Translations under genes and position numbers: made by a program | Origin: Eubacteriales Family XIII. Incertae Sedis bacterium | Lineage (GTDB): Bacteria > Bacillota > Clostridia > Peptostreptococcales > Anaerovoracaceae | DNA length: 64,000 nucleotides | Direction of reading: 5' to 3' | Assembly: GCA_031274195.1 (NCBI GenBank) | Contig: JAISQM010000009.1 | Location: forward strand, 13,588-77,587 | Part shown: one piece after another, positions 1 to 64,000 of the stretch | Layout of the letters: each line of letters starts with the position of its first letter | Position numbering within the stretch: the first letter of the stretch is position 1 | Notes under the pieces: generated by a model | The model's database searches: none | The model's input: only the letters and a program-made list of their open reading frames with translations | What the model was told of the DNA's origin: nothing

Positions 1-67
1 CCGTCATAAATGGGAAGTTTGTTTCGATAGACTCGGTTAAACCGGGAAAGGAGAAAGGTGATTCATA

Positions 68-292
68 ATGGAAAAGAAACTCAAGGAAGCCTTGGAAAAG
101 ATAAGACCCTATCTGCAGAGAGATGGCGGAGATGTGGAATTTATCGATTATACCGACGAGCAGGTTGTGCAAATTCGGTTGCTCGGCCATTGTGCGGGCT
201 GTCCTCACGCGCAGGCGACCATCAAGGGCGGCATTGAGCGGCTGCTGAAGGAGGAATATCCCGAAATCAGCAGCGTCGAAGCGGTCAAGTGA
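68..292 (+). CDS. NifU-like (Nfu-type) Fe-S cluster domain protein
   Basis: 74-aa ORF with a GGAGAAAGG RBS upstream. CxxC motif in LLGHCAGCPHAQATIKGG and the N-terminal ALEKIRPYLQRDGGDVEF match the NifU C-terminal domain family. Confidence 0.8.
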   Translation: MEKKLKEALEKIRPYLQRDGGDVEFIDYTDEQVVQIRLLGHCAGCPHAQATIKGGIERLLKEEYPEISSVEAVK

Positions 293-321
293 GCCGCGCG
301 ACATTTGCCGGAGAGGGTGGG

Positions 322-1767
322 ATGGAATACAGAGATAAAATCGACGCATATAAAGACGAAATCGTCGCCATGTTCCGGGAACTGATCGCCATAAAGAGCG
401 TGCGAGGCGAACCTTTGGATGGGCAGCCGTTTGGCGCGGAGGTTCACAGAGCCTACGAATACATGTTGGCGCGGGGTCGGGCGGACGACTTTGACGTCGC
501 AGACGTGGACGGATTTGGCGGCCACATCGAGTGGCAGGGTCTGGAGCTTGACGAAAACGGGGAGATCATTGCCACCGCAGACGAGACGTTGGGGATTCCG
601 GTTCATCTCGACGTCGTGCCGGAAGGTACTGACTGGACACATGACCCATTTGGCGGAGAAATCGCGGACGGGAAGATCTACGGCAGAGGCGCCACGGACA
701 ACAAGGATGCTGTCGTAGCGGTCTACTACGCGCTGAAGGCGCTGAAAGACAGCGGCTATATTCCAAAGAAGAACATCCGAATCATATTGGGACTCGACGA
801 AGAAACGGGTTGGTCCGGCATGGATAAATACCTAAAATCCGTCGGCAGTCCGGACTTCGGTTTTGTGCCGGACGCGGATTTTCCGGCCATCAACGGCGAG
901 ATGGGTATCATCGATTTTGAGTTGGCGAAGAAGTTGGAAAAGACCAACGAAAAGGGCATTGCGTTGCGGAGCATCAGCGGCGGCAACGCATCGAACATGG
1001 TACCTGATTATGCGAGAGCCATCATCATGGACGATGTCAACAAAAACTACGATGCCGTCAAGGAGAAGATCGCCGCGTTCCGGGAGAGAACCGGATATAA
1101 GGTTCGCGGGAAAGGCGTCGGCAGAGCGTTTGAGATTTCGGTTCGCGGCCTGTCCGCGCATGGCGCGCATCCCGATTTGGGTCTCAACGCCATTTCGATT
1201 CTCATGGAATTTCTCGACGAGATAGGGCTTGCGAATGAGAGCATTCGTGACTTCATCGCCTTTTACCGATCGCATCTTGGTTTTGAATTGGATGGCACGG
1301 GATTGGGGATCGGCTTCAGCGACGAGCCCTCGGGCAAATTGATTTTGAATGTCGGCATGATCGGCATGGACGCCGAGGCCGTCATCGTGACCATCAATGT
1401 GCGTTATCCCGTCACGATGCGCGAGGAACAGATCTACGAGGCGATGTTGCCGCTGATCCATCGGTACGATCTGGGCATCGTCAAAGGCGGTTCCAAGCCG
1501 CCCATCTATTTCGCGGCGGACGACCCCTTCATCGAAACGCTCATGGAGGTCTACCGTGAGAACACAGGAGATGAGGAGAGCAAACCGATGGTCATCGGCG
1601 GCGGAACCTACGCCAGAGCCATCCCGAACGCGGTCGCCTTCGGCCCGCTGTTTCCTGACAGTCCGAACCTCGCCCATCAGACGGACGAGTATGCCACCAT
1701 AGACGCCCTCATGAAAATCACGCACATCTATGCCGACGCCATCTATAAATTGACAGGCGGCGTTTGA
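322..1767 (+). CDS. pepV: M20-family dipeptidase (PepV/Sapep-like)
   Basis: Motifs HLDVVPEG..W..DPF, GRGATDNKD, LGLDEETG and C-terminal GGGTYAR are typical of PepV-type M20 dipeptidases. ATG 322 follows GAGAGGGTGGG; the ORF track opens at GTG 289, so the start is uncertain. Confidence 0.85.
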   Translation: MEYRDKIDAYKDEIVAMFRELIAIKSVRGEPLDGQPFGAEVHRAYEYMLARGRADDFDVADVDGFGGHIEWQGLELDENGEIIATADETLGIPVHLDVVPEGTDWTHDPFGGEIADGKIYGRGATDNKDAVVAVYYALKALKDSGYIPKKNIRIILGLDEETGWSGMDKYLKSVGSPDFGFVPDADFPAINGEMGIIDFELAKKLEKTNEKGIALRSISGGNASNMVPDYARAIIMDDVNKNYDAVKEKIAAFRERTGYKVRGKGVGRAFEISVRGLSAHGAHPDLGLNAISILMEFLDEIGLANESIRDFIAFYRSHLGFELDGTGLGIGFSDEPSGKLILNVGMIGMDAEAVIVTINVRYPVTMREEQIYEAMLPLIHRYDLGIVKGGSKPPIYFAADDPFIETLMEVYRENTGDEESKPMVIGGGTYARAIPNAVAFGPLFPDSPNLAHQTDEYATIDALMKITHIYADAIYKLTGGV

Positions 1768-1792
1768 CGGCATATAATAAGGTTTATAAAAA

Positions 1793-1955
1793 TCTGTTTC
1801 GGGGCGGGGCGCAATTCCCCACCGGCGGTGAAGGGCAGGGCTTGGCCGAGAGGCGATCCGAAGTCACGAGTCCGCGAGCAGGACGCGCAAGAGCACGCAT
1901 CCCGCAGAATCGGTAAAATCCGATACCGACGGTTAAAGTCCGGATGAAAGAAACG
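1793..1955 (+). promoter_or_regulatory. FMN riboswitch (RFN element) aptamer
   Basis: Conserved RFN blocks are readable: TTTCGGGGCGGGGCGCAATTCCCCACCGGCGGT ... AGTCCGCGAGC ... CAGAATCGGTAAAATCCGATACCGACGGTTAAAGTCCGGATGAAAGAAACG. It lies directly upstream of a riboflavin-transporter gene. Confidence 0.85.
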
Positions 1956-1977
1956 AGCATTCTATATGAATGACGAT

Positions 1978-2007
1978 GCCCCCTTGAAGCGGTTCGGGGG
2001 CTTTTTT
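1978..2007 (+). terminator. Intrinsic terminator (riboswitch expression platform)
   Basis: GCCCCC ... GGGGGC stem followed by TTTTTT, placed between the aptamer and the ribU RBS. Confidence 0.7.
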
Positions 2008-2040
2008 ATGTCCCCGATGTACGAAAGGGAGGAATTACAG

Positions 2041-2634
2041 ATGAAAATCGAAAGAGCAAGCGAACGAATCAACGAAACGAGACACGGCGCGGCACCGTCC
2101 CGCGGGCGGACGGTCAAATTGACCAAAATGGGTATGCTGGTGGCCATCTCCGTGGTCTTCTCCTTCATACATTTCCCGATTCTGCCGACGGCGCCGTTTC
2201 TCGAATACGAATTGTCGGACATCCCGATTTTGGTCGGCGGCTTTGTCTTTGGCCCCGTTGCCGGACTCGTCATCGCCGTGGTATCCATCCTGTTGCATGA
2301 CCTGATCGCCGGCTCGAGCAGCGGCCCCTACGGCACGATCATGCACATCATCGCGGTGGGCGTGTGCGTGTTGGTCTCGGCATTCATCTACAAAAAAAAG
2401 AAGACCAAAAAAGGCGCCTGCATCGCTCTATGCGCGGGCGGATTGGCCATGACCGCCGTGATGCTGCCGGCCAATCTCGTCATCACGCCCCTGTTTATGG
2501 GTCTGCCCATCAGTGCCGTGCGGGAGATGCTGCTGCCCGCCATCCTGCCGTTCAACCTGATAAAGGCGGCGCTCAACGCCGTGATCGTGTACATCTTTTA
2601 CAAGATGGTATCACCGTTTTTGCACCGCTGGTGA
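2041..2634 (+). CDS. ribU: ECF-transporter S component, riboflavin transporter RibU
   Basis: Multi-TM protein (FIHFPILPTAPFLEYELSDIPILVGGFVFGPVAGL...) directly behind the FMN riboswitch. ATG 2041 is preceded by GGGAGG and lies downstream of the terminator; the ORF track start at 1966 falls inside the leader. Confidence 0.85.
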   Translation: MKIERASERINETRHGAAPSRGRTVKLTKMGMLVAISVVFSFIHFPILPTAPFLEYELSDIPILVGGFVFGPVAGLVIAVVSILLHDLIAGSSSGPYGTIMHIIAVGVCVLVSAFIYKKKKTKKGACIALCAGGLAMTAVMLPANLVITPLFMGLPISAVREMLLPAILPFNLIKAALNAVIVYIFYKMVSPFLHRW

Positions 2635-2647
2635 GGTGATAGAGAAC

Positions 2648-2686
2648 GTGTCAAGGGGACGTATAATTTGACACACTGACGCCCCC
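2648..2686. repeat. Intergenic repeat copy A (full length), containing the palindrome GTGTCAA-N13-TTGACAC
   Basis: GTGTCAAGGGGACGTATAATTTGACACACTGACGCCCCCG. Its 5' half recurs at 5032 and 5683 and its 3' half at 7104. Confidence 0.6.
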
Positions 2687-2713
2687 GTTATGTCTTACAA
2701 TCCCCACATCCGT

Positions 2714-4117
2714 TCAATGCGTAAAGCCGTGAATCTTCCGCGCCGGCTCGTCGGAATCCAGAATGCGGGCGTGATTCAGTTCGTCGACCGCCTGCCGGAA
2801 ATCCTCCGCAAACTCATACGCCATATTCATCGCGAAATCAGCCCTCACCACATAACGCTGAATAATCGTATCCTGAAGGGCTTCGGGCAGCGGATAGGCC
2901 GGAGCCTGCCAGCCCTTCATCTGCAGACGATCCGCCAAATCGTAAAGCGTCCACCGCACATCCGCGCCGTCCTTCAATGTATAACACACGATGGGCAGTC
3001 TGCTTCCGTCATTGTAAATCTCAAAATACCCCGTGTCCTCCACGGTCTTGGCCAGAAACACAGCCACATCCTTGGTTCTCTCGTGAATCTTCCTGTAGCC
3101 CTCGTGACCGTATCGCAAGAAATTGTAGTACTGCCCCAGCACTGGACTGGCGCTGCGCGAAAAATTGATGGCCATCGTCGGCGTTTCCCCGCCCAAATAA
3201 CTGACCTTGAAGATCAGTTCCTTCGGCAGATACGCCTCGTCTTTCCAGACAATCCAACCGATTCCCGGATAGACCAGTCCGTATTTGTGGCCGGAGGTAT
3301 TGATGGAAATCACATTTTCCAATCGGAAATCCCATCTCAGCTCCGGTTCCATAAACGGCGTGTACAGCCCGCCGGATGCGGCGTCTACGTGTATGGGAAC
3401 CGTAATTTTCGCACGCTCGTTGTAGACCCGCAGCTTTTCGTCCAACGCCTCTATGTCGTCGTATTGCCCCGTATAGGTGATGCCCAGAATACCGACGACG
3501 CCTATGGTGTAGTCGTCCACCAAGGCCATCGCCGCATCCGCGTCCACACTCATACGCTCCCTGCTCATGGGAACCGTCCGCAGCTCGATGTCCCAATAGA
3601 CGCAGAACTTCTCCCAACAGACCTGATAGCCCGACGATATGACGAGATTGGGTTTCCGCGCGGAGACATCGATTCCGGCCGCCGCAGCCCTGTTTCTCCA
3701 ACGAAATTTCATCGCCATGCCGCCCAACATGCAGGCTTCGCTGCTGCCCACGGTGGATGTCCCCAGATAGTTCGCGTCATTCGGCACATTCCACAGATCC
3801 GCGATGATATTGACGCAACGATTCTCTATCTCGGCGGTGCGCGGGTATTCGCTCTTGTCGATGGCGTTCTTCTCCAGCGTTTCCCCCATGAGCTTCGTCG
3901 CCTCGTCCTCCATATAGGTTTGGCAGAAGGTGGCGAGATTCTGACGGGCCACGCCCTCGTCCAACAGCTCGTCCTTCACGAGCCGATAGGCTATCCTCGG
4001 CTCTATGGACTCCGGATTGAGCTTATACTTGGGAATATCTCGATCCGAAGCGGGCGAACCGAATACCGGATTCACGTAGCTCCGCGCCTTGCTCTGATCA
4101 TCTTTGCCGTATAGCAT
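2714..4117 (-). CDS. gadB: Glutamate decarboxylase (PLP-dependent)
   Basis: 467 aa. The N-terminus (KYKLNPESIEPRIAYRLVKDELLDEG..NLATFCQTYME), the SGHKYGLVYPGIGW PLP-lysine motif and the length all fit the Gad family. Confidence 0.9.
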   Translation of the reverse strand: MLYGKDDQSKARSYVNPVFGSPASDRDIPKYKLNPESIEPRIAYRLVKDELLDEGVARQNLATFCQTYMEDEATKLMGETLEKNAIDKSEYPRTAEIENRCVNIIADLWNVPNDANYLGTSTVGSSEACMLGGMAMKFRWRNRAAAAGIDVSARKPNLVISSGYQVCWEKFCVYWDIELRTVPMSRERMSVDADAAMALVDDYTIGVVGILGITYTGQYDDIEALDEKLRVYNERAKITVPIHVDAASGGLYTPFMEPELRWDFRLENVISINTSGHKYGLVYPGIGWIVWKDEAYLPKELIFKVSYLGGETPTMAINFSRSASPVLGQYYNFLRYGHEGYRKIHERTKDVAVFLAKTVEDTGYFEIYNDGSRLPIVCYTLKDGADVRWTLYDLADRLQMKGWQAPAYPLPEALQDTIIQRYVVRADFAMNMAYEFAEDFRQAVDELNHARILDSDEPARKIHGFTH

Positions 4118-4315
4118 CTGCTTTCACCTCCGCACTATTTCAAATCTCCGCGCCGGCCATCCGTATCCGTGGGCGTGATGGCGTGTTCTCCTTTGCATTT
4201 TATTTATCATACCATACGGCGACGAGCCGCAACAGGTCCCAATTCCCTGCTGTGAAAATAGCGTAACAAATATTTTCGCAAAGTGATATACTATTCACAA
4301 AGGAGTTTCGAGTTA

Positions 4316-4762
4316 ATGAACATCTACTTGGATAATTGTTGCTATAGTCGGCCGTTTGACGATCAAGGACAAGACCGCATCCATCTTGAAAGTGAAGCGG
4401 TGCTTGCAATAATCAAACGGGGAAGGTTAAAGCAGGATAATATTTGGGGAAGCCCCGCGCTGAAACTTGAAATGGATGGGATAAACGATATTACAAAGAA
4501 AGAAAAAGTGGAACTGCTTTATCAAATCGCAAGAAATGAGATAACTTTTTCAGATGACATTGCGTTGCGGGCGAGCGATATAATGGGCCTTTCTTCAATT
4601 CGCTCATTTGATGCTATCCATATAGCAGCAGCGGAAAAAGGAGAGGTGGACTACTTTCTCACAACAGATACCAGACTTGAAAAAGCATGCGAAAAATTGT
4701 CGCTCAAGGTGAAGGTGATGAATCCATTGAAGTATATTGCGGAGGTGATTGAAGATGAATGA
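4316..4762 (+). CDS. PIN-domain protein (putative toxin ribonuclease)
   Basis: Begins MNIYLDNCCYSRPFDD (acidic PIN N-terminal motif) and later has FDAIHIAAAEKGEVDYFLTTD, the typical C-terminal PIN acidic residues. ATG 4316 follows AAAGGAG. Confidence 0.7.
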   Translation: MNIYLDNCCYSRPFDDQGQDRIHLESEAVLAIIKRGRLKQDNIWGSPALKLEMDGINDITKKEKVELLYQIARNEITFSDDIALRASDIMGLSSIRSFDAIHIAAAEKGEVDYFLTTDTRLEKACEKLSLKVKVMNPLKYIAEVIEDE

Positions 4763-4961
4763 AGATTTGGCGATAAATGTAAATAGCCCAACAGAAATAA
4801 GAAAAGCCGGTTTAACGGCGCTCAACGATGCGCTCGGTCCTGCGGGAACAACCATATTCATGCAACAATTCGAAAATGGATCCGGGGATTATACAAAAGA
4901 GAAATATCAAACCCCGGATGTTCCATTGGATGCGTTGGTTACAACACTAAAATTGCGATAA
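4749..4961 (+). CDS. Small protein overlapping the PIN gene end (possible cognate antitoxin or partner)
   Basis: 70-aa ORF overlapping the PIN stop, which suggests translational coupling. I recognise no domain; the call rests on context only. Confidence 0.35.
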   Translation: MKMNEDLAINVNSPTEIRKAGLTALNDALGPAGTTIFMQQFENGSGDYTKEKYQTPDVPLDALVTTLKLR

Positions 4962-4965
4962 GAAG

Positions 4966-5000
4966 AAGACGAGGGGGCGGTTCATGCATCCCCTCGTCTT
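4966..5000. terminator. Hairpin terminator between convergent genes
   Basis: Perfect 11-bp stem AAGACGAGGGG / CCCCTCGTCTT with a 13-nt loop. On the minus strand the hairpin is followed by the pyrimidine-rich run CTTCTTATCGC (not a canonical T-tract). Confidence 0.5.
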
Positions 5001-5031
5001 ATGACGCCTAAACGCTCAACGCGTTGGAGGG

Positions 5032-5072
5032 AGTCAAGGGGACGTATACCTGGCTCTCTGAGTCACCCGCCC
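5032..5072. repeat. Intergenic repeat copy B
   Basis: GTCAAGGGGACGTATA is identical to copy A over 16 nt and is followed by GAGTCACCCGCCCC. Confidence 0.55.
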
Positions 5073-5081
5073 CTATCACCA

Positions 5082-5607
5082 CTAAATTTCAACGTTTCTT
5101 ACATAACCCGTATTTTTCCCGTTGCCGACTTTACGAATCATGCCTTCTTTTTGAAGCGTGGAAAGTGCGCGTTCGACTGTGGATTCGGAGACGTCGGGCA
5201 ATACAGTCAATAACTCTTTCTTTGTCACCTTACCCGGCTTGTTGTCAAAATAATCAAGCATTCTTTCTCCGGCGGTCATTTTAAGCGAAGCTACTTTTTT
5301 CACTCGATTCGCAAAGTCTTTATATGCGCCGCAGATTACCCATAGGTAGTACTCAACAAAGGCGTTATATTGGTTTTTACCTGTATGCCATCCGGCGGAG
5401 CTTAACTGAAGTAAATATACCTTCAATACGATTGGAATGGTCGGCGCTTTGTATTTTTGCGATTTCAATAAGCGTTTCCAAAATATCAGATTTCGCTTTT
5501 TTATACAACGCCTGCTTGCCTTTATATTCATGTATTAACGCAATCATATTCACAATATTTGGTGTCAATAGTTCATCCAATTTATCGTAATACTCAAAAG
5601 TTTTCAT
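5082..5607 (-). pseudogene. Fic-family protein remnant (N-terminal region and C-terminal winged-helix retained, Fic core missing)
   Basis: ORF 5377-5607 resembles a Fic N-terminal region (IVNMIALIHEYKGKQALY...ADHSNRIEGI). ORF 5082-5531, in another frame, ends in a wHTH-like tail (KKELLTVLPDVSESTVERALSTLQKEGMIRKVG). No HPFxxGNGR motif appears in any frame between them. Confidence 0.55.
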
Positions 5608-5682
5608 GACAGGTCTCCTTCTGCATCATAGGCACTTGCTTCTGCCTCATTATAGCACAAAATGATGCAGAATAATTAGAGA

Positions 5683-5696
5683 GTCAATGGGACGTA
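5683..5696. repeat. Intergenic repeat copy C (short)
   Basis: GTCAATGGGACGTA differs from GTCAAGGGGACGTA at one position and sits in the gap between the Fic remnant and the ATPase gene. Confidence 0.45.
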
Positions 5697-5699
5697 CCA

Positions 5700-7025
5700 T
5701 CAAGCTTTCAAGCACCCAAGCGGCACGACCCATACACCATTCTTCATCTGAAAGGCATATTCTGTACCCGTAAGCACCATTAAAAAGGACGGTGCCGGTG
5801 TTTTATCCGTGTCGATGTTATCGCGAAACTTGATGAGATTTTCCGCAGCCTTTTCGATTTCACCGGCGCCCATTTTTATTTCTATTGCCGCCCAACGTGC
5901 ATCCCGCAATTGAATAATCGCGTCCACTTCAAAATTAATTTGGTCGCGGTAATGATAAACCGATCCGTCTAATGCGTCCGCATAGATGCGCAGATCCCGA
6001 ATGCACAGAGATTCAAACAGGTAGCCAAATGTCTTAAAATCGCTGAGCAATTTATCACTGTCCGCGCCCAACGCGGCGGTGGCGATGGAAGGGTCGGTGA
6101 AGTGCCGTTTTGCGGTGGTTCGGATGGCTCTTTTAGAACGCAAATGCGGACTCCATGCGGGCAGGTCTTCCACGACATACAGCTTTTTCAACGCAACGAT
6201 ATAATCGTTAATGGTCTTGTCCGACAGCCCTTCGTCGTTGGAAATCATATCCCGCAACAATGTGGCCGTGTTTGCCTGCGTCGATATATTTCGAGCGATA
6301 GAGCGCATGAGCGCATAAACCCGATCAGGATTCCGGCGGGCATCGTCAACGCTGGACATATCCTGATTGGCCACGGCATCCAAATAGTTGTATACCATGC
6401 GTAGCGCATAGGTTTCGTTTTCTTCCCCAACAGCTTCCGGCCAACCGCCTCTGGTGAGGATATGCGCAACCTGTTCGATGCTAAGCTTGTTTTGGTCAAA
6501 AAGATTCGACTTTCCGGCGAACAGGTCTATCAGCGAAATTCCCCCTGTGGATTCCCCCGATTCAAACAGCGACATGGTGCGCATAGTCATGCGGCTGATT
6601 CTGCCGGTGCCGGTATGCATATCTTTTGTATCCGGCGGTACGACTGAACCGGTGAGGATAAACTGACCTCGGGTACGGCGCTTATCAACGGCAAAGCGCA
6701 CTGCGTTCCACAAAACGGGTGCTTGCTGCCATTCGTCCAGCAACCGCGGTGTCTCGCCATCTAATAATTTCGAAGGTTTTGTGTCCGCAAGCAGCTTGTA
6801 TGTCTCTGCGTGATCCGGATCTTGCATATACAAAATGCTTTTTGACACTTCCTCGGCGGTGCGCGTTTTTCCGCACCACTTGGGTCCGACAATCAACACG
6901 GCTCCCGAGGTGGCCAACATCAGTTTTAATTTTTCATCCGCAATGCGCGATAAATATTTTTCATCCATGATTCTGCAAACCCTTTCAAGTGAGTTTAACA
7001 TATCATGAACTTCCGTATTTGTCAA
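5700..7025 (-). CDS. AAA-type ATPase with DUF4143-like C-terminus (COG1373-type)
   Basis: Walker A GPKWCGKTRTAEE, Walker B-like LLDEWQ, and a C-terminal region typical of the AAA_14/DUF4143 family. An alternative start is possible at ATG 6968 (MDEKYLSR). Confidence 0.8.
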   Translation of the reverse strand: MTNTEVHDMLNSLERVCRIMDEKYLSRIADEKLKLMLATSGAVLIVGPKWCGKTRTAEEVSKSILYMQDPDHAETYKLLADTKPSKLLDGETPRLLDEWQQAPVLWNAVRFAVDKRRTRGQFILTGSVVPPDTKDMHTGTGRISRMTMRTMSLFESGESTGGISLIDLFAGKSNLFDQNKLSIEQVAHILTRGGWPEAVGEENETYALRMVYNYLDAVANQDMSSVDDARRNPDRVYALMRSIARNISTQANTATLLRDMISNDEGLSDKTINDYIVALKKLYVVEDLPAWSPHLRSKRAIRTTAKRHFTDPSIATAALGADSDKLLSDFKTFGYLFESLCIRDLRIYADALDGSVYHYRDQINFEVDAIIQLRDARWAAIEIKMGAGEIEKAAENLIKFRDNIDTDKTPAPSFLMVLTGTEYAFQMKNGVWVVPLGCLKA

Positions 7026-7103
7026 CCATTCGGTTCCGGATTTGTCATGTATTCGATTCCGGATTTATCAAACATCCGACTCTTTACTATTTTGAGATGT
7101 AGC

Positions 7104-7139
7104 TGTCAATAATTTGACACACCGGCATCCCCTCGTCTT
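7104..7139. repeat. Intergenic repeat copy D (internal deletion; palindrome TGTCAA-TAAT-TTGACA)
   Basis: TGTCAATAATTTGACACACCGGCATCCCCTCGTCTT. TAATTTGACACAC matches copy A, and GCATCCCCTCGTCTT is identical to 4986-5000. Confidence 0.55.
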
Positions 7140-7189
7140 CTATTTATAATCGGCGAAAAATTGTCTCACGTGTGATACAATAATAGAAT

Positions 7190-7624
7190 ATGAATGAAAA
7201 CGCGAACACAATCACATTAAACGAACAGGAGCTGCGAGCCTATGGCCGCGCGCTCGGCGAGAGTCTGGAGCCGGGCGCGGTGCTCGCGCTCGTCGGCGAC
7301 CTCGGCGCCGGCAAGACCACGCTCACGAAGGCGATCGCCGAGGGTCTCGGCATAGAGGAACCTGTAACCAGCCCCACTTTCACGCTCATAGGCGAGTACG
7401 CCGGCGGTAGGCTTCCGCTCTATCATTTTGATGTGTACCGCATAGACGACCCGGACGAGATGAACGTGCTGGGCTACGAGGAATACTTCTACGGAAACGG
7501 TCTGACCGTCGTAGAATGGGCGGATAAGATATGGGAACTCCTTCCCGCGGACGCGATCGTCATCGAGCTTTCGTACGGGAAGAATGAAAACGAGCGCATC
7601 CTGCGCAAAAGGAACGCGAAATGA
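7190..7624 (+). CDS. tsaE: tRNA t6A37 biosynthesis ATPase TsaE
   Basis: GDLGAGKTTLTKAIAEGLG and SPTFTLIGEY..LYHFDVYR motifs, in the tsaE-tsaB-rimI-tsaD gene order. Confidence 0.9.
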   Translation: MNENANTITLNEQELRAYGRALGESLEPGAVLALVGDLGAGKTTLTKAIAEGLGIEEPVTSPTFTLIGEYAGGRLPLYHFDVYRIDDPDEMNVLGYEEYFYGNGLTVVEWADKIWELLPADAIVIELSYGKNENERILRKRNAK

Positions 7625-8424
7625 CGACGAAAGTCGATAAACTGAACAGACTATTGGCGGTGGAAACGACGGGACAGGTCGCCTCCGTCGCTTTGGCGCT
7701 GAAAAAAGACGACGCGTTTGACATCACGGAGCGGACAGCGCGGGAGCGACTGAACCATCTGACGGAATTGATACCGATGCTGCGCGACTTGCTCGCGTCG
7801 TCAGGACTTTCCCCCGCCGATATAGACGCGATCGCCGTGTCCGCGGGGCCGGGCTCTTTCACCGGAATAAGGATCGGCGTCTCGGCGGTACGCGCCTTGG
7901 CGCAGACCCTGAACATCCCCGTCGTCAAAGTCCCGACGCTCGAAACTTTTGCACATAAAGAACACAAAGGGGACGGTTCTTTTTGTGTCATAGAAGATTC
8001 CGCGCCCCCTGTCGTATGTCCCGTATTCGACGCGCGGCGCGGGCAGATGTACGCGGGCGCTTTCCGCCGCGCGGCGCACGGGGAGATCGAAAGACTCGTG
8101 CTGGGCGGCGCATACGACCCGCAGGCCTTTTTCGCCGCCCTGAGCACCGTCTTGTCGCAGTCCACCGCGAACCGAGAAATCACGTTTTTCGGCGACGGAC
8201 TCGACGTATTCAAAGACGATATATCGGCGTGGCGACCGCCCGGCGGCGCGAAAGTGCGGCTCGCACCGTCGTCGCACAGACTGCAGACGGCCTCACAGGT
8301 GGCGAAATGGGCGCTGTCGCACGGCGTATTATCCGATTACCGCCGGTTGGAACCCATTTATATGCGTCAGGCGGAAGCACAGCGCAAGTTGGAAGAAAGG
8401 CGGGCGCGCGGTGAATTGGATTAG
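7621..8424 (+). CDS. tsaB: tRNA t6A37 biosynthesis protein TsaB
   Basis: LAVETTGQVASVAL and AVSAGPGSFTGIRIGVS motifs; overlaps the tsaE stop. Confidence 0.85.
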   Translation: MTTKVDKLNRLLAVETTGQVASVALALKKDDAFDITERTARERLNHLTELIPMLRDLLASSGLSPADIDAIAVSAGPGSFTGIRIGVSAVRALAQTLNIPVVKVPTLETFAHKEHKGDGSFCVIEDSAPPVVCPVFDARRGQMYAGAFRRAAHGEIERLVLGGAYDPQAFFAALSTVLSQSTANREITFFGDGLDVFKDDISAWRPPGGAKVRLAPSSHRLQTASQVAKWALSHGVLSDYRRLEPIYMRQAEAQRKLEERRARGELD

Positions 8425-8866
8425 AATCAGGCGGACGACGCCGGACGATGTGGATGCCATGTCCGACTTGGATCGGATATGTTTCGCGGCACCGTGGACG
8501 CGGGGTGATTTTGAAAAAGAGGTTGGACAAAATATTTTGGCTACCTATATGGTGGCGGAGTCGGGCGGGCAATTGATCGGATACGCGGGCATATGGGTCG
8601 TGATCGATGAGGGGCATATCACAAATGTAGCCATCCATCCGGACCGGAGGGACCAAGGCATCGCGACCATGCTGCTCTCGGAGCTTCTGGAGGCCGCGCG
8701 CCAAATGGGAGCGCGACGTTTCACGCTTGAGGTGCGGCCGTCCAACGCGAGCGCCGTCGCCCTCTACGAAAAGTTCGGATTCCGCACGAAAGGTTATCGA
8801 AAAGGTTATTACGGGGACAATGGGGAGGATGCCGCGATCATGTGGCTGTTCGAAGATGAAGATTGA
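8411..8866 (+). CDS. rimI: Ribosomal-protein-alanine N-acetyltransferase RimI
   Basis: 151-aa GNAT (HITNVAIHPDRRDQGIATMLL, ALYEKFGF) in the conserved position between tsaB and tsaD. Confidence 0.85.
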   Translation: MNWIRIRRTTPDDVDAMSDLDRICFAAPWTRGDFEKEVGQNILATYMVAESGGQLIGYAGIWVVIDEGHITNVAIHPDRRDQGIATMLLSELLEAARQMGARRFTLEVRPSNASAVALYEKFGFRTKGYRKGYYGDNGEDAAIMWLFEDED

Positions 8867-9875
8867 CAGGGAATTGCTCACGTTGGGCATAGAAACAAGC
8901 TGCGATGAAACGTCGGCCTCCGTCACGCGGGGCGGCCGCCATGTGCTGTCCAACGTGATATCGTCTCAGATACACGTGCACGAGGCCTTCGGAGGAGTGG
9001 TGCCCGAGATCGCTTCGCGCCACCATTTGACACAGATCAACGCCGTGATAGACACCGCCATGAAAGACGCCGGCGTCGCCTTTCCCGATCTTGACTTGAT
9101 CGGCGTCACAGAAGGACCGGGACTCGTGGGTGCCGTGCTCATCGGCCTCTCCACCGCGAAAGCGATGGCGCTCGCGTTGGACAAGCCCTTAGTCGGCGTA
9201 CACCACATCAAAGGCCACATCTGCGCGGCCTATCTCGAACACGAAGAACTCTCGCCGCCGCTCCTCTCTCTCGTCGTCTCCGGCGGACATACGTATCTGA
9301 TCGATGTGCGCGATCACCAAAATTTTGAGATTCTTGGGCGAACGCGTGACGATGCCGTCGGCGAAGCCTTTGACAAGGTCGCGAGAGTGTTGGGTCTCGG
9401 CTATCCCGGCGGTCCCAAGGTGGACGAGGCCGCGCGCCGCGGAAATCCCGAGGCGGTCGCTTTCAAGCGCGTCATGCTGGAAAAGGACAGTCTCGATTTC
9501 AGTTTCAGCGGCATCAAAACGGGCGTCCTAAACTACGTAAACACCGAAAGACAAGCCGGTCGGCCGATAAACCTCGCCGATGTCGCGGCGAGCTTCCAAG
9601 CCTCCGTCGTCGATGTCGTCGTCGCCAAGACACAGTTGGCTATAGATCGGGCGGGGTACAAGACGCTGACGGTCGGCGGCGGCGTCGCCTCAAACAGTCT
9701 CCTGCGCCGGCGTCTCACCGAGGCCTGCGATGCTGCGGGCGTCAAGCTCTATATCCCGTCGCCCATCTTCTGTACGGACAATGCCGCCATGATCGCCTGT
9801 GCCGCCCACTGCGACTATATAGCCGGCAAAGTCTCCTCGTTGAATTTAGACGCCAAAGCGAACTTCCAACTGTAA
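8856..9875 (+). CDS. tsaD: tRNA N6-adenosine threonylcarbamoyltransferase TsaD
   Basis: LTLGIETSCDETSAS, GGVVPEIASRHH and GVHHIKGH motifs. ATG 8856 is chosen because the ORF track start at 8727 lies inside rimI. Confidence 0.92.
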   Translation: MKIDRELLTLGIETSCDETSASVTRGGRHVLSNVISSQIHVHEAFGGVVPEIASRHHLTQINAVIDTAMKDAGVAFPDLDLIGVTEGPGLVGAVLIGLSTAKAMALALDKPLVGVHHIKGHICAAYLEHEELSPPLLSLVVSGGHTYLIDVRDHQNFEILGRTRDDAVGEAFDKVARVLGLGYPGGPKVDEAARRGNPEAVAFKRVMLEKDSLDFSFSGIKTGVLNYVNTERQAGRPINLADVAASFQASVVDVVVAKTQLAIDRAGYKTLTVGGGVASNSLLRRRLTEACDAAGVKLYIPSPIFCTDNAAMIACAAHCDYIAGKVSSLNLDAKANFQL

Positions 9876-10043
9876 TAAAAAATCACAAGTCGCAAATCAC
9901 AAAAAAGTTGTAATATTTTTTAATTTCCGCAGTACGTATTATATATAACGATTGAACACCCCATAGATACCAAGGGTTCAATCGAAACTACTCAATCGGT
10001 GTTCCCGCAGAAGCCGCTGAGTGGCAGTATTTTGTATCTGCTA

Positions 10044-10072
10044 TTGCAATTAGAATTGAGATATTATATACT
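10044..10072 (+). promoter_or_regulatory. SigA-type promoter of cassette 1 (TTGCAA-N17-TATACT)
   Basis: -35 TTGCAA at 10044-10049, a 17-nt spacer, and -10 TATACT at 10067-10072. The same architecture precedes cassettes 2 and 3. Confidence 0.6.
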
Positions 10073-10153
10073 CTAAAGCAAATAATGCCGTGCGACAAAT
10101 ACGCGAAAAAACGGTTTGTGGCAAGGTTGCAGGAAGTAGCGGGAGGGAAGATT

Positions 10154-11008
10154 ATGAGCGTTGTATTGATTACGGAAGAACATAAGTTGGCGTTTTCCGG
10201 CTATGCGCCGGAATATCTGAGAGAGGATATGCTTCAAGACGAAACGGTTTCTCTGGGAGCTGTCGATGATGAGACCGGCACGGCTGCCGGTGTACTCATT
10301 TCCAATGTGTTCAATAATTGGGTTGAGATCGTCTGGGTCTATGTGGGAGAGGAATACCGCGGACGCGGGTTTGCGCGTGAAATGCTCGAAAAGCTGATGG
10401 CGCAGGCCGTCGCTGTTCCGGATCTGGAGGGCATCACGGCGCAGCTCGGCAAGGAGGATACGTCTAAGGCGTTTCACGACCTTCTCCGCAGCGAGCTTTT
10501 CAGATTCCGCGATGAGGAGGATTCGATCTATGTCCTGACTGTCGATATGTTGGCGGGAAATTCTTTCTGGAAGGATTCGGTCGGACGCGAAAATTCGGCG
10601 GCGGTGCCGGTCGGAGAGATACCGACTTTCGTCCGCGATTCCTTTGAAAAGCACATCGCGTCCTTGCCCGAAGGCATCCCGATCCGCCGTCCTGTTCCGT
10701 GGTCGGACTGCGATCCGAATTTCAGCATGGGGTATCTCAAGAACGACAAGTTGGTCGGACTTCTGCTCATTACCCGTGACGGAGACGATGTCGAATTGTC
10801 ATTCGCGTATGCCGAACCCGGTGAAAATCTCGCGCTCGCGTCGATGTTGCGCGCGGCGGGACATAAGATAATGCAGACCATGCCGAAGGAGACTCAGATA
10901 TCGCTGATGGCGTTAAATGATACTTCCGCCTCGCTTGTTGAGAAGTTATTTCCGGAACTGGGGCGCGGGACGATGCAGAGGGCAGTCTATCCATTCTATA
11001 GAAAGTGA
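10154..11008 (+). CDS. Two-domain GNAT-like acetyltransferase, cassette copy 1
   Basis: VWVYVGEEYRGRGFAREMLEKL carries the R-x-x-G-x-A acetyl-CoA motif, followed by a second GNAT-like half (ELSFAYAEPGENLALASMLRAAG). ATG 10154 follows GGGAGGGAAG. Paralogous to 16512 and 19867. Confidence 0.7.
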   Translation: MSVVLITEEHKLAFSGYAPEYLREDMLQDETVSLGAVDDETGTAAGVLISNVFNNWVEIVWVYVGEEYRGRGFAREMLEKLMAQAVAVPDLEGITAQLGKEDTSKAFHDLLRSELFRFRDEEDSIYVLTVDMLAGNSFWKDSVGRENSAAVPVGEIPTFVRDSFEKHIASLPEGIPIRRPVPWSDCDPNFSMGYLKNDKLVGLLLITRDGDDVELSFAYAEPGENLALASMLRAAGHKIMQTMPKETQISLMALNDTSASLVEKLFPELGRGTMQRAVYPFYRK

Positions 11009-11017
11009 GGACGAAAA

Positions 11018-13213
11018 ATGAGTGTGACACGAAGTGATTTGACGGCGGGACGGGGACCGGTCCCGCATGATCCCGTACAGCAGCAACAGGAGGAGGAAGC
11101 GCAACGCTATTTGCGAGGACAGTTGTTGTCGACTGAAGCGCGAGAGGCAGACGCTGATGCTTTGGAAGTCGCTCGAAGAAAGGAAGTTTTACTGGTCGAC
11201 AAGGCCAATGCCGAGTTATTGCGTCGCGGCTTAAACGCGGATACGCATACCGCGGGTTACGTAAAGATAAGCCCTCCGGATACACAGCCGCAGATATCGA
11301 GCCCATACGGAAAATTGACGGCGCGGCAGAAACGCAAACTCCGAAGTCGGCAAGAGGATAACGAGAGAAAAGCGAGACAAAGCGGTGATCCAAAAGATCC
11401 CCTTACCGCTGTTACGGTGTCGGGCGAGACTTTACCGATGCAACGCGAGATCAAACGTCTGAATCACAAGGATAAGACGGCCAAACCGATCGAGGTGGGT
11501 GATGATTACGTATCAAGAGGAATGCAACCGCAGTATGACGCCGCTCTGTTTGATCGGTCGTTCTCCGCGAAGACGGACATTGCGATCGATATCGCGGCCA
11601 TCCGGTCTCAAATTAAAACCACCGAAGCGATTCTCCAAAAAAGAACGCAGGTCGGAGCGCGGTTGACGATGGAAGAAGATGCCACATTCGAGCATCTCGC
11701 GAAGACGAATGCCGCGGCGAAGACCGCTCTGCGCGCCATAATTGGATCCAATGGCATAGATTCGGAGACCGGGGACAGATTGTCTCCGAGGGACGCCAAT
11801 CGCTTTGGGGCGGAAAAAAACAAGGCGATTGCCGAATATCGCAGACTCACTTTGAATCGTTCGAACTTGATAGCCGATATCTTACTCGAGAAGTTGCAGC
11901 AAGATCCGAGGTTTACCGGCGCGGTGGCGGAGGAGGCAGAAAAGCGAGCGTGGGCTGCCATTGCGGAAACAGAAGGTCTGGACGAGGAGACGAGAGCGAG
12001 ATTGGTGGCTCGTGCCCAAAACGGCTCTACCCAGAGGGATCGGGACGGGGCAACGCACGATCTTGCCAAGAGAGAGGAAAACCAAAAGTATTACAAGCTC
12101 ATGCAAGAATCCGACATCAAATTCTGTGACCTCGCGTCGGCGGGGGCCTATATGAAGTTACTCAAGTTCGTGGATCAGAATCGGACAAGATACGAACAAT
12201 ATAAAAAGCAGTTTGACTTGATGTTTCGTGAGTATTCCGACCTTATGAAATTTCTCGAAGCTCAAAACAGACTGGGTTTTCGGCTTCAGCAGGTCGGCTC
12301 CCACTTCGGGATTCAGGCGGGGATGGTGACTCAAATGAACTGGAACGTCAAGGATGAGAATCCCCGGTATAAGGTTGCGCAGGTGCGAATCAGAGACTTG
12401 GGCCAAGCCATGGAGCATCTGTTGACAGGGGAGAAAACGAAAAATACGAGAGCCGCGATGTTGCTCGAAGATGAACATAATATCGTCACCGATCAGCGCC
12501 GAGAGGAAATCGAGCACGCCAAATGGAATACACCTCCGACGGATCCTGAGCAGTACGCCGAGTTTGCGGTGGCACATCTGTCGAGACGTCACCGGATGAC
12601 TGCAAATGCGAAAAAGGCGGGGATTGACGCCACTGCCGGACACAGTGCTTCGGATCGCATGAATCGCGATCTTGGTGTGTTATTGTGGAATACGGGTTTT
12701 GAGACGGACAGCAGCGGAGAGCCGCTTACCGAGCAGGATAGGACGAATAAGGGACTATGTGAACGTAATGCTCGATACCTGCGCGATAAGAGCGTTAGTG
12801 TAAATTTTGCGGACACGGTACTGAGCCCGATATTTACGGAAATCGCCAATTTTGTGCCTACACCCGAGATGTTTGAGGACTCCTATTTTTACAGTCACAT
12901 CGAACAATTAATCGGTTTCACGGAAAAGGGTCTCTCATTTGCGGATTATTGTACGGAGTATCCGGGATATGTCTCATATTTGCAAACGAACAGAAAGGCT
13001 CTCTACGAGAAGTATACGCGCCTTAGAAGTCTTCACACATGCGCCGCGTCTCTGTGTAGAAGCAAGCTCGGAATGATTGGCGTGGATATCCAACATGGGA
13101 CAATGTTTTCTGAAGAGGCGAGCGAAAGTCAGAGCAACGCATCACGGGGACTCTTTGCTCTGCAAATGGATATGTTAAAAGAGGCATTTGCTGCCTACAA
13201 CGCCGCCGGTTGA
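11018..13213 (+). CDS. Large helical protein of unknown function, cassette copy 1 (731 aa)
   Basis: Starts 10 nt after the GNAT stop. Shares sequence islands with 17375 and 20730: a basic patch (KLTARQKRKLRSRQEDNERKA), GETLPM, FD(R/P)SFS.KTD..IDI..IR, HLLTG, and IVTDQRREE. Confidence 0.6.
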   Translation: MSVTRSDLTAGRGPVPHDPVQQQQEEEAQRYLRGQLLSTEAREADADALEVARRKEVLLVDKANAELLRRGLNADTHTAGYVKISPPDTQPQISSPYGKLTARQKRKLRSRQEDNERKARQSGDPKDPLTAVTVSGETLPMQREIKRLNHKDKTAKPIEVGDDYVSRGMQPQYDAALFDRSFSAKTDIAIDIAAIRSQIKTTEAILQKRTQVGARLTMEEDATFEHLAKTNAAAKTALRAIIGSNGIDSETGDRLSPRDANRFGAEKNKAIAEYRRLTLNRSNLIADILLEKLQQDPRFTGAVAEEAEKRAWAAIAETEGLDEETRARLVARAQNGSTQRDRDGATHDLAKREENQKYYKLMQESDIKFCDLASAGAYMKLLKFVDQNRTRYEQYKKQFDLMFREYSDLMKFLEAQNRLGFRLQQVGSHFGIQAGMVTQMNWNVKDENPRYKVAQVRIRDLGQAMEHLLTGEKTKNTRAAMLLEDEHNIVTDQRREEIEHAKWNTPPTDPEQYAEFAVAHLSRRHRMTANAKKAGIDATAGHSASDRMNRDLGVLLWNTGFETDSSGEPLTEQDRTNKGLCERNARYLRDKSVSVNFADTVLSPIFTEIANFVPTPEMFEDSYFYSHIEQLIGFTEKGLSFADYCTEYPGYVSYLQTNRKALYEKYTRLRSLHTCAASLCRSKLGMIGVDIQHGTMFSEEASESQSNASRGLFALQMDMLKEAFAAYNAAG

Positions 13214-13265
13214 TGATGTTTCCGTGCACGGCGCGACAATTTTCGCCGAATCGGCGACAGATTGT

Positions 13266-13294
13266 TTGACATCAATGTCATATCCTTATATAAT
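13266..13294 (+). promoter_or_regulatory. Consensus SigA promoter upstream of acpP (TTGACA-N17-TATAAT)
   Basis: Perfect -35 at 13266-13271 and perfect -10 at 13289-13294 with a 17-nt spacer. Confidence 0.7.
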
Positions 13295-13348
13295 TTGGCG
13301 TAAGGCTTTAGTGTAGATTGAATATTGATTGGGAATATGGAGGCAATT

Positions 13349-13579
13349 ATGGCATTTGATAAGGTTAAGGCTATCATCGTTGAGCAACTTCAGGTGGAGG
13401 ATTCGGCTGTCACACTCGAGACGAGCCTGATGAAAGATCTGGAGGCGGATTCATTGGACGCTGTTGAGATCATCATGGGCATCGAAACCGAGTTTAGCAT
13501 CGAGATACCCGACGAGGACGCGGAGAAATTTCAGACCATCGGCGATATTGTAAAATACGTTGAGGAACACAAAAACTGA
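13349..13579 (+). CDS. acpP: Acyl carrier protein
   Basis: The [16 protein letters not shown] motif contains the phosphopantetheine-attachment serine (DSLD). ATG 13349 follows ATGGAGG. Confidence 0.9.
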
Positions 13580-13582
13580 TCG

Positions 13583-14215
13583 ATGAAGACACCTACCAAG
13601 ATTTCACCGGCGGTCATCAAAAGACTTCCGAGGTATCGACGGTTTTTGATTGATTTGCGGAAGAAAGGTATCGAGCGGGTATCCTCAGGGGCGCTCAGCG
13701 AGCTCATGGGATATACCGCTTCCCAGATCAGGCAGGATCTCAACAATTTCGGAGGGTTTGGGCAGCAGGGCTACGGCTATAATGTTGACGCGCTCAGCGA
13801 AGGGATTGACGCGATTTTAGGACTCTGTGCGCACTATCATATCATCATCGTCGGCGTCGGCAATCTCGGTCGTGCCGTGGCGAATTACACCTATTTCTAC
13901 AAGAACGAATTTGAGATAGGAGCGATGTTCGATATCGATCCCGCTGTAATCGGGACGCAGATAGGCGGCGTCACGGTGCAAGGCGTCGATCTGTTGTCCG
14001 ACTATCTGTCCGGACACGATGTGGACATCGGCATCATCACGACGAGTCGCAGTAGCGCCCAGAGCATCGCTGATGTCATGGTGGGCTGTGGCGTGAGGGG
14101 CATCTGGAATTTCGCGCCGACCGATCTCGAAGTGCCGGAGGGTGTGGCTCTGCAAGCCGTGCATCTGAGCGACAGCTTACACGAGCTCGTATACTACATC
14201 AACAATCAAAAATAA
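13583..14215 (+). CDS. rex: Redox-sensing transcriptional repressor Rex
   Basis: ISPAVIKRLPRYRRFL..SSGALSELMGYTASQIRQDLNNFGGFGQQGYGYNV and a Rossmann GVGNLG motif. Confidence 0.9.
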   Translation: MKTPTKISPAVIKRLPRYRRFLIDLRKKGIERVSSGALSELMGYTASQIRQDLNNFGGFGQQGYGYNVDALSEGIDAILGLCAHYHIIIVGVGNLGRAVANYTYFYKNEFEIGAMFDIDPAVIGTQIGGVTVQGVDLLSDYLSGHDVDIGIITTSRSSAQSIADVMVGCGVRGIWNFAPTDLEVPEGVALQAVHLSDSLHELVYYINNQK

Positions 14216-14296
14216 AACGATTACTGCCCGTGCGCAGTAATATAAAACGACCGCCTCCTGACAGAGACGGCCGTTTGTTCTTGTAGGTGACGCTTC

Positions 14297-14464
14297 TTAC
14301 GCTTCGACAGGCGCTTCGACGGGACACGCGCCCGCGCATGCGCCGCAATCGATGCACTTTTCCGCGTCGATTGCGTAGGGTGTTCCCTCGCTGATCGCGT
14401 CGACGGGGCATTCCGCAACGCAGGCTCCGCATGCGATACAAGAATCTTGGATTGTATAAGCCAT
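14297..14464 (-). CDS. 2x[4Fe-4S] clostridial-type ferredoxin (55 aa, absent from the ORF track)
   Basis: My own minus-strand translation gives MAYTIQDSCIACGACVAECPVDAISEGTPYAIDAEKCIDCGACAGACPVEAPVEA. It has two CxxCxxCxxxCP motifs and an AAAGGAGGA RBS 6 nt upstream of the ATG. Confidence 0.85.
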   Translation of the reverse strand: MAYTIQDSCIACGACVAECPVDAISEGTPYAIDAEKCIDCGACAGACPVEAPVEA

Positions 14465-14640
14465 TTTCATCCTCCTTTAGATATGATATAATAGCCGCAA
14501 AATGGCTATTATCGATTTGATGCCTCCCGCTTCGCGGAGATGGCACATTATAACACAACTCCTCTGCATTTATGCTATAATATACAGTCAAATCGATTAT
14601 ACCAGAACCCCGCGAATAAGTAAAGACGAAGAAATAAACG

Positions 14641-15495
14641 ATGAAAGTATACAGTTTGGTAGGAAAGAGCGGCACCGGTAAGAGTTTTCAGGCGAACAGC
14701 CTCTGCAGTGTGCGCGGCATAGAGAGCATCATCGACGATGGCCTCTTTATCGAGAACGGTCGCATTCTCGCGGGCACGTCCGCGAAACGGCAGGAAACGA
14801 AGATCAAAGCCATCAAGACCGCACTGTTCAAGGACGATGTCCATAGGAACGAGGTGATGCGGAAGATACAGGAAGTAAGACCCGCGTCCATGCTCGTCAT
14901 CGGCACCTCCGATAAGATGATCGACCAGATCACAGACAGGCTCGGACTCCCGAAGCCCTTCGAGCGCGTCGACATCGAGCAACTCACCACGGAGGAGGAG
15001 CGCGCGTTGGCCTACAGGCAAAGGTATGAGCTTGGCAAGCACATCATTCCCGTGCCAACGGTGCAGGTCAAAAAGGAATTTTCGGGATACTTCATTCATC
15101 CGGTTCGCAGGTTCAAGGACATACGGAATGATCTGCTCGGGGGCTTCAATCCGTTTACGGATCGGGATATCCGGCATCCTTTCGCGGAGCGCTCCGTCGT
15201 CAGACCGACATTCAGCTATTTGGGGAGATACGCCATCTCCGATAAAGCCATCGGAGATATCATCACATTGGTGGCCGGCGATATCGCGGAGGTTGATTCC
15301 CTCCCGCTGATTTTCGTAAAGAATCGCAAGGAAGGCGTCATCATCGAGATAGGCGTCGTCCTGCGCTATGGCAGCCGTATACCGGACGCGGCGCGGAAAC
15401 TGCAGCGCTTGATCTCGGACAAGGTGGGGCAGATGACCTCCATCAACATCCTGTCGGTAAACATCGAGATACAGGGTCTGATGTGGGATAGATAG
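14641..15495 (+). CDS. P-loop domain fused to an Asp23/Gls24-like domain
   Basis: N-terminal Walker A GKSGTGKS. The C-terminal half (YAISDKAIGDIITLVAGDIAEV...VIIEIGVVLRYGSRIPDAARKLQRLISDKVGQMTSINILSVNIEI) matches the Asp23 family pattern. An extended -10 (TGCTATAAT) lies at 14573-14581. Confidence 0.65.
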   Translation: MKVYSLVGKSGTGKSFQANSLCSVRGIESIIDDGLFIENGRILAGTSAKRQETKIKAIKTALFKDDVHRNEVMRKIQEVRPASMLVIGTSDKMIDQITDRLGLPKPFERVDIEQLTTEEERALAYRQRYELGKHIIPVPTVQVKKEFSGYFIHPVRRFKDIRNDLLGGFNPFTDRDIRHPFAERSVVRPTFSYLGRYAISDKAIGDIITLVAGDIAEVDSLPLIFVKNRKEGVIIEIGVVLRYGSRIPDAARKLQRLISDKVGQMTSINILSVNIEIQGLMWDR

Positions 15496-15527
15496 AGCGG
15501 TGCGGGCAACATATCGGAGGATGCGTT

Positions 15528-16319
15528 ATGCCGGGGGACTTGGTTAAACAGGTATTTGAAAACGTGGGAAATTTCAAGCTCGCCGGTATCTTTGACTGCG
15601 GCCAGTGCTTTCGGTGGAACAGGGAAGCGGACGGCAGCTACAGCGGCATCGTCGAGAGCGCCTTTGCCAACATCTCGTTTTCGCCATACGACGGCAAGGA
15701 AAATGAAGGAATCGTAACGATCTGGAGCAACCACCTCGCCCAATTCCCATCCCTGCGGGAAAAATTCTGGCGTAACTATTTGGACTTAGACCGGGACTAC
15801 GCCGCCGTCAAGCACCTATTCCCTGCCGAAGACCTCGTGACGGCCAAGGCCGCCGGCGTACTCGGCGGCATGAGGATACTGAATCAGAACAAATGGGAGA
15901 CGCTCATCTCGTTTTTGATCTCCCAGAGCAACGATCTCCCTCGCGCAAAGTCCTGCATCGAGCGGCTGTGTGTAGAACACGGCAGGAGGATAGGGTGCCT
16001 CAAAGGGAGGGCGATCTACACATTCCCTTCCATAGACAGACTGTCCGTGCTCAGAGAACACCACCTCGACAATTGCCGGCTCGGATATCGCGCCAAATAC
16101 ATCGTGGAGACCGCGCGCCGGATCGCCTACGACGGCGGAGCTTTCCTCGAAACGGGGGAGAGCATCCCCACAGCTAAAATAGAAAAATATCTCCTGTCGC
16201 TATCGGGCGTGAGCCCCGAGGTCGCGAACTGCGTCATGCTCTTTTCGATGAAGAAAATCGAAATATTTTCGCGAATCGCCTGTAATGTTTCCGAAAATCA
16301 GAAGTATATGTTGCTGTAA
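15528..16319 (+). CDS. 8-oxoguanine DNA glycosylase/AlkA-like HhH-GPD protein, apparently degenerate at the 3' end
   Basis: The N-terminus (FDCGQCFRWN) and HhH region (LLSLSGVSPEVANCVMLF) fit the Ogg/AlkA family. The usual catalytic Lys position reads E, and the ORF ends (SRIACNVSENQKYMLL) where a PVD-type catalytic Asp motif is expected. Confidence 0.55.
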   Translation: MPGDLVKQVFENVGNFKLAGIFDCGQCFRWNREADGSYSGIVESAFANISFSPYDGKENEGIVTIWSNHLAQFPSLREKFWRNYLDLDRDYAAVKHLFPAEDLVTAKAAGVLGGMRILNQNKWETLISFLISQSNDLPRAKSCIERLCVEHGRRIGCLKGRAIYTFPSIDRLSVLREHHLDNCRLGYRAKYIVETARRIAYDGGAFLETGESIPTAKIEKYLLSLSGVSPEVANCVMLFSMKKIEIFSRIACNVSENQKYMLL

Positions 16320-16376
16320 GCTTCTCGTCGAAGTATATTTTTTGACCGAGATGTGAAATTTGTACAGATAACATAC

Positions 16377-16405
16377 TTGCATTATATGTCGAAGCCCTAT
16401 ATACT
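16377..16405 (+). promoter_or_regulatory. SigA-type promoter of cassette 2 (TTGCAT-N17-TATACT)
   Basis: -35 at 16377-16382, -10 at 16400-16405, 17-nt spacer. The TATATACTTTAAG block is shared with cassette 3. Confidence 0.6.
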
Positions 16406-16511
16406 TTAAGTGAAACTTAAAGATTAAAGTGTTGAAAGGTGTGCGCATTCGTAAATAACCGGGACAGTGTTCTGTTTGTGACTCCGCCCGGGGTGGTAGA
16501 AAGGAGAAAAT

Positions 16512-17378
16512 ATGGGTTTGATCTTACTTACGGAAGAAAACAAGTCGGCGTTTCTCAGTTATGTGCCGTCATATCTCCACGCGGAATTATCCGAACCGGA
16601 GTCGGTATCGATCGGCACCTTTGACGACGATTCCGGCATCGCGACCGGCGTGCTCGTGGGGAACGTATTCAACAACTGGGTCGAGATACTCTGGGTATAT
16701 GTGGCGGAGGAATACCGCGAGCACGGTTTGGCGCGGAGCATGCTCAGAGAGCTGATCGCCCATGCCGGCGATGTCCGTGATATAGACGGCATCACAGCTC
16801 AGCTCGGCGACAAGGACGCGCACATGCCGCTGTACAATCTTCTCCGAAGCGAACTTTTCGTCTTCCGCAACGAGGAAGATTCTATCTACACGCTGACCGT
16901 CTCGATGCTGACGGGCAATCCTTTCTGGAGCGACGCGGCGCATAAAGGCGGCTCGGAGGTGATGTCGCTCAAAGATCTGCCGACGTACATCCTCGATTCT
17001 TTTGAAAAGAACATTGCCGCATTACCCGAGGGCGTGCCGGTCAGCCGGCCCGTACCGTGGGACGACTGCGACCTGAATTTCAGCGTGGGATATCTTAAAG
17101 AGGACAAGATGAAAGGCCTGCTTCTCATCGCCCGCGAGGACGAGGATATGGAGCTGTCGTTCGCCTATGCCGACCCCGAGGAAAAGCTGGCGCTCGCGGC
17201 CATGTTGCGCGCGTCGGGAAACAAGGTGATCGAATCCATGCCCCCGGAAACCATGATATCGTTGACGGCACTGAACAGCGCTTCAGCTGCCATCGTTGAA
17301 AAATTATTCCCGGACATCGAGCGCAGGACAGTACTGCGAGCGATCCGGCCATTCGGCGTGAGAGGAGATATGCAATGA
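16512..17378 (+). CDS. Two-domain GNAT-like acetyltransferase, cassette copy 2
   Basis: 288 aa with the LWVYVAEEYREHGLARSMLREL motif. By eye about three quarters of residues match copy 3. RBS GAAAGGAGAA. Confidence 0.7.
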   Translation: MGLILLTEENKSAFLSYVPSYLHAELSEPESVSIGTFDDDSGIATGVLVGNVFNNWVEILWVYVAEEYREHGLARSMLRELIAHAGDVRDIDGITAQLGDKDAHMPLYNLLRSELFVFRNEEDSIYTLTVSMLTGNPFWSDAAHKGGSEVMSLKDLPTYILDSFEKNIAALPEGVPVSRPVPWDDCDLNFSVGYLKEDKMKGLLLIAREDEDMELSFAYADPEEKLALAAMLRASGNKVIESMPPETMISLTALNSASAAIVEKLFPDIERRTVLRAIRPFGVRGDMQ

Positions 17379-19663
17379 TATCGCAAGAAGAACTGGCACG
17401 GCAACAGCAGGCGATCTTTGATGAGGTGCGCGCCCGTGAGAGGGAGCGAGGGCCGGACACCGTCCCCGACTTGACCGAGGATAATTTGTCCAAAATACGC
17501 TCTGACATGGTTGGGATAATTGACCGTCAACTCGCCGAGGAACTGCGGGCGGGTATGACGATGGAGCAGATGGAAACGCAAAAGCGCCGTGACGTGTTAA
17601 ACCTAAAGCCGCCGGCCGAGTTGCCCGAGCTTCCGGAAGATGAAACTGTGAAGCTGTCAGCGTCAAAGCGCAAGAAAGCCCGCAAGAGACAGCGGGACAA
17701 CGAAGAAAAAGCGACGCGCTTGGGCTATGAGGCGGCGACGGGGGAAACGCTTCCCATGAGAGCGCAGATAGTCAAATCGGATAAAATCAAAAGCAAACAA
17801 AAGGATTCGGCTGCCAAGGCGCAGACCGAAGCCGCCGCGAAAAGGCTCGCCGCGAGCGCATTCTTTGACGTAGATATGTTCAATCCATCGTTTAGCCTAA
17901 AGACGGATACGTCAATAGATATAACCGCGATTCGGCGAAAAATCGATGAAGCCGACTTGACCGTGCGTACGTATCGGGAGCTCCCCGATTCCGAGGCGGG
18001 TACGCTGGAAGTGAAAGCGCAGTTTCTCCATCTCGAAGAAACGATGAAAGCGGCGCAGGCTGCCTTGACAGTGATACTTGGATGCAATGGCTTAAGCGAT
18101 AAGGGAGAGAAACTTTCCCGAGAGCAGGCCGGCAAATGCAAAGAGGAAAAAGCTGCGGCGATCGACAAATACCGCAGCCTTGTTTCAAATCGCCGGGAGT
18201 TCTTGGTCAAAGCCACTTACGACGAACTGTCTCGCAACGAAAAATTCACCGCCGCACTGGAAGTCCAAATCCTAAGTGCTAAGGCATCGAGCCCCGGTGA
18301 AGTATTTGGAGATGATGCGCTCTTGGATGAGCTTAGAACAACGATTGCCAACCCTGAAACTTCGCAAAGAGACAGGGCGGATGCGGAGAAGGAGCTTGCA
18401 AAATTTGAAGCGGTTCAACCCTACAAGGAATGGTATGAAAAGACAGGCATCGCCTATGGATATTTCAATATCTTGCAAATGGATGTGGAGCTCCGCAAGT
18501 CTTTGGATGATTATCCCGAAGCATATGCGAAGCATAAAGACGCAATCGATCAGATGTTTACCGAATATCTTTCCCTCCAAAAGTTTGTATGCGAAAAAAA
18601 TGCTATCAGGAGAGCGATCACTTTCGGAGGACTGAATCCCGATCTCTATTCTGTGAATATGGAAGTCGCGTTGAGTAACTATATTACTGAAGATCCAAAA
18701 TATAATGCTGCGCAGCAGAAAGGTGCTGCCTTGCGTGGGGCTATAACGCATCTTTTGACCGGAGCGAAAGCATTTCCGGACGCTCTGATACTGCTTCAGG
18801 AGGAATACAGGATCACCACCGATCAGCGTCGGGATGATCTAAAGGATATCGAAACGCTCGAGGGGATGAAGAAACAAAACGAAGCCTACGAGCAGGAACA
18901 GCGTGAAATCAACGAGAGGAAACAGCGTGAAGCGCGTGAGTGGACGGAGCGGGAGACGTCCCCTACGGATCCGAATGGATACGCCCATTACATATCTAAG
19001 CGTGGGAAAGAGCAACTCCAAAGAACCGGGAATATATCTCGGTTTGTGACAAAAATTTACACCGCGCACGTTGGTGGCGATAATTTTTCGAATCAATACG
19101 TGGTAGATGGACACCAAATAGATCCACGTATATTTACTTCCTATTTGGAAGGGTTCGATCTGGATGAACAAGGAGAGCCCCTCACCTTACGTGACGCGCA
19201 CGCCCGGGAGAAGTGCCGTGACTTTGCCGAGGCTGTTTTCGCAAACGACCATGAGAAAACAAAATCCCATCTTGATGCTTTCATACAAGAGCTGACCGCT
19301 TTCAACTTAACCCCCTCAATGCTTGAAGACGAGGAATATCTTGTCCGTCATAACCACGAACTCATGTCTCTTTCGTTGAAGCATGGGTACCTCGAAAATC
19401 TTGAAACATCTTTTCCGTGGTATTTTGAGAGCTTAAGCGCGCCCATCAAAGAGTGGCTTGCCAAAGTCCGCGACCTATATTCCTATGCCATCATGCTGAT
19501 AACTGCCAAACGAAACATCCTCGGCGTAGACCATGATTCGGTACTGAAAGACGACGAGTCCTCAAAAGCCATAGGGCAGGATGGGCAGGAGGTATGGAAT
19601 ACGTGTATGCCGCGGTTCAAAGCGGAGTGGGAAAGAATTTATGGAGGCGGCACGGCTGTGTAG
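17375..19663 (+). CDS. Large helical protein of unknown function, cassette copy 2 (762 aa)
   Basis: The ATG overlaps the GNAT stop (ATGA), indicating translational coupling. It shares the same sequence islands as copies 1 and 3 (KLSASKRKKARKRQRDNEEKA, GETLPM, FNPSFSLKTDTSIDI). Confidence 0.6.
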   Translation: MISQEELARQQQAIFDEVRARERERGPDTVPDLTEDNLSKIRSDMVGIIDRQLAEELRAGMTMEQMETQKRRDVLNLKPPAELPELPEDETVKLSASKRKKARKRQRDNEEKATRLGYEAATGETLPMRAQIVKSDKIKSKQKDSAAKAQTEAAAKRLAASAFFDVDMFNPSFSLKTDTSIDITAIRRKIDEADLTVRTYRELPDSEAGTLEVKAQFLHLEETMKAAQAALTVILGCNGLSDKGEKLSREQAGKCKEEKAAAIDKYRSLVSNRREFLVKATYDELSRNEKFTAALEVQILSAKASSPGEVFGDDALLDELRTTIANPETSQRDRADAEKELAKFEAVQPYKEWYEKTGIAYGYFNILQMDVELRKSLDDYPEAYAKHKDAIDQMFTEYLSLQKFVCEKNAIRRAITFGGLNPDLYSVNMEVALSNYITEDPKYNAAQQKGAALRGAITHLLTGAKAFPDALILLQEEYRITTDQRRDDLKDIETLEGMKKQNEAYEQEQREINERKQREAREWTERETSPTDPNGYAHYISKRGKEQLQRTGNISRFVTKIYTAHVGGDNFSNQYVVDGHQIDPRIFTSYLEGFDLDEQGEPLTLRDAHAREKCRDFAEAVFANDHEKTKSHLDAFIQELTAFNLTPSMLEDEEYLVRHNHELMSLSLKHGYLENLETSFPWYFESLSAPIKEWLAKVRDLYSYAIMLITAKRNILGVDHDSVLKDDESSKAIGQDGQEVWNTCMPRFKAEWERIYGGGTAV

Positions 19664-19724
19664 ACGCGCGTGGGTAAATCCCCTCGAAACAAGCGTCGGG
19701 AAAATGATCCAAGACGGATAAGTG

Positions 19725-19753
19725 TTGCGTTTTTCGCCAAATCATTATATACT
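19725..19753 (+). promoter_or_regulatory. SigA-type promoter of cassette 3 (TTGCGT-N17-TATACT)
   Basis: -35 at 19725-19730, -10 at 19748-19753, 17-nt spacer. Confidence 0.6.
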
Positions 19754-19866
19754 TTAAGCGCGATTATAGAGTAGTGTGTTGAAGCAGATTGTTCTTTTAA
19801 TAACATCCGTCCGGGATAACACTCTGTCTGTTATGATGCCGCAGTGTGTGGCGAGAAGGAGAAACT

Positions 19867-20733
19867 ATGGGATTGGTTTTGCTTACAGAAGAAAATAAAT
19901 CGGCGTTTATCGGTTATGTACCGACATATATACAATCGGAACTGTCCGAACCCGAAACTGTTTCGATAGGCGTCTTTGACGACAATTCCGGCATAGCGAC
20001 CGGCGTGCTTGTGTCGACGGTATTCAACAATTGGGTGGAGATCATCTGGATATATGTGGCAGAGGAAAGCCGCGAGAGCGGTTTGGCGCGGAGTATGCTC
20101 AGAATGTTGTCGAGCCACTCTTTCGATGTCCGGGATATAGAGGGTATCACAGCCCAGCTCGGCGACAAAAATACACACATGCAGTTGTACAATCTTCTCC
20201 GCAGTGAGGGCTTCACTTTTCGCAATGAGGAGGATTCCGTCTATATCCTGACCGTCGGTATGCTGACGGGCAATCCTTTCTGGAGCGACGCGGTAAACAA
20301 AGGCGGACCGGCGGTGATGGCGCTCAAGGAGTTGCCGTCCCATGTTCGCGACTCCTTCGAGAAACATATAGCCGCTTTGCCCGAAGGTGTGCCGGTCGGC
20401 AGACCCGTTCCGTGGGATGAATGCGATCTGAACTTCAGCGTAGGATATCTCAGAGAAGGTAAGATGACGGGGCTGTTGCTCATCGCCCGCGATGAGGGGG
20501 ATATGGAGCTGTCGTTCGCCTATGCCGAACCCGGAGAAAAGCTCGCGCTCGTGGCCATGTTGCGCGCGGCGGGCAACAAAGCGATCGAGACTCTGCCACC
20601 GGAAACCACGATATCGCTGACGGCGCTGAATGATGTGTCGGCAGCCATTGTTGAAAAAATATTCCCGGATATAACTCGCAGGACAGTACTTAGAGCGATC
20701 CGGCCATTTGGAGCGAAAGGAGATGCGAAATGA
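19867..20733 (+). CDS. Two-domain GNAT-like acetyltransferase, cassette copy 3
   Basis: IWIYVAEESRESGLARSMLRML motif. ATG 19867 follows GAAGGAGAA. Close paralogue of 16512. Confidence 0.7.
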   Translation: MGLVLLTEENKSAFIGYVPTYIQSELSEPETVSIGVFDDNSGIATGVLVSTVFNNWVEIIWIYVAEESRESGLARSMLRMLSSHSFDVRDIEGITAQLGDKNTHMQLYNLLRSEGFTFRNEEDSVYILTVGMLTGNPFWSDAVNKGGPAVMALKELPSHVRDSFEKHIAALPEGVPVGRPVPWDECDLNFSVGYLREGKMTGLLLIARDEGDMELSFAYAEPGEKLALVAMLRAAGNKAIETLPPETTISLTALNDVSAAIVEKIFPDITRRTVLRAIRPFGAKGDAK

Positions 20734-22337
20734 GCATGACACCTGAAGAATTGCAACGGGAAAGGCAACGCCGGGACTCATTGACGGTCGCTGAGCAGCA
20801 GGTGCAACAGCAACCTGTACAGCAATACACTATTCCCGATCTGACCGAAGAGCAGCATGAGGCATTACGGAAAAAAACATTTGAATTGAAAGACAGCGTC
20901 ATCGCCGAACAGTTGCGTCTCGGCATAATACAAACCGAGAATGTGAGGGAGATGAAAGCGGAACTCACCCTACTTTCTCCCCCGGCGAGTACTCTGCCCG
21001 CGATGCCGGTGGATGATGAACAAGCCAAAATGCTGAAACTGTCGGCGTCGAAGCGAAAGAAAGCTCGCAAAAGACAAGAGGATAACACGAAAAAAGCGCA
21101 GAGGCAAAACTATCAGTCGCCGACGGGGCAAACACTTCCTATGGCGGAACAGATAAAAAAACAAAAGCGTCAAGAAGCGAAACGCGGCCCGAGAGAAATA
21201 GAAAACTGGAGAGAGATTGGCTTAGATTCAACGGTTCTATATCATACCGATCTGTTCGACCCATCGTTCGACGTGAAGAAGGATACTTCGATAAACGTAG
21301 GCCAGATTCGGCAGGAGATTCAGACAGCCGAGGCGGTTTTGCGTCAGAAGGCCGACAGCAACGGGGAAGCTTTCAATCCTGAGGGAGAAGCCCGTTTCAG
21401 CGTTCTTCAGCAGACGACCGATGCGGCGAAGGCGGCATTGTACGCCGTCGTCGGCTCGCATGGCGTAAATTCAGACGATGGAACGCCCCTTCCCGAGGAG
21501 GAAGTTCTCAGATGTCGCGAGACGAAAGATGCGGCGATCGCCAAATATCGCGAGCTTGTTTGGAATCGCGGGATGCACGTAGCAAAACTCACTTACGAGA
21601 ATCTGCAGCAAAACGAAGCTTACCGGGAGCAGTACGCTTATCAGGTCGAGAGCTCGCGGTCAGGTTTATCGCGGGAACACGGCCTGTCTGAAGACACGCA
21701 AAGCAGGCTTGAAGCTGCAATAACGACCGCCAATACGGAGACAGACAGGACTCAAACGCGGCACCAACTTGATAAGAGGAGAAAGAACCTGCCATATTTG
21801 GATGAGTTGCGAGATTCCGGTATCGAGTACTCCTCTTACGGAGCAGCGGGGGTTCATATAGATCTCCTTCGGCTTAAGGCGGAACACGCTGATCGATACG
21901 CGGCGAATAAAGCCTTGTTCGATCGGATGTATGCGGAATTCCTCTCCGCTGAAAAGTATGTGCAGGAACGCGAGATGGCTGTAAAAGCGGTAGGGGGTGC
22001 GACCACGCTTGATGATGAGCTCTTTTCGGGTCAGACGGAAAACAATCTATATAATTACCTGGTTGACCGCAATCCCAAAATGGCTGCTGCGGATCATAGA
22101 GCCTCCGTCCTAATGCAAGCCATGACATATCTTCTGACCGGAAACGAAGATGGACTGTCTCCGGAGGGTAGGATTGCATTGGAAAGAGATTTCAATATCG
22201 TTACAGCGAAGCGGCAGGAGGAGAAAGACGCGCTCGCACGGCTTCAGGAGATGGATGAGCACAACGATCTCATCGCGCGCGCGGAGCGGGAGCGGCTCGA
22301 GCGGGATGCGCGGAAGCAGACATTGCCGCCCGAATAG
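20730..22337 (+). CDS. Large helical protein, cassette copy 3 (535 aa, lacks the C-terminal module of copies 1 and 2)
   Basis: The ATG overlaps the GNAT stop (ATGA). It shares KLSASKRKKARKRQEDN, GQTLPM and FDPSFDVKKDTSINV, and ends at ...QTLPPE, aligned with T(S/P)PTDP in copies 1 and 2. Confidence 0.6.
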   Translation: MSMTPEELQRERQRRDSLTVAEQQVQQQPVQQYTIPDLTEEQHEALRKKTFELKDSVIAEQLRLGIIQTENVREMKAELTLLSPPASTLPAMPVDDEQAKMLKLSASKRKKARKRQEDNTKKAQRQNYQSPTGQTLPMAEQIKKQKRQEAKRGPREIENWREIGLDSTVLYHTDLFDPSFDVKKDTSINVGQIRQEIQTAEAVLRQKADSNGEAFNPEGEARFSVLQQTTDAAKAALYAVVGSHGVNSDDGTPLPEEEVLRCRETKDAAIAKYRELVWNRGMHVAKLTYENLQQNEAYREQYAYQVESSRSGLSREHGLSEDTQSRLEAAITTANTETDRTQTRHQLDKRRKNLPYLDELRDSGIEYSSYGAAGVHIDLLRLKAEHADRYAANKALFDRMYAEFLSAEKYVQEREMAVKAVGGATTLDDELFSGQTENNLYNYLVDRNPKMAAADHRASVLMQAMTYLLTGNEDGLSPEGRIALERDFNIVTAKRQEEKDALARLQEMDEHNDLIARAERERLERDARKQTLPPE

Positions 22338-22409
22338 TTCTCGAAATAGATAAGATCAGGTTTGCATACAAAGTAGCACAGCAGTTAGGACATATAGGAT
22401 GTAAAGGCG

Positions 22410-24212
22410 GTGGAGAATTTGAACAACATCAATTTGTTGCCATTTGAGAAGAATCGATATTATCCCGGAAAATTGCTCACCTCGGTCGATTTTCTTTCCG
22501 AGCAGATGTACATGAGTAATAAACGGCGGTTTATGAACGATCTGTTGTACGGAGCGGGTATCATATGCGGGTTGAATGTGAACAACCTCGACGATACTTC
22601 GCTTATGGTCGAGTCAGGCGTGGCGATCGACGGACTTGGACGTGAGATCGTTTTGGAAAATTCCGTTGTGCGTAAGGTTTCGGCGATCGATGGCTATGAT
22701 GAGACAGAAAGCGGCAGGTTGTTGCTCTGTATCCGGTACGACGAGGAAGATATCCAACCGGTATACGCGATCGGCGCCGCGGATAAGGCGAGCGGGCATG
22801 AGATGAACCGCACTCAAGAGGGCTGTAAGCTCTTTTTGACGGATGCGGATTCCCGGGTGTTGACGATTCCCGAATCCGGATTTTTGAGCTCCGCGACGAT
22901 TTACGCCGATTCGGATTATTCCGTGACGTTGGCGTGTCCGTCGGTCGTGCCGAGCGGGCATAACGTCCGCGTCGCGATCACCGTTGAGAAGCTGTCCAAT
23001 GAAAATTCCCCGATCGTCTTAAACGGCCTATTTGGTACACCGGCGTTCGTCGGTGCCGACGGGAAGCATGGTTTTGTGGCCGATATCTCGGAGTTGATGT
23101 TGCTCGCGGGAGAGCGCAAACAGTTTGAATATCATTTGACCGCGAGAGCCGGCGGTAAGGCCGACACGATGATACTGGGAAAGCCGGACGACATCGAGGT
23201 CTCCGTGAATAGTGAAAAGAAGACGATCTCCGGGAATATCATGTTGCACCTGTCCATTTCCCCGGAGAGCCCTCGGGAGATCATTGAGCGTGAATTGGCC
23301 AAGACCAGTCTGGAGGAACGCGCGCTCCACCGTTCGTATGAATATGTGACGTTGGCTGAGGTGACCATCGAGCGCAGCAGCACCACGGCCATCATCAGCG
23401 ACATCCGGGATGACGCGATCAGATACTATATCCCGACCATCGCGAATAACGCGCGTAGGCACGAATATTCCGAATGGTTTGAGACCGCGAAACACAAGGA
23501 GCGGGTGGGGGTGAGTGCCGCTACCACGACGGAGGTCGATCATTATCCGACGGTTCGGGAGCCGATCTACGCGACCGGTGTGTGTGAGATACCGCTTGGC
23601 ACTGAGTACAAGAAAGGCGAGATACATCTTTCCAATGAGGTGATTCACGGACTCGGCGGCGGGGATGTGCACGTTGCGGTCGGTTGCGAGTGTCTGGCTT
23701 ACGATGCCAAATTGGATAAACAGGCCAAAAATACGGTCTATGGCGATTCGACGTTTTTCAAGGCGGACGCACTGCCCATTCCAAACGCGGAGTTGGCTGT
23801 GCGCGTGATGAACGACCGCGGGAGCTTCATTGTAGGCGCGAAGCTGAACGCGCGCACGGATTTTGTCGTGCTGCTCGTGCGCTGGACGGCCACAAAGCTG
23901 CCGAGCGGCGAGGAACGCGGCGCGTTGACCAGATTCGGGAATGACGCGGCCATCATGCCGGCGGAGCCGACGATCGTCGTCGCGCCCAACGAGAGCCGGT
24001 TTATCGACGTCAAGTTCAAAAATATGACGCCGTGCGCGTTGGAATATCAATTGACGGAGAAAAATTCAGGTTCGATCACAGTTGATGGCATCTACACGGC
24101 TTCAAATAAAGAAGGGGTATATGAGATTCACATCTACAGTGCGGACAATCCATATATCTCCACATACGCTTATGTCGTGGTGAAGGAGAAAGACAGCGAG
24201 GATGGGAAGTAG
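22410..24212 (+). CDS. Hypothetical 600-aa soluble protein, first gene of the long array containing the contractile injection system
   Basis: GTG start after AAAGGCGG; no TM segment visible. The N-terminus (YYPGKLLTSVDFLSEQMYMSNKRRFMNDLLYGAGIICGL) and a beta-rich, Ig-like-looking C-terminus (YQLTEKNSGSITVDGIYTASNKEGVYEIHIYS) give no family I can name with confidence. Confidence 0.5.
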   Translation: MENLNNINLLPFEKNRYYPGKLLTSVDFLSEQMYMSNKRRFMNDLLYGAGIICGLNVNNLDDTSLMVESGVAIDGLGREIVLENSVVRKVSAIDGYDETESGRLLLCIRYDEEDIQPVYAIGAADKASGHEMNRTQEGCKLFLTDADSRVLTIPESGFLSSATIYADSDYSVTLACPSVVPSGHNVRVAITVEKLSNENSPIVLNGLFGTPAFVGADGKHGFVADISELMLLAGERKQFEYHLTARAGGKADTMILGKPDDIEVSVNSEKKTISGNIMLHLSISPESPREIIERELAKTSLEERALHRSYEYVTLAEVTIERSSTTAIISDIRDDAIRYYIPTIANNARRHEYSEWFETAKHKERVGVSAATTTEVDHYPTVREPIYATGVCEIPLGTEYKKGEIHLSNEVIHGLGGGDVHVAVGCECLAYDAKLDKQAKNTVYGDSTFFKADALPIPNAELAVRVMNDRGSFIVGAKLNARTDFVVLLVRWTATKLPSGEERGALTRFGNDAAIMPAEPTIVVAPNESRFIDVKFKNMTPCALEYQLTEKNSGSITVDGIYTASNKEGVYEIHIYSADNPYISTYAYVVVKEKDSEDGK

Positions 24213-25101
24213 CAACGCGGCCACCGCAATCAATGACTGCGACCGGGAGAATGTCGTCAGGGTTGACGATATGATGCTTAAATGCGTTTCGGTGATTCTT
24301 GAAACCGAGGCGAATACCGTCTGGAGTTGTCGGGATATGCAGGCGATCGGGCAACCATATTATACCTTGCTCATCGTCACGGACAGAGAGATCGCGCGCG
24401 TATTGGTCTCCGCTTTCGCCGCATCCGAGAAGGAAACGGGGGAACGCGCGTATCTGCGCAGTTTCCTGTGGGGCGAGGATATCTGCTATCTGTTCCCGTA
24501 CCGCAGGGAGCGGCGGCTCGCCGATTTCGCGGCCGGACAGATCACAAACCCGACGATCAGCGAGGAGATATGCGTCAACATCCTGCTCGCCTGTATGGAA
24601 TCATCACTGCCGTATCCGCTTCTGTTCCTCGAATTTGAGCAGGAGCTTGTGCATGTCGAGAAGGATAACAGCGTATACCTGACGACGGACTTCGATGTCT
24701 CTAAGTTGGACGCTTCCATAGATGAGTCGGATTGCGTGGTGCGGTGCGCGCGTACCATGCTTGACATTCTCAACATGAATCGCAAGAAGCGACTCAAAAG
24801 CCGCAAGCTGCTCTCTCGGAAGATAGAACGACAGGCGTATGCGCGGTTTTCCGAAGTATATCACGACATCAAACTCACGGTTCTGGCCGAGAAAAAGATG
24901 TCCATTCTTCGGCGGTTTTTCAAATTTTGCGGCGTACACAGGGATCGGATATTTCGGATCATACTCGTTCTCAGCGTCATATGTTTTGTGCTTGCGCTTG
25001 TGATGCTCATCAGCTACTTGATCTTCGGGGACTTTGGTCTCGGAAAAATTTTCGGTCACAGTTTGAATACCATCGGAACCGAACGCTTGAACGTGAAATG
25101 A
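24202..25101 (+). CDS. Hypothetical protein with a C-terminal TM anchor
   Basis: Overlaps the previous gene. Hydrophobic helix IFRIILVLSVICFVLALVMLISYLIF near the C-terminus. The start may be ATG 24271. Confidence 0.5.
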   Translation: MGSSNAATAINDCDRENVVRVDDMMLKCVSVILETEANTVWSCRDMQAIGQPYYTLLIVTDREIARVLVSAFAASEKETGERAYLRSFLWGEDICYLFPYRRERRLADFAAGQITNPTISEEICVNILLACMESSLPYPLLFLEFEQELVHVEKDNSVYLTTDFDVSKLDASIDESDCVVRCARTMLDILNMNRKKRLKSRKLLSRKIERQAYARFSEVYHDIKLTVLAEKKMSILRRFFKFCGVHRDRIFRIILVLSVICFVLALVMLISYLIFGDFGLGKIFGHSLNTIGTERLNVK

Positions 25102-25115
25102 AAAGGAATTGACTC

Positions 25116-27455
25116 TTGAAAAAAAATGTAATTTCAGTGCTCATCATATTGATCGTAATCGGGGTGTCCGCTTTTGCGCTGTGGCCGTTCTTTACGCCGG
25201 ATTTGAGCAAAGCGGGTATTACGTTCGCGAGCGATGAATCCGGCGACCTGTACCTGTCGGAGCGGCATGCGAATCATTCCTTTCTGTATAAGCTTGACGA
25301 CCGGGGCAGGGTCGAGCATATGTTGCGGTCGACAGATATGATCTATCAGGCCATAAATCTGGGAGATAAGATATATTTCCTGACGCTCCTGGGCGATCCT
25401 GCGGACAAATGGGAGCTTATGGAGACCGACACGAAGCTCAAAGGGGCGCGAAAAGTCGCGTCCGGAGGTTTTGACTTGATCGGCGAGGAAGTATCATTGT
25501 CGTCGGGCAACGGACGGGTGTTTTTGTCGGGTACCGGCACAAATGGCAAATCGCTCTGCGCTCTGATCTACACGCCGGATATGCCGATCGCCGAAAGCGA
25601 CGAGACGCAGACGAGCAAAGTACCCCTTAAGGGCATGGAAATCTTTATGCAGCCGACACTAACCGGTAATGAGGTCGCCACCGTTACTGTCTGTGACGGG
25701 GAGGCCATCATTGCGTTGCTCTCCGACGGAAGGATTGCGCGAATCACGAAAGACGATATACAATTCACGGAGATTATGTATTCGGATTCCCTGCTGAGAT
25801 GTGAAGACGGCACCGTTTCCGTGCTGAATACGGAGGCGCATGAGCTGTATACGATGGACGCTTTCCCGCAGTTTGACGTGAGCCACACCTACGATAGATT
25901 GGAGCATGTCCGGGGTTTTGCCCTGTGGGGAAATAATGCCTCCATCATGGCGGCCGATTCGGACGGGACGACCAACCTGTATCTTGCGGGTGCCGACACG
26001 CAGAGCGAGTGGAAGACCATGCCGCCGATAGAGGTGTCTTTCTCTGAGCGTATCCTCTTTGTCGATCACAAGCCGCAAGCGATCTGGATCACCGTCGGCG
26101 TGATTGCCGCGGGGCTCATCCTGTCCGCGATGCTTGCGATTTATGTGCGCAGACTCATCATCCGGGTGAGCGCGACATTCGCCGCGGTGGGTTGCGCGAT
26201 GCTCGCGGTCATATGTTTCCTCGTGTTCCAATCGACAGATGTGGTCGCTTCCGCCGTGCTCGATGCCGTTTCCGGAGAGGCGGTGCAAGAATACATCGCG
26301 CTCGAGGACGCATTGGCAAGTGTGACATTTTCTGCATTTCTTTATGGTCTCGTCACGCTTCTCGTCGCCATCGGGATCGCTTCCCTCTTTACGGCGTTGT
26401 CGCTTTGGCCCATGCGCGACCTGACACGGCGGCTCAACCGGTTTACTGAGGGCGATTTCTCGGTTGACGGTATCGTTTCCATAGAAGGAGATTTGGGTAA
26501 AATGAGCCGCGCTGTGATGGAGATGGGCGTATCGCTCTCCATCAAGCAATACGAAACGGATCGCATGATTTCTTCGTATTCGCGCTTCGTGCCGAGGGAT
26601 GCCGACAGGTTGCTCGAACGGGCGGGGATTATGGAGGTCTGCACCGGAGATGTGGCTGAGATCAACGAATACATCGCCATCGTTTCCGTCGAAAATCGCA
26701 ACGCCGTCATGCACTCTATGGACAGTCACGGTTTTATGGCCTTTGTGAACAGTTGCTTCACCTCTATTCTCGAATTTGCGAACAAGCGACGCGGCGCGTT
26801 GCTCTCCAGTGAATTTCTGACGACGCTTCCGATCCTGTTTTCAAAGCATTTGGGCGCGAAGGATGGGGATTCGATCCGCTTCGGTCTGGATCTGATCGAT
26901 CGTATGAGCGGCGCGGGCAGCGACCTTCCGACGCCCGATTTCTTCATACTGCTCCACAAGACGGATTTCCTTTACGGCATTGCGGGCACGGACGATAAGG
27001 CGTTTCCGTTTATCTCGTCGGCGGAGTTAAATTTCCTGTCCGGTTGCAACGCGCCGCTTCGGAAGCTCGGCATCCGCATGGCGGCCACCGAGCAATACTT
27101 CCACAGACCCACGGACAATGAATCCGAGAATCTGGAAAGTTCATGTACAAAACGTCACATCGGTTTGATTTCTTTCGCGGACGAATCGCGTGACTACAAG
27201 ATGTATGAGATACTCGACTGTCTTTCGGATAAGGAGCGCAATCTTCGTATAAGCTACGATGAAAGACTGCAGAACGCGATCGAGATGTTTTATCGCAACG
27301 ATTTCTATCCCGCGATGGTGGAGTTTTCCGCCATTCTGAAATTCAATCCCGGGGATGGACTCGTGCGGTGGTACGCGTTTGCCTGCGAAAAGTATTTCAA
27401 TGAGGGAGATCGAGCGGTGGTGAAACATCAGCTATTGGGCGTTGAGAGGATATAA
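25116..27455 (+). CDS. Membrane protein: extracytoplasmic domain, multi-TM region, HAMP-like linker, degenerate class III cyclase-like domain, TPR-like tail
   Basis: TTG start. N-terminal TM (VISVLIILIVIGVSAFALW), a TM cluster around aa 330-440, HAMP-like LWPMRDLTRRLNRFTEGDFSV, then a cyclase-like fold signature (SRFVPRD...IAIVSVENRN...ALLSSEF...LLHKTDFLYGIAG) that lacks the usual metal-binding Asp residues. Confidence 0.55.
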   Translation: MKKNVISVLIILIVIGVSAFALWPFFTPDLSKAGITFASDESGDLYLSERHANHSFLYKLDDRGRVEHMLRSTDMIYQAINLGDKIYFLTLLGDPADKWELMETDTKLKGARKVASGGFDLIGEEVSLSSGNGRVFLSGTGTNGKSLCALIYTPDMPIAESDETQTSKVPLKGMEIFMQPTLTGNEVATVTVCDGEAIIALLSDGRIARITKDDIQFTEIMYSDSLLRCEDGTVSVLNTEAHELYTMDAFPQFDVSHTYDRLEHVRGFALWGNNASIMAADSDGTTNLYLAGADTQSEWKTMPPIEVSFSERILFVDHKPQAIWITVGVIAAGLILSAMLAIYVRRLIIRVSATFAAVGCAMLAVICFLVFQSTDVVASAVLDAVSGEAVQEYIALEDALASVTFSAFLYGLVTLLVAIGIASLFTALSLWPMRDLTRRLNRFTEGDFSVDGIVSIEGDLGKMSRAVMEMGVSLSIKQYETDRMISSYSRFVPRDADRLLERAGIMEVCTGDVAEINEYIAIVSVENRNAVMHSMDSHGFMAFVNSCFTSILEFANKRRGALLSSEFLTTLPILFSKHLGAKDGDSIRFGLDLIDRMSGAGSDLPTPDFFILLHKTDFLYGIAGTDDKAFPFISSAELNFLSGCNAPLRKLGIRMAATEQYFHRPTDNESENLESSCTKRHIGLISFADESRDYKMYEILDCLSDKERNLRISYDERLQNAIEMFYRNDFYPAMVEFSAILKFNPGDGLVRWYAFACEKYFNEGDRAVVKHQLLGVERI

Positions 27456-27458
27456 ACG

Positions 27459-28682
27459 GTGAATGGGTTTTTCGGACCACTATTAAATGCGATACAAGTA
27501 CGATTCCTCTCGGTACTGACGAGGGTTCGTGTTTTAGTAAGCCCAACATGGTGGAAAACGAAGGGGACGGTCGCGCTTCGGGGTTTCTTTACGAAGTTGC
27601 TCGACATCAAGCCGCGCGACACGTCCGATTATTATTCCGTTCTGCGGTGGCAGATCAGCAAACGTCTCGCTTTCGCCCTGGTGGTCGTAATCGGCGTGGT
27701 CAGCATTTATTACGTGCTCGTTCTGTCTCCGATCGCGATCACGGGCAAGGCCGCCGGCAACGCTTCACTGCGCGTATACAAATACAATTCGCTCGCGATC
27801 CGTTTTTTCAGCGGCTCCTGCCGGATTGAGGCAAAGGGCGATTACATCGCCTATGAGGGCGCTGTCAAAAAAGGTACGGTGACGGGCAACGGACGTCTTT
27901 TCGACAAGGATGGCCGGGTGATCTACGACGGCGAGTTTGATAAAAATATGTATAACGGCACGGGTAAGCTGTATTATCCGAATGATGAGCTGAAATATAC
28001 GGGCGAGTTCACAAACAACGAGATGAATGGCAAAGGCAAGTTGTATTCTTCCTCCGGAGCGATCTCCTATGAGGGGGAATTCCTCAAAGGCAAGAAAAAC
28101 GGCGAAGGTGTCCTGTATAATGCTTCGGCAAATGAGGTGTATCGCGGCAATTTCGTGTTAGATGAGATTCAATACGAGGAATTCGTGGGGAAGACTGCGG
28201 AGGAAGCCGCGAAGATGTATCCCGGCGTGCAGGAGGTGTACTCGTCGGAAGATGAATTCACGATTTTGATGAAGGAGATCGGTGCCGTTACCAATATGAC
28301 GAGCGGAGACTCCAATCTCGAGGGCGAGGGGAAGATCAGCGGCATTACCGTGCTGAAAGACTATTTCGCGAAAGGCGGCAAATCGTACAAGAGCATCGCG
28401 GCCGTCACGGAGCTGCTCGGCCGGCCGGATTTCACCGGATACACCTACTGTATGCTGTCTGACGCTATCGCGATCAACGCGCTTTCGGACTCGCAAGGCA
28501 TCGGACCGGTTTCCCTGAGCGGCGTCAGCTTGTTTGATGAGGTCTACAATGTCGAAGATTACGACAAGAATGTCGAGATCTATATATATGCTTATAAAGC
28601 GGGAGACATTCTTTACACGTTTTATTGCGGGGATCCGCAGGATAAGAAGTTTCTCATGTATTCCGTCGAGGTGGGGAAATGA
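27459..28682 (+). CDS. TM protein with MORN repeats
   Basis: TM helix LAFALVVVIGVVSIYYVLVL followed by tandem MORN-like units (YEGAVKKGTVTGNG, YDGEFDKNMYNGTGK, YTGEFTNNEMNGKGK, YEGEFLKGKKNGEG, YRGNF). Confidence 0.7.
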   Translation: MNGFFGPLLNAIQVRFLSVLTRVRVLVSPTWWKTKGTVALRGFFTKLLDIKPRDTSDYYSVLRWQISKRLAFALVVVIGVVSIYYVLVLSPIAITGKAAGNASLRVYKYNSLAIRFFSGSCRIEAKGDYIAYEGAVKKGTVTGNGRLFDKDGRVIYDGEFDKNMYNGTGKLYYPNDELKYTGEFTNNEMNGKGKLYSSSGAISYEGEFLKGKKNGEGVLYNASANEVYRGNFVLDEIQYEEFVGKTAEEAAKMYPGVQEVYSSEDEFTILMKEIGAVTNMTSGDSNLEGEGKISGITVLKDYFAKGGKSYKSIAAVTELLGRPDFTGYTYCMLSDAIAINALSDSQGIGPVSLSGVSLFDEVYNVEDYDKNVEIYIYAYKAGDILYTFYCGDPQDKKFLMYSVEVGK

Positions 28683-30730
28683 AGCTGAAAAAAACGTTCA
28701 ATCGTATAATGGTCACGCTGCTTGTCACAATGCTGATCTCGGGCATGGCGTTGCTTGCTCCTAAACCTGCCTACGCCGCGACGGGCAGTCCTTTCACGCT
28801 CGCGATGGCGGAGCAGATGGCGCTTGCGTCGAGCTCGGAGATCAAAAAAATCTACAATCAGATACTGTTGAAGAAAATCAATTATACGGATGCGGTGACG
28901 TCGATCAACGCCAAGATGCGCAACAAGCGGACGCTCAGGTGGACGCCGTTGCTCTCTTTCAAATTCCCCGAGAAGCTCACTTTGTCGGATGAATTTGAGC
29001 TTAACGTGAAGCCGCAGGCCATGATGTCTGAGATTACGACTTTGCAGCATCAGATGAATGACGAGAGCTTTGCGGTGATCGCAAATGTGCGCACCGCGTA
29101 TTTCAAGGCATACGTCTTACAGGAAAAAAATGCGTTCACGCAGGATATGCTCGATGCCGCGACGAAGAATTTGGCGCGCAACAAAGCCCGTCTGCTCGCA
29201 GGGCAAGCGAAGCAGGCCGATATCGACACGATGGAGAAGACCGTCAAAAAACTGACGGAGGATGTCGCAAGGCAACTGCGCGAATTGCAGCTCGCCAAGC
29301 AGACGCTTTCGGACACCGTGAAGGTGGACGTGACCACGCAATACCGCTTTCTGAATCCGCTGAAGGACGCAGATATCACGCGCGATCAGTTGGAAGGCTT
29401 GATCGCGTATACGCTGTCCGTCGATCAGGGCGTATATGAGGCGCGAGCCGCGGAATCCATCGAGCTCATCAATCTCAATGTTGCGGAGAGCTTGATGCGC
29501 GGCAAATACGGCGGCGCGATGAATCGTCTCAATTCATTCATCACGGCCGCGCGGCAGGGGCAGGATGTCGATTATGCCGCATTTCAAATCCAGTACATGG
29601 CCATGCTGAACGATATCGACAGCAAATGGCAGGGCAAGTACAAGATTCTTTTCATCAAATTTCCGAAGGAATACCTGAAAGGGCAGATCGACGGTATCCG
29701 TTATATCGAGGACGAGCCGTATGCCCTCTACACGGCCTGCATGGAATACGCGGCGGCGAAGACCGACCGTATCGCCGCGGAATCCGACCTGACGAAGAAG
29801 ATCACGACGGACTTTGAGGCGCTTGTGACTGCGAGAAACGCGTCACAGTCCTTAGCCGATTCCGTGAAAGACGCGGAGACGGAGCTAAACAGACTCACCA
29901 TCCTGAACCGAGTCGGCAAGGCCGAGTATGAAGAAGTGAAAGGGCAACAGGACGATTATCAGGCGTTGCAGATCGACGCGTTTGATTCGCTTGCGACGTA
30001 TAATGACCTGTTGATCGCGTTTGATCGGCTGTGTTGCGGCGCCGTGTCGGTCTATTTTACCGGGACGAGCTTCAACTACGACGCGTCGGATAGCGGGCTC
30101 AGCTTCCCGACGGCGGATGGGCAGATATGGTATTACATCTACGGAGATGTGGCGGACATGACCTTCGTGTTCGGGTTGGATGTGCCCGATGACTTTGAAC
30201 CGGATGTGTCGGAATACGAAGTTTGGTATGAAAATCAGAATCTGAGCGGTCGCGTGGAGGCGGACAAGAGCTTCCGTCATCTCACGCTCGATTACGGTGA
30301 TTCACAGACCTTGAAAGTGCGATTGTTCGGTTCGGACGGCTTTGTCGCGGAATGCGAGATAGACACGACCGAAGCGCGCGGCGTCTTACCGTTGGAAAAC
30401 GGAGCGTCCGAGGAAGCTCCTGCGAATGCGGAGCAGACCATCGGCAGCTATACGGTGGAAACGCAGATTGTCGGTAACGCCAACACCTCTACGTTGTTAC
30501 CGGACTTCAATGCGGATATCGGCGTTGCTTCGTACCTGCTTCAATATAACGGTACGAATATCGGCTCCGATACACCGGTCGCGAAGGGTAAGAGCTTCAG
30601 CTACCTGTCATTGCTCGTAGGTGATCTCGCGGATGTCGATCTGCTCGTATACGATGCGAGCGGAAAACAGATTTGCAAAGCGTATTTCGTGGTGTCGGAC
30701 GGAACGATCCGAACAACGGACAGTATATGA
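28679..30730 (+). CDS. Secreted TolC/OEP-like coiled-coil protein with an extra C-terminal beta-rich domain
   Basis: Signal-peptide-like N-terminus (LLVTMLISGMALLAPKPAYAA). It then shows a pattern typical of outer-membrane-efflux-protein family repeats (FTLAMAEQMALASSSEIKK...; AYFKAYVLQEKNAFTQDMLDAATKNLARNKARLLAGQAKQADI). ATGA overlap with the previous gene. Confidence 0.6.
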   Translation: MKLKKTFNRIMVTLLVTMLISGMALLAPKPAYAATGSPFTLAMAEQMALASSSEIKKIYNQILLKKINYTDAVTSINAKMRNKRTLRWTPLLSFKFPEKLTLSDEFELNVKPQAMMSEITTLQHQMNDESFAVIANVRTAYFKAYVLQEKNAFTQDMLDAATKNLARNKARLLAGQAKQADIDTMEKTVKKLTEDVARQLRELQLAKQTLSDTVKVDVTTQYRFLNPLKDADITRDQLEGLIAYTLSVDQGVYEARAAESIELINLNVAESLMRGKYGGAMNRLNSFITAARQGQDVDYAAFQIQYMAMLNDIDSKWQGKYKILFIKFPKEYLKGQIDGIRYIEDEPYALYTACMEYAAAKTDRIAAESDLTKKITTDFEALVTARNASQSLADSVKDAETELNRLTILNRVGKAEYEEVKGQQDDYQALQIDAFDSLATYNDLLIAFDRLCCGAVSVYFTGTSFNYDASDSGLSFPTADGQIWYYIYGDVADMTFVFGLDVPDDFEPDVSEYEVWYENQNLSGRVEADKSFRHLTLDYGDSQTLKVRLFGSDGFVAECEIDTTEARGVLPLENGASEEAPANAEQTIGSYTVETQIVGNANTSTLLPDFNADIGVASYLLQYNGTNIGSDTPVAKGKSFSYLSLLVGDLADVDLLVYDASGKQICKAYFVVSDGTIRTTDSI

Positions 30731-30788
30731 TAAATAAAATCGGCGGAGATATGTAATGTTTTCGGAAATTCGCGGTATGTATTATTGA

Positions 30789-33494
30789 TTGAAAAGGAGA
30801 ATGGCAGTGAATCATTCTATGACGAAGAAAACGAATAAGAAGAATCGGTTGCGAAATCTCGTCATTTCGGCGATTGTGGTTGCGGCTGTCGTGATCGCGT
30901 ATGCGGTGCCGGGTCTCATTGAACGATCCAGCGCTCTGTGGAACGATGAGACCGCGGTTCACATCGATCCCTCCACGATCGAGAATGGGACGCTGATTAT
31001 CGGTACGCATCTGGTGCATATCAGCGCGCTCACTGATGATATTTACGAGATGGCGATCGAATCGGCCGGCGAATCCTCCCAGAGTCGGATCTATTACAAA
31101 TCCGAGCTGAACGACGGCGCGTGGTGCGATATCACGGAGGCAAATTCGCTCGCGGCGATATCCTCCGGTTATACGGATCCGACCGGGATGCAGCCACCCG
31201 TTGTGGCGAGCAACGACGATATCGCCGCATTGTTCTTCGAGTATCACACAAAATCGGACGGCATCACGTACGATTTACGCACAAACGCGGCGGTCAATAT
31301 TTTCGATACAAGCAATCCCTACGATTTGGAGTCCATGACCGAGCTTGAGCCGCTGAAAATGCAGTATGATCTGTATACGAATTCGCAGGCCGATACGGAC
31401 GATGGCGAAGAACGAATTGACCGGATCGATAAATTCTGGGCGACGAATGTTCGCTCGGCTGTGACGGACCGGGCGGATCAAAATATGTCTGCCCTGCAGC
31501 AGTATTTCCAGATCATCAGTCAGGAGGAGGAGGCCAAGGATCAAATGTCGGCGGTTCAGGGTGTCATGGGCGCCGTGGACGCTACGCGCCGCGCGGATGT
31601 GTTCTCGACGGTGGATCAGGCGCTGGGCGGCTTTATAGAAGAAATCGCGGGATACACGGAAGGCGGTCTGACCGACGCCGACCTTAAGAGTGCCTTAAAT
31701 GACAGTCTTGCGAATGTTCAGGTCTCGCTGAGCGAGCAAGAGGGCAAGCGCCTCGATGCCGGCGTTACGGTGCTTTCCTCCGTGCGGTTCGATGCCTCAA
31801 ACAGTTTGATCAGCAACGCCGCCGCTCAAAATTACGCGGCCTGCGATAAAGACGTATCGACGCTGACGGATCTGTCCAACATCGAAAACGGCTCTATTCT
31901 GAATCAGGCCTCGGAAGCGGAGTTGCTCAATACGACGCTCATTCCGAACGCGACCAACCGGTTGACACAGGGGCTTGAGGCGGGCGAGAACGCGCAGTAC
32001 AAAGCGGCGGTTTCCGCCAACTCCGCAGGCGCGACACTCAGAGGGATCGCTTCCGACAATCGTTCCACCCTAAATTCGTCGCGCGGCGAGCTCGAATCGT
32101 TCATCACCGCGTATACCAAGCGCATTGTGGCGGAGGATAGCATCACTTTCATTGATGAGCGTATCGACATGACGACGAGTTGGCTCGGACAGATTCCAAA
32201 CGATGCCTTTTTGTCGGATGCGGAGACGTGCGTAAACAGCCACATCGAATTCCTCAGCACGCTGAAACGCCAGATTGAAATAGCGCTCGGCGGCAGCGAG
32301 CTCGACCAATTGACGGAAGAAAAAGCGGCGCTTCAGACGGATTATCTGGCGGCGCTCGACGATAACGATCTGACGGGTGCCAAAGCCGCACAGGACCAAA
32401 TCGCGGACTTGGACGCGAAGATCGCAGCGGTTGAGAGTGAAACAAACGCGCAGATCTCGGATCTGGAGCAGCAGATTGCCGATCTCCAGGCTCAGATAAA
32501 TCAGACGAGCGATGCGGACGCGCTCGCGGCTCTGCAACGCGCGTTGGATCTGTTGAAAGCGCAATTGCGGGCGCTCTCGGCGACGCTGTCGCCGAATTCC
32601 GTCGGAAGTCTCGCGTCGTCCCTTCGCAGCAGCGCGTTGGGTATCATCGAGAACGGCGGCAATCTTACCGATCTCGATAATGCCATCGCATCTCTCGGGG
32701 AAATGATGGATCTGAATTTCAAGGTGATATTCCCCGCACTGAAGGATCTCTACGATGCGATGCAAAAGAAATACGCGCTCGAAGGCAATACCGCGTATGC
32801 CGATCAGATCAAGGCGGTAGAAGCGTTGATTATCAACAATCAGTCCGCTTACGACGCATCGTTGGCCGGCGGCAAGAGCGATTCGGACATAGGCGATATC
32901 GTCGGTGATTACTTCGATAATGCGGCCGCCGACGGGGCGGGACTCGGCGCGGGCACGGATACGGGAACGACCGGCTCGGGTCTCGGAAGTGCCGGAACCG
33001 GATCGTTGTCCGGCAAGGGTGCGATCGCGTACATCAACGCACTGAAGGAATATGCCGCCGCGACCGGCAGCGATACCGCTACGCAACTCATGAAAGCGGA
33101 AGCGCAGAAGCAGCTCGGACTCGGCAACAAGCTCGTATACAAACAGTTCGACAATCCGTCCGTGCAATATCTTCCTGTCACGGCGGTCAGCTACTGGTGC
33201 GGTCTGCGCTATGTGTGGAATCGCAACCTGAGCGAAGCGACGCTGACGCGCGGCACGGATTATTACGCGTTCACCATGTGGTCCGACACGGTGGTTCGCA
33301 GCCGAAACAAGGCCGATTCGGACAAGATGGACGCGATAACGGGCTTCCTTGGCGCCATTTACATTCCCGGTAGCTATACCGCCGCGACTTTCGAGTGCGA
33401 GCCCGTGTATTTGCCGGATTCCGATCTTGGCATCCTCATGAGCAAGGATATACAGGATACGTCGGATGAAATATTAGCATTGCTCATGCAATAG
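30789..33494 (+). CDS. N-terminally anchored long coiled-coil protein with a C-terminal copper-amine-oxidase-N-like (stalk) domain
   Basis: TM LVISAIVVAAVVIAYAV. A long heptad-like region (QISDLEQQIADLQAQINQ...LKAQLRALSATL), a Gly/Thr-rich linker, and a C-terminal YLPVTAVSYWCGLRYVWN...YIPGSY pattern. The start is uncertain (TTG 30789, ATG 30801 or GVG 30807). Confidence 0.55.
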   Translation: MKRRMAVNHSMTKKTNKKNRLRNLVISAIVVAAVVIAYAVPGLIERSSALWNDETAVHIDPSTIENGTLIIGTHLVHISALTDDIYEMAIESAGESSQSRIYYKSELNDGAWCDITEANSLAAISSGYTDPTGMQPPVVASNDDIAALFFEYHTKSDGITYDLRTNAAVNIFDTSNPYDLESMTELEPLKMQYDLYTNSQADTDDGEERIDRIDKFWATNVRSAVTDRADQNMSALQQYFQIISQEEEAKDQMSAVQGVMGAVDATRRADVFSTVDQALGGFIEEIAGYTEGGLTDADLKSALNDSLANVQVSLSEQEGKRLDAGVTVLSSVRFDASNSLISNAAAQNYAACDKDVSTLTDLSNIENGSILNQASEAELLNTTLIPNATNRLTQGLEAGENAQYKAAVSANSAGATLRGIASDNRSTLNSSRGELESFITAYTKRIVAEDSITFIDERIDMTTSWLGQIPNDAFLSDAETCVNSHIEFLSTLKRQIEIALGGSELDQLTEEKAALQTDYLAALDDNDLTGAKAAQDQIADLDAKIAAVESETNAQISDLEQQIADLQAQINQTSDADALAALQRALDLLKAQLRALSATLSPNSVGSLASSLRSSALGIIENGGNLTDLDNAIASLGEMMDLNFKVIFPALKDLYDAMQKKYALEGNTAYADQIKAVEALIINNQSAYDASLAGGKSDSDIGDIVGDYFDNAAADGAGLGAGTDTGTTGSGLGSAGTGSLSGKGAIAYINALKEYAAATGSDTATQLMKAEAQKQLGLGNKLVYKQFDNPSVQYLPVTAVSYWCGLRYVWNRNLSEATLTRGTDYYAFTMWSDTVVRSRNKADSDKMDAITGFLGAIYIPGSYTAATFECEPVYLPDSDLGILMSKDIQDTSDEILALLMQ

Positions 33495-33531
33495 TCGTTG
33501 TTGAAAGGGCGAAAGCCTCAAAGGGAATTAA

Positions 33532-34110
33532 ATGGCGGATTATTCAATCATATCGGATATCAGCGCACACATCGTGCGGACGCTCAGAGAGAAGATGTGC
33601 CCCGAGCCCATCCCCTCTCCGAACAACATCGATGTCTCGTCTCCGGCGGAGCAGGATGTTGACTACATTCTCGGTCTCTATCTCTACGATATCGCCGAGG
33701 AATTGAGCCTGACGACATCGCCCTTGGTCAGAGCCGGAGGGACGCGCCTGACGAAGCCGTCAAAGCCCTATGCGCTTTACTATATGCTGTTTATCAACGG
33801 TTCGTCGCAGATGGGACTGAAGGCGCATGACATCCAAAAGATCATCGGCCGGGCGGCGCAGATCGTCAATGACGGGAATGTGGTCGAACCGAGGGTCGTA
33901 CAACCGTGGCTCGAATTCGATGAGGCGCCGATCATAATTACACCGGCACGGATGCCGCTCGAGGAAAAAGTCCGCGTGTGGTCCGCGATCAATAAGCCGT
34001 ATCAGGTCAGCATGTTTTACAAAGTGGCACCCGTGATGCTGTCGAGCGAAGTCGTTGTGGATCCGCCGCGCGTAACGGAAGCCTTGTTCAATATCGATAT
34101 GGGGCAATAG
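33532..34110 (+). CDS. DUF4255 / Afp16(Pvc16)-like tail terminator-cap protein
   Basis: 192 aa. N-terminal ISDISAHIVRTLREKM... and ALYYMLFINGSS... match the DUF4255 pattern, and it sits directly upstream of the sheath as in many eCIS loci. Confidence 0.7.
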   Translation: MADYSIISDISAHIVRTLREKMCPEPIPSPNNIDVSSPAEQDVDYILGLYLYDIAEELSLTTSPLVRAGGTRLTKPSKPYALYYMLFINGSSQMGLKAHDIQKIIGRAAQIVNDGNVVEPRVVQPWLEFDEAPIIITPARMPLEEKVRVWSAINKPYQVSMFYKVAPVMLSSEVVVDPPRVTEALFNIDMGQ

Positions 34111-34129
34111 GAAAGGAAGGAGTGCAGTC

Positions 34130-34942
34130 ATGGCAGATGTGACAATAACGCATCGAATAGATTTGGCCGTTTCATTTGTTGACAACATCTCGGGCGCGCC
34201 CGCGCGCGGGCATGTGTTGTTGAGCAGGAACGGCGCAATCGTGCGTTATCTCATGAGTTCTGATGGGATTGCACTGTTTTCGGATGTCGGTCGCGAAGAC
34301 TTCGTTTTGGGCATAAACGTATCGGGCTATGAATATGAGGAGTTGCAGGTTGAATACGCAAATCTCGACGAGGGCTTTCCGCTGATAGAGGTATCGCTGA
34401 TTCCGCAGGACACGCTCGGCGACGTCTATACGACGATCGACGGTACGCTTTCCGGTCTTATCGCCGCGGATGCGGTGTGCGTCGAAAGAACCGTGTGGTC
34501 TGTTTTGAGCGTCGATCAACGCAAAAGGTTGCTGACGGTGGAGAGCCAATACAAGAGAGAGATAGGCGGGAAATCCTATGGCATCATCGCGAAGGACAAT
34601 GAGAGCTATGCTCCCATTGCAATTATTAAGAAGATATCATACGGTATATATAAGATAGACTCCGTGCCTACGGAAGATATATTGGGGTTGCGTTTGGCAT
34701 ATCGCGTGGCGGGTCGTGTCCGCGACGGGACGTGCTTGCTTCGGCTCCCGCACAGATCAGGAAACGCAAATTGGATCATTCGTGCGGAGACGGAATCGGG
34801 AAATACATTCCGGACATTCGACCCGAGCGAAGCCGAACTAAGCACGGCCGGCAGGCGAATCGGCATAAGCGACATCATGAGCCGAGCAGCGCCTACCGCG
34901 AAAAACACAGATAAACACGACGCGGAAATGAAAGGAGGATAG
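34130..34942 (+). CDS. Hypothetical protein (CIS-associated, beta-rich N-terminus)
   Basis: 270-aa ORF between the cap and sheath genes. No domain recognised. Confidence 0.45.
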   Translation: MADVTITHRIDLAVSFVDNISGAPARGHVLLSRNGAIVRYLMSSDGIALFSDVGREDFVLGINVSGYEYEELQVEYANLDEGFPLIEVSLIPQDTLGDVYTTIDGTLSGLIAADAVCVERTVWSVLSVDQRKRLLTVESQYKREIGGKSYGIIAKDNESYAPIAIIKKISYGIYKIDSVPTEDILGLRLAYRVAGRVRDGTCLLRLPHRSGNANWIIRAETESGNTFRTFDPSEAELSTAGRRIGISDIMSRAAPTAKNTDKHDAEMKGG

Positions 34943-35061
34943 CGTTGGGCAAACATAGAGAAGTATACGTTAAAACATGTTTACTATGTGCGACAGCACC
35001 AAGTTATATCGTAGTTGATTAGAAGGGAGGAAGGTTTGGATTTTTTCCAAACCGGACAATT

Positions 35062-44541: not shown

Positions 44542-44961
44542 ATGATGGAAGACAAAAGTAATTCTTTTCTGGGAAGCGGGATGAAATTTCCGCCACAGGC
44601 CAATAAAGCGACGGGGCGGTTCTCCGTTTCCGAGGGGGAACAGAGCGTGAAGGAGTCCGTGTATCTGATCATGATGACCGCCGTTGGAGAGCGGGAGCTT
44701 GCGCCGCACTTCGGCAGTAGGCTCACGCGTTACGCGTTCATGGACATCAACCTCACTCATTTGAGCATCATGCGCCGCGACATAGCCGAGCTCGTCATGA
44801 GTCAGGAACCCCGCATTTCGAATGCGGATGTGGAGATCGACGCGGACAGCAGAAATGACTGTTTGATTGTGAATATTCGGTATAGGGTGGCACAGACGAA
44901 TTCGGTGGACAATTTCGTATTCCCGTTCTACCTGAAAACCTCGGCGGAGGAGGAAGAATGA
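44542..44961 (+). CDS. Baseplate wedge protein gp25 / GPW family
   Basis: GSGMKFPPQ......SVKESVYLIMMTAVGERELAPHFGSRLTRYAF matches the GPW_gp25 signature. Confidence 0.85.
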   Translation: MMEDKSNSFLGSGMKFPPQANKATGRFSVSEGEQSVKESVYLIMMTAVGERELAPHFGSRLTRYAFMDINLTHLSIMRRDIAELVMSQEPRISNADVEIDADSRNDCLIVNIRYRVAQTNSVDNFVFPFYLKTSAEEEE

Positions 44962-47900
44962 AGCAGACGATACCATACAAGATTGATTCGCGCGTGAAGG
45001 AGGATCTCTACGCGCAAATTGAGGAGTTTGCCGCGTCCTATACGCCGGAATGGGTGTTCAGCCCGAACAATCCCGATCTGGGTTCCGTGATCGCGATGCT
45101 CTTTGCGGAGCAGCTTGAGGGCAGCATCGACCGCTTCAACAGCGTTATCGAAAAATACCGGGTGGAACTCGTCAACTTGCTGAATATCAGTCTTCTTCCT
45201 GCCTATCCGTCCGAGGGCATATGTGTCATGAATCCGTTGCAGGATACGATCCCCGGAATAGATGTACCGGCCGGCGTCAAGTTGCTCGGAGATAGCGAGC
45301 TTTCGGAAAATGCGATCATCTTCGAAACGCAGGAACCCTTGCATGTGACGAGCGCGCACATCAGCGATATCATCGAGGTTTCGGGTTGCTTTGGCAGAAT
45401 ATTGCCGATTCGCGGAGATGCCGCGCCGATTTATCCGACAGGCATACCCGCTCCGCCGCCGCCGGATGTCGAAACCGGAGACCAAACAGAGATACGTCTG
45501 TTTGATTTTGAGAAAAAGGGCATCGAAAGCAATTCCCTGCTTCTCTATCATGGGGATGTGTTTGATGTGCCGCCGGGTACGAGCGCAATGATAGAAGTGT
45601 TTTCGCCGGACGGCGCGCCGCTCGCGAAGGCGCTCGCGGACAGTGAACGATACCGATTTTCGTATTATGACGGAGAAGATTTCGCGGATTACAGCGAAGT
45701 GACAGCGCGCGAAAACGTCCTCTATCTGCGCCGCGAAGGGGAAGCCGAGAAGGTCTCCCTGCCCGACGGGCGCTTGTGCGATGTGGTTCGCATTGACGCG
45801 AATGGCATCGTGCGTGAGGATTTCGATATCGGACAGCTGTCGATTCATTCGAGCGCGGAGAATATCCCCGCCGATTTTATCAATAACAACGACAGCGATC
45901 TGCCGACAGACACCTGTATGCCATTTGGGGAAACAGCCTCCATCTTTGATGATTGCTATATCGGCAACGACAACATCTTTTCCCACGGCGGCGCGGAGGT
46001 GACGCTCCGATTCTCTCTTGATTTTCGCGAGAAATTGGTTACGTTCACGCCGGAGCAGGAGGAAAAGACGCTGAAGGTCGTCAAGCGCAAACCAAGGCGC
46101 ATCCAATTTACGACCGCGCATACGTGCATTGAGCGAATCGCGGTGGAATATTTCAACGGAATCGGATGGCGCAGATTGATCGACGATGCGCAGTGGACAT
46201 CGATTTTTTCCGGAGAGGTGTTCGGGGAGATCGAACTGAAATTCACGTGTCCCAATTCGTGGGAGCCGGTCAACATCGGTGCGAATACGGGTCGCTGCAT
46301 CCGCCTGCGCATAGAGAGTGCGGACAACTGTTATCTCCAGCCCTGCGTTCATCGCATGCCGGTGATCCACGGGCTTTCGATCTCGTATCGATATAACGAG
46401 AGCAAGACGAAGCCCGTTTATGCGGAACGAATCAGCGGTGCCGACAAAACGGACATCACAGACGCCCTGCTCCGCGCGGAAGCGGTCGCCGCTTTTCATC
46501 CGATCAAATATGTGGATAATTCGCTCTACATCGGCTTCAACAAGAAGGTAGAGGGAACTCCGCTGAGTCTGTACTTTGAAACGCGCGACAAAGTCAGCGG
46601 TCATGGGCCGGCTCTGCGCTTTGAGTATTCGACGCGCCGGGGATTTGGTGCCATGCGCGTCATAGACGAGACGTGCGGATTCTCAAAGAGCGGCGTGATT
46701 ATCATGGAATTCGGCGAGGATTTTTCCCGGCATGAGGTGGAAGGGCTCAATCGCTACTGGATACGCGTCACCGATGCGGACGGAGTCTTTGACGACCCAA
46801 ATCGGATGCGCCCCGTGATTACGAACATTTTGCCCAATGCCGTCACGATTCGCAACGAGCAGACGTTGGATGAGGAAGACTATTATATCGACGAAGCCAT
46901 GCCGAATATGGCGTTTGTGCTGACAGCCGACAATATTCTGTCGGCGGAGGTCTATGTCAACGAAATCAATTTGCCCCGCGCGGAGATTCAGCGTATGCTT
47001 ATGCGGTCTCCGGAGAATGTCAGGGTTACATATGATCGGCGCGGGGACATCAGCGAGTTCTATGTGCGTTGGCAGGAGGTCGAAAACTTCGACGCGTCGA
47101 CATCCATGGATCGGCATTATGTGATCGATCGCTTGCACAGCGCCATTTTGTTTGGAGACGGCGTGAATGTCCGCATTCCCGAGGCGTCCTCCGATCCCGC
47201 TTTCACGGTGAAGCTGAAGCGGTGCGACGGCAACAACGCGAACCTGATGGAGGGTGAGATCAACGGTATTCAGGATCGGATTTTGTATCTTGGAGATGTC
47301 TACAATCCTTTCGCGACAAGTGGCGGGCGGGATATGGAGAGCGTGAGCGCGGCGGTGGATCGCGGTGCCTGTATGCTCAATTCCGGCGGCCGTCTCGTCA
47401 GCGAAGCGGATTATGTGCGGGAGGCGGAGAACTTTTCGGACATGGTTGGCAGGGCGCATTGCATCATAGAGGAAGAAAACGAGGCACCCGGCTTGATGCG
47501 CAAGGTGCATATCTCCTTGCTGATGCGGGACTACGTGGAGGGCTCATGGTCGTTTGATAATATCCGCGATCGGCTCAAAAGCAGCATGTTGTGCAAGTGC
47601 GAAGCGACGCTTACGGCGGAGCATATCGAAATAACGGAACCGTTGTTTGTGACGATCAATGTAGATGTCTGGGTGTACACGAAGGATACAAAGCGCAGAT
47701 TTGAGATTGCGGCGCTGATTCGTGAAATGATCGCGGAGCGTCTTGAACCGCTGCCGAAGGAGGACAGCAACGGCAACCGTACACGGGGATGGTTTATAGG
47801 GGAATTGCCGACCGCGGAGCAGATCGACATCCTGCTGCACGGCATTCGAGAGAATATCTCAATCAAGCGGCTTTCCGCGACGGTCACCTATGTGGACGCC

Positions 47901-47990
47901 GACGGGATGCACACCTGTGAGCTGGGCGAATTGCAGAAACAGCCGTTTATGATCGGCATCAACGGACAGCACAAGGTTCATTTTGTTTAA
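44958..47990 (+). CDS. Large baseplate-J / gp6-like wedge protein
   Basis: ATGA overlap with the gp25 gene. N-terminal YTPEWVFSPNNPDLGSVIAMLFAEQLE is typical of putative baseplate assembly proteins. 1010 aa. Confidence 0.7.
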   Translation: MKQTIPYKIDSRVKEDLYAQIEEFAASYTPEWVFSPNNPDLGSVIAMLFAEQLEGSIDRFNSVIEKYRVELVNLLNISLLPAYPSEGICVMNPLQDTIPGIDVPAGVKLLGDSELSENAIIFETQEPLHVTSAHISDIIEVSGCFGRILPIRGDAAPIYPTGIPAPPPPDVETGDQTEIRLFDFEKKGIESNSLLLYHGDVFDVPPGTSAMIEVFSPDGAPLAKALADSERYRFSYYDGEDFADYSEVTARENVLYLRREGEAEKVSLPDGRLCDVVRIDANGIVREDFDIGQLSIHSSAENIPADFINNNDSDLPTDTCMPFGETASIFDDCYIGNDNIFSHGGAEVTLRFSLDFREKLVTFTPEQEEKTLKVVKRKPRRIQFTTAHTCIERIAVEYFNGIGWRRLIDDAQWTSIFSGEVFGEIELKFTCPNSWEPVNIGANTGRCIRLRIESADNCYLQPCVHRMPVIHGLSISYRYNESKTKPVYAERISGADKTDITDALLRAEAVAAFHPIKYVDNSLYIGFNKKVEGTPLSLYFETRDKVSGHGPALRFEYSTRRGFGAMRVIDETCGFSKSGVIIMEFGEDFSRHEVEGLNRYWIRVTDADGVFDDPNRMRPVITNILPNAVTIRNEQTLDEEDYYIDEAMPNMAFVLTADNILSAEVYVNEINLPRAEIQRMLMRSPENVRVTYDRRGDISEFYVRWQEVENFDASTSMDRHYVIDRLHSAILFGDGVNVRIPEASSDPAFTVKLKRCDGNNANLMEGEINGIQDRILYLGDVYNPFATSGGRDMESVSAAVDRGACMLNSGGRLVSEADYVREAENFSDMVGRAHCIIEEENEAPGLMRKVHISLLMRDYVEGSWSFDNIRDRLKSSMLCKCEATLTAEHIEITEPLFVTINVDVWVYTKDTKRRFEIAALIREMIAERLEPLPKEDSNGNRTRGWFIGELPTAEQIDILLHGIRENISIKRLSATVTYVDADGMHTCELGELQKQPFMIGINGQHKVHFV

Positions 47991-48016
47991 GGGGCCGATT
48001 CCAAAAGGAGGACACA

Positions 48017-50116
48017 TTGCTTGACAGTATAAATCTTGCAGACAAAACCTATGATGAAATTTTGACGGAAGCGATCGGGAAGATTCCGATGTATACGGAT
48101 GAATGGACGAATTTCAACATCTCCGATCCCGGCATCACAGTTCTTCAGAATCTCTCGATGTTTACGACGCTCATGCGCGAAAAGATCAACGACATCCCGG
48201 AGTTCGTACGGCTCGGCCTATTGTCGATGCTCGGATTTTTTCCCGGCGAATACGGCGCTTCGGAGGTGTTTTTGAACGCCGGCGGATTCGAGTCGCAGAT
48301 CACGCTGCCGCCCGGCGAAAAGCTCATGGCAGAGGACATCTGCTTTGAGGCGGACGGCGAGGTCACGCTCAACTCGTGGGGCGTGAAAGGGTTGTACTGC
48401 GAGAGCGATGGCGAGCTGCGGGATATCACGTATCTGCAGAGCGGTGCGTCACGTTCGGGCATCGCCGTGTTCGGCGTACCCGCTACCGTTGATGGCGAGT
48501 TTTACGTGCTGTTGGACGATATACCGGACGATCACGATCGGTTGATTCTGCTCGTGCGCGTCATGGATGAGGAAAGCCGCAATCCGTTCGGTGACTCCGA
48601 TCTGTCCCTCGCGGAGATGAAATGGCAGTTTTACACAAAGTCGGGCTGGGTAGATGTGGAGGCGATTGACGGGACGCGAGGTTTCCTTGAAAGCGGGTCG
48701 ATCAAGATCGCACTGAACGCTTCGGAGAAGGCACTTTGCGAGGTCGGCGGCACGGAAGGTTACGCGTTGCGCTGTATCCTCAAAAAGGAACACTACGACA
48801 TTTCGCCGCGGCTTCATTCCATCACCGCCAATGTATTCAAGGTGCGTCAAAAGGACAGCAAGATTTCAACGTCGTCCATGCGCGGGCGCGGCAAGGTCGT
48901 GTACCGCGACAGGGTTGGCATGAACGGCTATTACACGGTATTTTGCGACGAGGACGGTTCGGGTGTCTACCGCAAATATACGCCATTTGACGGAAAGAAT
49001 TCTCAGGGACGTTTCTACGAGGCGGCGCAGGAACCGGACGGCATTCGGATTCGTTTCAATCAGAAGCTTTTCGGTTTCGGCCCGGCGAAGGGCATGGATA
49101 CCGTGCGCATCATCGGCTGTGATGTGGTCAGCGCGGAACATCTGGTGCTCGGCCGGCTGATGGGTTATGACGATCAGATATTGCGCGTCGATGGGTTTGA
49201 TAATATTCTGCCGGATTGCTTCTGCGTCTTGGCCGAGGGACAGGATCGAGACGGGATTCCCACCTATCATTTTGTGAAGCCCGGCGACAAGGACGAACAC
49301 AGATTTTGCTATCGTGTCGCGACCGACGCTTCGGAGATACACATCAGCGATCCCGGCGGCATGGACGGCTTCCTGCTCCACATCGCGTCCTGCGCGGTTA
49401 CGGAGGGTGCGCGCGGCAATATTCGCGAGGGCACGGTATTTGAGCCGAAATTCATATCTGCCGAAGGCGCGCAGCCCGGTCTCAAGATCGAAAACGCCCT
49501 GCGCAGCCGCGGAGGCACGGAGAAGGAGAGCTCGGAACGGCTTCGCCTGCGTTTTCTCGCCGATCTGCGCGAGCCGACCGTGGCCGTTACGATCAGCGAT
49601 TATGAGTATATCACGCGGACCACGCCGGGATTGTGCATTCATAAGGTGAAGGCGGTGGCGAAGCCAGACGACAACCTTGTCCGCATCGCCGTCAAGCCCT
49701 ACGGCGAGGATGAGCGGCCGATGTTGTCGCCGCTTTATTCGGATATTATCATGCGGCGTCTCTGCGAGCGAAAGATGATCGGAACGAGGATCGATCTGTC
49801 CTCTCCCGTGTATGTTCCCATCGACGTTTGGGTGGTCGTATACGCGAAGGGCTACTATGAAAATGTCGATGAAATCATTGAAAAGTATCTGCGCGGCGAG
49901 CTTAACGGTCTGTCCGGGGAGATGCCGTTTGGCTCCACCATTTCCTACAATCAGATATATAAGGGGCTCGAGGCGCTTGAATGTATTGAAACGCTCTACA
50001 AATTCTCGATTTCGCCGCGAGACTGGAAATCGGCGCGGCCGGATGGCCCGGACATCATCATGGACGACGACACATTGTGCTATCCGGGAGAGCTTTCGAT
50101 TGAAATACGCGGATGA
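48017..50116 (+). CDS. Baseplate-J-like protein 2
   Basis: TTG start after AAAAGGAGGA. YDEILTEAIGKIPMYTDEWTNFNISDPGITVLQNLS is the canonical baseplate-J N-terminus. Confidence 0.8.
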   Translation: MLDSINLADKTYDEILTEAIGKIPMYTDEWTNFNISDPGITVLQNLSMFTTLMREKINDIPEFVRLGLLSMLGFFPGEYGASEVFLNAGGFESQITLPPGEKLMAEDICFEADGEVTLNSWGVKGLYCESDGELRDITYLQSGASRSGIAVFGVPATVDGEFYVLLDDIPDDHDRLILLVRVMDEESRNPFGDSDLSLAEMKWQFYTKSGWVDVEAIDGTRGFLESGSIKIALNASEKALCEVGGTEGYALRCILKKEHYDISPRLHSITANVFKVRQKDSKISTSSMRGRGKVVYRDRVGMNGYYTVFCDEDGSGVYRKYTPFDGKNSQGRFYEAAQEPDGIRIRFNQKLFGFGPAKGMDTVRIIGCDVVSAEHLVLGRLMGYDDQILRVDGFDNILPDCFCVLAEGQDRDGIPTYHFVKPGDKDEHRFCYRVATDASEIHISDPGGMDGFLLHIASCAVTEGARGNIREGTVFEPKFISAEGAQPGLKIENALRSRGGTEKESSERLRLRFLADLREPTVAVTISDYEYITRTTPGLCIHKVKAVAKPDDNLVRIAVKPYGEDERPMLSPLYSDIIMRRLCERKMIGTRIDLSSPVYVPIDVWVVVYAKGYYENVDEIIEKYLRGELNGLSGEMPFGSTISYNQIYKGLEALECIETLYKFSISPRDWKSARPDGPDIIMDDDTLCYPGELSIEIRG

Positions 50117-50173
50117 ATATCCTATGGTTAATCGAAACTATTAATACGCGGCTCCGAGGTGGGAGGAACATTT

Positions 50174-51277
50174 ATGGCTTATGAAATCAAAAAATACAGG
50201 ATCAGCGGCGCGAAGCTCCGGAGGGCTTTCCGTGACGCGTTCGATCTGACCGACGAGGGCGTCCTCGTTTCGGCGGGACATGGGCGGATTGCCGCGGTGT
50301 TTTTCGCCGCGCTTGACGGCGTAGAGGAAGGCTGTCCGTGGGGGCGCTTCGTGTTTGAGGCGACCGTCGGCGCGGATACGGTTTTTAATGTGAAAGCGAT
50401 CGCGTCAGACGACGCGCAGATCATCTATAACGGTGAAGCGGTCGATATGGACAAGGTGCTGAGCGATCCCGACATTTCCTCCGTGGAAAAGCTCAAGCTG
50501 TTTGAAAACGCGCCGGCGATGCGTTCCTCCGTATACAGCAATATGCTGTTGCACGGCTTGAACGGGCGGTATCTGTGGATATGCCTGACGGCGCAGGGCA
50601 GTGAGGCGTCGTTTTGCGACTTTCGCGCGTTTACGCCCGGAGATCGATTCCTGCGCACATTCCCGGAGGTATACCGTGAGTACGGCGGATTCTTCCATCG
50701 CTATTTATCCGTGTTCGTCTCGCTTTACGGAGATCTGGAGGAAGAAATCACGCACGCGCACAATCTGCTCAATTTGGATGTGTGTCCTGCGGAGTTGCTT
50801 CCGGTATACGCCTCATGGTTCGGCATCTCTTTCGACGGCGATTATATGGACGAATTGCAGTTGCGCGCTTTCCTGAAAAACGCGTATTCCCTGATTCGCA
50901 AAAAAGGTACGAAGGAGGCTCTGAAACAGCTCGTGGGCATCTTCGTGAAAGAACCGTTTTATATCATAGAGCACGCCGATGTGGCGAGCGGAGCGGAACA
51001 GGGGAACGGACGCGTGTTGGAATACCTGTACGGCGACGATCCGTACTCTTTCACGCTCATGCTGATGCGGAAGCCGGACGAAAGATTGCAGCTGCGCCTT
51101 TCGCGGCTTATCAACCAGTTCAAACCGCTGCGTATGAGTGCGCGGATACTGTTTGTTGAGGAACAATCCACGCTCGACAGCGGCGCGAATCTCGATGTGA
51201 ACGCATCCATCGTCAACCCGGAAGCCGGGGTGCTGAACGAAGGCGCAGCATTGGATGGAACGGATTATCTGAACTGA
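50174..51277 (+). CDS. Phage tail protein I-like baseplate component
   Basis: LLPVYASWFGISFDG...LRAFLKNAYSLIRKKGTKEALKQLV resembles the P2 gpI / phage-tail-protein domain. ATG 50174 follows GGGAGGA. Confidence 0.65.
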   Translation: MAYEIKKYRISGAKLRRAFRDAFDLTDEGVLVSAGHGRIAAVFFAALDGVEEGCPWGRFVFEATVGADTVFNVKAIASDDAQIIYNGEAVDMDKVLSDPDISSVEKLKLFENAPAMRSSVYSNMLLHGLNGRYLWICLTAQGSEASFCDFRAFTPGDRFLRTFPEVYREYGGFFHRYLSVFVSLYGDLEEEITHAHNLLNLDVCPAELLPVYASWFGISFDGDYMDELQLRAFLKNAYSLIRKKGTKEALKQLVGIFVKEPFYIIEHADVASGAEQGNGRVLEYLYGDDPYSFTLMLMRKPDERLQLRLSRLINQFKPLRMSARILFVEEQSTLDSGANLDVNASIVNPEAGVLNEGAALDGTDYLN

Positions 51278-51299
51278 TACGGAAAGAAAGGATCATCGC

Positions 51300-51524
51300 A
51301 TGGAGGAAGATAAAGGCCTAAAGCCCGCAGATAAACCCTCGAAGCGGAATGCGGACGACGACGATGTTGAGATCGATATCCGGATCGAAAGGCCGCACAC
51401 AGAGCCGATCGACCGTGCGGGCGACATCTTCGGACAGGATCGGGAAAAACGATTCGGCGGCATCAATACGGCATCCTCCGCATTGAGCAAGGGTGTCCTG
51501 TTCAAACCGCCGACCGAGGAATAG
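51300..51524 (+). CDS. Small acidic hypothetical protein
   Basis: 74-aa ORF (NADDDDVEIDIRIERP...) between the baseplate and ATPase genes. No domain recognised. Confidence 0.35.
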   Translation: MEEDKGLKPADKPSKRNADDDDVEIDIRIERPHTEPIDRAGDIFGQDREKRFGGINTASSALSKGVLFKPPTEE

Positions 51525-51565
51525 CGCGGCGCTTAACGAGTAACCACTATGATTGGAGGGAGTAG

Positions 51566-53890
51566 ATGAGTTTTTTTAAGGATGGCACGGAGAAAACCCC
51601 GTTTAAGAGTTATGATGAATACATATCGTTTCTCTTTGCTTGCGTAGACCGTCAGCTTCACGCGTATCTGAATTCACTGATGGACGTATTCGCCTCAAAG
51701 CAGGGCGGTTATAAGAATGTACTCTATCCCGACATCGAGGTCGCGCACGGACTGACCGCCAAGCACCTGTGGGATTTTTCACTGAAAAGCGGCAGCTCCC
51801 CCAAACCGGTCAGCGCCAAAGCGCCCGTTGCGGACGATGGCGACGCCGCTGCCGAGAATGAGCTCGACAACGATATCGTGAATTTGATGAGCGAGTTTTC
51901 CGGGGAGTTTGAACCGACATCCGATGCGGTGAGCGTCGACATGAGCCAATCCCCGCAGGAGCTGATGGCGCAGATCAAAGAGCGCGCGGATATGACGGAT
52001 CCGGCCGCCGTGCCGATGCCGATGTACGAGCTGTTTAAGGCATCGGCGTTTTCGGATTTCACGATGTTTTGCTTCGCCTGCGCGATTCTTTCGTCCATGC
52101 AGACCGGCTATGCGTCGATCTTTCAGGTGATCGGGCAGAACGGCAATCTATCTTCGCCCACCTTCGAGTCGGCGGCGCGCGCCTATTATGGGACGGATTT
52201 CTCCATCACGAACGCCGCGGGTCCCATGTCGGAAGCGCTCGAAAAACTACAGCCGTTGTTCGATCTGCGTGTCAACAGCGCCATGCCGTTTTCGACGCAG
52301 ATATCCCCCGACAAACGCCTGATGGACTTCCTTTTCGGCACGAATGCGCGCCGGACGGATGAAACCTATCGCCGGTTCCTGAAATTGATTACGGACGATA
52401 AGGAGCTGGAACCGCTGATTGCGAACAAGGAGCAGCTCGATTCGATAAACATCGCGTATGAGGATGGATTCCGCCTGTTCTCCCTCTACGGGGACGAGGG
52501 CAGCGGCCGCAAATTCACCATTCAGCATTTTTGCAAGAACCGCGGAACGGAGTGCGTCAGCTTGGATTGCGGCAAGCTCTTTTCCTACGACTTCGCCTTT
52601 GTCGAAAAGGCGCTGTGGGCGCTAAACCGCGAATGTATTCTGCTCAACGCCTGTTGCAGTCTCGACAATCTGTCCTACCGCGAGGAAGAGAAAGAAAAAT
52701 TCTTCGGATATGTGGATCTCGCGTTCGGCAAGCTCACGGAGGGCGGCGTCGCCGTCTTTGCGCTGAGCCGCGACAAGATGCCGATGAAAGAGATGACGAC
52801 CCTCGAATATTCGCAGGTGGAATTGCCGACGCCCAACAACGGAGAGCGTGAATTGCTCTGGAATCATTACGCGAAAGGCTATGAATTCGACGACGATGTC
52901 GATCTGACTGAAATGGCCGTGAAATTCCTGTTTACCGCCGGAAAGATCAAGAGCGCGCTGCGCATGGCAAAAAGTCTTTCCCTGATGAAAAAGGAGACGA
53001 AGGTCGCCAGACTCACGCTTTTTGAAGCATGTTACAATCAGATGAGCCACGAATTGACGCAGAAAGCCACGAAGATCAAGGCGAACTACACGTGGGACGA
53101 TATCGTGATGTCGCCCGATCAGCGTCAGGCGCTCGAATACGCCTGCGATCAGATGCGCTACCGCAAAACGGTGTACGAGGATTGGGATTACAACCGGAAG
53201 TATCCGTATGGTCGCGGTCTGTCGGTCTTGCTGTTCGGAGCACCCGGAACGGGTAAATCCATGTGCGCGCAGGTGCTCGCCAACGCGCTGAACCTTGAGC
53301 TTTACCGCGTGGACCTCTCGAAGGTCGTCGACAAGTATGTGGGCGAAACGGAGAAAAGCATCTCCATGATCTTCCGCGAGGCGAAGAAGTGCAATGTCGT
53401 CCTCTTTTTCGATGAGTGCGATACGCTTTTTGCGAAACGCTCGGACGATGGCGGCAGCAACCAATCCAGCAACAATAATAAGACGGCGCTCCTTCTTCAG
53501 GAAGTGGAAGCCTACGACGGCGTATCCGTGTTGGCGACCAACTACAAGCACAACATCGATCCGGCGTTTTTCCGCCGTATGAAGTTCATCGTCGAGTTCC
53601 AATTCCCGGATGTCCAGACGCGGAAAATCCTGTGGGACGCGACGATTCCCAAGAATACGCCGTTGAATGAGGATGTCGATATCGACTTTCTCGCGGAGCG
53701 GTTTGAGTTCGTCGGAGGTAATATCAAGAACTGCATCCTGAATGCGGCCTTCCTCGCTGCGGGAGACCCGGACGCGAAGGGTGAAGTTCACATGAAACAT
53801 TATCTGCAGGCGATACGCTACGAATTCGTAAAGACGGGAAAGGTGTTTACGCGCGCCGACTTCGAACCGTATGCCGAGTTGATTTTATAA
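51566..53890 (+). CDS. AAA+ ATPase (Afp15/Pvc15-like)
   Basis: C-terminal AAA module with Walker A LLFGAPGTGKSMCAQ, Walker B VVLFFDECD and VLATNYKHNIDPAFFRRM, plus a long N-terminal extension as in eCIS ATPases. Confidence 0.85.
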   Translation: MSFFKDGTEKTPFKSYDEYISFLFACVDRQLHAYLNSLMDVFASKQGGYKNVLYPDIEVAHGLTAKHLWDFSLKSGSSPKPVSAKAPVADDGDAAAENELDNDIVNLMSEFSGEFEPTSDAVSVDMSQSPQELMAQIKERADMTDPAAVPMPMYELFKASAFSDFTMFCFACAILSSMQTGYASIFQVIGQNGNLSSPTFESAARAYYGTDFSITNAAGPMSEALEKLQPLFDLRVNSAMPFSTQISPDKRLMDFLFGTNARRTDETYRRFLKLITDDKELEPLIANKEQLDSINIAYEDGFRLFSLYGDEGSGRKFTIQHFCKNRGTECVSLDCGKLFSYDFAFVEKALWALNRECILLNACCSLDNLSYREEEKEKFFGYVDLAFGKLTEGGVAVFALSRDKMPMKEMTTLEYSQVELPTPNNGERELLWNHYAKGYEFDDDVDLTEMAVKFLFTAGKIKSALRMAKSLSLMKKETKVARLTLFEACYNQMSHELTQKATKIKANYTWDDIVMSPDQRQALEYACDQMRYRKTVYEDWDYNRKYPYGRGLSVLLFGAPGTGKSMCAQVLANALNLELYRVDLSKVVDKYVGETEKSISMIFREAKKCNVVLFFDECDTLFAKRSDDGGSNQSSNNNKTALLLQEVEAYDGVSVLATNYKHNIDPAFFRRMKFIVEFQFPDVQTRKILWDATIPKNTPLNEDVDIDFLAERFEFVGGNIKNCILNAAFLAAGDPDAKGEVHMKHYLQAIRYEFVKTGKVFTRADFEPYAELIL

Positions 53891-53908
53891 GCTGAGAAAG
53901 GAATGTGA

Positions 53909-54295
53909 ATGTCAATATGCGTATGCACCGGTGCCGGAATGCTCTGCTCCTTTGGCATGGCGCCCTCCACCTTGGTCGTGACATCCAATTCGAAGGTTTT
54001 GGCGCCCGCGCCGGTTGCGACAATTATGGATAAGAATCCGATGGTAAATGTGCCGCCGTTCGGCATGTGTACCTCATTGGCCAATCCGGCCGTCGCCTCC
54101 GCCACAGCCGCTGCGCTCGGCGTCCTCACACCGCAGCCGTGTGTGCCGGGACTCGCGGCGCCGTGGGCGCCCGGAAGCCCAAAGGTTCTCATCGGTTCGT
54201 ATCCGGCGCTGTCCAATACTTCCAAGCTGACCTGTTCCTACGGAGGCATTATTTCGATAACGTCGCCGGGTCAAACGAAATTTCTTGTACCATAA
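53909..54295 (+). CDS. DUF4280 PAAR-like spike-tip protein
   Basis: The pattern MSICVCTGAGMLCSFGMAPSTLVV...NVPPFGMCTSLANP...LTCSYGGIISI is characteristic of DUF4280. Confidence 0.8.
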   Translation: MSICVCTGAGMLCSFGMAPSTLVVTSNSKVLAPAPVATIMDKNPMVNVPPFGMCTSLANPAVASATAAALGVLTPQPCVPGLAAPWAPGSPKVLIGSYPALSNTSKLTCSYGGIISITSPGQTKFLVP

Positions 54296-54328
54296 ACGAA
54301 AATTTTGTACTTATGTTATCTTATTAGG

Positions 54329-54337
54329 TGATATAAT
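54329..54337 (+). promoter_or_regulatory. Extended -10 promoter element (TGATATAAT) upstream of the STAS operon
   Basis: A TGnTATAAT match in the AT-rich gap after the PAAR-like gene. No good -35 was found. Confidence 0.45.
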
Positions 54338-54375
54338 ACTTCATGGCAGATATACGCGAGTATGGAGGAATGAGA

Positions 54376-64000: not shown

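What the first reader, a model, noticed from the sequence alone, without database searches (positions are those of the whole stretch)
10044..22337. Three paralogous GNAT plus large variable protein cassettes next to the contractile injection system (candidate cargo/adaptor or effector modules)
Three units share one architecture: promoter, a long leader of roughly 80-110 nt, a two-domain GNAT-like gene of about 285 aa, and a translationally coupled protein of 535-762 aa (ATGA overlaps at 17375 and 20730; a 10-nt gap at 11018). The units are 10044-13213, 16377-19663 and 19725-22337. The GNAT partners are well conserved. Copies 2 and 3 share about three quarters of residues by eye, and all three keep the R-x-x-G-x-A acetyl-CoA motif. 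The large partners share only short islands (basic patch, GETLPM, FDPSF..KTDTSI, HLLTG, TDQRR). A conserved small partner beside a rapidly diverging large one recalls the adaptor or chaperone plus polymorphic effector pairs of other injection systems. Cassette 3 runs into the CIS-containing array with only a 72-nt gap and no obvious terminator. I recognise no catalytic motif or known family in the large proteins, so they are candidates for an undescribed payload family. A function unrelated to the CIS cannot be excluded.
Basis: partly seen in the sequence, partly recalled or inferred. Interest (0 to 1): 0.8.

Follow-up and report, generated by a model that had tools for sequence, protein, structure and literature searches.

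The report
GNAT-partnered cargo genes beside injection system
Three copies of a two-gene module, a double-domain acetyltransferase plus a large helical protein of unknown fold, belong to a rare and undescribed family that in most related genomes sits beside a phage-tail-like injection machine and is sometimes fused to toxin domains, so it is most likely a new class of injected payload with its own modifying enzyme.

Summary
The window has exactly three GNAT (284/288/288 aa) plus large-protein (731/762/535 aa) pairs. They are translationally coupled and each has its own promoter-like site. The GNATs are 58-77% identical and the large partners 28-34%.

The large proteins match nothing in Pfam, NCBIfam, PHROGs, PADLOC or PDB sequences. 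A confident AlphaFold model (pLDDT 87) has no Foldseek neighbour.

An exhaustive HMM search found 88 cluster representatives, the three window proteins included, built from three modules (A, B, C). Some relatives carry C-terminal ADP-ribosyltransferase, OTU-like or Fam20C-like kinase domains.

In all 12 independent loci recovered, a full-length homologue of the tandem GNAT lies directly beside the large gene. Eight of the 12 also carry one of these within 10 kb:
- contractile-injection structural genes;
- a close homologue of the window's injection-system AAA ATPase (63-88% identical when intact, plus one roughly 92% identical remnant);
- the eCIS marker domain DUF4157.

The GNAT keeps its acetyl-CoA motif. 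Its closest solved sequence relatives are protein N-terminal acetyltransferases.

Best reading: a new eCIS-associated polymorphic cargo family with a dedicated acetyltransferase. Cargo status and the GNAT's substrate are inferred, not shown.

The parts
10044..10072 (+). Promoter-like site of cassette 1 (TTGCAA, 17 nt, TATACT), followed by a leader of about 80 nt
   Evidence: Consensus scan; sequence. No Rfam family in the leader.
10154..11008 (+). Tandem-GNAT acetyltransferase, copy 1 (284 aa; the longest ORF starts at 10085)
   Evidence: Pfam Acetyltransf_1 E 4e-10. RGRGFA acetyl-CoA motif. Identical to deposited protein P0004.
11018..13213 (+). Large helical partner, copy 1 (731 aa; modules A, B and C)
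   Evidence: No family hit. Paralogue of copies 2 and 3. Module map.
16377..16405 (+). Promoter-like site of cassette 2 (TTGCAT, 17 nt, TATACT), followed by a leader of about 105 nt
   Evidence: Read from the sequence. Below the scan's -35 threshold. Shared with cassette 3.
16512..17378 (+). Tandem-GNAT acetyltransferase, copy 2 (288 aa)
   Evidence: Pfam E 7e-7. AlphaFold model at pLDDT 76 with two GNAT folds; best Foldseek matches are tandem GNATs 2wpw, 7q3a, VipF and MshD.
17375..19663 (+). Large helical partner, copy 2 (762 aa; modules A, B and C); ATGA overlap with the GNAT gene
   Evidence: AlphaFold pLDDT 87.3, all alpha-helical. No significant PDB or viral fold match.
19725..19753 (+). 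Promoter-like site of cassette 3 (TTGCGT, 17 nt, TATACT), followed by a leader of about 110 nt
   Evidence: Read from the sequence. Aligned with cassette 2.
19867..20733 (+). Tandem-GNAT acetyltransferase, copy 3 (288 aa; the longest ORF starts at 19846)
   Evidence: 77% identical to copy 2. Pfam 20.6 bits against a cutoff of 20.7. RESGLA motif.
20730..22337 (+). Large helical partner, copy 3 (535 aa; modules A and B only, no module C); ATGA overlap with the GNAT gene
   Evidence: profile positions 1-529 only.
22410..24212 (+). First gene of the CIS-containing array; N-terminal CIS13 (tail-fibre) family domain; 72 nt after cassette 3
   Evidence: NCBIfam NF053767 E 6e-23. A homologue follows the cassettes in L018 too (40% identity).
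33532..51277 (+). Contractile injection system structural block (Pvc16 cap, sheath, tube proteins, spike, baseplate)
   Evidence: Pfam hits. NCBIfam baseplate hits.
51566..53890 (+). CIS-type AAA ATPase (774 aa). Close homologues lie beside GNAT-plus-large pairs in L005/L006, L017, L018 and L020, and a remnant lies in L001.
   Evidence: Pfam AAA E 2e-27. tblastn identity 81%, 66%, 63% and 88%. Remnant.

Best explanation
**What the cassettes are.** Each cassette encodes a payload protein for the neighbouring contractile injection system, together with a dedicated modifying enzyme.

**The large protein.** It belongs to a rare, previously unannotated family of soluble, highly charged, all-helical proteins made of three modules (A, B, C). 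It works as a polymorphic carrier or effector: the conserved helical modules provide recognition and loading, and in some relatives they carry C-terminal toxin domains (ADP-ribosyltransferase, OTU-like protease, Fam20C-like kinase). Loading is probably done by the CIS-type AAA ATPase that recurs next to these pairs.

**The small protein.** It is a tandem GNAT. The N-terminal half keeps the acetyl-CoA site, and the C-terminal half is a degenerate GNAT fold that would hold the protein substrate. It most likely acetylates or acylates its co-translated partner, at the N-terminus or at a conserved residue of module B. Module B is the only module shared by all partners from this family.

**Shown:**
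- paralogy of the three cassettes;
- conservation of the pair across loci;
- linkage to CIS genes;
- toxin-domain fusions in relatives;
- the GNAT fold and acetyl-CoA motif.

**Inferred:**
- cargo status;
- loading by the ATPase;
- the partner being the GNAT's substrate.
For: **Pair conservation.** A full-length GNAT homologue (25-42% identity, family-HMM E 1e-47 to 1e-133) lies directly beside a family member in all 12 independent loci. The loci are the window, L001, L003, L005/6, L014, L013, L015, L016, L017, L018, L019 and L020. The genes usually overlap by 1-8 nt. The order is reversed in L013, L017 and L019, so the pairing rather than the order is what is kept.

**CIS linkage.**
- L019 runs tube, spike, gp25, baseplate, STAS, then the family protein and the GNAT on one strand.
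- L017 has the baseplate trio and an ATPase 66% identical to the window's.
- L018 has an ATPase at 63% plus homologues of window 22410 and 24202.
- L020 has an ATPase at 88% plus the SpoIIE regulator.
- L006 has an ATPase at 81%.
- L001 has an ATPase remnant.
- L015 has eCIS_core/DUF4157 and Ntox11. DUF4157 is reported as highly eCIS-specific and toxin-associated (PMC8213781).

**Toxin fusions.** P0023 has ADPrib_exo_Tox (E 1.5e-22) plus a DGNCLF OTU-like motif. P0057 and P0033 have Fam20C/PI3-PI4-kinase-like domains.

**Export route.** The proteins have no signal peptide or transmembrane segment, consistent with non-classical export.

**GNAT as an enzyme.** [RQ]-x-x-G-x-[GA] is kept in 12 of 16 homologues, including every one paired with an A-B-C-type partner. 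The family profile's best PDB sequence hits are N-alpha-acetyltransferases: Naa50 (E 2e-7), ARD1, RimI and Naa60. The model shows a tandem-GNAT fold.

**ATPase role elsewhere.** Pvc15-type ATPases are reported to load effectors through N-terminal signals (PMC11495950 and PMC9054023, listed).
Against: - None of the three window proteins has a recognisable catalytic or toxin domain, and copy 3 is only modules A and B.
- Three loci (L003/4, L016, L013) show no CIS gene within 10 kb, and L014 shows only a weak ATPase-like fragment. Whole-genome presence of a CIS could not be checked for them.
- Cassette 1 is separated from the others by Rex, an Asp23-like gene and OGG, and each cassette has its own promoter, so they are not simply part of the CIS operon.
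- The N-termini of family members are not uniform (Cys, Ser, Gly, Thr, Ala, Asn, Ile or Arg at position 2), which weakens a single N-terminal acetylation rule.
- There is no direct evidence that the GNAT acts on its neighbour.
- The related loci come from a narrow set of Clostridia metagenomes, so they are not fully independent.
Confidence: 0.5

Rival explanations
1. The tandem GNAT is itself the injected effector, as in the Legionella tandem-GNAT effector VipF. The large helical protein is its carrier or adaptor that connects it to the injection system.
For: VipF structures are among the best fold matches (6wqb, E 5e-10) and appear in the sequence-profile hits. The GNAT is the better conserved partner (58-77% vs 28-34%). 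The window's large proteins have no toxin domain.
Against: Relatives of the large protein carry their own toxin domains. This is the usual signature of the delivered protein, not of an adaptor. The fold matches to VipF have low TM-scores (0.40-0.47) and are no better than matches to metabolic tandem GNATs. The GNAT is also found beside unrelated large proteins, some with toxin domains (Ntox11 in L015, a 763-aa protein in L006).
Confidence: 0.12
2. The GNAT is an immunity or antidote protein. It keeps the large toxin inactive in the producer, or protects the producer's target molecule, by acetylation.
For: The genes are tightly linked and translationally coupled, as in toxin-immunity pairs. In L014 and L015 a GNAT directly follows an ART or Ntox11 toxin gene. 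eCIS toxins often lack identified immunity genes (PMC8213781).
Against: The GNAT co-occurs with the conserved helical modules whatever C-terminal domain is present, including copy 3, which has none. Immunity proteins normally co-vary with the toxin domain and diverge fast, whereas here the GNAT is the slow-evolving partner. The GNAT usually precedes the large gene.
Confidence: 0.12
3. The pair is a self-standing toxin or mobile-element module, for example a polyvalent protein of a phage or conjugative element, or a substrate of another export route. It merely accumulates in the same variable islands as CIS genes.
For: L001 places the pair between a serine recombinase and integrase/Bro-N genes. 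L019 has a serine recombinase nearby. Three loci have no CIS gene within 10 kb. The cassettes have their own promoters, and cassette 1 sits among housekeeping genes.
Against: Eight of 12 loci are CIS-linked, against the expectation of a few per cent for a random genome position. There are no PHROG or PADLOC hits, no relative in viral contigs when scanned with the GNAT profile, and no viral fold match for the large protein. In L019 the pair lies inside the CIS operon.
Confidence: 0.1
4. The large proteins are structural or assembly accessories of the particle, such as scaffolds, fibre-assembly factors or lumen plugs, rather than delivered effectors.
For: They are all-helical and highly charged, with no enzymatic motif. 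The weak best viral fold hits are tape-measure-like long helices (not significant). Cassette 3 abuts the fibre-like gene.
Against: There are three to four divergent paralogues per genome and fusions to toxin domains. Copy number and position vary between loci. Structural parts are normally single-copy and syntenic.
Confidence: 0.08

Closest known systems
eCIS-associated toxins (EATs) and PVC/Afp payloads loaded by the Pvc15/Afp15 AAA ATPase
   Same: The genes lie beside or at the 3' end of a contractile-injection operon. The proteins are large, have no Sec signal and occur as variable paralogues. Relatives carry ADP-ribosyltransferase and other toxin domains. They recur next to the CIS-type AAA ATPase and, in one locus, next to DUF4157 (PMC8213781, PMC11495950).
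   Different: The conserved part is a 500-700-aa helical scaffold with no DUF4157 and no similarity to any described payload. The window copies have no toxin domain. A dedicated tandem GNAT accompanies every member, and neither large eCIS toxin survey I read mentions an acetyltransferase or GNAT. Full-text searches for CIS with acetyltransferase or GNAT found no paper linking a GNAT to a CIS.
Polymorphic toxins (conserved N-terminal trafficking region plus swappable C-terminal toxin domain)
   Same: At family level, modules A and B (with or without C) are followed in different members by ART, OTU-like or kinase-like domains, or by nothing.
   Different: No downstream immunity gene was recognised. 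The N-terminal modules match no known trafficking domain (LXG, MuF, Rhs, PAAR, DUF4157). The accessory gene is an enzyme.
RTX toxin-activating acyltransferases (HlyC/RtxC with HlyA/RtxA)
   Same: A small acyltransferase gene with a GNAT-like fold is encoded directly beside, and co-expressed with, the large exported toxin it modifies. This comparison is from my own knowledge. It offers a working model for a dedicated enzyme that matures its neighbour.
   Different: There is no sequence relationship: no HlyC-family Pfam hit. The architecture is a tandem rather than a single domain. The motif is of the acetyl-CoA type, whereas HlyC-type enzymes use acyl-ACP. The export machine is different.
Protein N-terminal acetyltransferases (RimI, Naa50/Naa10/Naa60) and dedicated acetylation of secreted substrates (ESX-1 EsxA, from my own knowledge)
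   Same: They are the best sequence-profile matches of the catalytic half (Naa50 E 2e-7, ARD1, RimI; weak rimI hit). In the mycobacterial ESX-1 system, a secreted substrate is acetylated by a dedicated enzyme.
   Different: Those enzymes are single-domain proteins of 150-200 aa. Here a second, degenerate GNAT fold is fused on. Scores are far below family cutoffs, and substrate N-termini in the family are heterogeneous.
Tandem-GNAT proteins (MshD mycothiol synthase, VipF, MAB_4324c, clavulanate-pathway tandem GNAT)
   Same: The overall two-GNAT fold matches (Foldseek E 3e-10 to 1e-9, TM 0.4-0.66). Only one half carries the CoA motif.
   Different: Sequence identity is 10-16%. The genomic contexts and substrates are unrelated, and none of these proteins is known to pair with a CIS payload.

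Membership tests
GNAT superfamily (Pfam Acetyltransf_1) | Profile match above the curated cutoff | tested here: met
   Copy 1 scores 40.4 bits and copy 2 scores 29.9 bits against a cutoff of 20.7. Copy 3 scores 20.6, just below, but is 77% identical to copy 2.
GNAT superfamily (Pfam Acetyltransf_1) | Acetyl-CoA pyrophosphate-binding motif [RQ]-x-x-G-x-[GA] after beta-strand 4 | tested here: met
   REHGLA, RGRGFA and RESGLA in the window. The motif is kept in 12 of 16 family homologues.
GNAT superfamily (Pfam Acetyltransf_1) | GNAT alpha/beta fold | tested here: met
   AlphaFold model at pLDDT 76. There are 459 PDB matches with E <= 0.001, and all of the top 50 are GNAT-family acetyltransferases.
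GNAT superfamily (Pfam Acetyltransf_1) | Acyl-transfer activity | not testable with these tools
   Needs an enzyme assay or mass spectrometry.
Tandem-GNAT architecture (MshD/VipF-like) | Two GNAT folds in one chain, only one with a functional CoA site | tested here: met
   The model has two beta-sheet/helix units (residues 1-130 and 150-280). The motif is found only in the first. The top matches are tandem GNATs.
Protein N-terminal acetyltransferases (RimI/Naa) | Sequence membership in a NAT family model | tested here: inconclusive
   The best PDB profile hits are Naa50 (E 2e-7), ARD1 and RimI. The NCBIfam rimI match is 19 bits against a cutoff of 86.
Protein N-terminal acetyltransferases (RimI/Naa) | Acetylated N-terminus on a defined substrate | not testable with these tools
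   Partner N-termini vary (MS, MI, MG, MC, MT, MN).
eCIS cargo / eCIS-associated toxin | Encoded in or beside a contractile-injection locus | tested here: met
   Cassette 3 ends 72 nt before the CIS13-like gene, with CIS structural genes downstream.
eCIS cargo / eCIS-associated toxin | Linkage to CIS genes recurs in other genomes | tested here: met
   Eight of 12 independent loci. Three loci have none within 10 kb.
eCIS cargo / eCIS-associated toxin | Recognisable toxin or effector domain | tested here: not met
   None in the three window proteins. Present in relatives P0023, P0057 and P0033, and in the L001 partner.
eCIS cargo / eCIS-associated toxin | DUF4157 (eCIS_core) in the protein or in a neighbouring gene | tested here: not met
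   No DUF4157 hit in any window ORF scanned. Present only in L015.
eCIS cargo / eCIS-associated toxin | Physically loaded into particles and delivered to a target | not testable with these tools
   Needs particle proteomics and delivery assays.
Polymorphic toxin system | Conserved N-terminal region with swapped C-terminal toxin domains across members | tested here: met
   Module map and Pfam scans of members.
Polymorphic toxin system | Cognate immunity gene directly downstream | tested here: not met
   Downstream genes differ between loci and none is a recognised immunity family.
GNAT toxin-antitoxin modules (TacT/AtaT type) | Single-domain GNAT of about 175 aa with a small RHH antitoxin gene | tested here: not met
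   The GNAT has two domains and about 285 aa. The partner is 535-1554 aa with no RHH domain.
Phage or conjugative-element polyvalent / MuF-type injected proteins | Homologues in phage genomes or phage protein families | tested here: not met
   No PHROG hit for the large proteins. No relative in viral contigs with the GNAT profile. No viral fold match.
Known anti-phage defence systems | Match to a PADLOC model | tested here: not met
   Zero hits for all eight proteins tested.

The most novel reading that the evidence does not exclude
Acetylation or acylation by the dedicated tandem GNAT is the licensing step for cargo loading. The enzyme marks its co-translated partner at the N-terminus or in module B, and only the marked protein is recognised by the CIS-type AAA ATPase and packed into the particle. 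That would make it a post-translational 'ticket' for a contractile injection system, which has not been described for any CIS or T6SS.
Probability: 0.15. Interest if true: 0.85.

Novelty: new variant of a known kind. Interest (0 to 1): 0.62.

Why it matters
How extracellular contractile injection systems choose and load their payloads is poorly understood outside Photorhabdus, and almost nothing is known for Gram-positive anaerobes.

This family offers four things:
- a defined, recurring payload candidate with a conserved loading scaffold;
- a companion enzyme whose activity can be measured;
- a recurrent ATPase partner;
- natural fusions to toxin domains that show where heterologous cargo could be attached.

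If the GNAT modifies the cargo, it would add an enzymatic step to payload selection. It would also give engineers of programmable injection systems a new handle.

Tried and rejected
**Profile and structure searches on the large proteins (all empty).**
- Pfam, NCBIfam, PHROGs and PADLOC gave nothing.
- PDB searches with a single sequence and with a profile gave only noise, E > 0.2.
- Foldseek on a confident model gave no match with E < 1 in PDB or E < 0.05 in the viral library, only generic helical bundles and tape-measure-like helices.

**Word-indexed protein search.** It returned only self and one relative. It appears to seed on the first sequence only, so the exhaustive HMM search was essential.

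**Collection scans with the GNAT profile.**
- The GTDB representative genomes gave no relative.
- The viral contigs gave none either.
- The large-protein alignment was too divergent for pattern scanning.

**Other checks.**
- The exact-protein look-up of P0008 found no contig.
- Rfam found nothing in the leaders at E <= 1, so a known riboswitch is not supported.

**Ideas considered and dropped.**
- GNAT toxin-antitoxin module: the size and the partner are wrong.
- Anti-phage defence system: no PADLOC hit, and the context is CIS.
- Tape measure or other structural part: the gene is multicopy and fused to toxin domains.
- A uniform Cys-2 acylation site: only 8 of 25 members start with MC.

Full report
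**1. The observation**

The small genes are GNATs. Pfam Acetyltransf_1 hits copies 1 and 2 above the cutoff, and copy 3 scores 20.6 against 20.7 bits. All three keep the R-x-x-G-x-A acetyl-CoA motif.

The likely true starts are 10154, 16512 and 19867. Each follows a GGAGG-type ribosome-binding site and gives the 284/288/288 aa of the deposited proteins.

The GNATs are 58% (1 vs 2 and 1 vs 3) and 77% (2 vs 3) identical. The large partners (731, 762 and 535 aa) are 28-34% identical over about 470-720 aligned residues, with E-values of 1e-50 to 1e-73. They are therefore paralogous along their whole shared length, not only in islands.

Other points checked:
- The ATGA overlaps at 17375 and 20730 are real, and the first gap is 9 nt.
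- Family HMMs find exactly three copies of each gene in the window.
- Cassettes 2 and 3 also share promoter and leader sequence. No Rfam family matches the leaders.
- No terminator-like site follows cassette 2 or 3. A weak one follows cassette 1.

The source is a metagenome-assembled genome labelled Clostridiales Family XIII. A fourth paralogue of the large protein (P0008, 716 aa) lies on another contig of the same assembly.

**2. Surroundings**

Cassette 1 follows a tsaB, rimI-like, tsaD block. It is separated from cassette 2 by Rex, an Asp23-like gene and OGG.

Cassette 3 ends 72 nt before a 600-aa ORF whose N-terminus is a CIS13 (tail-fibre) family domain. Five further ORFs follow, four with no family hit and one with MORN repeats. 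After them comes a complete contractile injection system: Pvc16 cap, sheath, four tube-family proteins, spike, baseplate J, Tail_P2_I and a 774-aa AAA ATPase.

**3. The large proteins form a new modular family**

They have no hit in Pfam, NCBIfam, PHROGs or PADLOC and none in PDB sequences.

An exhaustive HMM search of 1.84 billion cluster representatives found only 88 proteins at E <= 1e-3, of which 46 had E <= 1e-10. Nearly all are singletons from metagenomes.

Mapping the hits onto the profile shows three modules:

| Module | Profile positions | Conserved features |
|---|---|---|
| A | about 5-300 | basic patch with an invariant Lys, [ED]-T-L-P-M, NGVD |
| B | about 350-520 | HLLTG, G-I-x-T-x-x-R |
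| C | about 500-715 | D-x-R-x-L...G-x-P-x-T-x-x-D |

About 25 members are A-B-C. A group of roughly 500-aa proteins has C followed by B. Some members repeat C three or four times.

Window copies 1 and 2 are A-B-C, and copy 3 is A-B.

Some members add C-terminal effector-type domains:
- P0023 (1554 aa) has a DGNCLF OTU-like motif and an ADP-ribosyltransferase exoenzyme domain (E 1.5e-22).
- P0057 and P0033 have Fam20C/PI3-PI4-kinase-like domains.
- The L001 partner has the OTU-like motif.

An AlphaFold model of copy 2, built with 31 family sequences, is confident (pLDDT 87.3) and entirely helical. It has no significant neighbour in the PDB or in the viral structure library.

The proteins are acidic to neutral overall and very rich in charged residues. 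They have no hydrophobic segment or signal peptide.

**4. The GNAT partner**

The AlphaFold model (pLDDT 76) has two GNAT folds. Its best PDB matches are tandem GNATs: the clavulanate-pathway protein 2wpw, MAB_4324c, VipF and MshD.

Only the N-terminal half has the CoA motif. That motif is retained in 12 of 16 homologues, including all those paired with A-B-C partners. This argues for an active enzyme rather than a passive chaperone.

A profile of the family finds protein N-alpha-acetyltransferases as its best solved relatives: Naa50 (E 2e-7), ARD1, RimI and Naa60.

**5. The pair is conserved**

I recovered context for 12 independent loci. In every one, a full-length homologue of the tandem GNAT (25-42% identical, family-HMM E 1e-47 to 1e-133) lies directly next to the family protein.

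In A-B-C members the GNAT is usually upstream, with the genes overlapping by 1-8 nt. In L013 and in the C-B members (L017, L019, L010) it is downstream.

Module B is the only module present in all of these partners.

More distant GNAT relatives sit beside unrelated large proteins: Ntox11 in L015, a 763-aa protein in L006 and a 1203-aa protein in L012.

**6. Linkage to the injection system**

| Locus | CIS-related genes within 10 kb |
|---|---|
| L019 | Pair ends a CIS operon: tube, tube, spike, gp25, baseplate, Tail_P2_I, STAS, family protein, GNAT; 39-62% identical to the window's proteins |
| L017 (3.25-Mb genome) | Baseplate trio, SpoIIE regulator, an ATPase 66% identical to the window's, a second AAA ATPase, an ART toxin |
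| L018 | One GNAT, two family genes, an ATPase (63%), then homologues of window 22410 and 24202 |
| L020 | ATPase (88%) and the regulator |
| L006 | ATPase (81%) and a second AAA ATPase |
| L001 | Remnant about 92% identical to the ATPase C-terminus, fused to an M23 peptidase ORF, amid recombinases |
| L015 | eCIS_core/DUF4157 protein and an Ntox11 toxin |
| L014 | Only an ART toxin and a weak ATPase-like fragment |
| L003/4, L016, L013 | No CIS gene |

DUF4157 is reported as a highly eCIS-specific, toxin-linked marker (PMC8213781).

With the window, eight of 12 loci are CIS-linked. A random genomic position would be linked only a few per cent of the time, and only in genomes that have a CIS at all. 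That background figure is my estimate, not a computed statistic. The loci also come from related gut Clostridia and are not fully independent.

**7. Most likely mechanism**

The large proteins are payloads, or payload carriers, of the injection system. The conserved helical modules are the part recognised for loading. Loading is probably done by the CIS-type AAA ATPase, as shown for Pvc15 and N-terminal signals in Photorhabdus (PMC11495950, PMC9054023).

The GNAT most likely acetylates or acylates its partner. The working analogy is the RTX toxin-activating acyltransferases, and dedicated N-terminal acetylation of secreted substrates (both from my own knowledge).

These steps are inferred. What is shown is the paralogy, the pair conservation, the CIS linkage, the toxin fusions and the GNAT fold and motif.

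I put about 0.85 on CIS association, 0.6 on cargo status and 0.4 on the partner being the GNAT's substrate.

**8. Rivals**

- The GNAT is the effector and the large protein its carrier. VipF is a precedent, but the toxin fusions sit on the large protein.
- The GNAT is an immunity protein. However, it tracks the conserved modules rather than the toxin domain, and it evolves more slowly than its partner.
- The pair is an independent mobile toxin module. L001 and three unlinked loci favour this, while eight linked loci and the absence of phage or defence hits count against it.
- The large proteins have a structural role. Multicopy genes and toxin fusions count against it.

**9. Novelty**

eCIS-associated polymorphic toxins are a known kind. 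This helical family has no annotation and no fold neighbour.

Neither of the two large eCIS toxin surveys I read mentions an acetyltransferase or GNAT. Full-text searches for contractile injection systems with acetyltransferase or GNAT returned no paper that links a GNAT to a CIS.

I rate it a new variant of a known kind.

Noticed in passing
window 54696-55628 (+): A fourth GNAT (310 aa, Pfam Acetyltransf_1 E 9e-6) from a different family than the cassette GNATs. It lies between the CIS ATPase and the SpoIIE-type regulator. A 28%-identical homologue occupies the same position in L017.
   Followed up: partly
window 54343-54675 and 55585-58227 (+); L017, L019, L020: A STAS-like anti-anti-sigma protein and a dCache-HAMP-SpoIIE(PP2C)-HATPase_c_2 fusion flank the CIS. 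STAS, SpoIIE and HATPase_c_2 genes recur beside the CIS in three other loci. This suggests a conserved partner-switching signal pathway controlling the injection system.
   Followed up: partly
window 53909-54295 (+): A 128-aa Cys-rich ORF (MSICVCTGAGMLCSFG...) directly after the ATPase looks like a PAAR-like/DUF4280 spike-tip protein. It was not run against any profile library.
   Followed up: no
L001 7436-8089 (-): A chimeric ORF. The N-terminal part is an M23 peptidase. The last 73 residues are two pieces about 92% identical to the C-terminus of the window's CIS ATPase, with a 52-aa deletion. It sits beside integrase and Bro-N genes, so it looks like a CIS ATPase gene disrupted by a mobile element or by misassembly.
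   Followed up: partly
L014 6174-8486, L017 14691-17261 (-), L006 8346-10967; L015 14784-17375 (-), L006 13119-15410: Two further modular putative effector families share the neighbourhood. One swaps an ART domain for a DnaJ domain on a common scaffold. The other links an Ntox11 toxin to a 763-aa protein. The L015 DUF4157 protein shares its C-terminal 340 aa (50% identity) with the Ntox11 protein.
   Followed up: partly
L003 4748-8974 (+): Three paralogous unannotated proteins (555, 403 and 427 aa; 57-80% identical in their N-terminal parts) lie immediately upstream of the GNAT and the 1554-aa OTU/ART family member.
   Followed up: no
window 22410-33494 (+): Six ORFs (600, 299, 779, 407, 683 and 901 aa) lie between cassette 3 and the Pvc16 gene. 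The first has a CIS13 tail-fibre N-terminal domain, the fourth has MORN repeats, and the rest have no family hit. The first two have homologues in L018.
   Followed up: partly
L006 16348-16596, L017 17430-17666 (-), L018 15524-15739; window 51393-51506: A small protein of 71-82 aa (49% identical between L006 and L017) sits next to the CIS-type ATPase. A weak match (E 5e-4) lies in the 289-nt gap just upstream of the window's ATPase gene.
   Followed up: partly
window 4001-7025: A low-GC stretch (0.44 against about 0.53-0.56 around it) contains a minus-strand AAA_14/DUF4143 ATPase gene (5700-7025). It may be a foreign insertion.
   Followed up: no
alignment A5 (family N-termini): Eight of 25 aligned family members begin Met-Cys, which is unusual for such a rare residue. 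The others have Ser, Gly, Thr, Ala, Asn, Ile or Arg at position 2. The significance is unknown.
   Followed up: no

Follow-up and report, generated by a model that had tools for sequence, protein, structure and literature searches.

A conserved six-gene membrane and envelope module precedes the CIS operon in Clostridia and may form a docking or trigger complex

Results

The window analyzed here is a 64,000-nt stretch of DNA from a gut Clostridium (Family XIII). Within it, six genes on the + strand, termed g1 to g6, run directly into a CIS operon. Gene g1 (22410-24212) encodes a soluble protein of 600 aa, with a CIS13-family N-terminal domain followed by a chain of Ig-like/BIG2-like β-sandwiches; g2 (24202-25101) encodes a tail-anchored membrane protein of 299 aa; g3 (25116-27455) a polytopic, sensor-like protein of 779 aa; g4 (27459-28682) a bitopic membrane protein of 407 aa with MORN repeats; g5 (28679-30730) a Sec-secreted, TolC-fold protein of 683 aa; and g6 (30789-33494) a protein of 901 aa with an N-terminal TM anchor and a coiled coil (891 aa from an alternative start at 30819). 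The ORFs are real, and their successive junctions measure -11, +14, +3, -4 and +58 nt, in agreement with an earlier, sequence-only reading of this DNA, which had described six same-strand genes with overlaps or gaps of at most 60 nt. No intrinsic-terminator-like site was found in any intergenic gap of the block. The same reading had placed the DUF4255 cap gene 37 nt beyond g6 and had assigned signal peptides or TM segments to five of the six proteins, and both statements are correct.

The cap gene (Cis16/Pvc16_N, 33532-34110; Pfam PF14065, 1.3e-28) is the first CIS core gene. The rest of the operon (34130-54295), also on the + strand throughout, was annotated from its ORFs with Pfam and NCBIfam models (CIS12_fam, TIGR02243, VgrG_rel). 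A 270-aa unknown protein is followed by the sheath (35062-36768), two tube genes (36823-37377 and 38050-38556), a probable tape measure of 808 aa, two CIS_tube proteins and a split VgrG (42486-43703 and 43710-44522). Next come a gp25-like protein assigned by eye (44542-44961), two Cis11-like baseplate proteins (44958-47990 and 48017-50116), Cis12 (50159-51277, CIS12_fam), an AAA ATPase (51566-53890) and a probable PAAR-like protein, again assigned by eye (53909-54295). Directly 3' of the CIS genes lie STAS and dCache-HAMP-PP2C-kinase genes.

Conservation of the block beside CIS loci in related Clostridia, a check proposed in the sequence-only reading, proved strongly positive. Relatives of g6 were found in 121 clostridial species, spread over Family XIII, Oscillospiraceae, Lachnospiraceae and Gracilibacteraceae, and the gene order is repeated at 80 species loci, with median intergenic gaps of 12-33 nt, even though orthologs share only 30-60% identity with the window proteins. 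Among the 64 loci with enough upstream DNA to be evaluated, 61 have g1-g6 complete, in the same order and on the same strand, and the remaining three lack only g3. CIS genes directly follow g6, at a median distance of 28 nt, in 65 of the 68 loci with downstream DNA; the exceptions are one locus with unrelated genes and two with a giant RHS toxin gene. Searches returned 262 clusters for g1 (E ≤ 1e-3), 318 for g5 and 242 for g6 (both E ≤ 1e-5), and these similar family sizes fit families that may be restricted to the module. One locus, L081, has a two-component system directly upstream of g1. Hungatella hathewayi WAL-18680 (L050) and Oscillibacter valericigenes An890 (L057) are among the carriers available in culture. 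At the level of sequence comparison, a functional tie between the block and the CIS is supported.

Could the block instead be an independent envelope system, for example a TolC-fold wall-spanning export apparatus or surface structure, that merely travels with the CIS on a mobile island? The exceptional loci point that way. In L069, g1, g2, g4, g5 and g6 are intact and are followed by unrelated genes; in L048 and L049, g6 is followed by a Sec-secreted RHS toxin of >3000 aa, and the visible sequence extends no further than the toxin gene. TolC-fold proteins are also encoded in non-CIS operons of monoderm Clostridia, such as C. difficile CD630_24080 (PMC11170357). The sequence-only reading had counted occurrence of the six genes without CIS genes as evidence against itself, and one locus, L069, bears this out in part, having the module with no adjacent CIS genes. 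However, direct fusion to CIS genes at 65/68 loci spans several families, the block opens with a gene encoding a CIS-specific domain, and it has no ABC, RND or MFP partner. Moreover, the flanks beyond module and CIS are not conserved among loci, so it is this pair that has been kept, rather than a larger island. We regard mere co-travel as highly unlikely.

Residues 12-144 of g1 match the NCBIfam CIS13 family (NF053767, E = 6e-23). All 40 g1 orthologs tested match this model (best, 1e-29), in each case at their very N-terminal end. As cis12 is not followed by a fibre gene, the locus has no Cis13-like gene other than g1. Two earlier claims fail on this evidence, namely that none of the six genes belongs to the canonical Afp1-16 core set and that the CIS has no recognisable tail fibre; the tail-fibre-like N-terminus of g1 means that the block includes one core-set relative and that the system has a fibre-like protein. 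The description of g1 as soluble and β-rich holds: hydropathy reveals no TM segment, and the AF2 model (pLDDT 74.8, with low confidence for the first 50 residues) is β-rich and matches Ig-like and BIG2 phage-tail proteins in Foldseek. Column identity is high at both ends (0.75 and 0.57-0.71), a pattern which, judged from the alignment, is unlike that of a hypervariable receptor-binding tip. Against solved tCIS proteins, g1 gave a weak N-terminal match to All3314/Cis19 (E = 0.58). Its CIS13-family N-terminus makes g1 the likeliest candidate for physically joining the baseplate to the other module proteins, and the case for anchoring gains from this rather than suffers.

The other five proteins had been placed in the membrane or envelope by the earlier reading, and their orthologs agree with this. 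By hydropathy, g2 has a single TM segment at residues 253-271 of 299, as expected of the C-terminally anchored protein it was taken for, and its N-terminal ~250 aa form a cytoplasmic domain. The positive-inside rule holds across 38 orthologs (K+R before/after the first TM, 3.8/1.4). This domain has no match in Pfam or the PDB; the best, kinase-like hit is non-significant (E = 0.16). Protein g3 has four TM segments and comprises, in order, an N-terminal TM, a β-propeller-like ectodomain that varies among orthologs, three TM segments, HAMP and a conserved cytoplasmic C-terminal domain. Its profile matches MCP/HAMP (2e-6) and WD40/propeller (2e-4) structures in the PDB, and Pfam HAMP is found in 15/37 orthologs. 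Thus g3 is polytopic with a HAMP domain, as claimed, whereas its designation as degenerate cyclase-like is unproven: the best profile match, to the class III cyclase Ma1120, has E = 0.18-0.26, and other residues stand at the metal-binding Asp positions in this alignment. The C-terminal domain is possibly a dead cyclase fold. Orthologs range from 460 to 918 aa, and g3 is absent from L059 and L079; it is a variable, dispensable member of the block. For g4, the earlier call of a TM protein with MORN repeats is borne out by one TM at residues 70-88 and a Pfam MORN match (6.6e-13; 4e-21 for the profile against PDB MORN proteins). Its N-terminus is inside (K+R, 3.4/1.2 in orthologs), and the MORN repeats and C-terminal domain lie outside the cell.

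Protein g5 was correctly recognized as secreted and TolC-like. It has a signal peptide, and the best 44 PDB matches of its AF2 model (pLDDT 79.7) in Foldseek are all TolC/OprM/CusC (E 8.5e-10 to 4.5e-5; target TM-score 0.46-0.62). The α-barrel repeats are full-length, the β-hairpins are shortened, and two Ig-like domains are added at the C-terminus. Many orthologs contain PF02321 and are annotated 'TolC family protein', while the window protein itself falls under Pfam thresholds. At ~3.5 nm, the lumen of a trimeric TolC-type barrel is too narrow for a CIS tube, and hence g5 is no simple conduit. The account of g6 as a TM-anchored coiled coil with a C-terminal domain is also sound: an N-terminal TM (K+R, 4.2/1.0 across orthologs) precedes, outside the cell, a strongly conserved globular domain (~50-190), a long coiled coil (~500-650) and a Cu_amine_oxidN1-like domain (PF07833 in 7/25 orthologs). 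The predicted topology places g1 on the cytoplasmic side together with the g2 N-domain and the g3 C-domain, whereas g4, g5, g6 and the g3 ectodomain are directed outward. The gene order, conservation, domain identities and topology of the module are established.

These features also bear on whether the locus encodes a classical extracellular CIS, in which g1 would be a short tail fibre whose Ig-like/BIG2 domains bind a conserved glycan on the target, and g2-g6 would serve particle exit from the producer, by local wall opening or controlled lysis, with no anchor. The fibre-family N-terminus and the phage-adhesin-like domains of g1 are in keeping with this, as are the eCIS hallmarks of the core (tape-measure-size gene, AAA ATPase, cap). 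No holin or endolysin domain was seen among the window genes scanned, some small ORFs lying outside the scan, so particles would need another exit route. However, none of g2-g6 shows a hydrolase, holin or pore-forming signature, and a particle would be much too wide for a TolC-type barrel. In addition, the genes that g1 overlaps or adjoins are those for membrane proteins and not cis12, and the tip of g1 is conserved, not variable. We consider this explanation unlikely.

Discussion

We found no published description of this six-gene module, in line with the earlier view that the combination was undescribed. It varies the membrane-anchor theme of tCIS, T6SSiv, haloarchaeal T6SS and CisA without being homologous to them. 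In the thylakoid-anchored tCIS of Anabaena, the particle is anchored by a Cis13 trimer that combines a baseplate domain at the N-terminus with a TM helix at the C-terminus; a Cis12 extension and a Cis19 crown are also present (PMC8894136). Here too, the putative membrane link is a fibre-like protein that would bind the baseplate through its N-terminal domain: g1 matches the CIS13 family, Cis12 matches CIS12_fam, and g1 followed by tail-anchored g2 mimics the layout of Cis13. In contrast to Cis13, g1 has no TM helix and carries 450 residues of Ig-like domains in place of a helical stalk. The proposed anchor is divided among five or six proteins and would target a monoderm cytoplasmic membrane, and no Cis19 gene was recognised.

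Conserved membrane proteins encoded beside the core mark membrane-bound CIS in haloarchaea (PMC11566945) and Streptomyces (PMC12237407). The haloarchaeal T6SS-like CIS has a single 6-TM anchor, Hbor_38620, with a cytoplasmic domain of ~150 residues (PMC11566945). It resembles our locus in having two cis11 genes and a conserved membrane protein just upstream of the core, which there correlates with a membrane-bound, contact-dependent mode, but it has one anchor gene rather than six genes with large extracellular parts. In passing, we noticed no sequence relationship to Hbor_38620. In Bacteroidota, a fibre-like protein named Cis13 is proposed to help anchoring (PMC12210884). The T6SS TssJ-TssL-TssM complex and the T6SSiv anchor (Aasi_0556, called 'Cis13') share with the module the proposed job of envelope-spanning baseplate docking; however, Pfam and NCBIfam scans of the module revealed no sequence or domain similarity to TssJLM, and the envelope here is monoderm. 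Compared with the TolC/outer-membrane-factor family (PF02321; PDB 1ek9, 7ng9), g5 has the whole protomer fold, including two repeats and helices as long as those of TolC (63-66 residues), but its host has no outer membrane, its β-hairpins are short (residues 85-101 and 318-345), it carries the two appended Ig-like domains, and its operon contains no efflux pump or adaptor gene.

In Streptomyces coelicolor, firing of the CIS requires CisA, a bitopic membrane protein whose N-terminal part is cytoplasmic and which has a substrate-binding-like domain in the periplasm; its predicted partner is Cis11 (PMC12237407). That host is also Gram-positive and its system likewise has no conventional tail fibre; it relies on one protein, though, rather than a CIS13-type connector plus TolC-fold, MORN and coiled-coil proteins. 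By this precedent, the module could be a firing adaptor triggered by stress or another signal: a cytoplasmic CIS would kill its producer, the extracellular parts would only sense envelope damage, and g3, with its HAMP domain, and the neighbouring partner-switching genes would regulate. The variable ectodomain of g3, the regulatory genes right after the CIS and the two-component system in L081 are all compatible with such a role. Yet sensing through g3 is not essential, as it is missing from 3/64 loci, and a sensor would hardly seem to need five large structural proteins with ~2000 extracytoplasmic residues. Overlap with the docking model makes the two hard to separate by sequence. On balance, a firing adaptor seems quite unlikely.

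For the block as an envelope-spanning docking or trigger complex of the clostridial CIS, with g1 linking the baseplate to g2-g6, we put the chances at about even. Synteny, operon-like packing, complementary topology, the CIS13 identity and conserved ends of g1, the tCIS parallel, the haloarchaeal and Streptomyces precedents, the similar family sizes and the lack of lysis genes among the window genes scanned favour this docking model. Counting against it are L069, L048/L049, the narrow TolC-type barrel, the low-confidence N-terminal 50 residues of g1, the weak Cis19 match and the Ig-like/BIG2 domains of g1, which likewise characterize genuine target-binding phage fibres.

We infer the contacts and oligomeric states of g1-g6, as well as the direction of firing, be it outward (T6SS-like) or suicidal (CisA-like). 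According to the docking model, g1 would be a fibre-like connector, its CIS13-type N-terminus sitting on the baseplate periphery in the cytoplasm and its conserved Ig-like C-terminus binding a conserved partner, for which the g2 cytoplasmic domain is the simplest candidate. Proteins g2, g4 and g6 would cross the membrane; g4, g5 and g6 would build the part reaching into or through the thick Gram-positive wall, and g3 would be an optional HAMP sensor tuning the system. Such a complex would keep the loaded CIS at right angles to the cytoplasmic membrane and relay an outside signal, contact or envelope stress, to the baseplate, leading to contraction. In these Clostridia, tail-fibre function would in effect be split across the membrane.

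RESULTS

Six genes are packed against a complete contractile injection system operon

In this Clostridiales Family XIII MAG, an 84-kb contig carries six plus-strand genes directly upstream of an operon for a contractile injection system (CIS). These genes, termed here g1 (22410–24212, 600 aa), g2 (24202–25101, 299 aa), g3 (25116–27455, 779 aa), g4 (27459–28682, 407 aa), g5 (28679–30730, 683 aa) and g6 (30789–33494, 901 aa), had been proposed from the sequence alone to form an envelope module fused to the CIS operon, acting in anchoring, sensing or release. All six ORFs are present at exactly the coordinates claimed in that sequence-only reading, although in a public gene call g6 begins ten codons further in (891 aa). 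The junctions from g1 to g6 measure –11, +14, +3, –4 and +58 nt, followed by 37 nt to the Pvc16_N cap gene at 33532. No terminator-like hairpin was found in any gap from g1 to the cap gene, and promoter-like matches in this region occur at no higher rate than in shuffled sequence. LytR_cpsA_psr wall genes lie near the module in the window.

The operon downstream of g6 is complete, running from the cap gene through an ATPase gene, with a small PAAR-looking ORF as its last gene. The sheath gene lies 3' of the cap gene and a gene for a 270-aa protein, and the operon further includes two gp19-type tube genes, a probable tape measure (808 aa), and genes for two CIS_tube proteins and a split VgrG. 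Next come a gp25-like ORF 3' of VgrG (44542–44961, 139 aa; judged by eye), two consecutive Cis11-like baseplate genes (44958–47990, 1010 aa; 48017–50116, 699 aa), both of which match TIGR02243, and cis12, encoding a CIS12-family protein (50159–51277). The AAA ATPase gene follows and, 3' of it, the terminal ORF (53909–54295, 128 aa, Gly/Pro-rich), judged PAAR/DUF4280-like by eye; a PDB search with it gave no significant match. A pair of cis11 genes is likewise present in haloarchaeal T6SS-like clusters, and Cis11 occurs in two copies in the baseplate wedge of Streptomyces. The 270-aa protein between cap and sheath (34130–34942), present at 55 of 80 loci compared, has no Pfam match, NCBIfam match or TM segment. 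The stretch separating the tube genes (37400–38050) holds a small ORF with a CPECGH zinc-ribbon-like motif.

The module is conserved beside CIS genes in Clostridia

Relatives of g6 number at least 242, and all those with a source name come from Clostridia; when one genome per species was scanned, 121 species proved to have a relative. We fetched 80 loci, designated L0nn, from Family XIII, Oscillospiraceae, Lachnospiraceae and Gracilibacteraceae, and searched them with the window proteins (tblastn). The order and strand g1-g2-g3-g4-g5-g6 are kept wherever the contig allows, and all six genes are present in 61 of the 64 loci with enough upstream DNA, the other three lacking g3 only. With ortholog start codons set mechanically, gene sizes are near-fixed across loci, g3 excepted, and median intergenic gaps are 12–33 nt. 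Among the 68 loci whose downstream DNA extends for 3 kb or more, 64 have cap, sheath or tube genes directly 3' of g6, at a median distance of 28 nt. Carriers in culture include Hungatella hathewayi WAL-18680 (L050), Oscillibacter valericigenes An890 (L057) and Bengtsoniella intestinalis. Genes upstream of g1, on the other hand, are not conserved across loci, and the conserved unit is therefore g1–g6 plus the CIS.

Four loci depart from this arrangement. In cultured Agathobaculum sp. LCP25S3_E8 (L078, 2581–13681), the g6 match is limited to the first 388 residues and the genes for cap, sheath, tube and tape measure are absent, a state that probably reflects a deletion. Genes for CIS_tube, VgrG and Cis11 directly follow the truncated g6, which rules out a CIS-less locus and makes L078 the 65th CIS-linked locus of the 68. 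At L069 (12848–22414), intact g1, g2, g4, g5 and g6 are followed by genes for an OmpR-type regulator, a MacB-like ABC transporter, MarR, DUF885, GlgB and a phosphotransferase, with no CIS gene within 10 kb. At L048 (12909–22697) and L049 (~12810 to the locus end), both from mouse-gut Lachnospiraceae, the gene 3' of g6 encodes more than 3000 aa and runs past the fetched DNA; its product, a toxin with a Sec signal peptide, combines 15 RHS repeats with a PT-HINT pretoxin domain. Possibly, then, the module of L069, L048 and L049 can function in the absence of an adjoining CIS, or together with a CIS encoded elsewhere.

The sequence-only reading had called for a survey of the six genes beside CIS loci in related Clostridia, and the survey bears it out, with 61 of 64 loci complete and 65 of 68 adjoining a CIS. 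On whether the module also occurs without CIS genes the outcome is mixed: those 65 loci favor the reading, and L069, with no adjoining CIS, counts against it. Taken together, the genomic comparisons provide good support for g1–g6 as a conserved, CIS-coupled unit, for which any mechanism is a proposal.

Separately, nine Lachnospiraceae loci (L046, L053, L056, L058, L059, L061, L064, L070 and L077) have no detected cap or 270-aa gene between g6 and the sheath gene, the distance from the g6 stop to the sheath start being about 500 nt at most.

The first gene encodes a protein with a CIS13-type domain, a proposed connector

Single-sequence scans of g1–g6 against Pfam, NCBIfam, PHROGs and the PDB gave little beyond MORN and CIS13 matches, and ortholog profiles were needed for the rest. 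The CIS13 match lies in g1, where residues 12–144 align with positions 4–135 of NCBIfam NF053767 (CIS13 family contractile injection system protein; E = 6.1e-23). The same profile is matched by 40 of 40 g1 orthologs, the best at 1.1e-29. The g1 score of 81.7 bits is far below the curated equivalog cut-off of 370 bits because the match covers only the first third of the 392-position profile. Given this partial coverage, g1 is best described as the family's N-terminal domain attached to a different body, and hence not as an equivalog. An exhaustive search for this 150-residue domain gave 3647 clusters (50% identity); in all 150 of the matches listed, the domain occupies the extreme N-terminus. 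These data contradict the earlier statement that none of the six genes belongs to the canonical core set.

The g1 body is modeled as a row of Ig-like beta-sandwich domains, the last of them BIG2-like, with low confidence in the first 50 residues of the model. Fold searches returned Ig-like matches only and no decisive match to solved CIS fibres. The gene opens the accessory block, 26 kb upstream of cis12, rather than 3' of cis12 as expected for a CIS13-family member. There is no fibre gene in that place, which is taken by the AAA ATPase gene, and g1 is therefore the only fibre-like protein of the system. The sequence-only reading, which saw no recognisable tail fibre, had thus overlooked a fibre-like protein with a CIS13-family domain. 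Conservation in g1 is highest at the two ends, with a variable middle; the tip of a receptor-binding fibre would be expected to vary, whereas this end is conserved.

In the thylakoid-anchored CIS of Anabaena (tCIS), Cis13 is a trimer whose N-terminal domain binds the baseplate and whose C-terminal TM helix anchors the particle (PMC8894136). By contrast, g1 has no TM segment, either in the window protein (hydropathy) or in 37 of 40 orthologs, and it is the next gene, g2, that encodes a tail-anchored protein.

The remaining proteins are membrane-bound or secreted

A single TM segment in g2 spans residues 253–271 of 299 (hydropathy), and the positive-inside rule applied across orthologs places its large N-domain in the cytoplasm. 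Hydropathy thus agrees with the soluble g1 and C-terminally anchored g2 of the sequence-only reading. No recognisable family was found for g2, nor any Pfam family common to its orthologs; a kinase-like stretch, the sole PDB hint, has E = 0.16 and was not relied on.

Four TM segments are predicted in g3 by hydropathy. Directly after the last of these, the ortholog profile matches HAMP in PDB entries for MCP/HAMP (TM-HAMP) receptors at 2e-6, and Pfam HAMP is found in 15 of 37 orthologs (best 2.7e-10), with the window protein alone below threshold. The profile also matches beta-propellers over the ectodomain (2e-4). Of the earlier description, a polytopic HAMP protein with a degenerate cyclase-like domain, the first part stands and the second is unproven: the best cyclase match, the class III cyclase Ma1120, is non-significant in two tests (E = 0.18–0.26), the aligned metal-binding Asp positions are replaced, and none of the 37 orthologs matches Pfam Guanylate_cyc. 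g3 is the variable member of the block, ranging from 460 to 918 aa across loci, and its short forms lack the ectodomain.

Two further predictions, a TM MORN-repeat protein and a TM-anchored coiled-coil protein, hold for g4 and g6. The g4 protein has one TM segment at 70–88 (hydropathy), with the MORN part outside (positive-inside rule, orthologs). Its tandem MORN repeats (PF02493) score 48.2 bits against a cut-off of 22.5 bits (Pfam, 6.6e-13), and its profile matches MORN proteins in the PDB at 3.7e-21. The g6 protein has one TM segment at 26–44 (hydropathy), with almost the whole protein outside by the positive-inside rule applied to orthologs. It comprises a very conserved extracellular domain (~50–190), a coiled coil (~500–650) and a domain at the C-terminus, identified as Cu_amine_oxidN1 in 7 of 25 orthologs. 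Searched against the PDB, the g6 profile gave generic coiled coils only, with no match naming the conserved domain at 50–190.

The g5 protein has a signal peptide ending AYA|A and, in an AlphaFold2 model built from 32 sequences (pLDDT 79.7), the TolC protomer fold with both alpha-hairpin repeats. The best 44 Foldseek matches of this model in the PDB are all outer membrane factors of the TolC, OprM or CusC type (E from 8.5e-10 to 4.5e-5, about 430–560 aligned columns). The long helices of the model are TolC-sized, at 63 and 66 residues; its beta-hairpins are short (17 and 28 residues, with strands of only 2–4 residues), and its C-terminal end bears two additional Ig-like domains. The secreted, TolC-like character claimed earlier is thereby confirmed. 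Many orthologs have precomputed PF02321 matches and are listed at NCBI as 'TolC family protein'; for the window protein, Pfam gave no match at E ≤ 0.01, and TIGR01844 scored 16.7 bits against a 225-bit cut-off.

The host lineages are monoderm and have no outer membrane, and none of the ABC, RND, MFS or HlyD-type domains of a transporter or adaptor partner was found in g1–g6. One role considered for g5 was that of a conduit through which the CIS tube fires. The lumen of TolC-type proteins is too narrow for a CIS tube, and we therefore rejected g5 as a firing channel on the basis of dimensions. A TolC-fold protein of monoderm Clostridia is known from an RND operon of C. difficile (CD630_24080), where it is reported to be wall-associated (PMC11170357).

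Neighboring genes include possible cargo and regulators

Upstream of g1, the window contains three paralogous tandem pairs (10085–13213, 16512–19663 and 19846–22337), each encoding a GNAT-like protein (288–307 aa) and a large protein (535–762 aa). The three GNATs are 58–77% identical and their large partners 28–34%; the latter have no Pfam match, and a KLSASKRKKARKRQ motif is common to at least the 762- and 535-aa proteins. A similar pair, GNAT plus 1016 aa, lies upstream of g1 at L082, and GNAT matches lie upstream of g1 at L013, L016, L026 and L037. It is possible that these pairs represent CIS cargo with partner proteins.

Directly 3' of the CIS is a partner-switching set (54343–58227) consisting of a STAS anti-sigma antagonist (54343–54675; PDB match 1.4e-10), a GNAT (54696–55628) and a dCache-HAMP-PP2C(SpoIIE)-HATPase_c_2 protein (55585–58227), which may regulate the CIS locus. 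At the Oscillospiraceae locus L081 (1–9871), g1 is immediately preceded by a HisKA/Response_reg two-component pair; further upstream are two genes for AAA ATPases and one for a DUF4280 (PAAR-like) protein.

DISCUSSION

The membrane-bound CIS that have been studied come from diderm bacteria, cyanobacterial thylakoids, S-layer archaea and Streptomyces. Membrane adaptors are an established theme among them, with Cis13/Cis12/Cis19 in tCIS (PMC8894136), Hbor_38620 in haloarchaea (PMC11566945), CisA in Streptomyces coelicolor (PMC12237407) and the T6SSiv anchor of Bacteroidota with its Cis13-named protein, Aasi_0556 (PMC12210884). The CIS13-type domain is the only part that g1–g6 have in common with these adaptors. 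CisA, compared by description only, is bitopic with a periplasmic substrate-binding-like C-terminal domain and is unlike any of the six (PMC12237407), and scans of g1–g6 against Pfam, NCBIfam and PHROGs gave no homology to TssJ, TssL or TssM of the T6SS membrane complex. In line with the earlier view that the gene combination was undescribed, we found no account of the module in the literature on CIS, Clostridia or Firmicutes, nor any paper linking a tail-anchored g2, HAMP sensor, MORN, TolC-fold or coiled-coil stalk protein to CIS; our coverage, of subscription journals in particular, was incomplete.

The simplest model, to which we give about even chances, is that g1–g6 form a trans-envelope docking and trigger complex; the other half of the probability is spread over rival readings, part of it assigned to none. 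This model is motivated by the baseplate-type domain of g1, the tail anchor of g2, the four module proteins with large extracytoplasmic parts, and the strict coupling to one CIS lineage in thick-walled hosts. In such a complex, g1 would link the edge of the baseplate with g2 and the module's further membrane proteins. Of these proteins, g4, g5 and g6 would reach into the wall, and g3 would serve as an optional sensor. All of these contacts are inferred, the structure models being of monomers only. Cis13 of tCIS forms trimers, as do TolC and the types of coiled coil (HA2, spike HR1) that g6 matches, so that a six-fold baseplate ringed by six trimeric 'legs' would, as an inference, be geometrically natural. 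Firing could be either outward and contact-dependent, as in haloarchaea (PMC11566945), or inward and stress-triggered, as linked to CisA (PMC12237407).

A more elaborate version of the docking model is that Lachnospiraceae, Oscillospiraceae and Family XIII of the gut and termite gut possess a membrane-anchored, contact-dependent injector, a Gram-positive counterpart of the T6SS. Its independently evolved docking complex would combine a CIS13-type connector and a tail-anchored adaptor with a MORN protein, a trimer of TolC fold and a long coiled-coil stalk. As six trans-wall 'legs', these parts would jointly hold the baseplate and relay target contact through the thick peptidoglycan. We offer this scenario tentatively and think it rather less likely to be right than wrong.

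Tail fibres have been reported as missing from gut CIS (PMC12210884), and g1 calls for a correction to such surveys, in that the fibre-like gene of a gut CIS can sit outside the core operon. The TolC fold, found here outside efflux and in a monoderm, would represent a new role. More generally, the module bears on how a contractile injector assembled in the cytoplasm acts across a thick Gram-positive wall. It provides a concrete parts list in at least 121 gut-abundant species, with a defined topology and, in g1, a candidate link to the baseplate, and since cultured carriers exist, the question is directly testable.

What the first reader, a model, noticed from the sequence alone, without database searches (positions are those of the whole stretch)
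33532..54295. Complete contractile injection system without phage head, integration or lysis genes
Sheath, two gp19-type tubes, gpD hub, gpV spike, gp25 and two baseplate-J proteins occur together with the three eCIS hallmarks. Those hallmarks are a DUF4255 (Afp16-like) cap, an Afp15-like AAA+ ATPase and a DUF4280 PAAR-like tip, which distinguish eCIS from prophage tails, R-type tailocins and T6SS. Hub and spike are separate genes rather than a fused VgrG, and the cap gene comes first (cap-first gene order). Established surveys report such loci as comparatively uncommon in Firmicutes, so a complete, apparently intact example with novel flanking modules deserves attention.
Basis: partly seen in the sequence, partly recalled or inferred. 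Interest (0 to 1): 0.7.

Follow-up and report, generated by a model that had tools for sequence, protein, structure and literature searches.

The report
Clostridial contractile injection system with envelope module
The window holds a complete, non-phage contractile "syringe" gene cluster from a gut Clostridia genome. It is always accompanied in relatives by six membrane and cell-wall proteins, one of them TolC-like, so it may fire while docked to the cell envelope rather than as a free particle.

Summary
The gene content reported at 33532-54295 is real. Profile searches confirm the cap (Pvc16_N/DUF4255), sheath, four tube-family proteins, a split hub and spike, gp25, two baseplate-J/Cis11 proteins, a Cis12-like Tail_P2_I protein, an AAA+ ATPase and a DUF4280 tip. 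No ORF in the 64 kb matches a head, terminase, portal, integrase or lysis family, and the flanks are housekeeping genes.

The interpretation needs three corrections.
1. The cluster starts at 22410, not 33532. A Cis13-like fibre protein and five membrane or exported proteins sit directly upstream of the cap. They were complete in 37 of 37 related Clostridia loci with enough flank, and colinear with cap and sheath in 32 of 35.
2. The "eCIS hallmarks" show superfamily membership, not extracellular action. The closest solved sheaths come from a membrane-bound archaeal system and the cytoplasmic Streptomyces system.
3. A split hub/spike plus two baseplate-J genes is the published subtype IIa/IIc pattern. 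This lineage is also widespread in gut Oscillospiraceae, Lachnospiraceae and Family XIII, including cultured isolates.

The exported 683-aa protein is structurally TolC-like. I found no description of the envelope module in the papers I searched. Verdict: a new variant of a known kind, interest about 0.6.

The parts
22410..24212 (+). Cis13-like baseplate-periphery or fibre protein (600 aa, no TM segment). The N-terminal domain is Cis13-like, followed by a chain of Ig-like beta-sandwich domains.
   Evidence: NCBIfam NF053767 CIS13_fam 6.1e-23 over residues 12-144. AF2 model pLDDT 80. Foldseek hits to Ig-like domains and phage tail-fibre/Big2 proteins. Present in 46 of 53 loci at 37-68% identity.
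24202..25101 (+). Tail-anchored membrane protein (299 aa): about 250 aa predicted cytoplasmic, one C-terminal TM helix. No known family.
   Evidence: TM at 253-271 with a K/R-rich N-flank. TM conserved in 46 of 46 family members. No Pfam, NCBIfam or PDB hit. Syntenic in 46 loci.
25116..27455 (+). Polytopic membrane protein (779 aa): TM1, variable ectodomain, TM2-4, HAMP, then a conserved cytoplasmic domain of about 300 aa with a TPR-like C-terminus. Candidate signal transducer or docking platform.
   Evidence: TM segments. Profile against PDB matches the TM2+HAMP region of chemoreceptors at 4e-7. 117 representatives at E<=1e-30, with only the C-terminal half conserved. A 24%-identical member sits in the same block next to DUF4280, sheath and tube; two further distant members on short contigs have the same block neighbours.
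27459..28682 (+). Bitopic MORN-repeat protein (407 aa). Predicted N-in, with the repeats outside the membrane.
   Evidence: Pfam MORN 6.6e-13. TM at 70-88. Present in 53 of 53 loci.
28679..30730 (+). Exported TolC-like protein (683 aa): signal peptide or anchor (AYA|A), TolC-type long helical hairpins at residues ~100-450, and a C-terminal beta-sandwich region at 484-679. The model has only 2-4-residue strands where TolC has its barrel strands.
   Evidence: Homologs are named 'TolC family protein' and carry PF02321. AF2 pLDDT 82. The first 43 Foldseek PDB hits are all outer-membrane factors (TolC, OprM, CusC and relatives), best E 2.8e-10, TM 0.5-0.58 on target length. Sequence-only evidence is weak.
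30789..33494 (+). Bitopic coiled-coil protein (901 aa). Predicted N-in, with a large extracytoplasmic part.
   Evidence: TM at 26-44 after six K/R residues. Only coiled-coil hits. The ortholog in L056 has a faint Cu_amine_oxidN1 hit. Present in 47 loci.
33532..34110 (+). Cap (Cis16/Afp16-like).
   Evidence: Pvc16_N 1.3e-28. 64-85% identical in 39 loci.
34130..34942 (+). Conserved 270-aa protein of unknown role between the cap and sheath.
   Evidence: No family hit. Syntenic in 39 loci.
35062..36768 (+). Contractile sheath (Cis2).
   Evidence: Pfam. PDB matches: 9ezm (Halogeometricum Cis2) 1.8e-113, and Streptomyces 8bky/8bl4 at 1e-90 to 1e-93. Best phage sheath is 32% identical.
36823..37377 (+). 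Inner tube protein (Cis1-type).
   Evidence: T4_gp19 1.9e-29. TIGR02241 3e-28.
37452..37814 (+). Conserved 120-aa protein with a C-terminal zinc-ribbon-like motif. Role unknown.
   Evidence: Orthologs of 120 aa at the same position in L001, L002 and L056. 66-67% identity.
37847..38017 (+).
   Evidence: PF20546 1.6e-12. Same position in L002.
38050..38556 (+). Second, divergent tube-family protein.
   Evidence: T4_gp19 6.8e-5, below the gathering score. TIGR02241 1.3e-5.
38584..41010 (+). Acidic 808-aa protein. Candidate tape-measure or tube-lumen protein, inferred from position only.
   Evidence: No hits. Orthologs of 826 and 1025 aa at the same position.
41048..42436 (+). Two CIS_tube-family proteins (tube initiator or adaptor layers, Cis5/Cis7-like): 41048-41758 and 41774-42436.
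   Evidence: PF19266 7.3e-15 and 9.6e-17.
42486..43703 (+). gp27/gpD-type hub (Cis8a).
   Evidence: NCBIfam VgrG_rel 1.3e-10. Weak YQBQ 5e-5. No PDB sequence hit.
43710..44522 (+). gp5/gpV-type spike (Cis8b).
   Evidence: Phage_base_V 2.9e-21.
44542..44961 (+). gp25-like sheath initiator (Cis9).
   Evidence: GPW_gp25 2.7e-16.
44958..50116 (+). Two baseplate-J/gp6-like wedge proteins (Cis11a at 44958-47990, Cis11b at 48017-50116).
   Evidence: TIGR02243 4.6e-25 and 5.6e-21. Baseplate_J 0.012 and 1e-6. 9gtp_1K 5e-9.
50159..51277 (+). Cis12-like / Tail_P2_I baseplate protein.
   Evidence: Tail_P2_I 1.6e-10. CIS12_fam 1.1e-17 and TIGR02242 2e-15.
51300..51524 (+). Small acidic 74-aa protein, conserved in some loci.
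   Evidence: tblastn hits in 5 loci at 39-53% identity.
51566..53890 (+). Cdc48/VCP-type AAA+ ATPase (Cis15/Afp15-like by context).
   Evidence: AAA 1.8e-27. Best PDB matches are AFG2, VAT and Cdc48 D2 domains at ~1e-38. Orthologs at 58-71% identity lie within 10 kb of the block in 19 loci, at variable position and strand.
53909..54295 (+). DUF4280 PAAR-like spike tip (Cis10).
   Evidence: PF14107 3.9e-33. In most relatives it sits just before the sheath.
54343..58227 (+). Probable regulators: STAS protein (54343-54675), GNAT (54696-55628), and a dCache-HAMP-PP2C(SpoIIE)-HATPase_c_2 sensor phosphatase/kinase (55585-58227).
   Evidence: Pfam. Homologous GNAT+PP2C pair next to the block in L010, PP2C-HATPase in L021, stand-alone HATPase_c_2 in L024 and L042. 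Functional link is inferred.
16512..22337 (+). Two of three paralogous pairs of 'GNAT-like ~290 aa + large charged protein' (the third is at 10085-13213). Candidate variable cargo or effector modules. Membership in the system is inferred only.
   Evidence: Paralogy. Distant GNAT-like homologs beside CIS genes in L007, L022, L028, L031 and L053. The large partners have no homologs in the 53 loci.

Best explanation
The window encodes a chromosomal, phage-tail-derived contractile injection system (CIS) of the Afp/PVC-like superfamily. It belongs to lineage II, with the subtype IIa gene pattern, in a gut Clostridia ('Family XIII') genome.

The functional unit spans about 22410-54295, plus probable regulators to 58227. 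Its core comprises the cap, sheath, tube, tube adaptors, split hub and spike, DUF4280 tip, gp25, two Cis11 proteins, Cis12, a Cis13-like fibre and an AAA+ ATPase. These build a contractile tail-like particle in the cytoplasm.

What sets this lineage apart is a co-inherited envelope module placed between the Cis13-like gene and the cap gene:
- a tail-anchored cytoplasm-facing protein;
- a polytopic HAMP-containing transducer with a large cytoplasmic domain;
- three proteins whose bulk lies outside the membrane: a MORN-repeat protein, a TolC-like helical-barrel protein lacking a convincing membrane beta-barrel, and a long coiled-coil protein.

Proposed mechanism:
1. The baseplate docks, through the Cis13-like Ig-domain chain and Cis12, onto the cytoplasmic faces of the 299-aa and 779-aa membrane proteins.
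2. The exported proteins organise or open the cell-wall side.
3. Firing is gated by the HAMP transducer and possibly by the neighbouring STAS/PP2C/kinase switch.
4. The spike and tube are driven out through the envelope of a monoderm cell, in a T6SS-like, cell-associated mode.

Shown: gene identities, absence of phage genes, synteny, membrane topology predictions and the TolC-like fold. Inferred: docking, gating, direction of firing and the nature of the cargo.
For: - Core components were identified by Pfam and NCBIfam.
- No phage head, terminase, integrase or lysis families are present, and the flanks are housekeeping.
- The sheath is closest to the membrane-bound Halogeometricum system (9ezm, 1.8e-113) and the cytoplasmic Streptomyces CIS (8bky/8bl4). 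The Afp and PVC sheaths are much further (about 1e-45 to 1e-48), and real phages reach only 32% identity.
- Two afp11 copies, a split afp8, and afp10/12/13 present match the published IIa pattern.
- The six-gene block was complete in 37 of 37 loci with enough flank. It was colinear and co-stranded with cap, 270-aa gene and sheath in 32 of 35 loci, across Family XIII, Oscillospiraceae and Lachnospiraceae, at 22-68% identity.
- A 24%-identical 779-family member keeps the full arrangement. Two further distant members on short contigs show the same block neighbours, without CIS core genes in view.
- The first gene of the block is itself a CIS structural homolog (CIS13_fam 6e-23).
- TM segments are conserved across families and the positive-inside rule gives a coherent inside/outside split.
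- HAMP is detected in the 779-aa family.
- The TolC-like fold of the 683-aa protein has Foldseek E 2.8e-10 and probability 1.0, and all of the first 43 hits are outer-membrane factors. NCBI independently annotates homologs as 'TolC family protein'.
- Precedent exists: membrane adaptors are needed by the two characterised lineage II systems.
Against: - There is no experimental or structural evidence for any contact between the baseplate and the membrane proteins. Operon linkage alone does not prove a physical complex.
- A trimeric TolC-type tunnel (lumen about 2-3.5 nm, from general knowledge) is far too narrow for a CIS tube of about 8-9 nm. The TolC-like protein therefore cannot simply be the conduit unless it forms a different oligomer.
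- The Cis13-like protein looks like a tail fibre, and fibre-bearing CIS in Bacillota have been interpreted as extracellular (PMC12923769).
- The monoderm status of these uncultured Family XIII bacteria is assumed from taxonomy and from the LCP ligase genes in the window. It was not shown.
- The AF2 models are monomers with moderate pTM (0.46-0.60).
Confidence: 0.5

Rival explanations
1. It is a classical extracellular CIS. Particles assemble in the cytoplasm, are released by lysis of a subpopulation, bind target cells through the Cis13-like Ig-domain fibres and inject cargo. Under this reading the upstream membrane module serves release, export, wall remodelling or regulation rather than docking.
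For: All eCIS core families are present. The Cis13-like protein resembles phage tail fibres and Big2 proteins. Tail_P2_I-type adaptors with fibres are reported for Bacillota eCIS, and a Paenibacillus fibre was validated. eCIS-associated toxins from Ruminiclostridium and Paenibacillus have been tested.
Against: No holin, endolysin or other lysis gene is present in the window. The closest characterised relatives are not extracellular. This reading gives no reason for a HAMP transducer, a tail-anchored protein and three exported proteins to sit strictly colinear inside the structural operon across three families.
Confidence: 0.3
2. It is a Streptomyces-like intracellular CIS. Particles stay in the cytoplasm and, on a stress or developmental signal relayed by membrane proteins, fire into the producer's own membrane. 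This causes regulated cell death or lysis, possibly linked to sporulation or release of cell contents.
For: The Streptomyces CIS sheaths are the second-best solved matches. Firing of that system needs a membrane protein, CisA. A STAS / SpoIIE-type PP2C / RsbW-type kinase module recurs beside the cluster. No lysis genes and no obvious toxin domains are present.
Against: The locus follows the IIa pattern (two afp11 copies, split afp8, PAAR-like tip present), not the Streptomyces IId pattern. The envelope module has three large extracytoplasmic proteins, which self-directed firing does not require. No homology to CisA was tested.
Confidence: 0.15
3. It is a defective prophage tail or an R-type tailocin (diffocin-like bacteriocin) rather than an Afp/PVC-type CIS.
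For: Sheath, tube, baseplate and spike genes are shared with myophage tails. Clostridia do make contractile bacteriocins (diffocin, PMC10996793, listed).
Against: The cap (Pvc16_N), AAA+ ATPase, DUF4280 tip and CIS12/CIS13 family hits are present. There are no capsid, terminase, portal, integrase, holin or endolysin genes. The best phage sheath is only 32% identical. IMG/VR holds only two short fragments at 30-39% identity. The locus is stably syntenic in 51 species-level genomes within chromosomal context.
Confidence: 0.03

Closest known systems
Haloarchaeal clade IIa CIS / 'archaeal T6SS' of Halogeometricum borinquense (Zachs et al. 2024, PMC11566945; sheath PDB 9ezm)
   Same: Best solved sheath match (1.8e-113). 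Two cis11 genes, a split cis8a/b, and cis10, 12, 13, 15 and 16 are present. Structural genes are split into two groups by an intervening block of about 9 kb. A conserved membrane protein is encoded with the cluster.
   Different: The archaeal intervening region holds toxin-immunity pairs, not conserved envelope proteins. Its putative anchor is a single 6-TM protein, whereas here there are five different membrane or exported proteins, including HAMP, MORN and TolC-like ones. The host envelope is an S-layer archaeon there and a presumed monoderm bacterium here. No homology between the anchors was tested.
Streptomyces cytoplasmic CIS (subtype IId) with membrane adaptor CisA (PMC10066040; eLife 2025 PMC12237407; PDB 8bky, 9gtp)
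   Same: Gram-positive host. Sheath match about 1e-90 to 1e-93, and the Cis11 C-terminal region matches 9gtp_1K. Function there depends on a cluster-encoded bitopic membrane protein.
   Different: The IId pattern has a single afp11 and a fused afp8. CisA is one bitopic protein located downstream of the baseplate genes. Here a six-gene block lies upstream of the cap.
Afp / PVC / AlgoCIS (lineage I extracellular CIS)
   Same: Same superfamily and component set: cap, sheath, tube, gp25, baseplate J, AAA+ ATPase and PAAR-like tip.
   Different: The sheath match is much weaker (about 1e-45 to 1e-48). Those systems have a fused VgrG-like spike, a single afp11 and a recognisable tape measure, and no linked envelope module.
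Firmicutes eCIS loci in published surveys (Ruminiclostridium cellulolyticum H10, Paenibacillus; Geller 2021 PMC8213781; Nat Commun 2026 PMC12923769)
   Same: CIS of this superfamily in Bacillota are on record. They include Tail_P2_I-type fibre adaptors.
   Different: Neither genome appeared among the 51 loci that carry the 779-aa family. Those loci may therefore lack the envelope block, although the pattern-based scan could have missed them. This was not examined directly.
TolC / outer-membrane factor family (PF02321), for the 683-aa protein only
   Same: Two-fold repeated long helical hairpins. Foldseek E 2.8e-10 and TM about 0.5-0.58 to TolC, OprM and CusC.
   Different: Sequence similarity is marginal. 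The model has only 2-4-residue strands in place of the barrel strands, plus an extra C-terminal beta-sandwich region of about 200 aa. The host is presumed to lack an outer membrane. The gene neighbours are CIS genes, not an efflux pump.

Membership tests
Afp/PVC-like CIS superfamily ('eCIS' sensu Chen 2019 / Geller 2021) | Phage-type single-chain sheath plus gp19-type tube | tested here: met
   Pfam sheath and T4_gp19. PDB matches to CIS sheaths.
Afp/PVC-like CIS superfamily ('eCIS' sensu Chen 2019 / Geller 2021) | Baseplate core: gp25, baseplate J (Afp11), spike (Afp8) | tested here: met
Afp/PVC-like CIS superfamily ('eCIS' sensu Chen 2019 / Geller 2021) | Afp16-type cap (DUF4255/Pvc16_N) and Afp15-type AAA+ ATPase in the locus | tested here: met
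   Pvc16_N 1.3e-28 and AAA 1.8e-27. ATPase orthologs are linked in 19 related loci. Specific orthology to Afp15 was not tested by phylogeny.
Afp/PVC-like CIS superfamily ('eCIS' sensu Chen 2019 / Geller 2021) | No capsid, portal, terminase or T6SS membrane-complex genes | tested here: met
   Pfam on all larger ORFs of the window found none. Sequence beyond the 64 kb window was not examined.
Afp/PVC-like CIS superfamily ('eCIS' sensu Chen 2019 / Geller 2021) | Extracellular mode: particles released and acting free of the producer | not testable with these tools
   Needs EM of supernatants or cryo-ET. The closest characterised relatives are membrane-bound or cytoplasmic.
Subtype IIa (Chen 2019, PMC6899500) | Two afp11 copies | tested here: met
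   44958-47990 and 48017-50116, TIGR02243 4.6e-25 and 5.6e-21. Criterion.
Subtype IIa (Chen 2019, PMC6899500) | afp8 split into gp27-like and gp5-like ORFs | tested here: met
   VgrG_rel 1.3e-10 followed by Phage_base_V 2.9e-21.
Subtype IIa (Chen 2019, PMC6899500) | afp10 present, and divergent afp12/afp13 present (absent from most IIc and IId loci) | tested here: met
   DUF4280. CIS12_fam 1.1e-17. CIS13_fam 6.1e-23. The last two are partial-length matches below the curated cut-offs.
Subtype IIa (Chen 2019, PMC6899500) | Placement inside the IIa clade of the Afp11 tree | not tested
   No reference set of dbeCIS Afp11 sequences was available. The only indirect support is the best sheath match to a IIa system.
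Canonical T6SS (subtypes i-iii) | TssB/TssC two-protein sheath, TssJLM membrane complex, ClpV | tested here: not met
   The sheath is a single 568-aa phage-type protein. No T6SS Pfam family was hit in any ORF.
Prophage tail / R-type tailocin | Linked head and packaging genes (prophage) or a linked holin-endolysin cassette (tailocin) | tested here: not met
   None in the window. Best phage sheath 32%. No close IMG/VR relatives.
TolC / outer-membrane factor family (683-aa protein) | Alpha-helical tunnel fold built from two structural repeats | tested here: met
   AF2 model and Foldseek. PF02321 on many orthologs.
TolC / outer-membrane factor family (683-aa protein) | Four long amphipathic beta-strands per protomer forming an outer-membrane barrel | tested here: inconclusive
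   The monomer model shows only 2-4-residue strands at the corresponding loops. No oligomer model or experiment is available.
Streptomyces-type CIS with CisA | CisA homolog (bitopic, with a substrate-binding-like C-terminal domain) encoded downstream of the baseplate genes | not tested
The genes downstream of the baseplate here are the ATPase, DUF4280, STAS, GNAT and PP2C.

The most novel reading that the evidence does not exclude
The six-gene block is a dedicated trans-envelope docking and firing complex. That would make this the first T6SS-like, cell-anchored contractile secretion apparatus of monoderm Firmicutes. It would use a TolC-derived helical barrel in the cell wall and a HAMP transducer as trigger. 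It is widespread in gut Oscillospiraceae and Lachnospiraceae, and therefore a previously overlooked weapon or communication device of the animal gut microbiota.
Probability: 0.3. Interest if true: 0.85.

Novelty: new variant of a known kind. Interest (0 to 1): 0.6.

Why it matters
How contractile injection systems work in bacteria with a thick wall and no outer membrane is an open question. Only Streptomyces has been studied, and there the system fires inside the cell.

This lineage offers a conserved candidate envelope apparatus: HAMP transducer, tail-anchored protein, MORN protein, TolC-like protein and coiled-coil protein. It is encoded inside the structural operon, which makes the question directly testable.

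The lineage occurs in cultured gut anaerobes (Oscillibacter valericigenes An890, Pseudoflavonifractor phocaeensis An507, Bengtsoniella intestinalis BP47G, Agathobaculum). It is abundant in human, chicken, ruminant and termite gut metagenomes. A 2025 metagenome survey reported human-gut CIS as almost exclusively Bacteroidota (PMC12210884), so this lineage appears to have been missed there.

A TolC-fold protein working in a monoderm envelope would also be of independent interest.

Tried and rejected
- Promoter and terminator scan of 49800-60000: counts were at shuffle level, so it was uninformative. Two further scans failed on the size limit and were not repeated.
- Sequence or profile searches against PDB found nothing for the 600-aa (A8), 299-aa (A9), 405-aa hub and 808-aa proteins.
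- Profile comparison of the 600-aa family with the window's Cis11a, Cis11b and Cis12 showed no relationship. The Cis13 link came only from NCBIfam.
- I suspected from a motif that the cytoplasmic domain of the 779-aa protein was a degenerate nucleotide cyclase. Neither Pfam nor the PDB profile search supported this; only HAMP was detected.
- I considered that the TolC-like protein is the conduit for the tube. I rejected the simple version on size grounds (general knowledge of TolC and CIS tube diameters).
- Prophage and tailocin readings were rejected.
- Literature searches for a described Clostridial CIS or a CIS-linked TolC-like protein found none. The library is incomplete, so this is not proof of absence.
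- The GNAT+large-protein pairs are not conserved beside the cluster in relatives, so I did not count them as core parts.

Full report
**Observation.** ORF listing shows one uninterrupted run of + strand genes from 22410 to 58227.
- a Pvc16_N/DUF4255 cap;
- a phage-type sheath;
- one strong and one weak gp19-type tube protein;
- two further CIS_tube proteins;
- a gpV-type spike and gp25;
- one clear Baseplate_J protein and a Tail_P2_I protein;
- an AAA ATPase and a DUF4280 protein.

NCBIfam adds three assignments. The 405-aa protein before the spike is VgrG-related (1.3e-10). Both large baseplate proteins match TIGR02243 'putative baseplate assembly protein' (4.6e-25 and 5.6e-21). The Tail_P2_I protein matches CIS12_fam (1.1e-17). 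A small DUF6760 gene (37847-38017) had been overlooked.

Pfam on the remaining larger ORFs of the window found only housekeeping functions, with no phage head, packaging, integration or lysis family. These functions include tsaE/B/D, Rex, OGG, an ECF transporter, LCP ligases and 3-hydroxyacyl-CoA dehydrogenase. Two caveats apply: the hub is not a Phage_GPD match as such, and the second gp19 hit is below threshold.

**Origin and distribution.** The sheath is identical to a protein of a 'Clostridiales Family XIII' MAG on an 84-kb contig. All 120 listed sheath hits are at 65% identity or more. The hits that carry a name are from Family XIII, Oscillospiraceae, Lachnospiraceae, Agathobaculum and Hydrogeniiclostridium, and most sequences come from metagenome sources.

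**Relation to known systems.** Against solved structures, the best sheath match is 9ezm (1.8e-113), followed by 8bky/8bl4 (about 1e-90 to 1e-93). Afp and PVC sheaths are far weaker (about 1e-45 to 1e-48).
- 9ezm is Cis2 of Halogeometricum borinquense, a clade IIa system that is bound to the cytoplasmic membrane and acts by contact.
- 8bky/9gtp are from the cytoplasmic Streptomyces CIS, whose firing needs the membrane protein CisA.
- The best phage sheath is 32% identical, and IMG/VR holds only two short fragments.

Chen et al. 2019 state that subtypes IIa and IIc carry two afp11 copies and a split afp8. They also state that IIa and IIb keep divergent afp12/13. The window matches the IIa pattern.

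**The cluster extends upstream.** A hydropathy scan showed that five of the six genes immediately upstream of the cap encode membrane or exported proteins. Two sheath-anchored loci, from an Oscillospiraceae and a Lachnospiraceae genome, had the same genes in the same order, with 27-49% identity.

A scan of one genome per GTDB species with the 779-aa family found 51 loci, all in Clostridia. They include four cultured strains. tblastn synteny analysis gave these results:
- The six genes were complete in 37 of 37 loci with enough flank.
- The six genes plus cap, 270-aa gene and sheath were colinear on one strand in 32 of 35 loci.
- In the other three loci the block abuts DUF4280 and the sheath directly.
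- Gene sizes are tightly conserved (about 600, 285, 665-800, 406, 680 and 900 aa).

An exhaustive HMMER search found 117 cluster representatives of the 779-aa family at E<=1e-30. One member at 24% identity sits in the same block next to DUF4280, sheath and tube. Two other distant members on short contigs have the same block neighbours, with no CIS core genes in view.

**What the six proteins are.**
1. 22410-24212 (600 aa, soluble). The N-terminal 130 residues match CIS13_fam (6.1e-23). The AF2 model (pLDDT 80) is a chain of Ig-like sandwiches resembling phage fibre and Big2 proteins.
2. 24202-25101 (299 aa). It has a C-terminal TM anchor and matches no known family.
3. 25116-27455 (779 aa). 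It has a TM helix, a variable ectodomain, three further TM helices, a HAMP domain (profile against PDB 4e-7) and a conserved cytoplasmic domain.
4. 27459-28682 (407 aa). It has one TM helix and MORN repeats.
5. 28679-30730 (683 aa). It has a signal peptide or anchor. Many orthologs are annotated 'TolC family protein' and carry PF02321. The AF2 model (pLDDT 82) has TolC-type long helical hairpins, only vestigial strands at the barrel positions, and an extra C-terminal beta-sandwich region. The first 43 Foldseek PDB hits are all outer-membrane factors (best E 2.8e-10).
6. 30789-33494 (901 aa). It has an N-terminal TM helix and a long coiled coil.

TM segments are conserved across each family. 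Charge distribution places the bulk of proteins 4-6 outside the membrane and that of protein 2 inside.

**Mechanism.** The identities, the synteny and the predicted topology are shown. The following is inferred.
- The particle assembles in the cytoplasm.
- Its baseplate periphery (Cis12 and the Cis13-like protein) docks onto the cytoplasmic faces of proteins 2 and 3.
- Proteins 4-6 form the wall-side part of the complex.
- The HAMP protein, and perhaps the neighbouring STAS/GNAT/dCache-HAMP-PP2C-kinase module, gate firing. Parts of that module recur next to the block in L010, L021, L024 and L042.

I give this cell-associated model about 0.5. A classical released eCIS gets about 0.3, a Streptomyces-like self-directed system about 0.15, and a prophage or tailocin about 0.03.

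The main arguments against the preferred model are these. There is no interaction evidence. The Cis13-like protein looks like a fibre. A trimeric TolC tunnel is too narrow to pass a CIS tube.

**Variable flanks.** The slot upstream of the Cis13-like gene differs between lineages.
- In the window it holds paralogous pairs of a ~290-aa GNAT-like protein and a 535-762-aa charged protein.
- In the closest relatives it holds a giant ORF of 1782 aa (L003) or 2376+ aa (L004).
- In others it holds an OmpR-type regulator, a histidine kinase and the ATPase.

Distant homologs of the GNAT-like protein lie beside CIS genes in five other loci. This pattern fits a cargo or accessory slot, but that is inference only.

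**Novelty.** CIS loci in Firmicutes are already on record, and the core here is an ordinary lineage II CIS. I found no description of the conserved envelope block or of a CIS-linked TolC-like protein. A 2025 metagenome survey reported human-gut CIS as predominantly Bacteroidota. I rate the finding a new variant of a known kind, with interest 0.6.

Noticed in passing
window 10085-13213, 16512-19663, 19846-22337: Three paralogous gene pairs: a GNAT-like protein of 288-307 aa (58-77% identical to each other) followed, with touching or overlapping stop and start codons, by a large charged protein of 535-762 aa (28-34% identical, no Pfam hit). One pair is separated from the others by housekeeping genes (Rex, Asp23-like, OGG). 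Distant homologs of the GNAT-like protein sit beside CIS genes in L007, L022, L028, L031 and L053. These are possible effector/adaptor or toxin/immunity modules.
   Followed up: partly
window 54343-58227: A STAS protein, a GNAT and a dCache-HAMP-PP2C(SpoIIE)-HATPase_c_2 fusion lie directly after the DUF4280 gene. This is a partner-switching-type sensor module. Homologous pieces recur beside the CIS block in L010, L021, L024 and L042.
   Followed up: partly
L003 90-5438; L004 23-7153: In the two closest relatives, a giant ORF (1782 aa, and at least 2376 aa running off the locus) with no Pfam domain lies directly upstream of the Cis13-like gene on the same strand. The two ORFs are homologous to each other but not to anything in the window. 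They are candidate large effectors.
   Followed up: partly
L007 4220-5759; L024 3588-5546; L042 1453-3237: An OmpR-family response regulator and a small histidine kinase with no obvious sensor domain lie between the AAA+ ATPase and the Cis13-like gene in three lineages. They are absent from the window.
   Followed up: no
window 51566-54295 versus L002, L007, L014, L042: The ATPase and the DUF4280 tip gene are mobile within the cluster. They are at the 3' end in the window. In most relatives the ATPase lies upstream of the block (either strand) and DUF4280 lies just before the sheath.
   Followed up: yes
window 42627-44381 (-), 44928-46604 (-), 39460-41013 (-): Long antisense ORFs (517-584 aa) overlap the CIS genes. 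They are most likely non-coding shadows of the + strand genes, because the + strand ORFs carry the family hits.
   Followed up: no
window 4283-7025: A PIN-domain protein and a DUF4143/AAA_14 ATPase lie in a low-GC stretch (0.44 at 4001-6000) between housekeeping genes. This may be a small mobile or defence-related insertion unrelated to the CIS.
   Followed up: no
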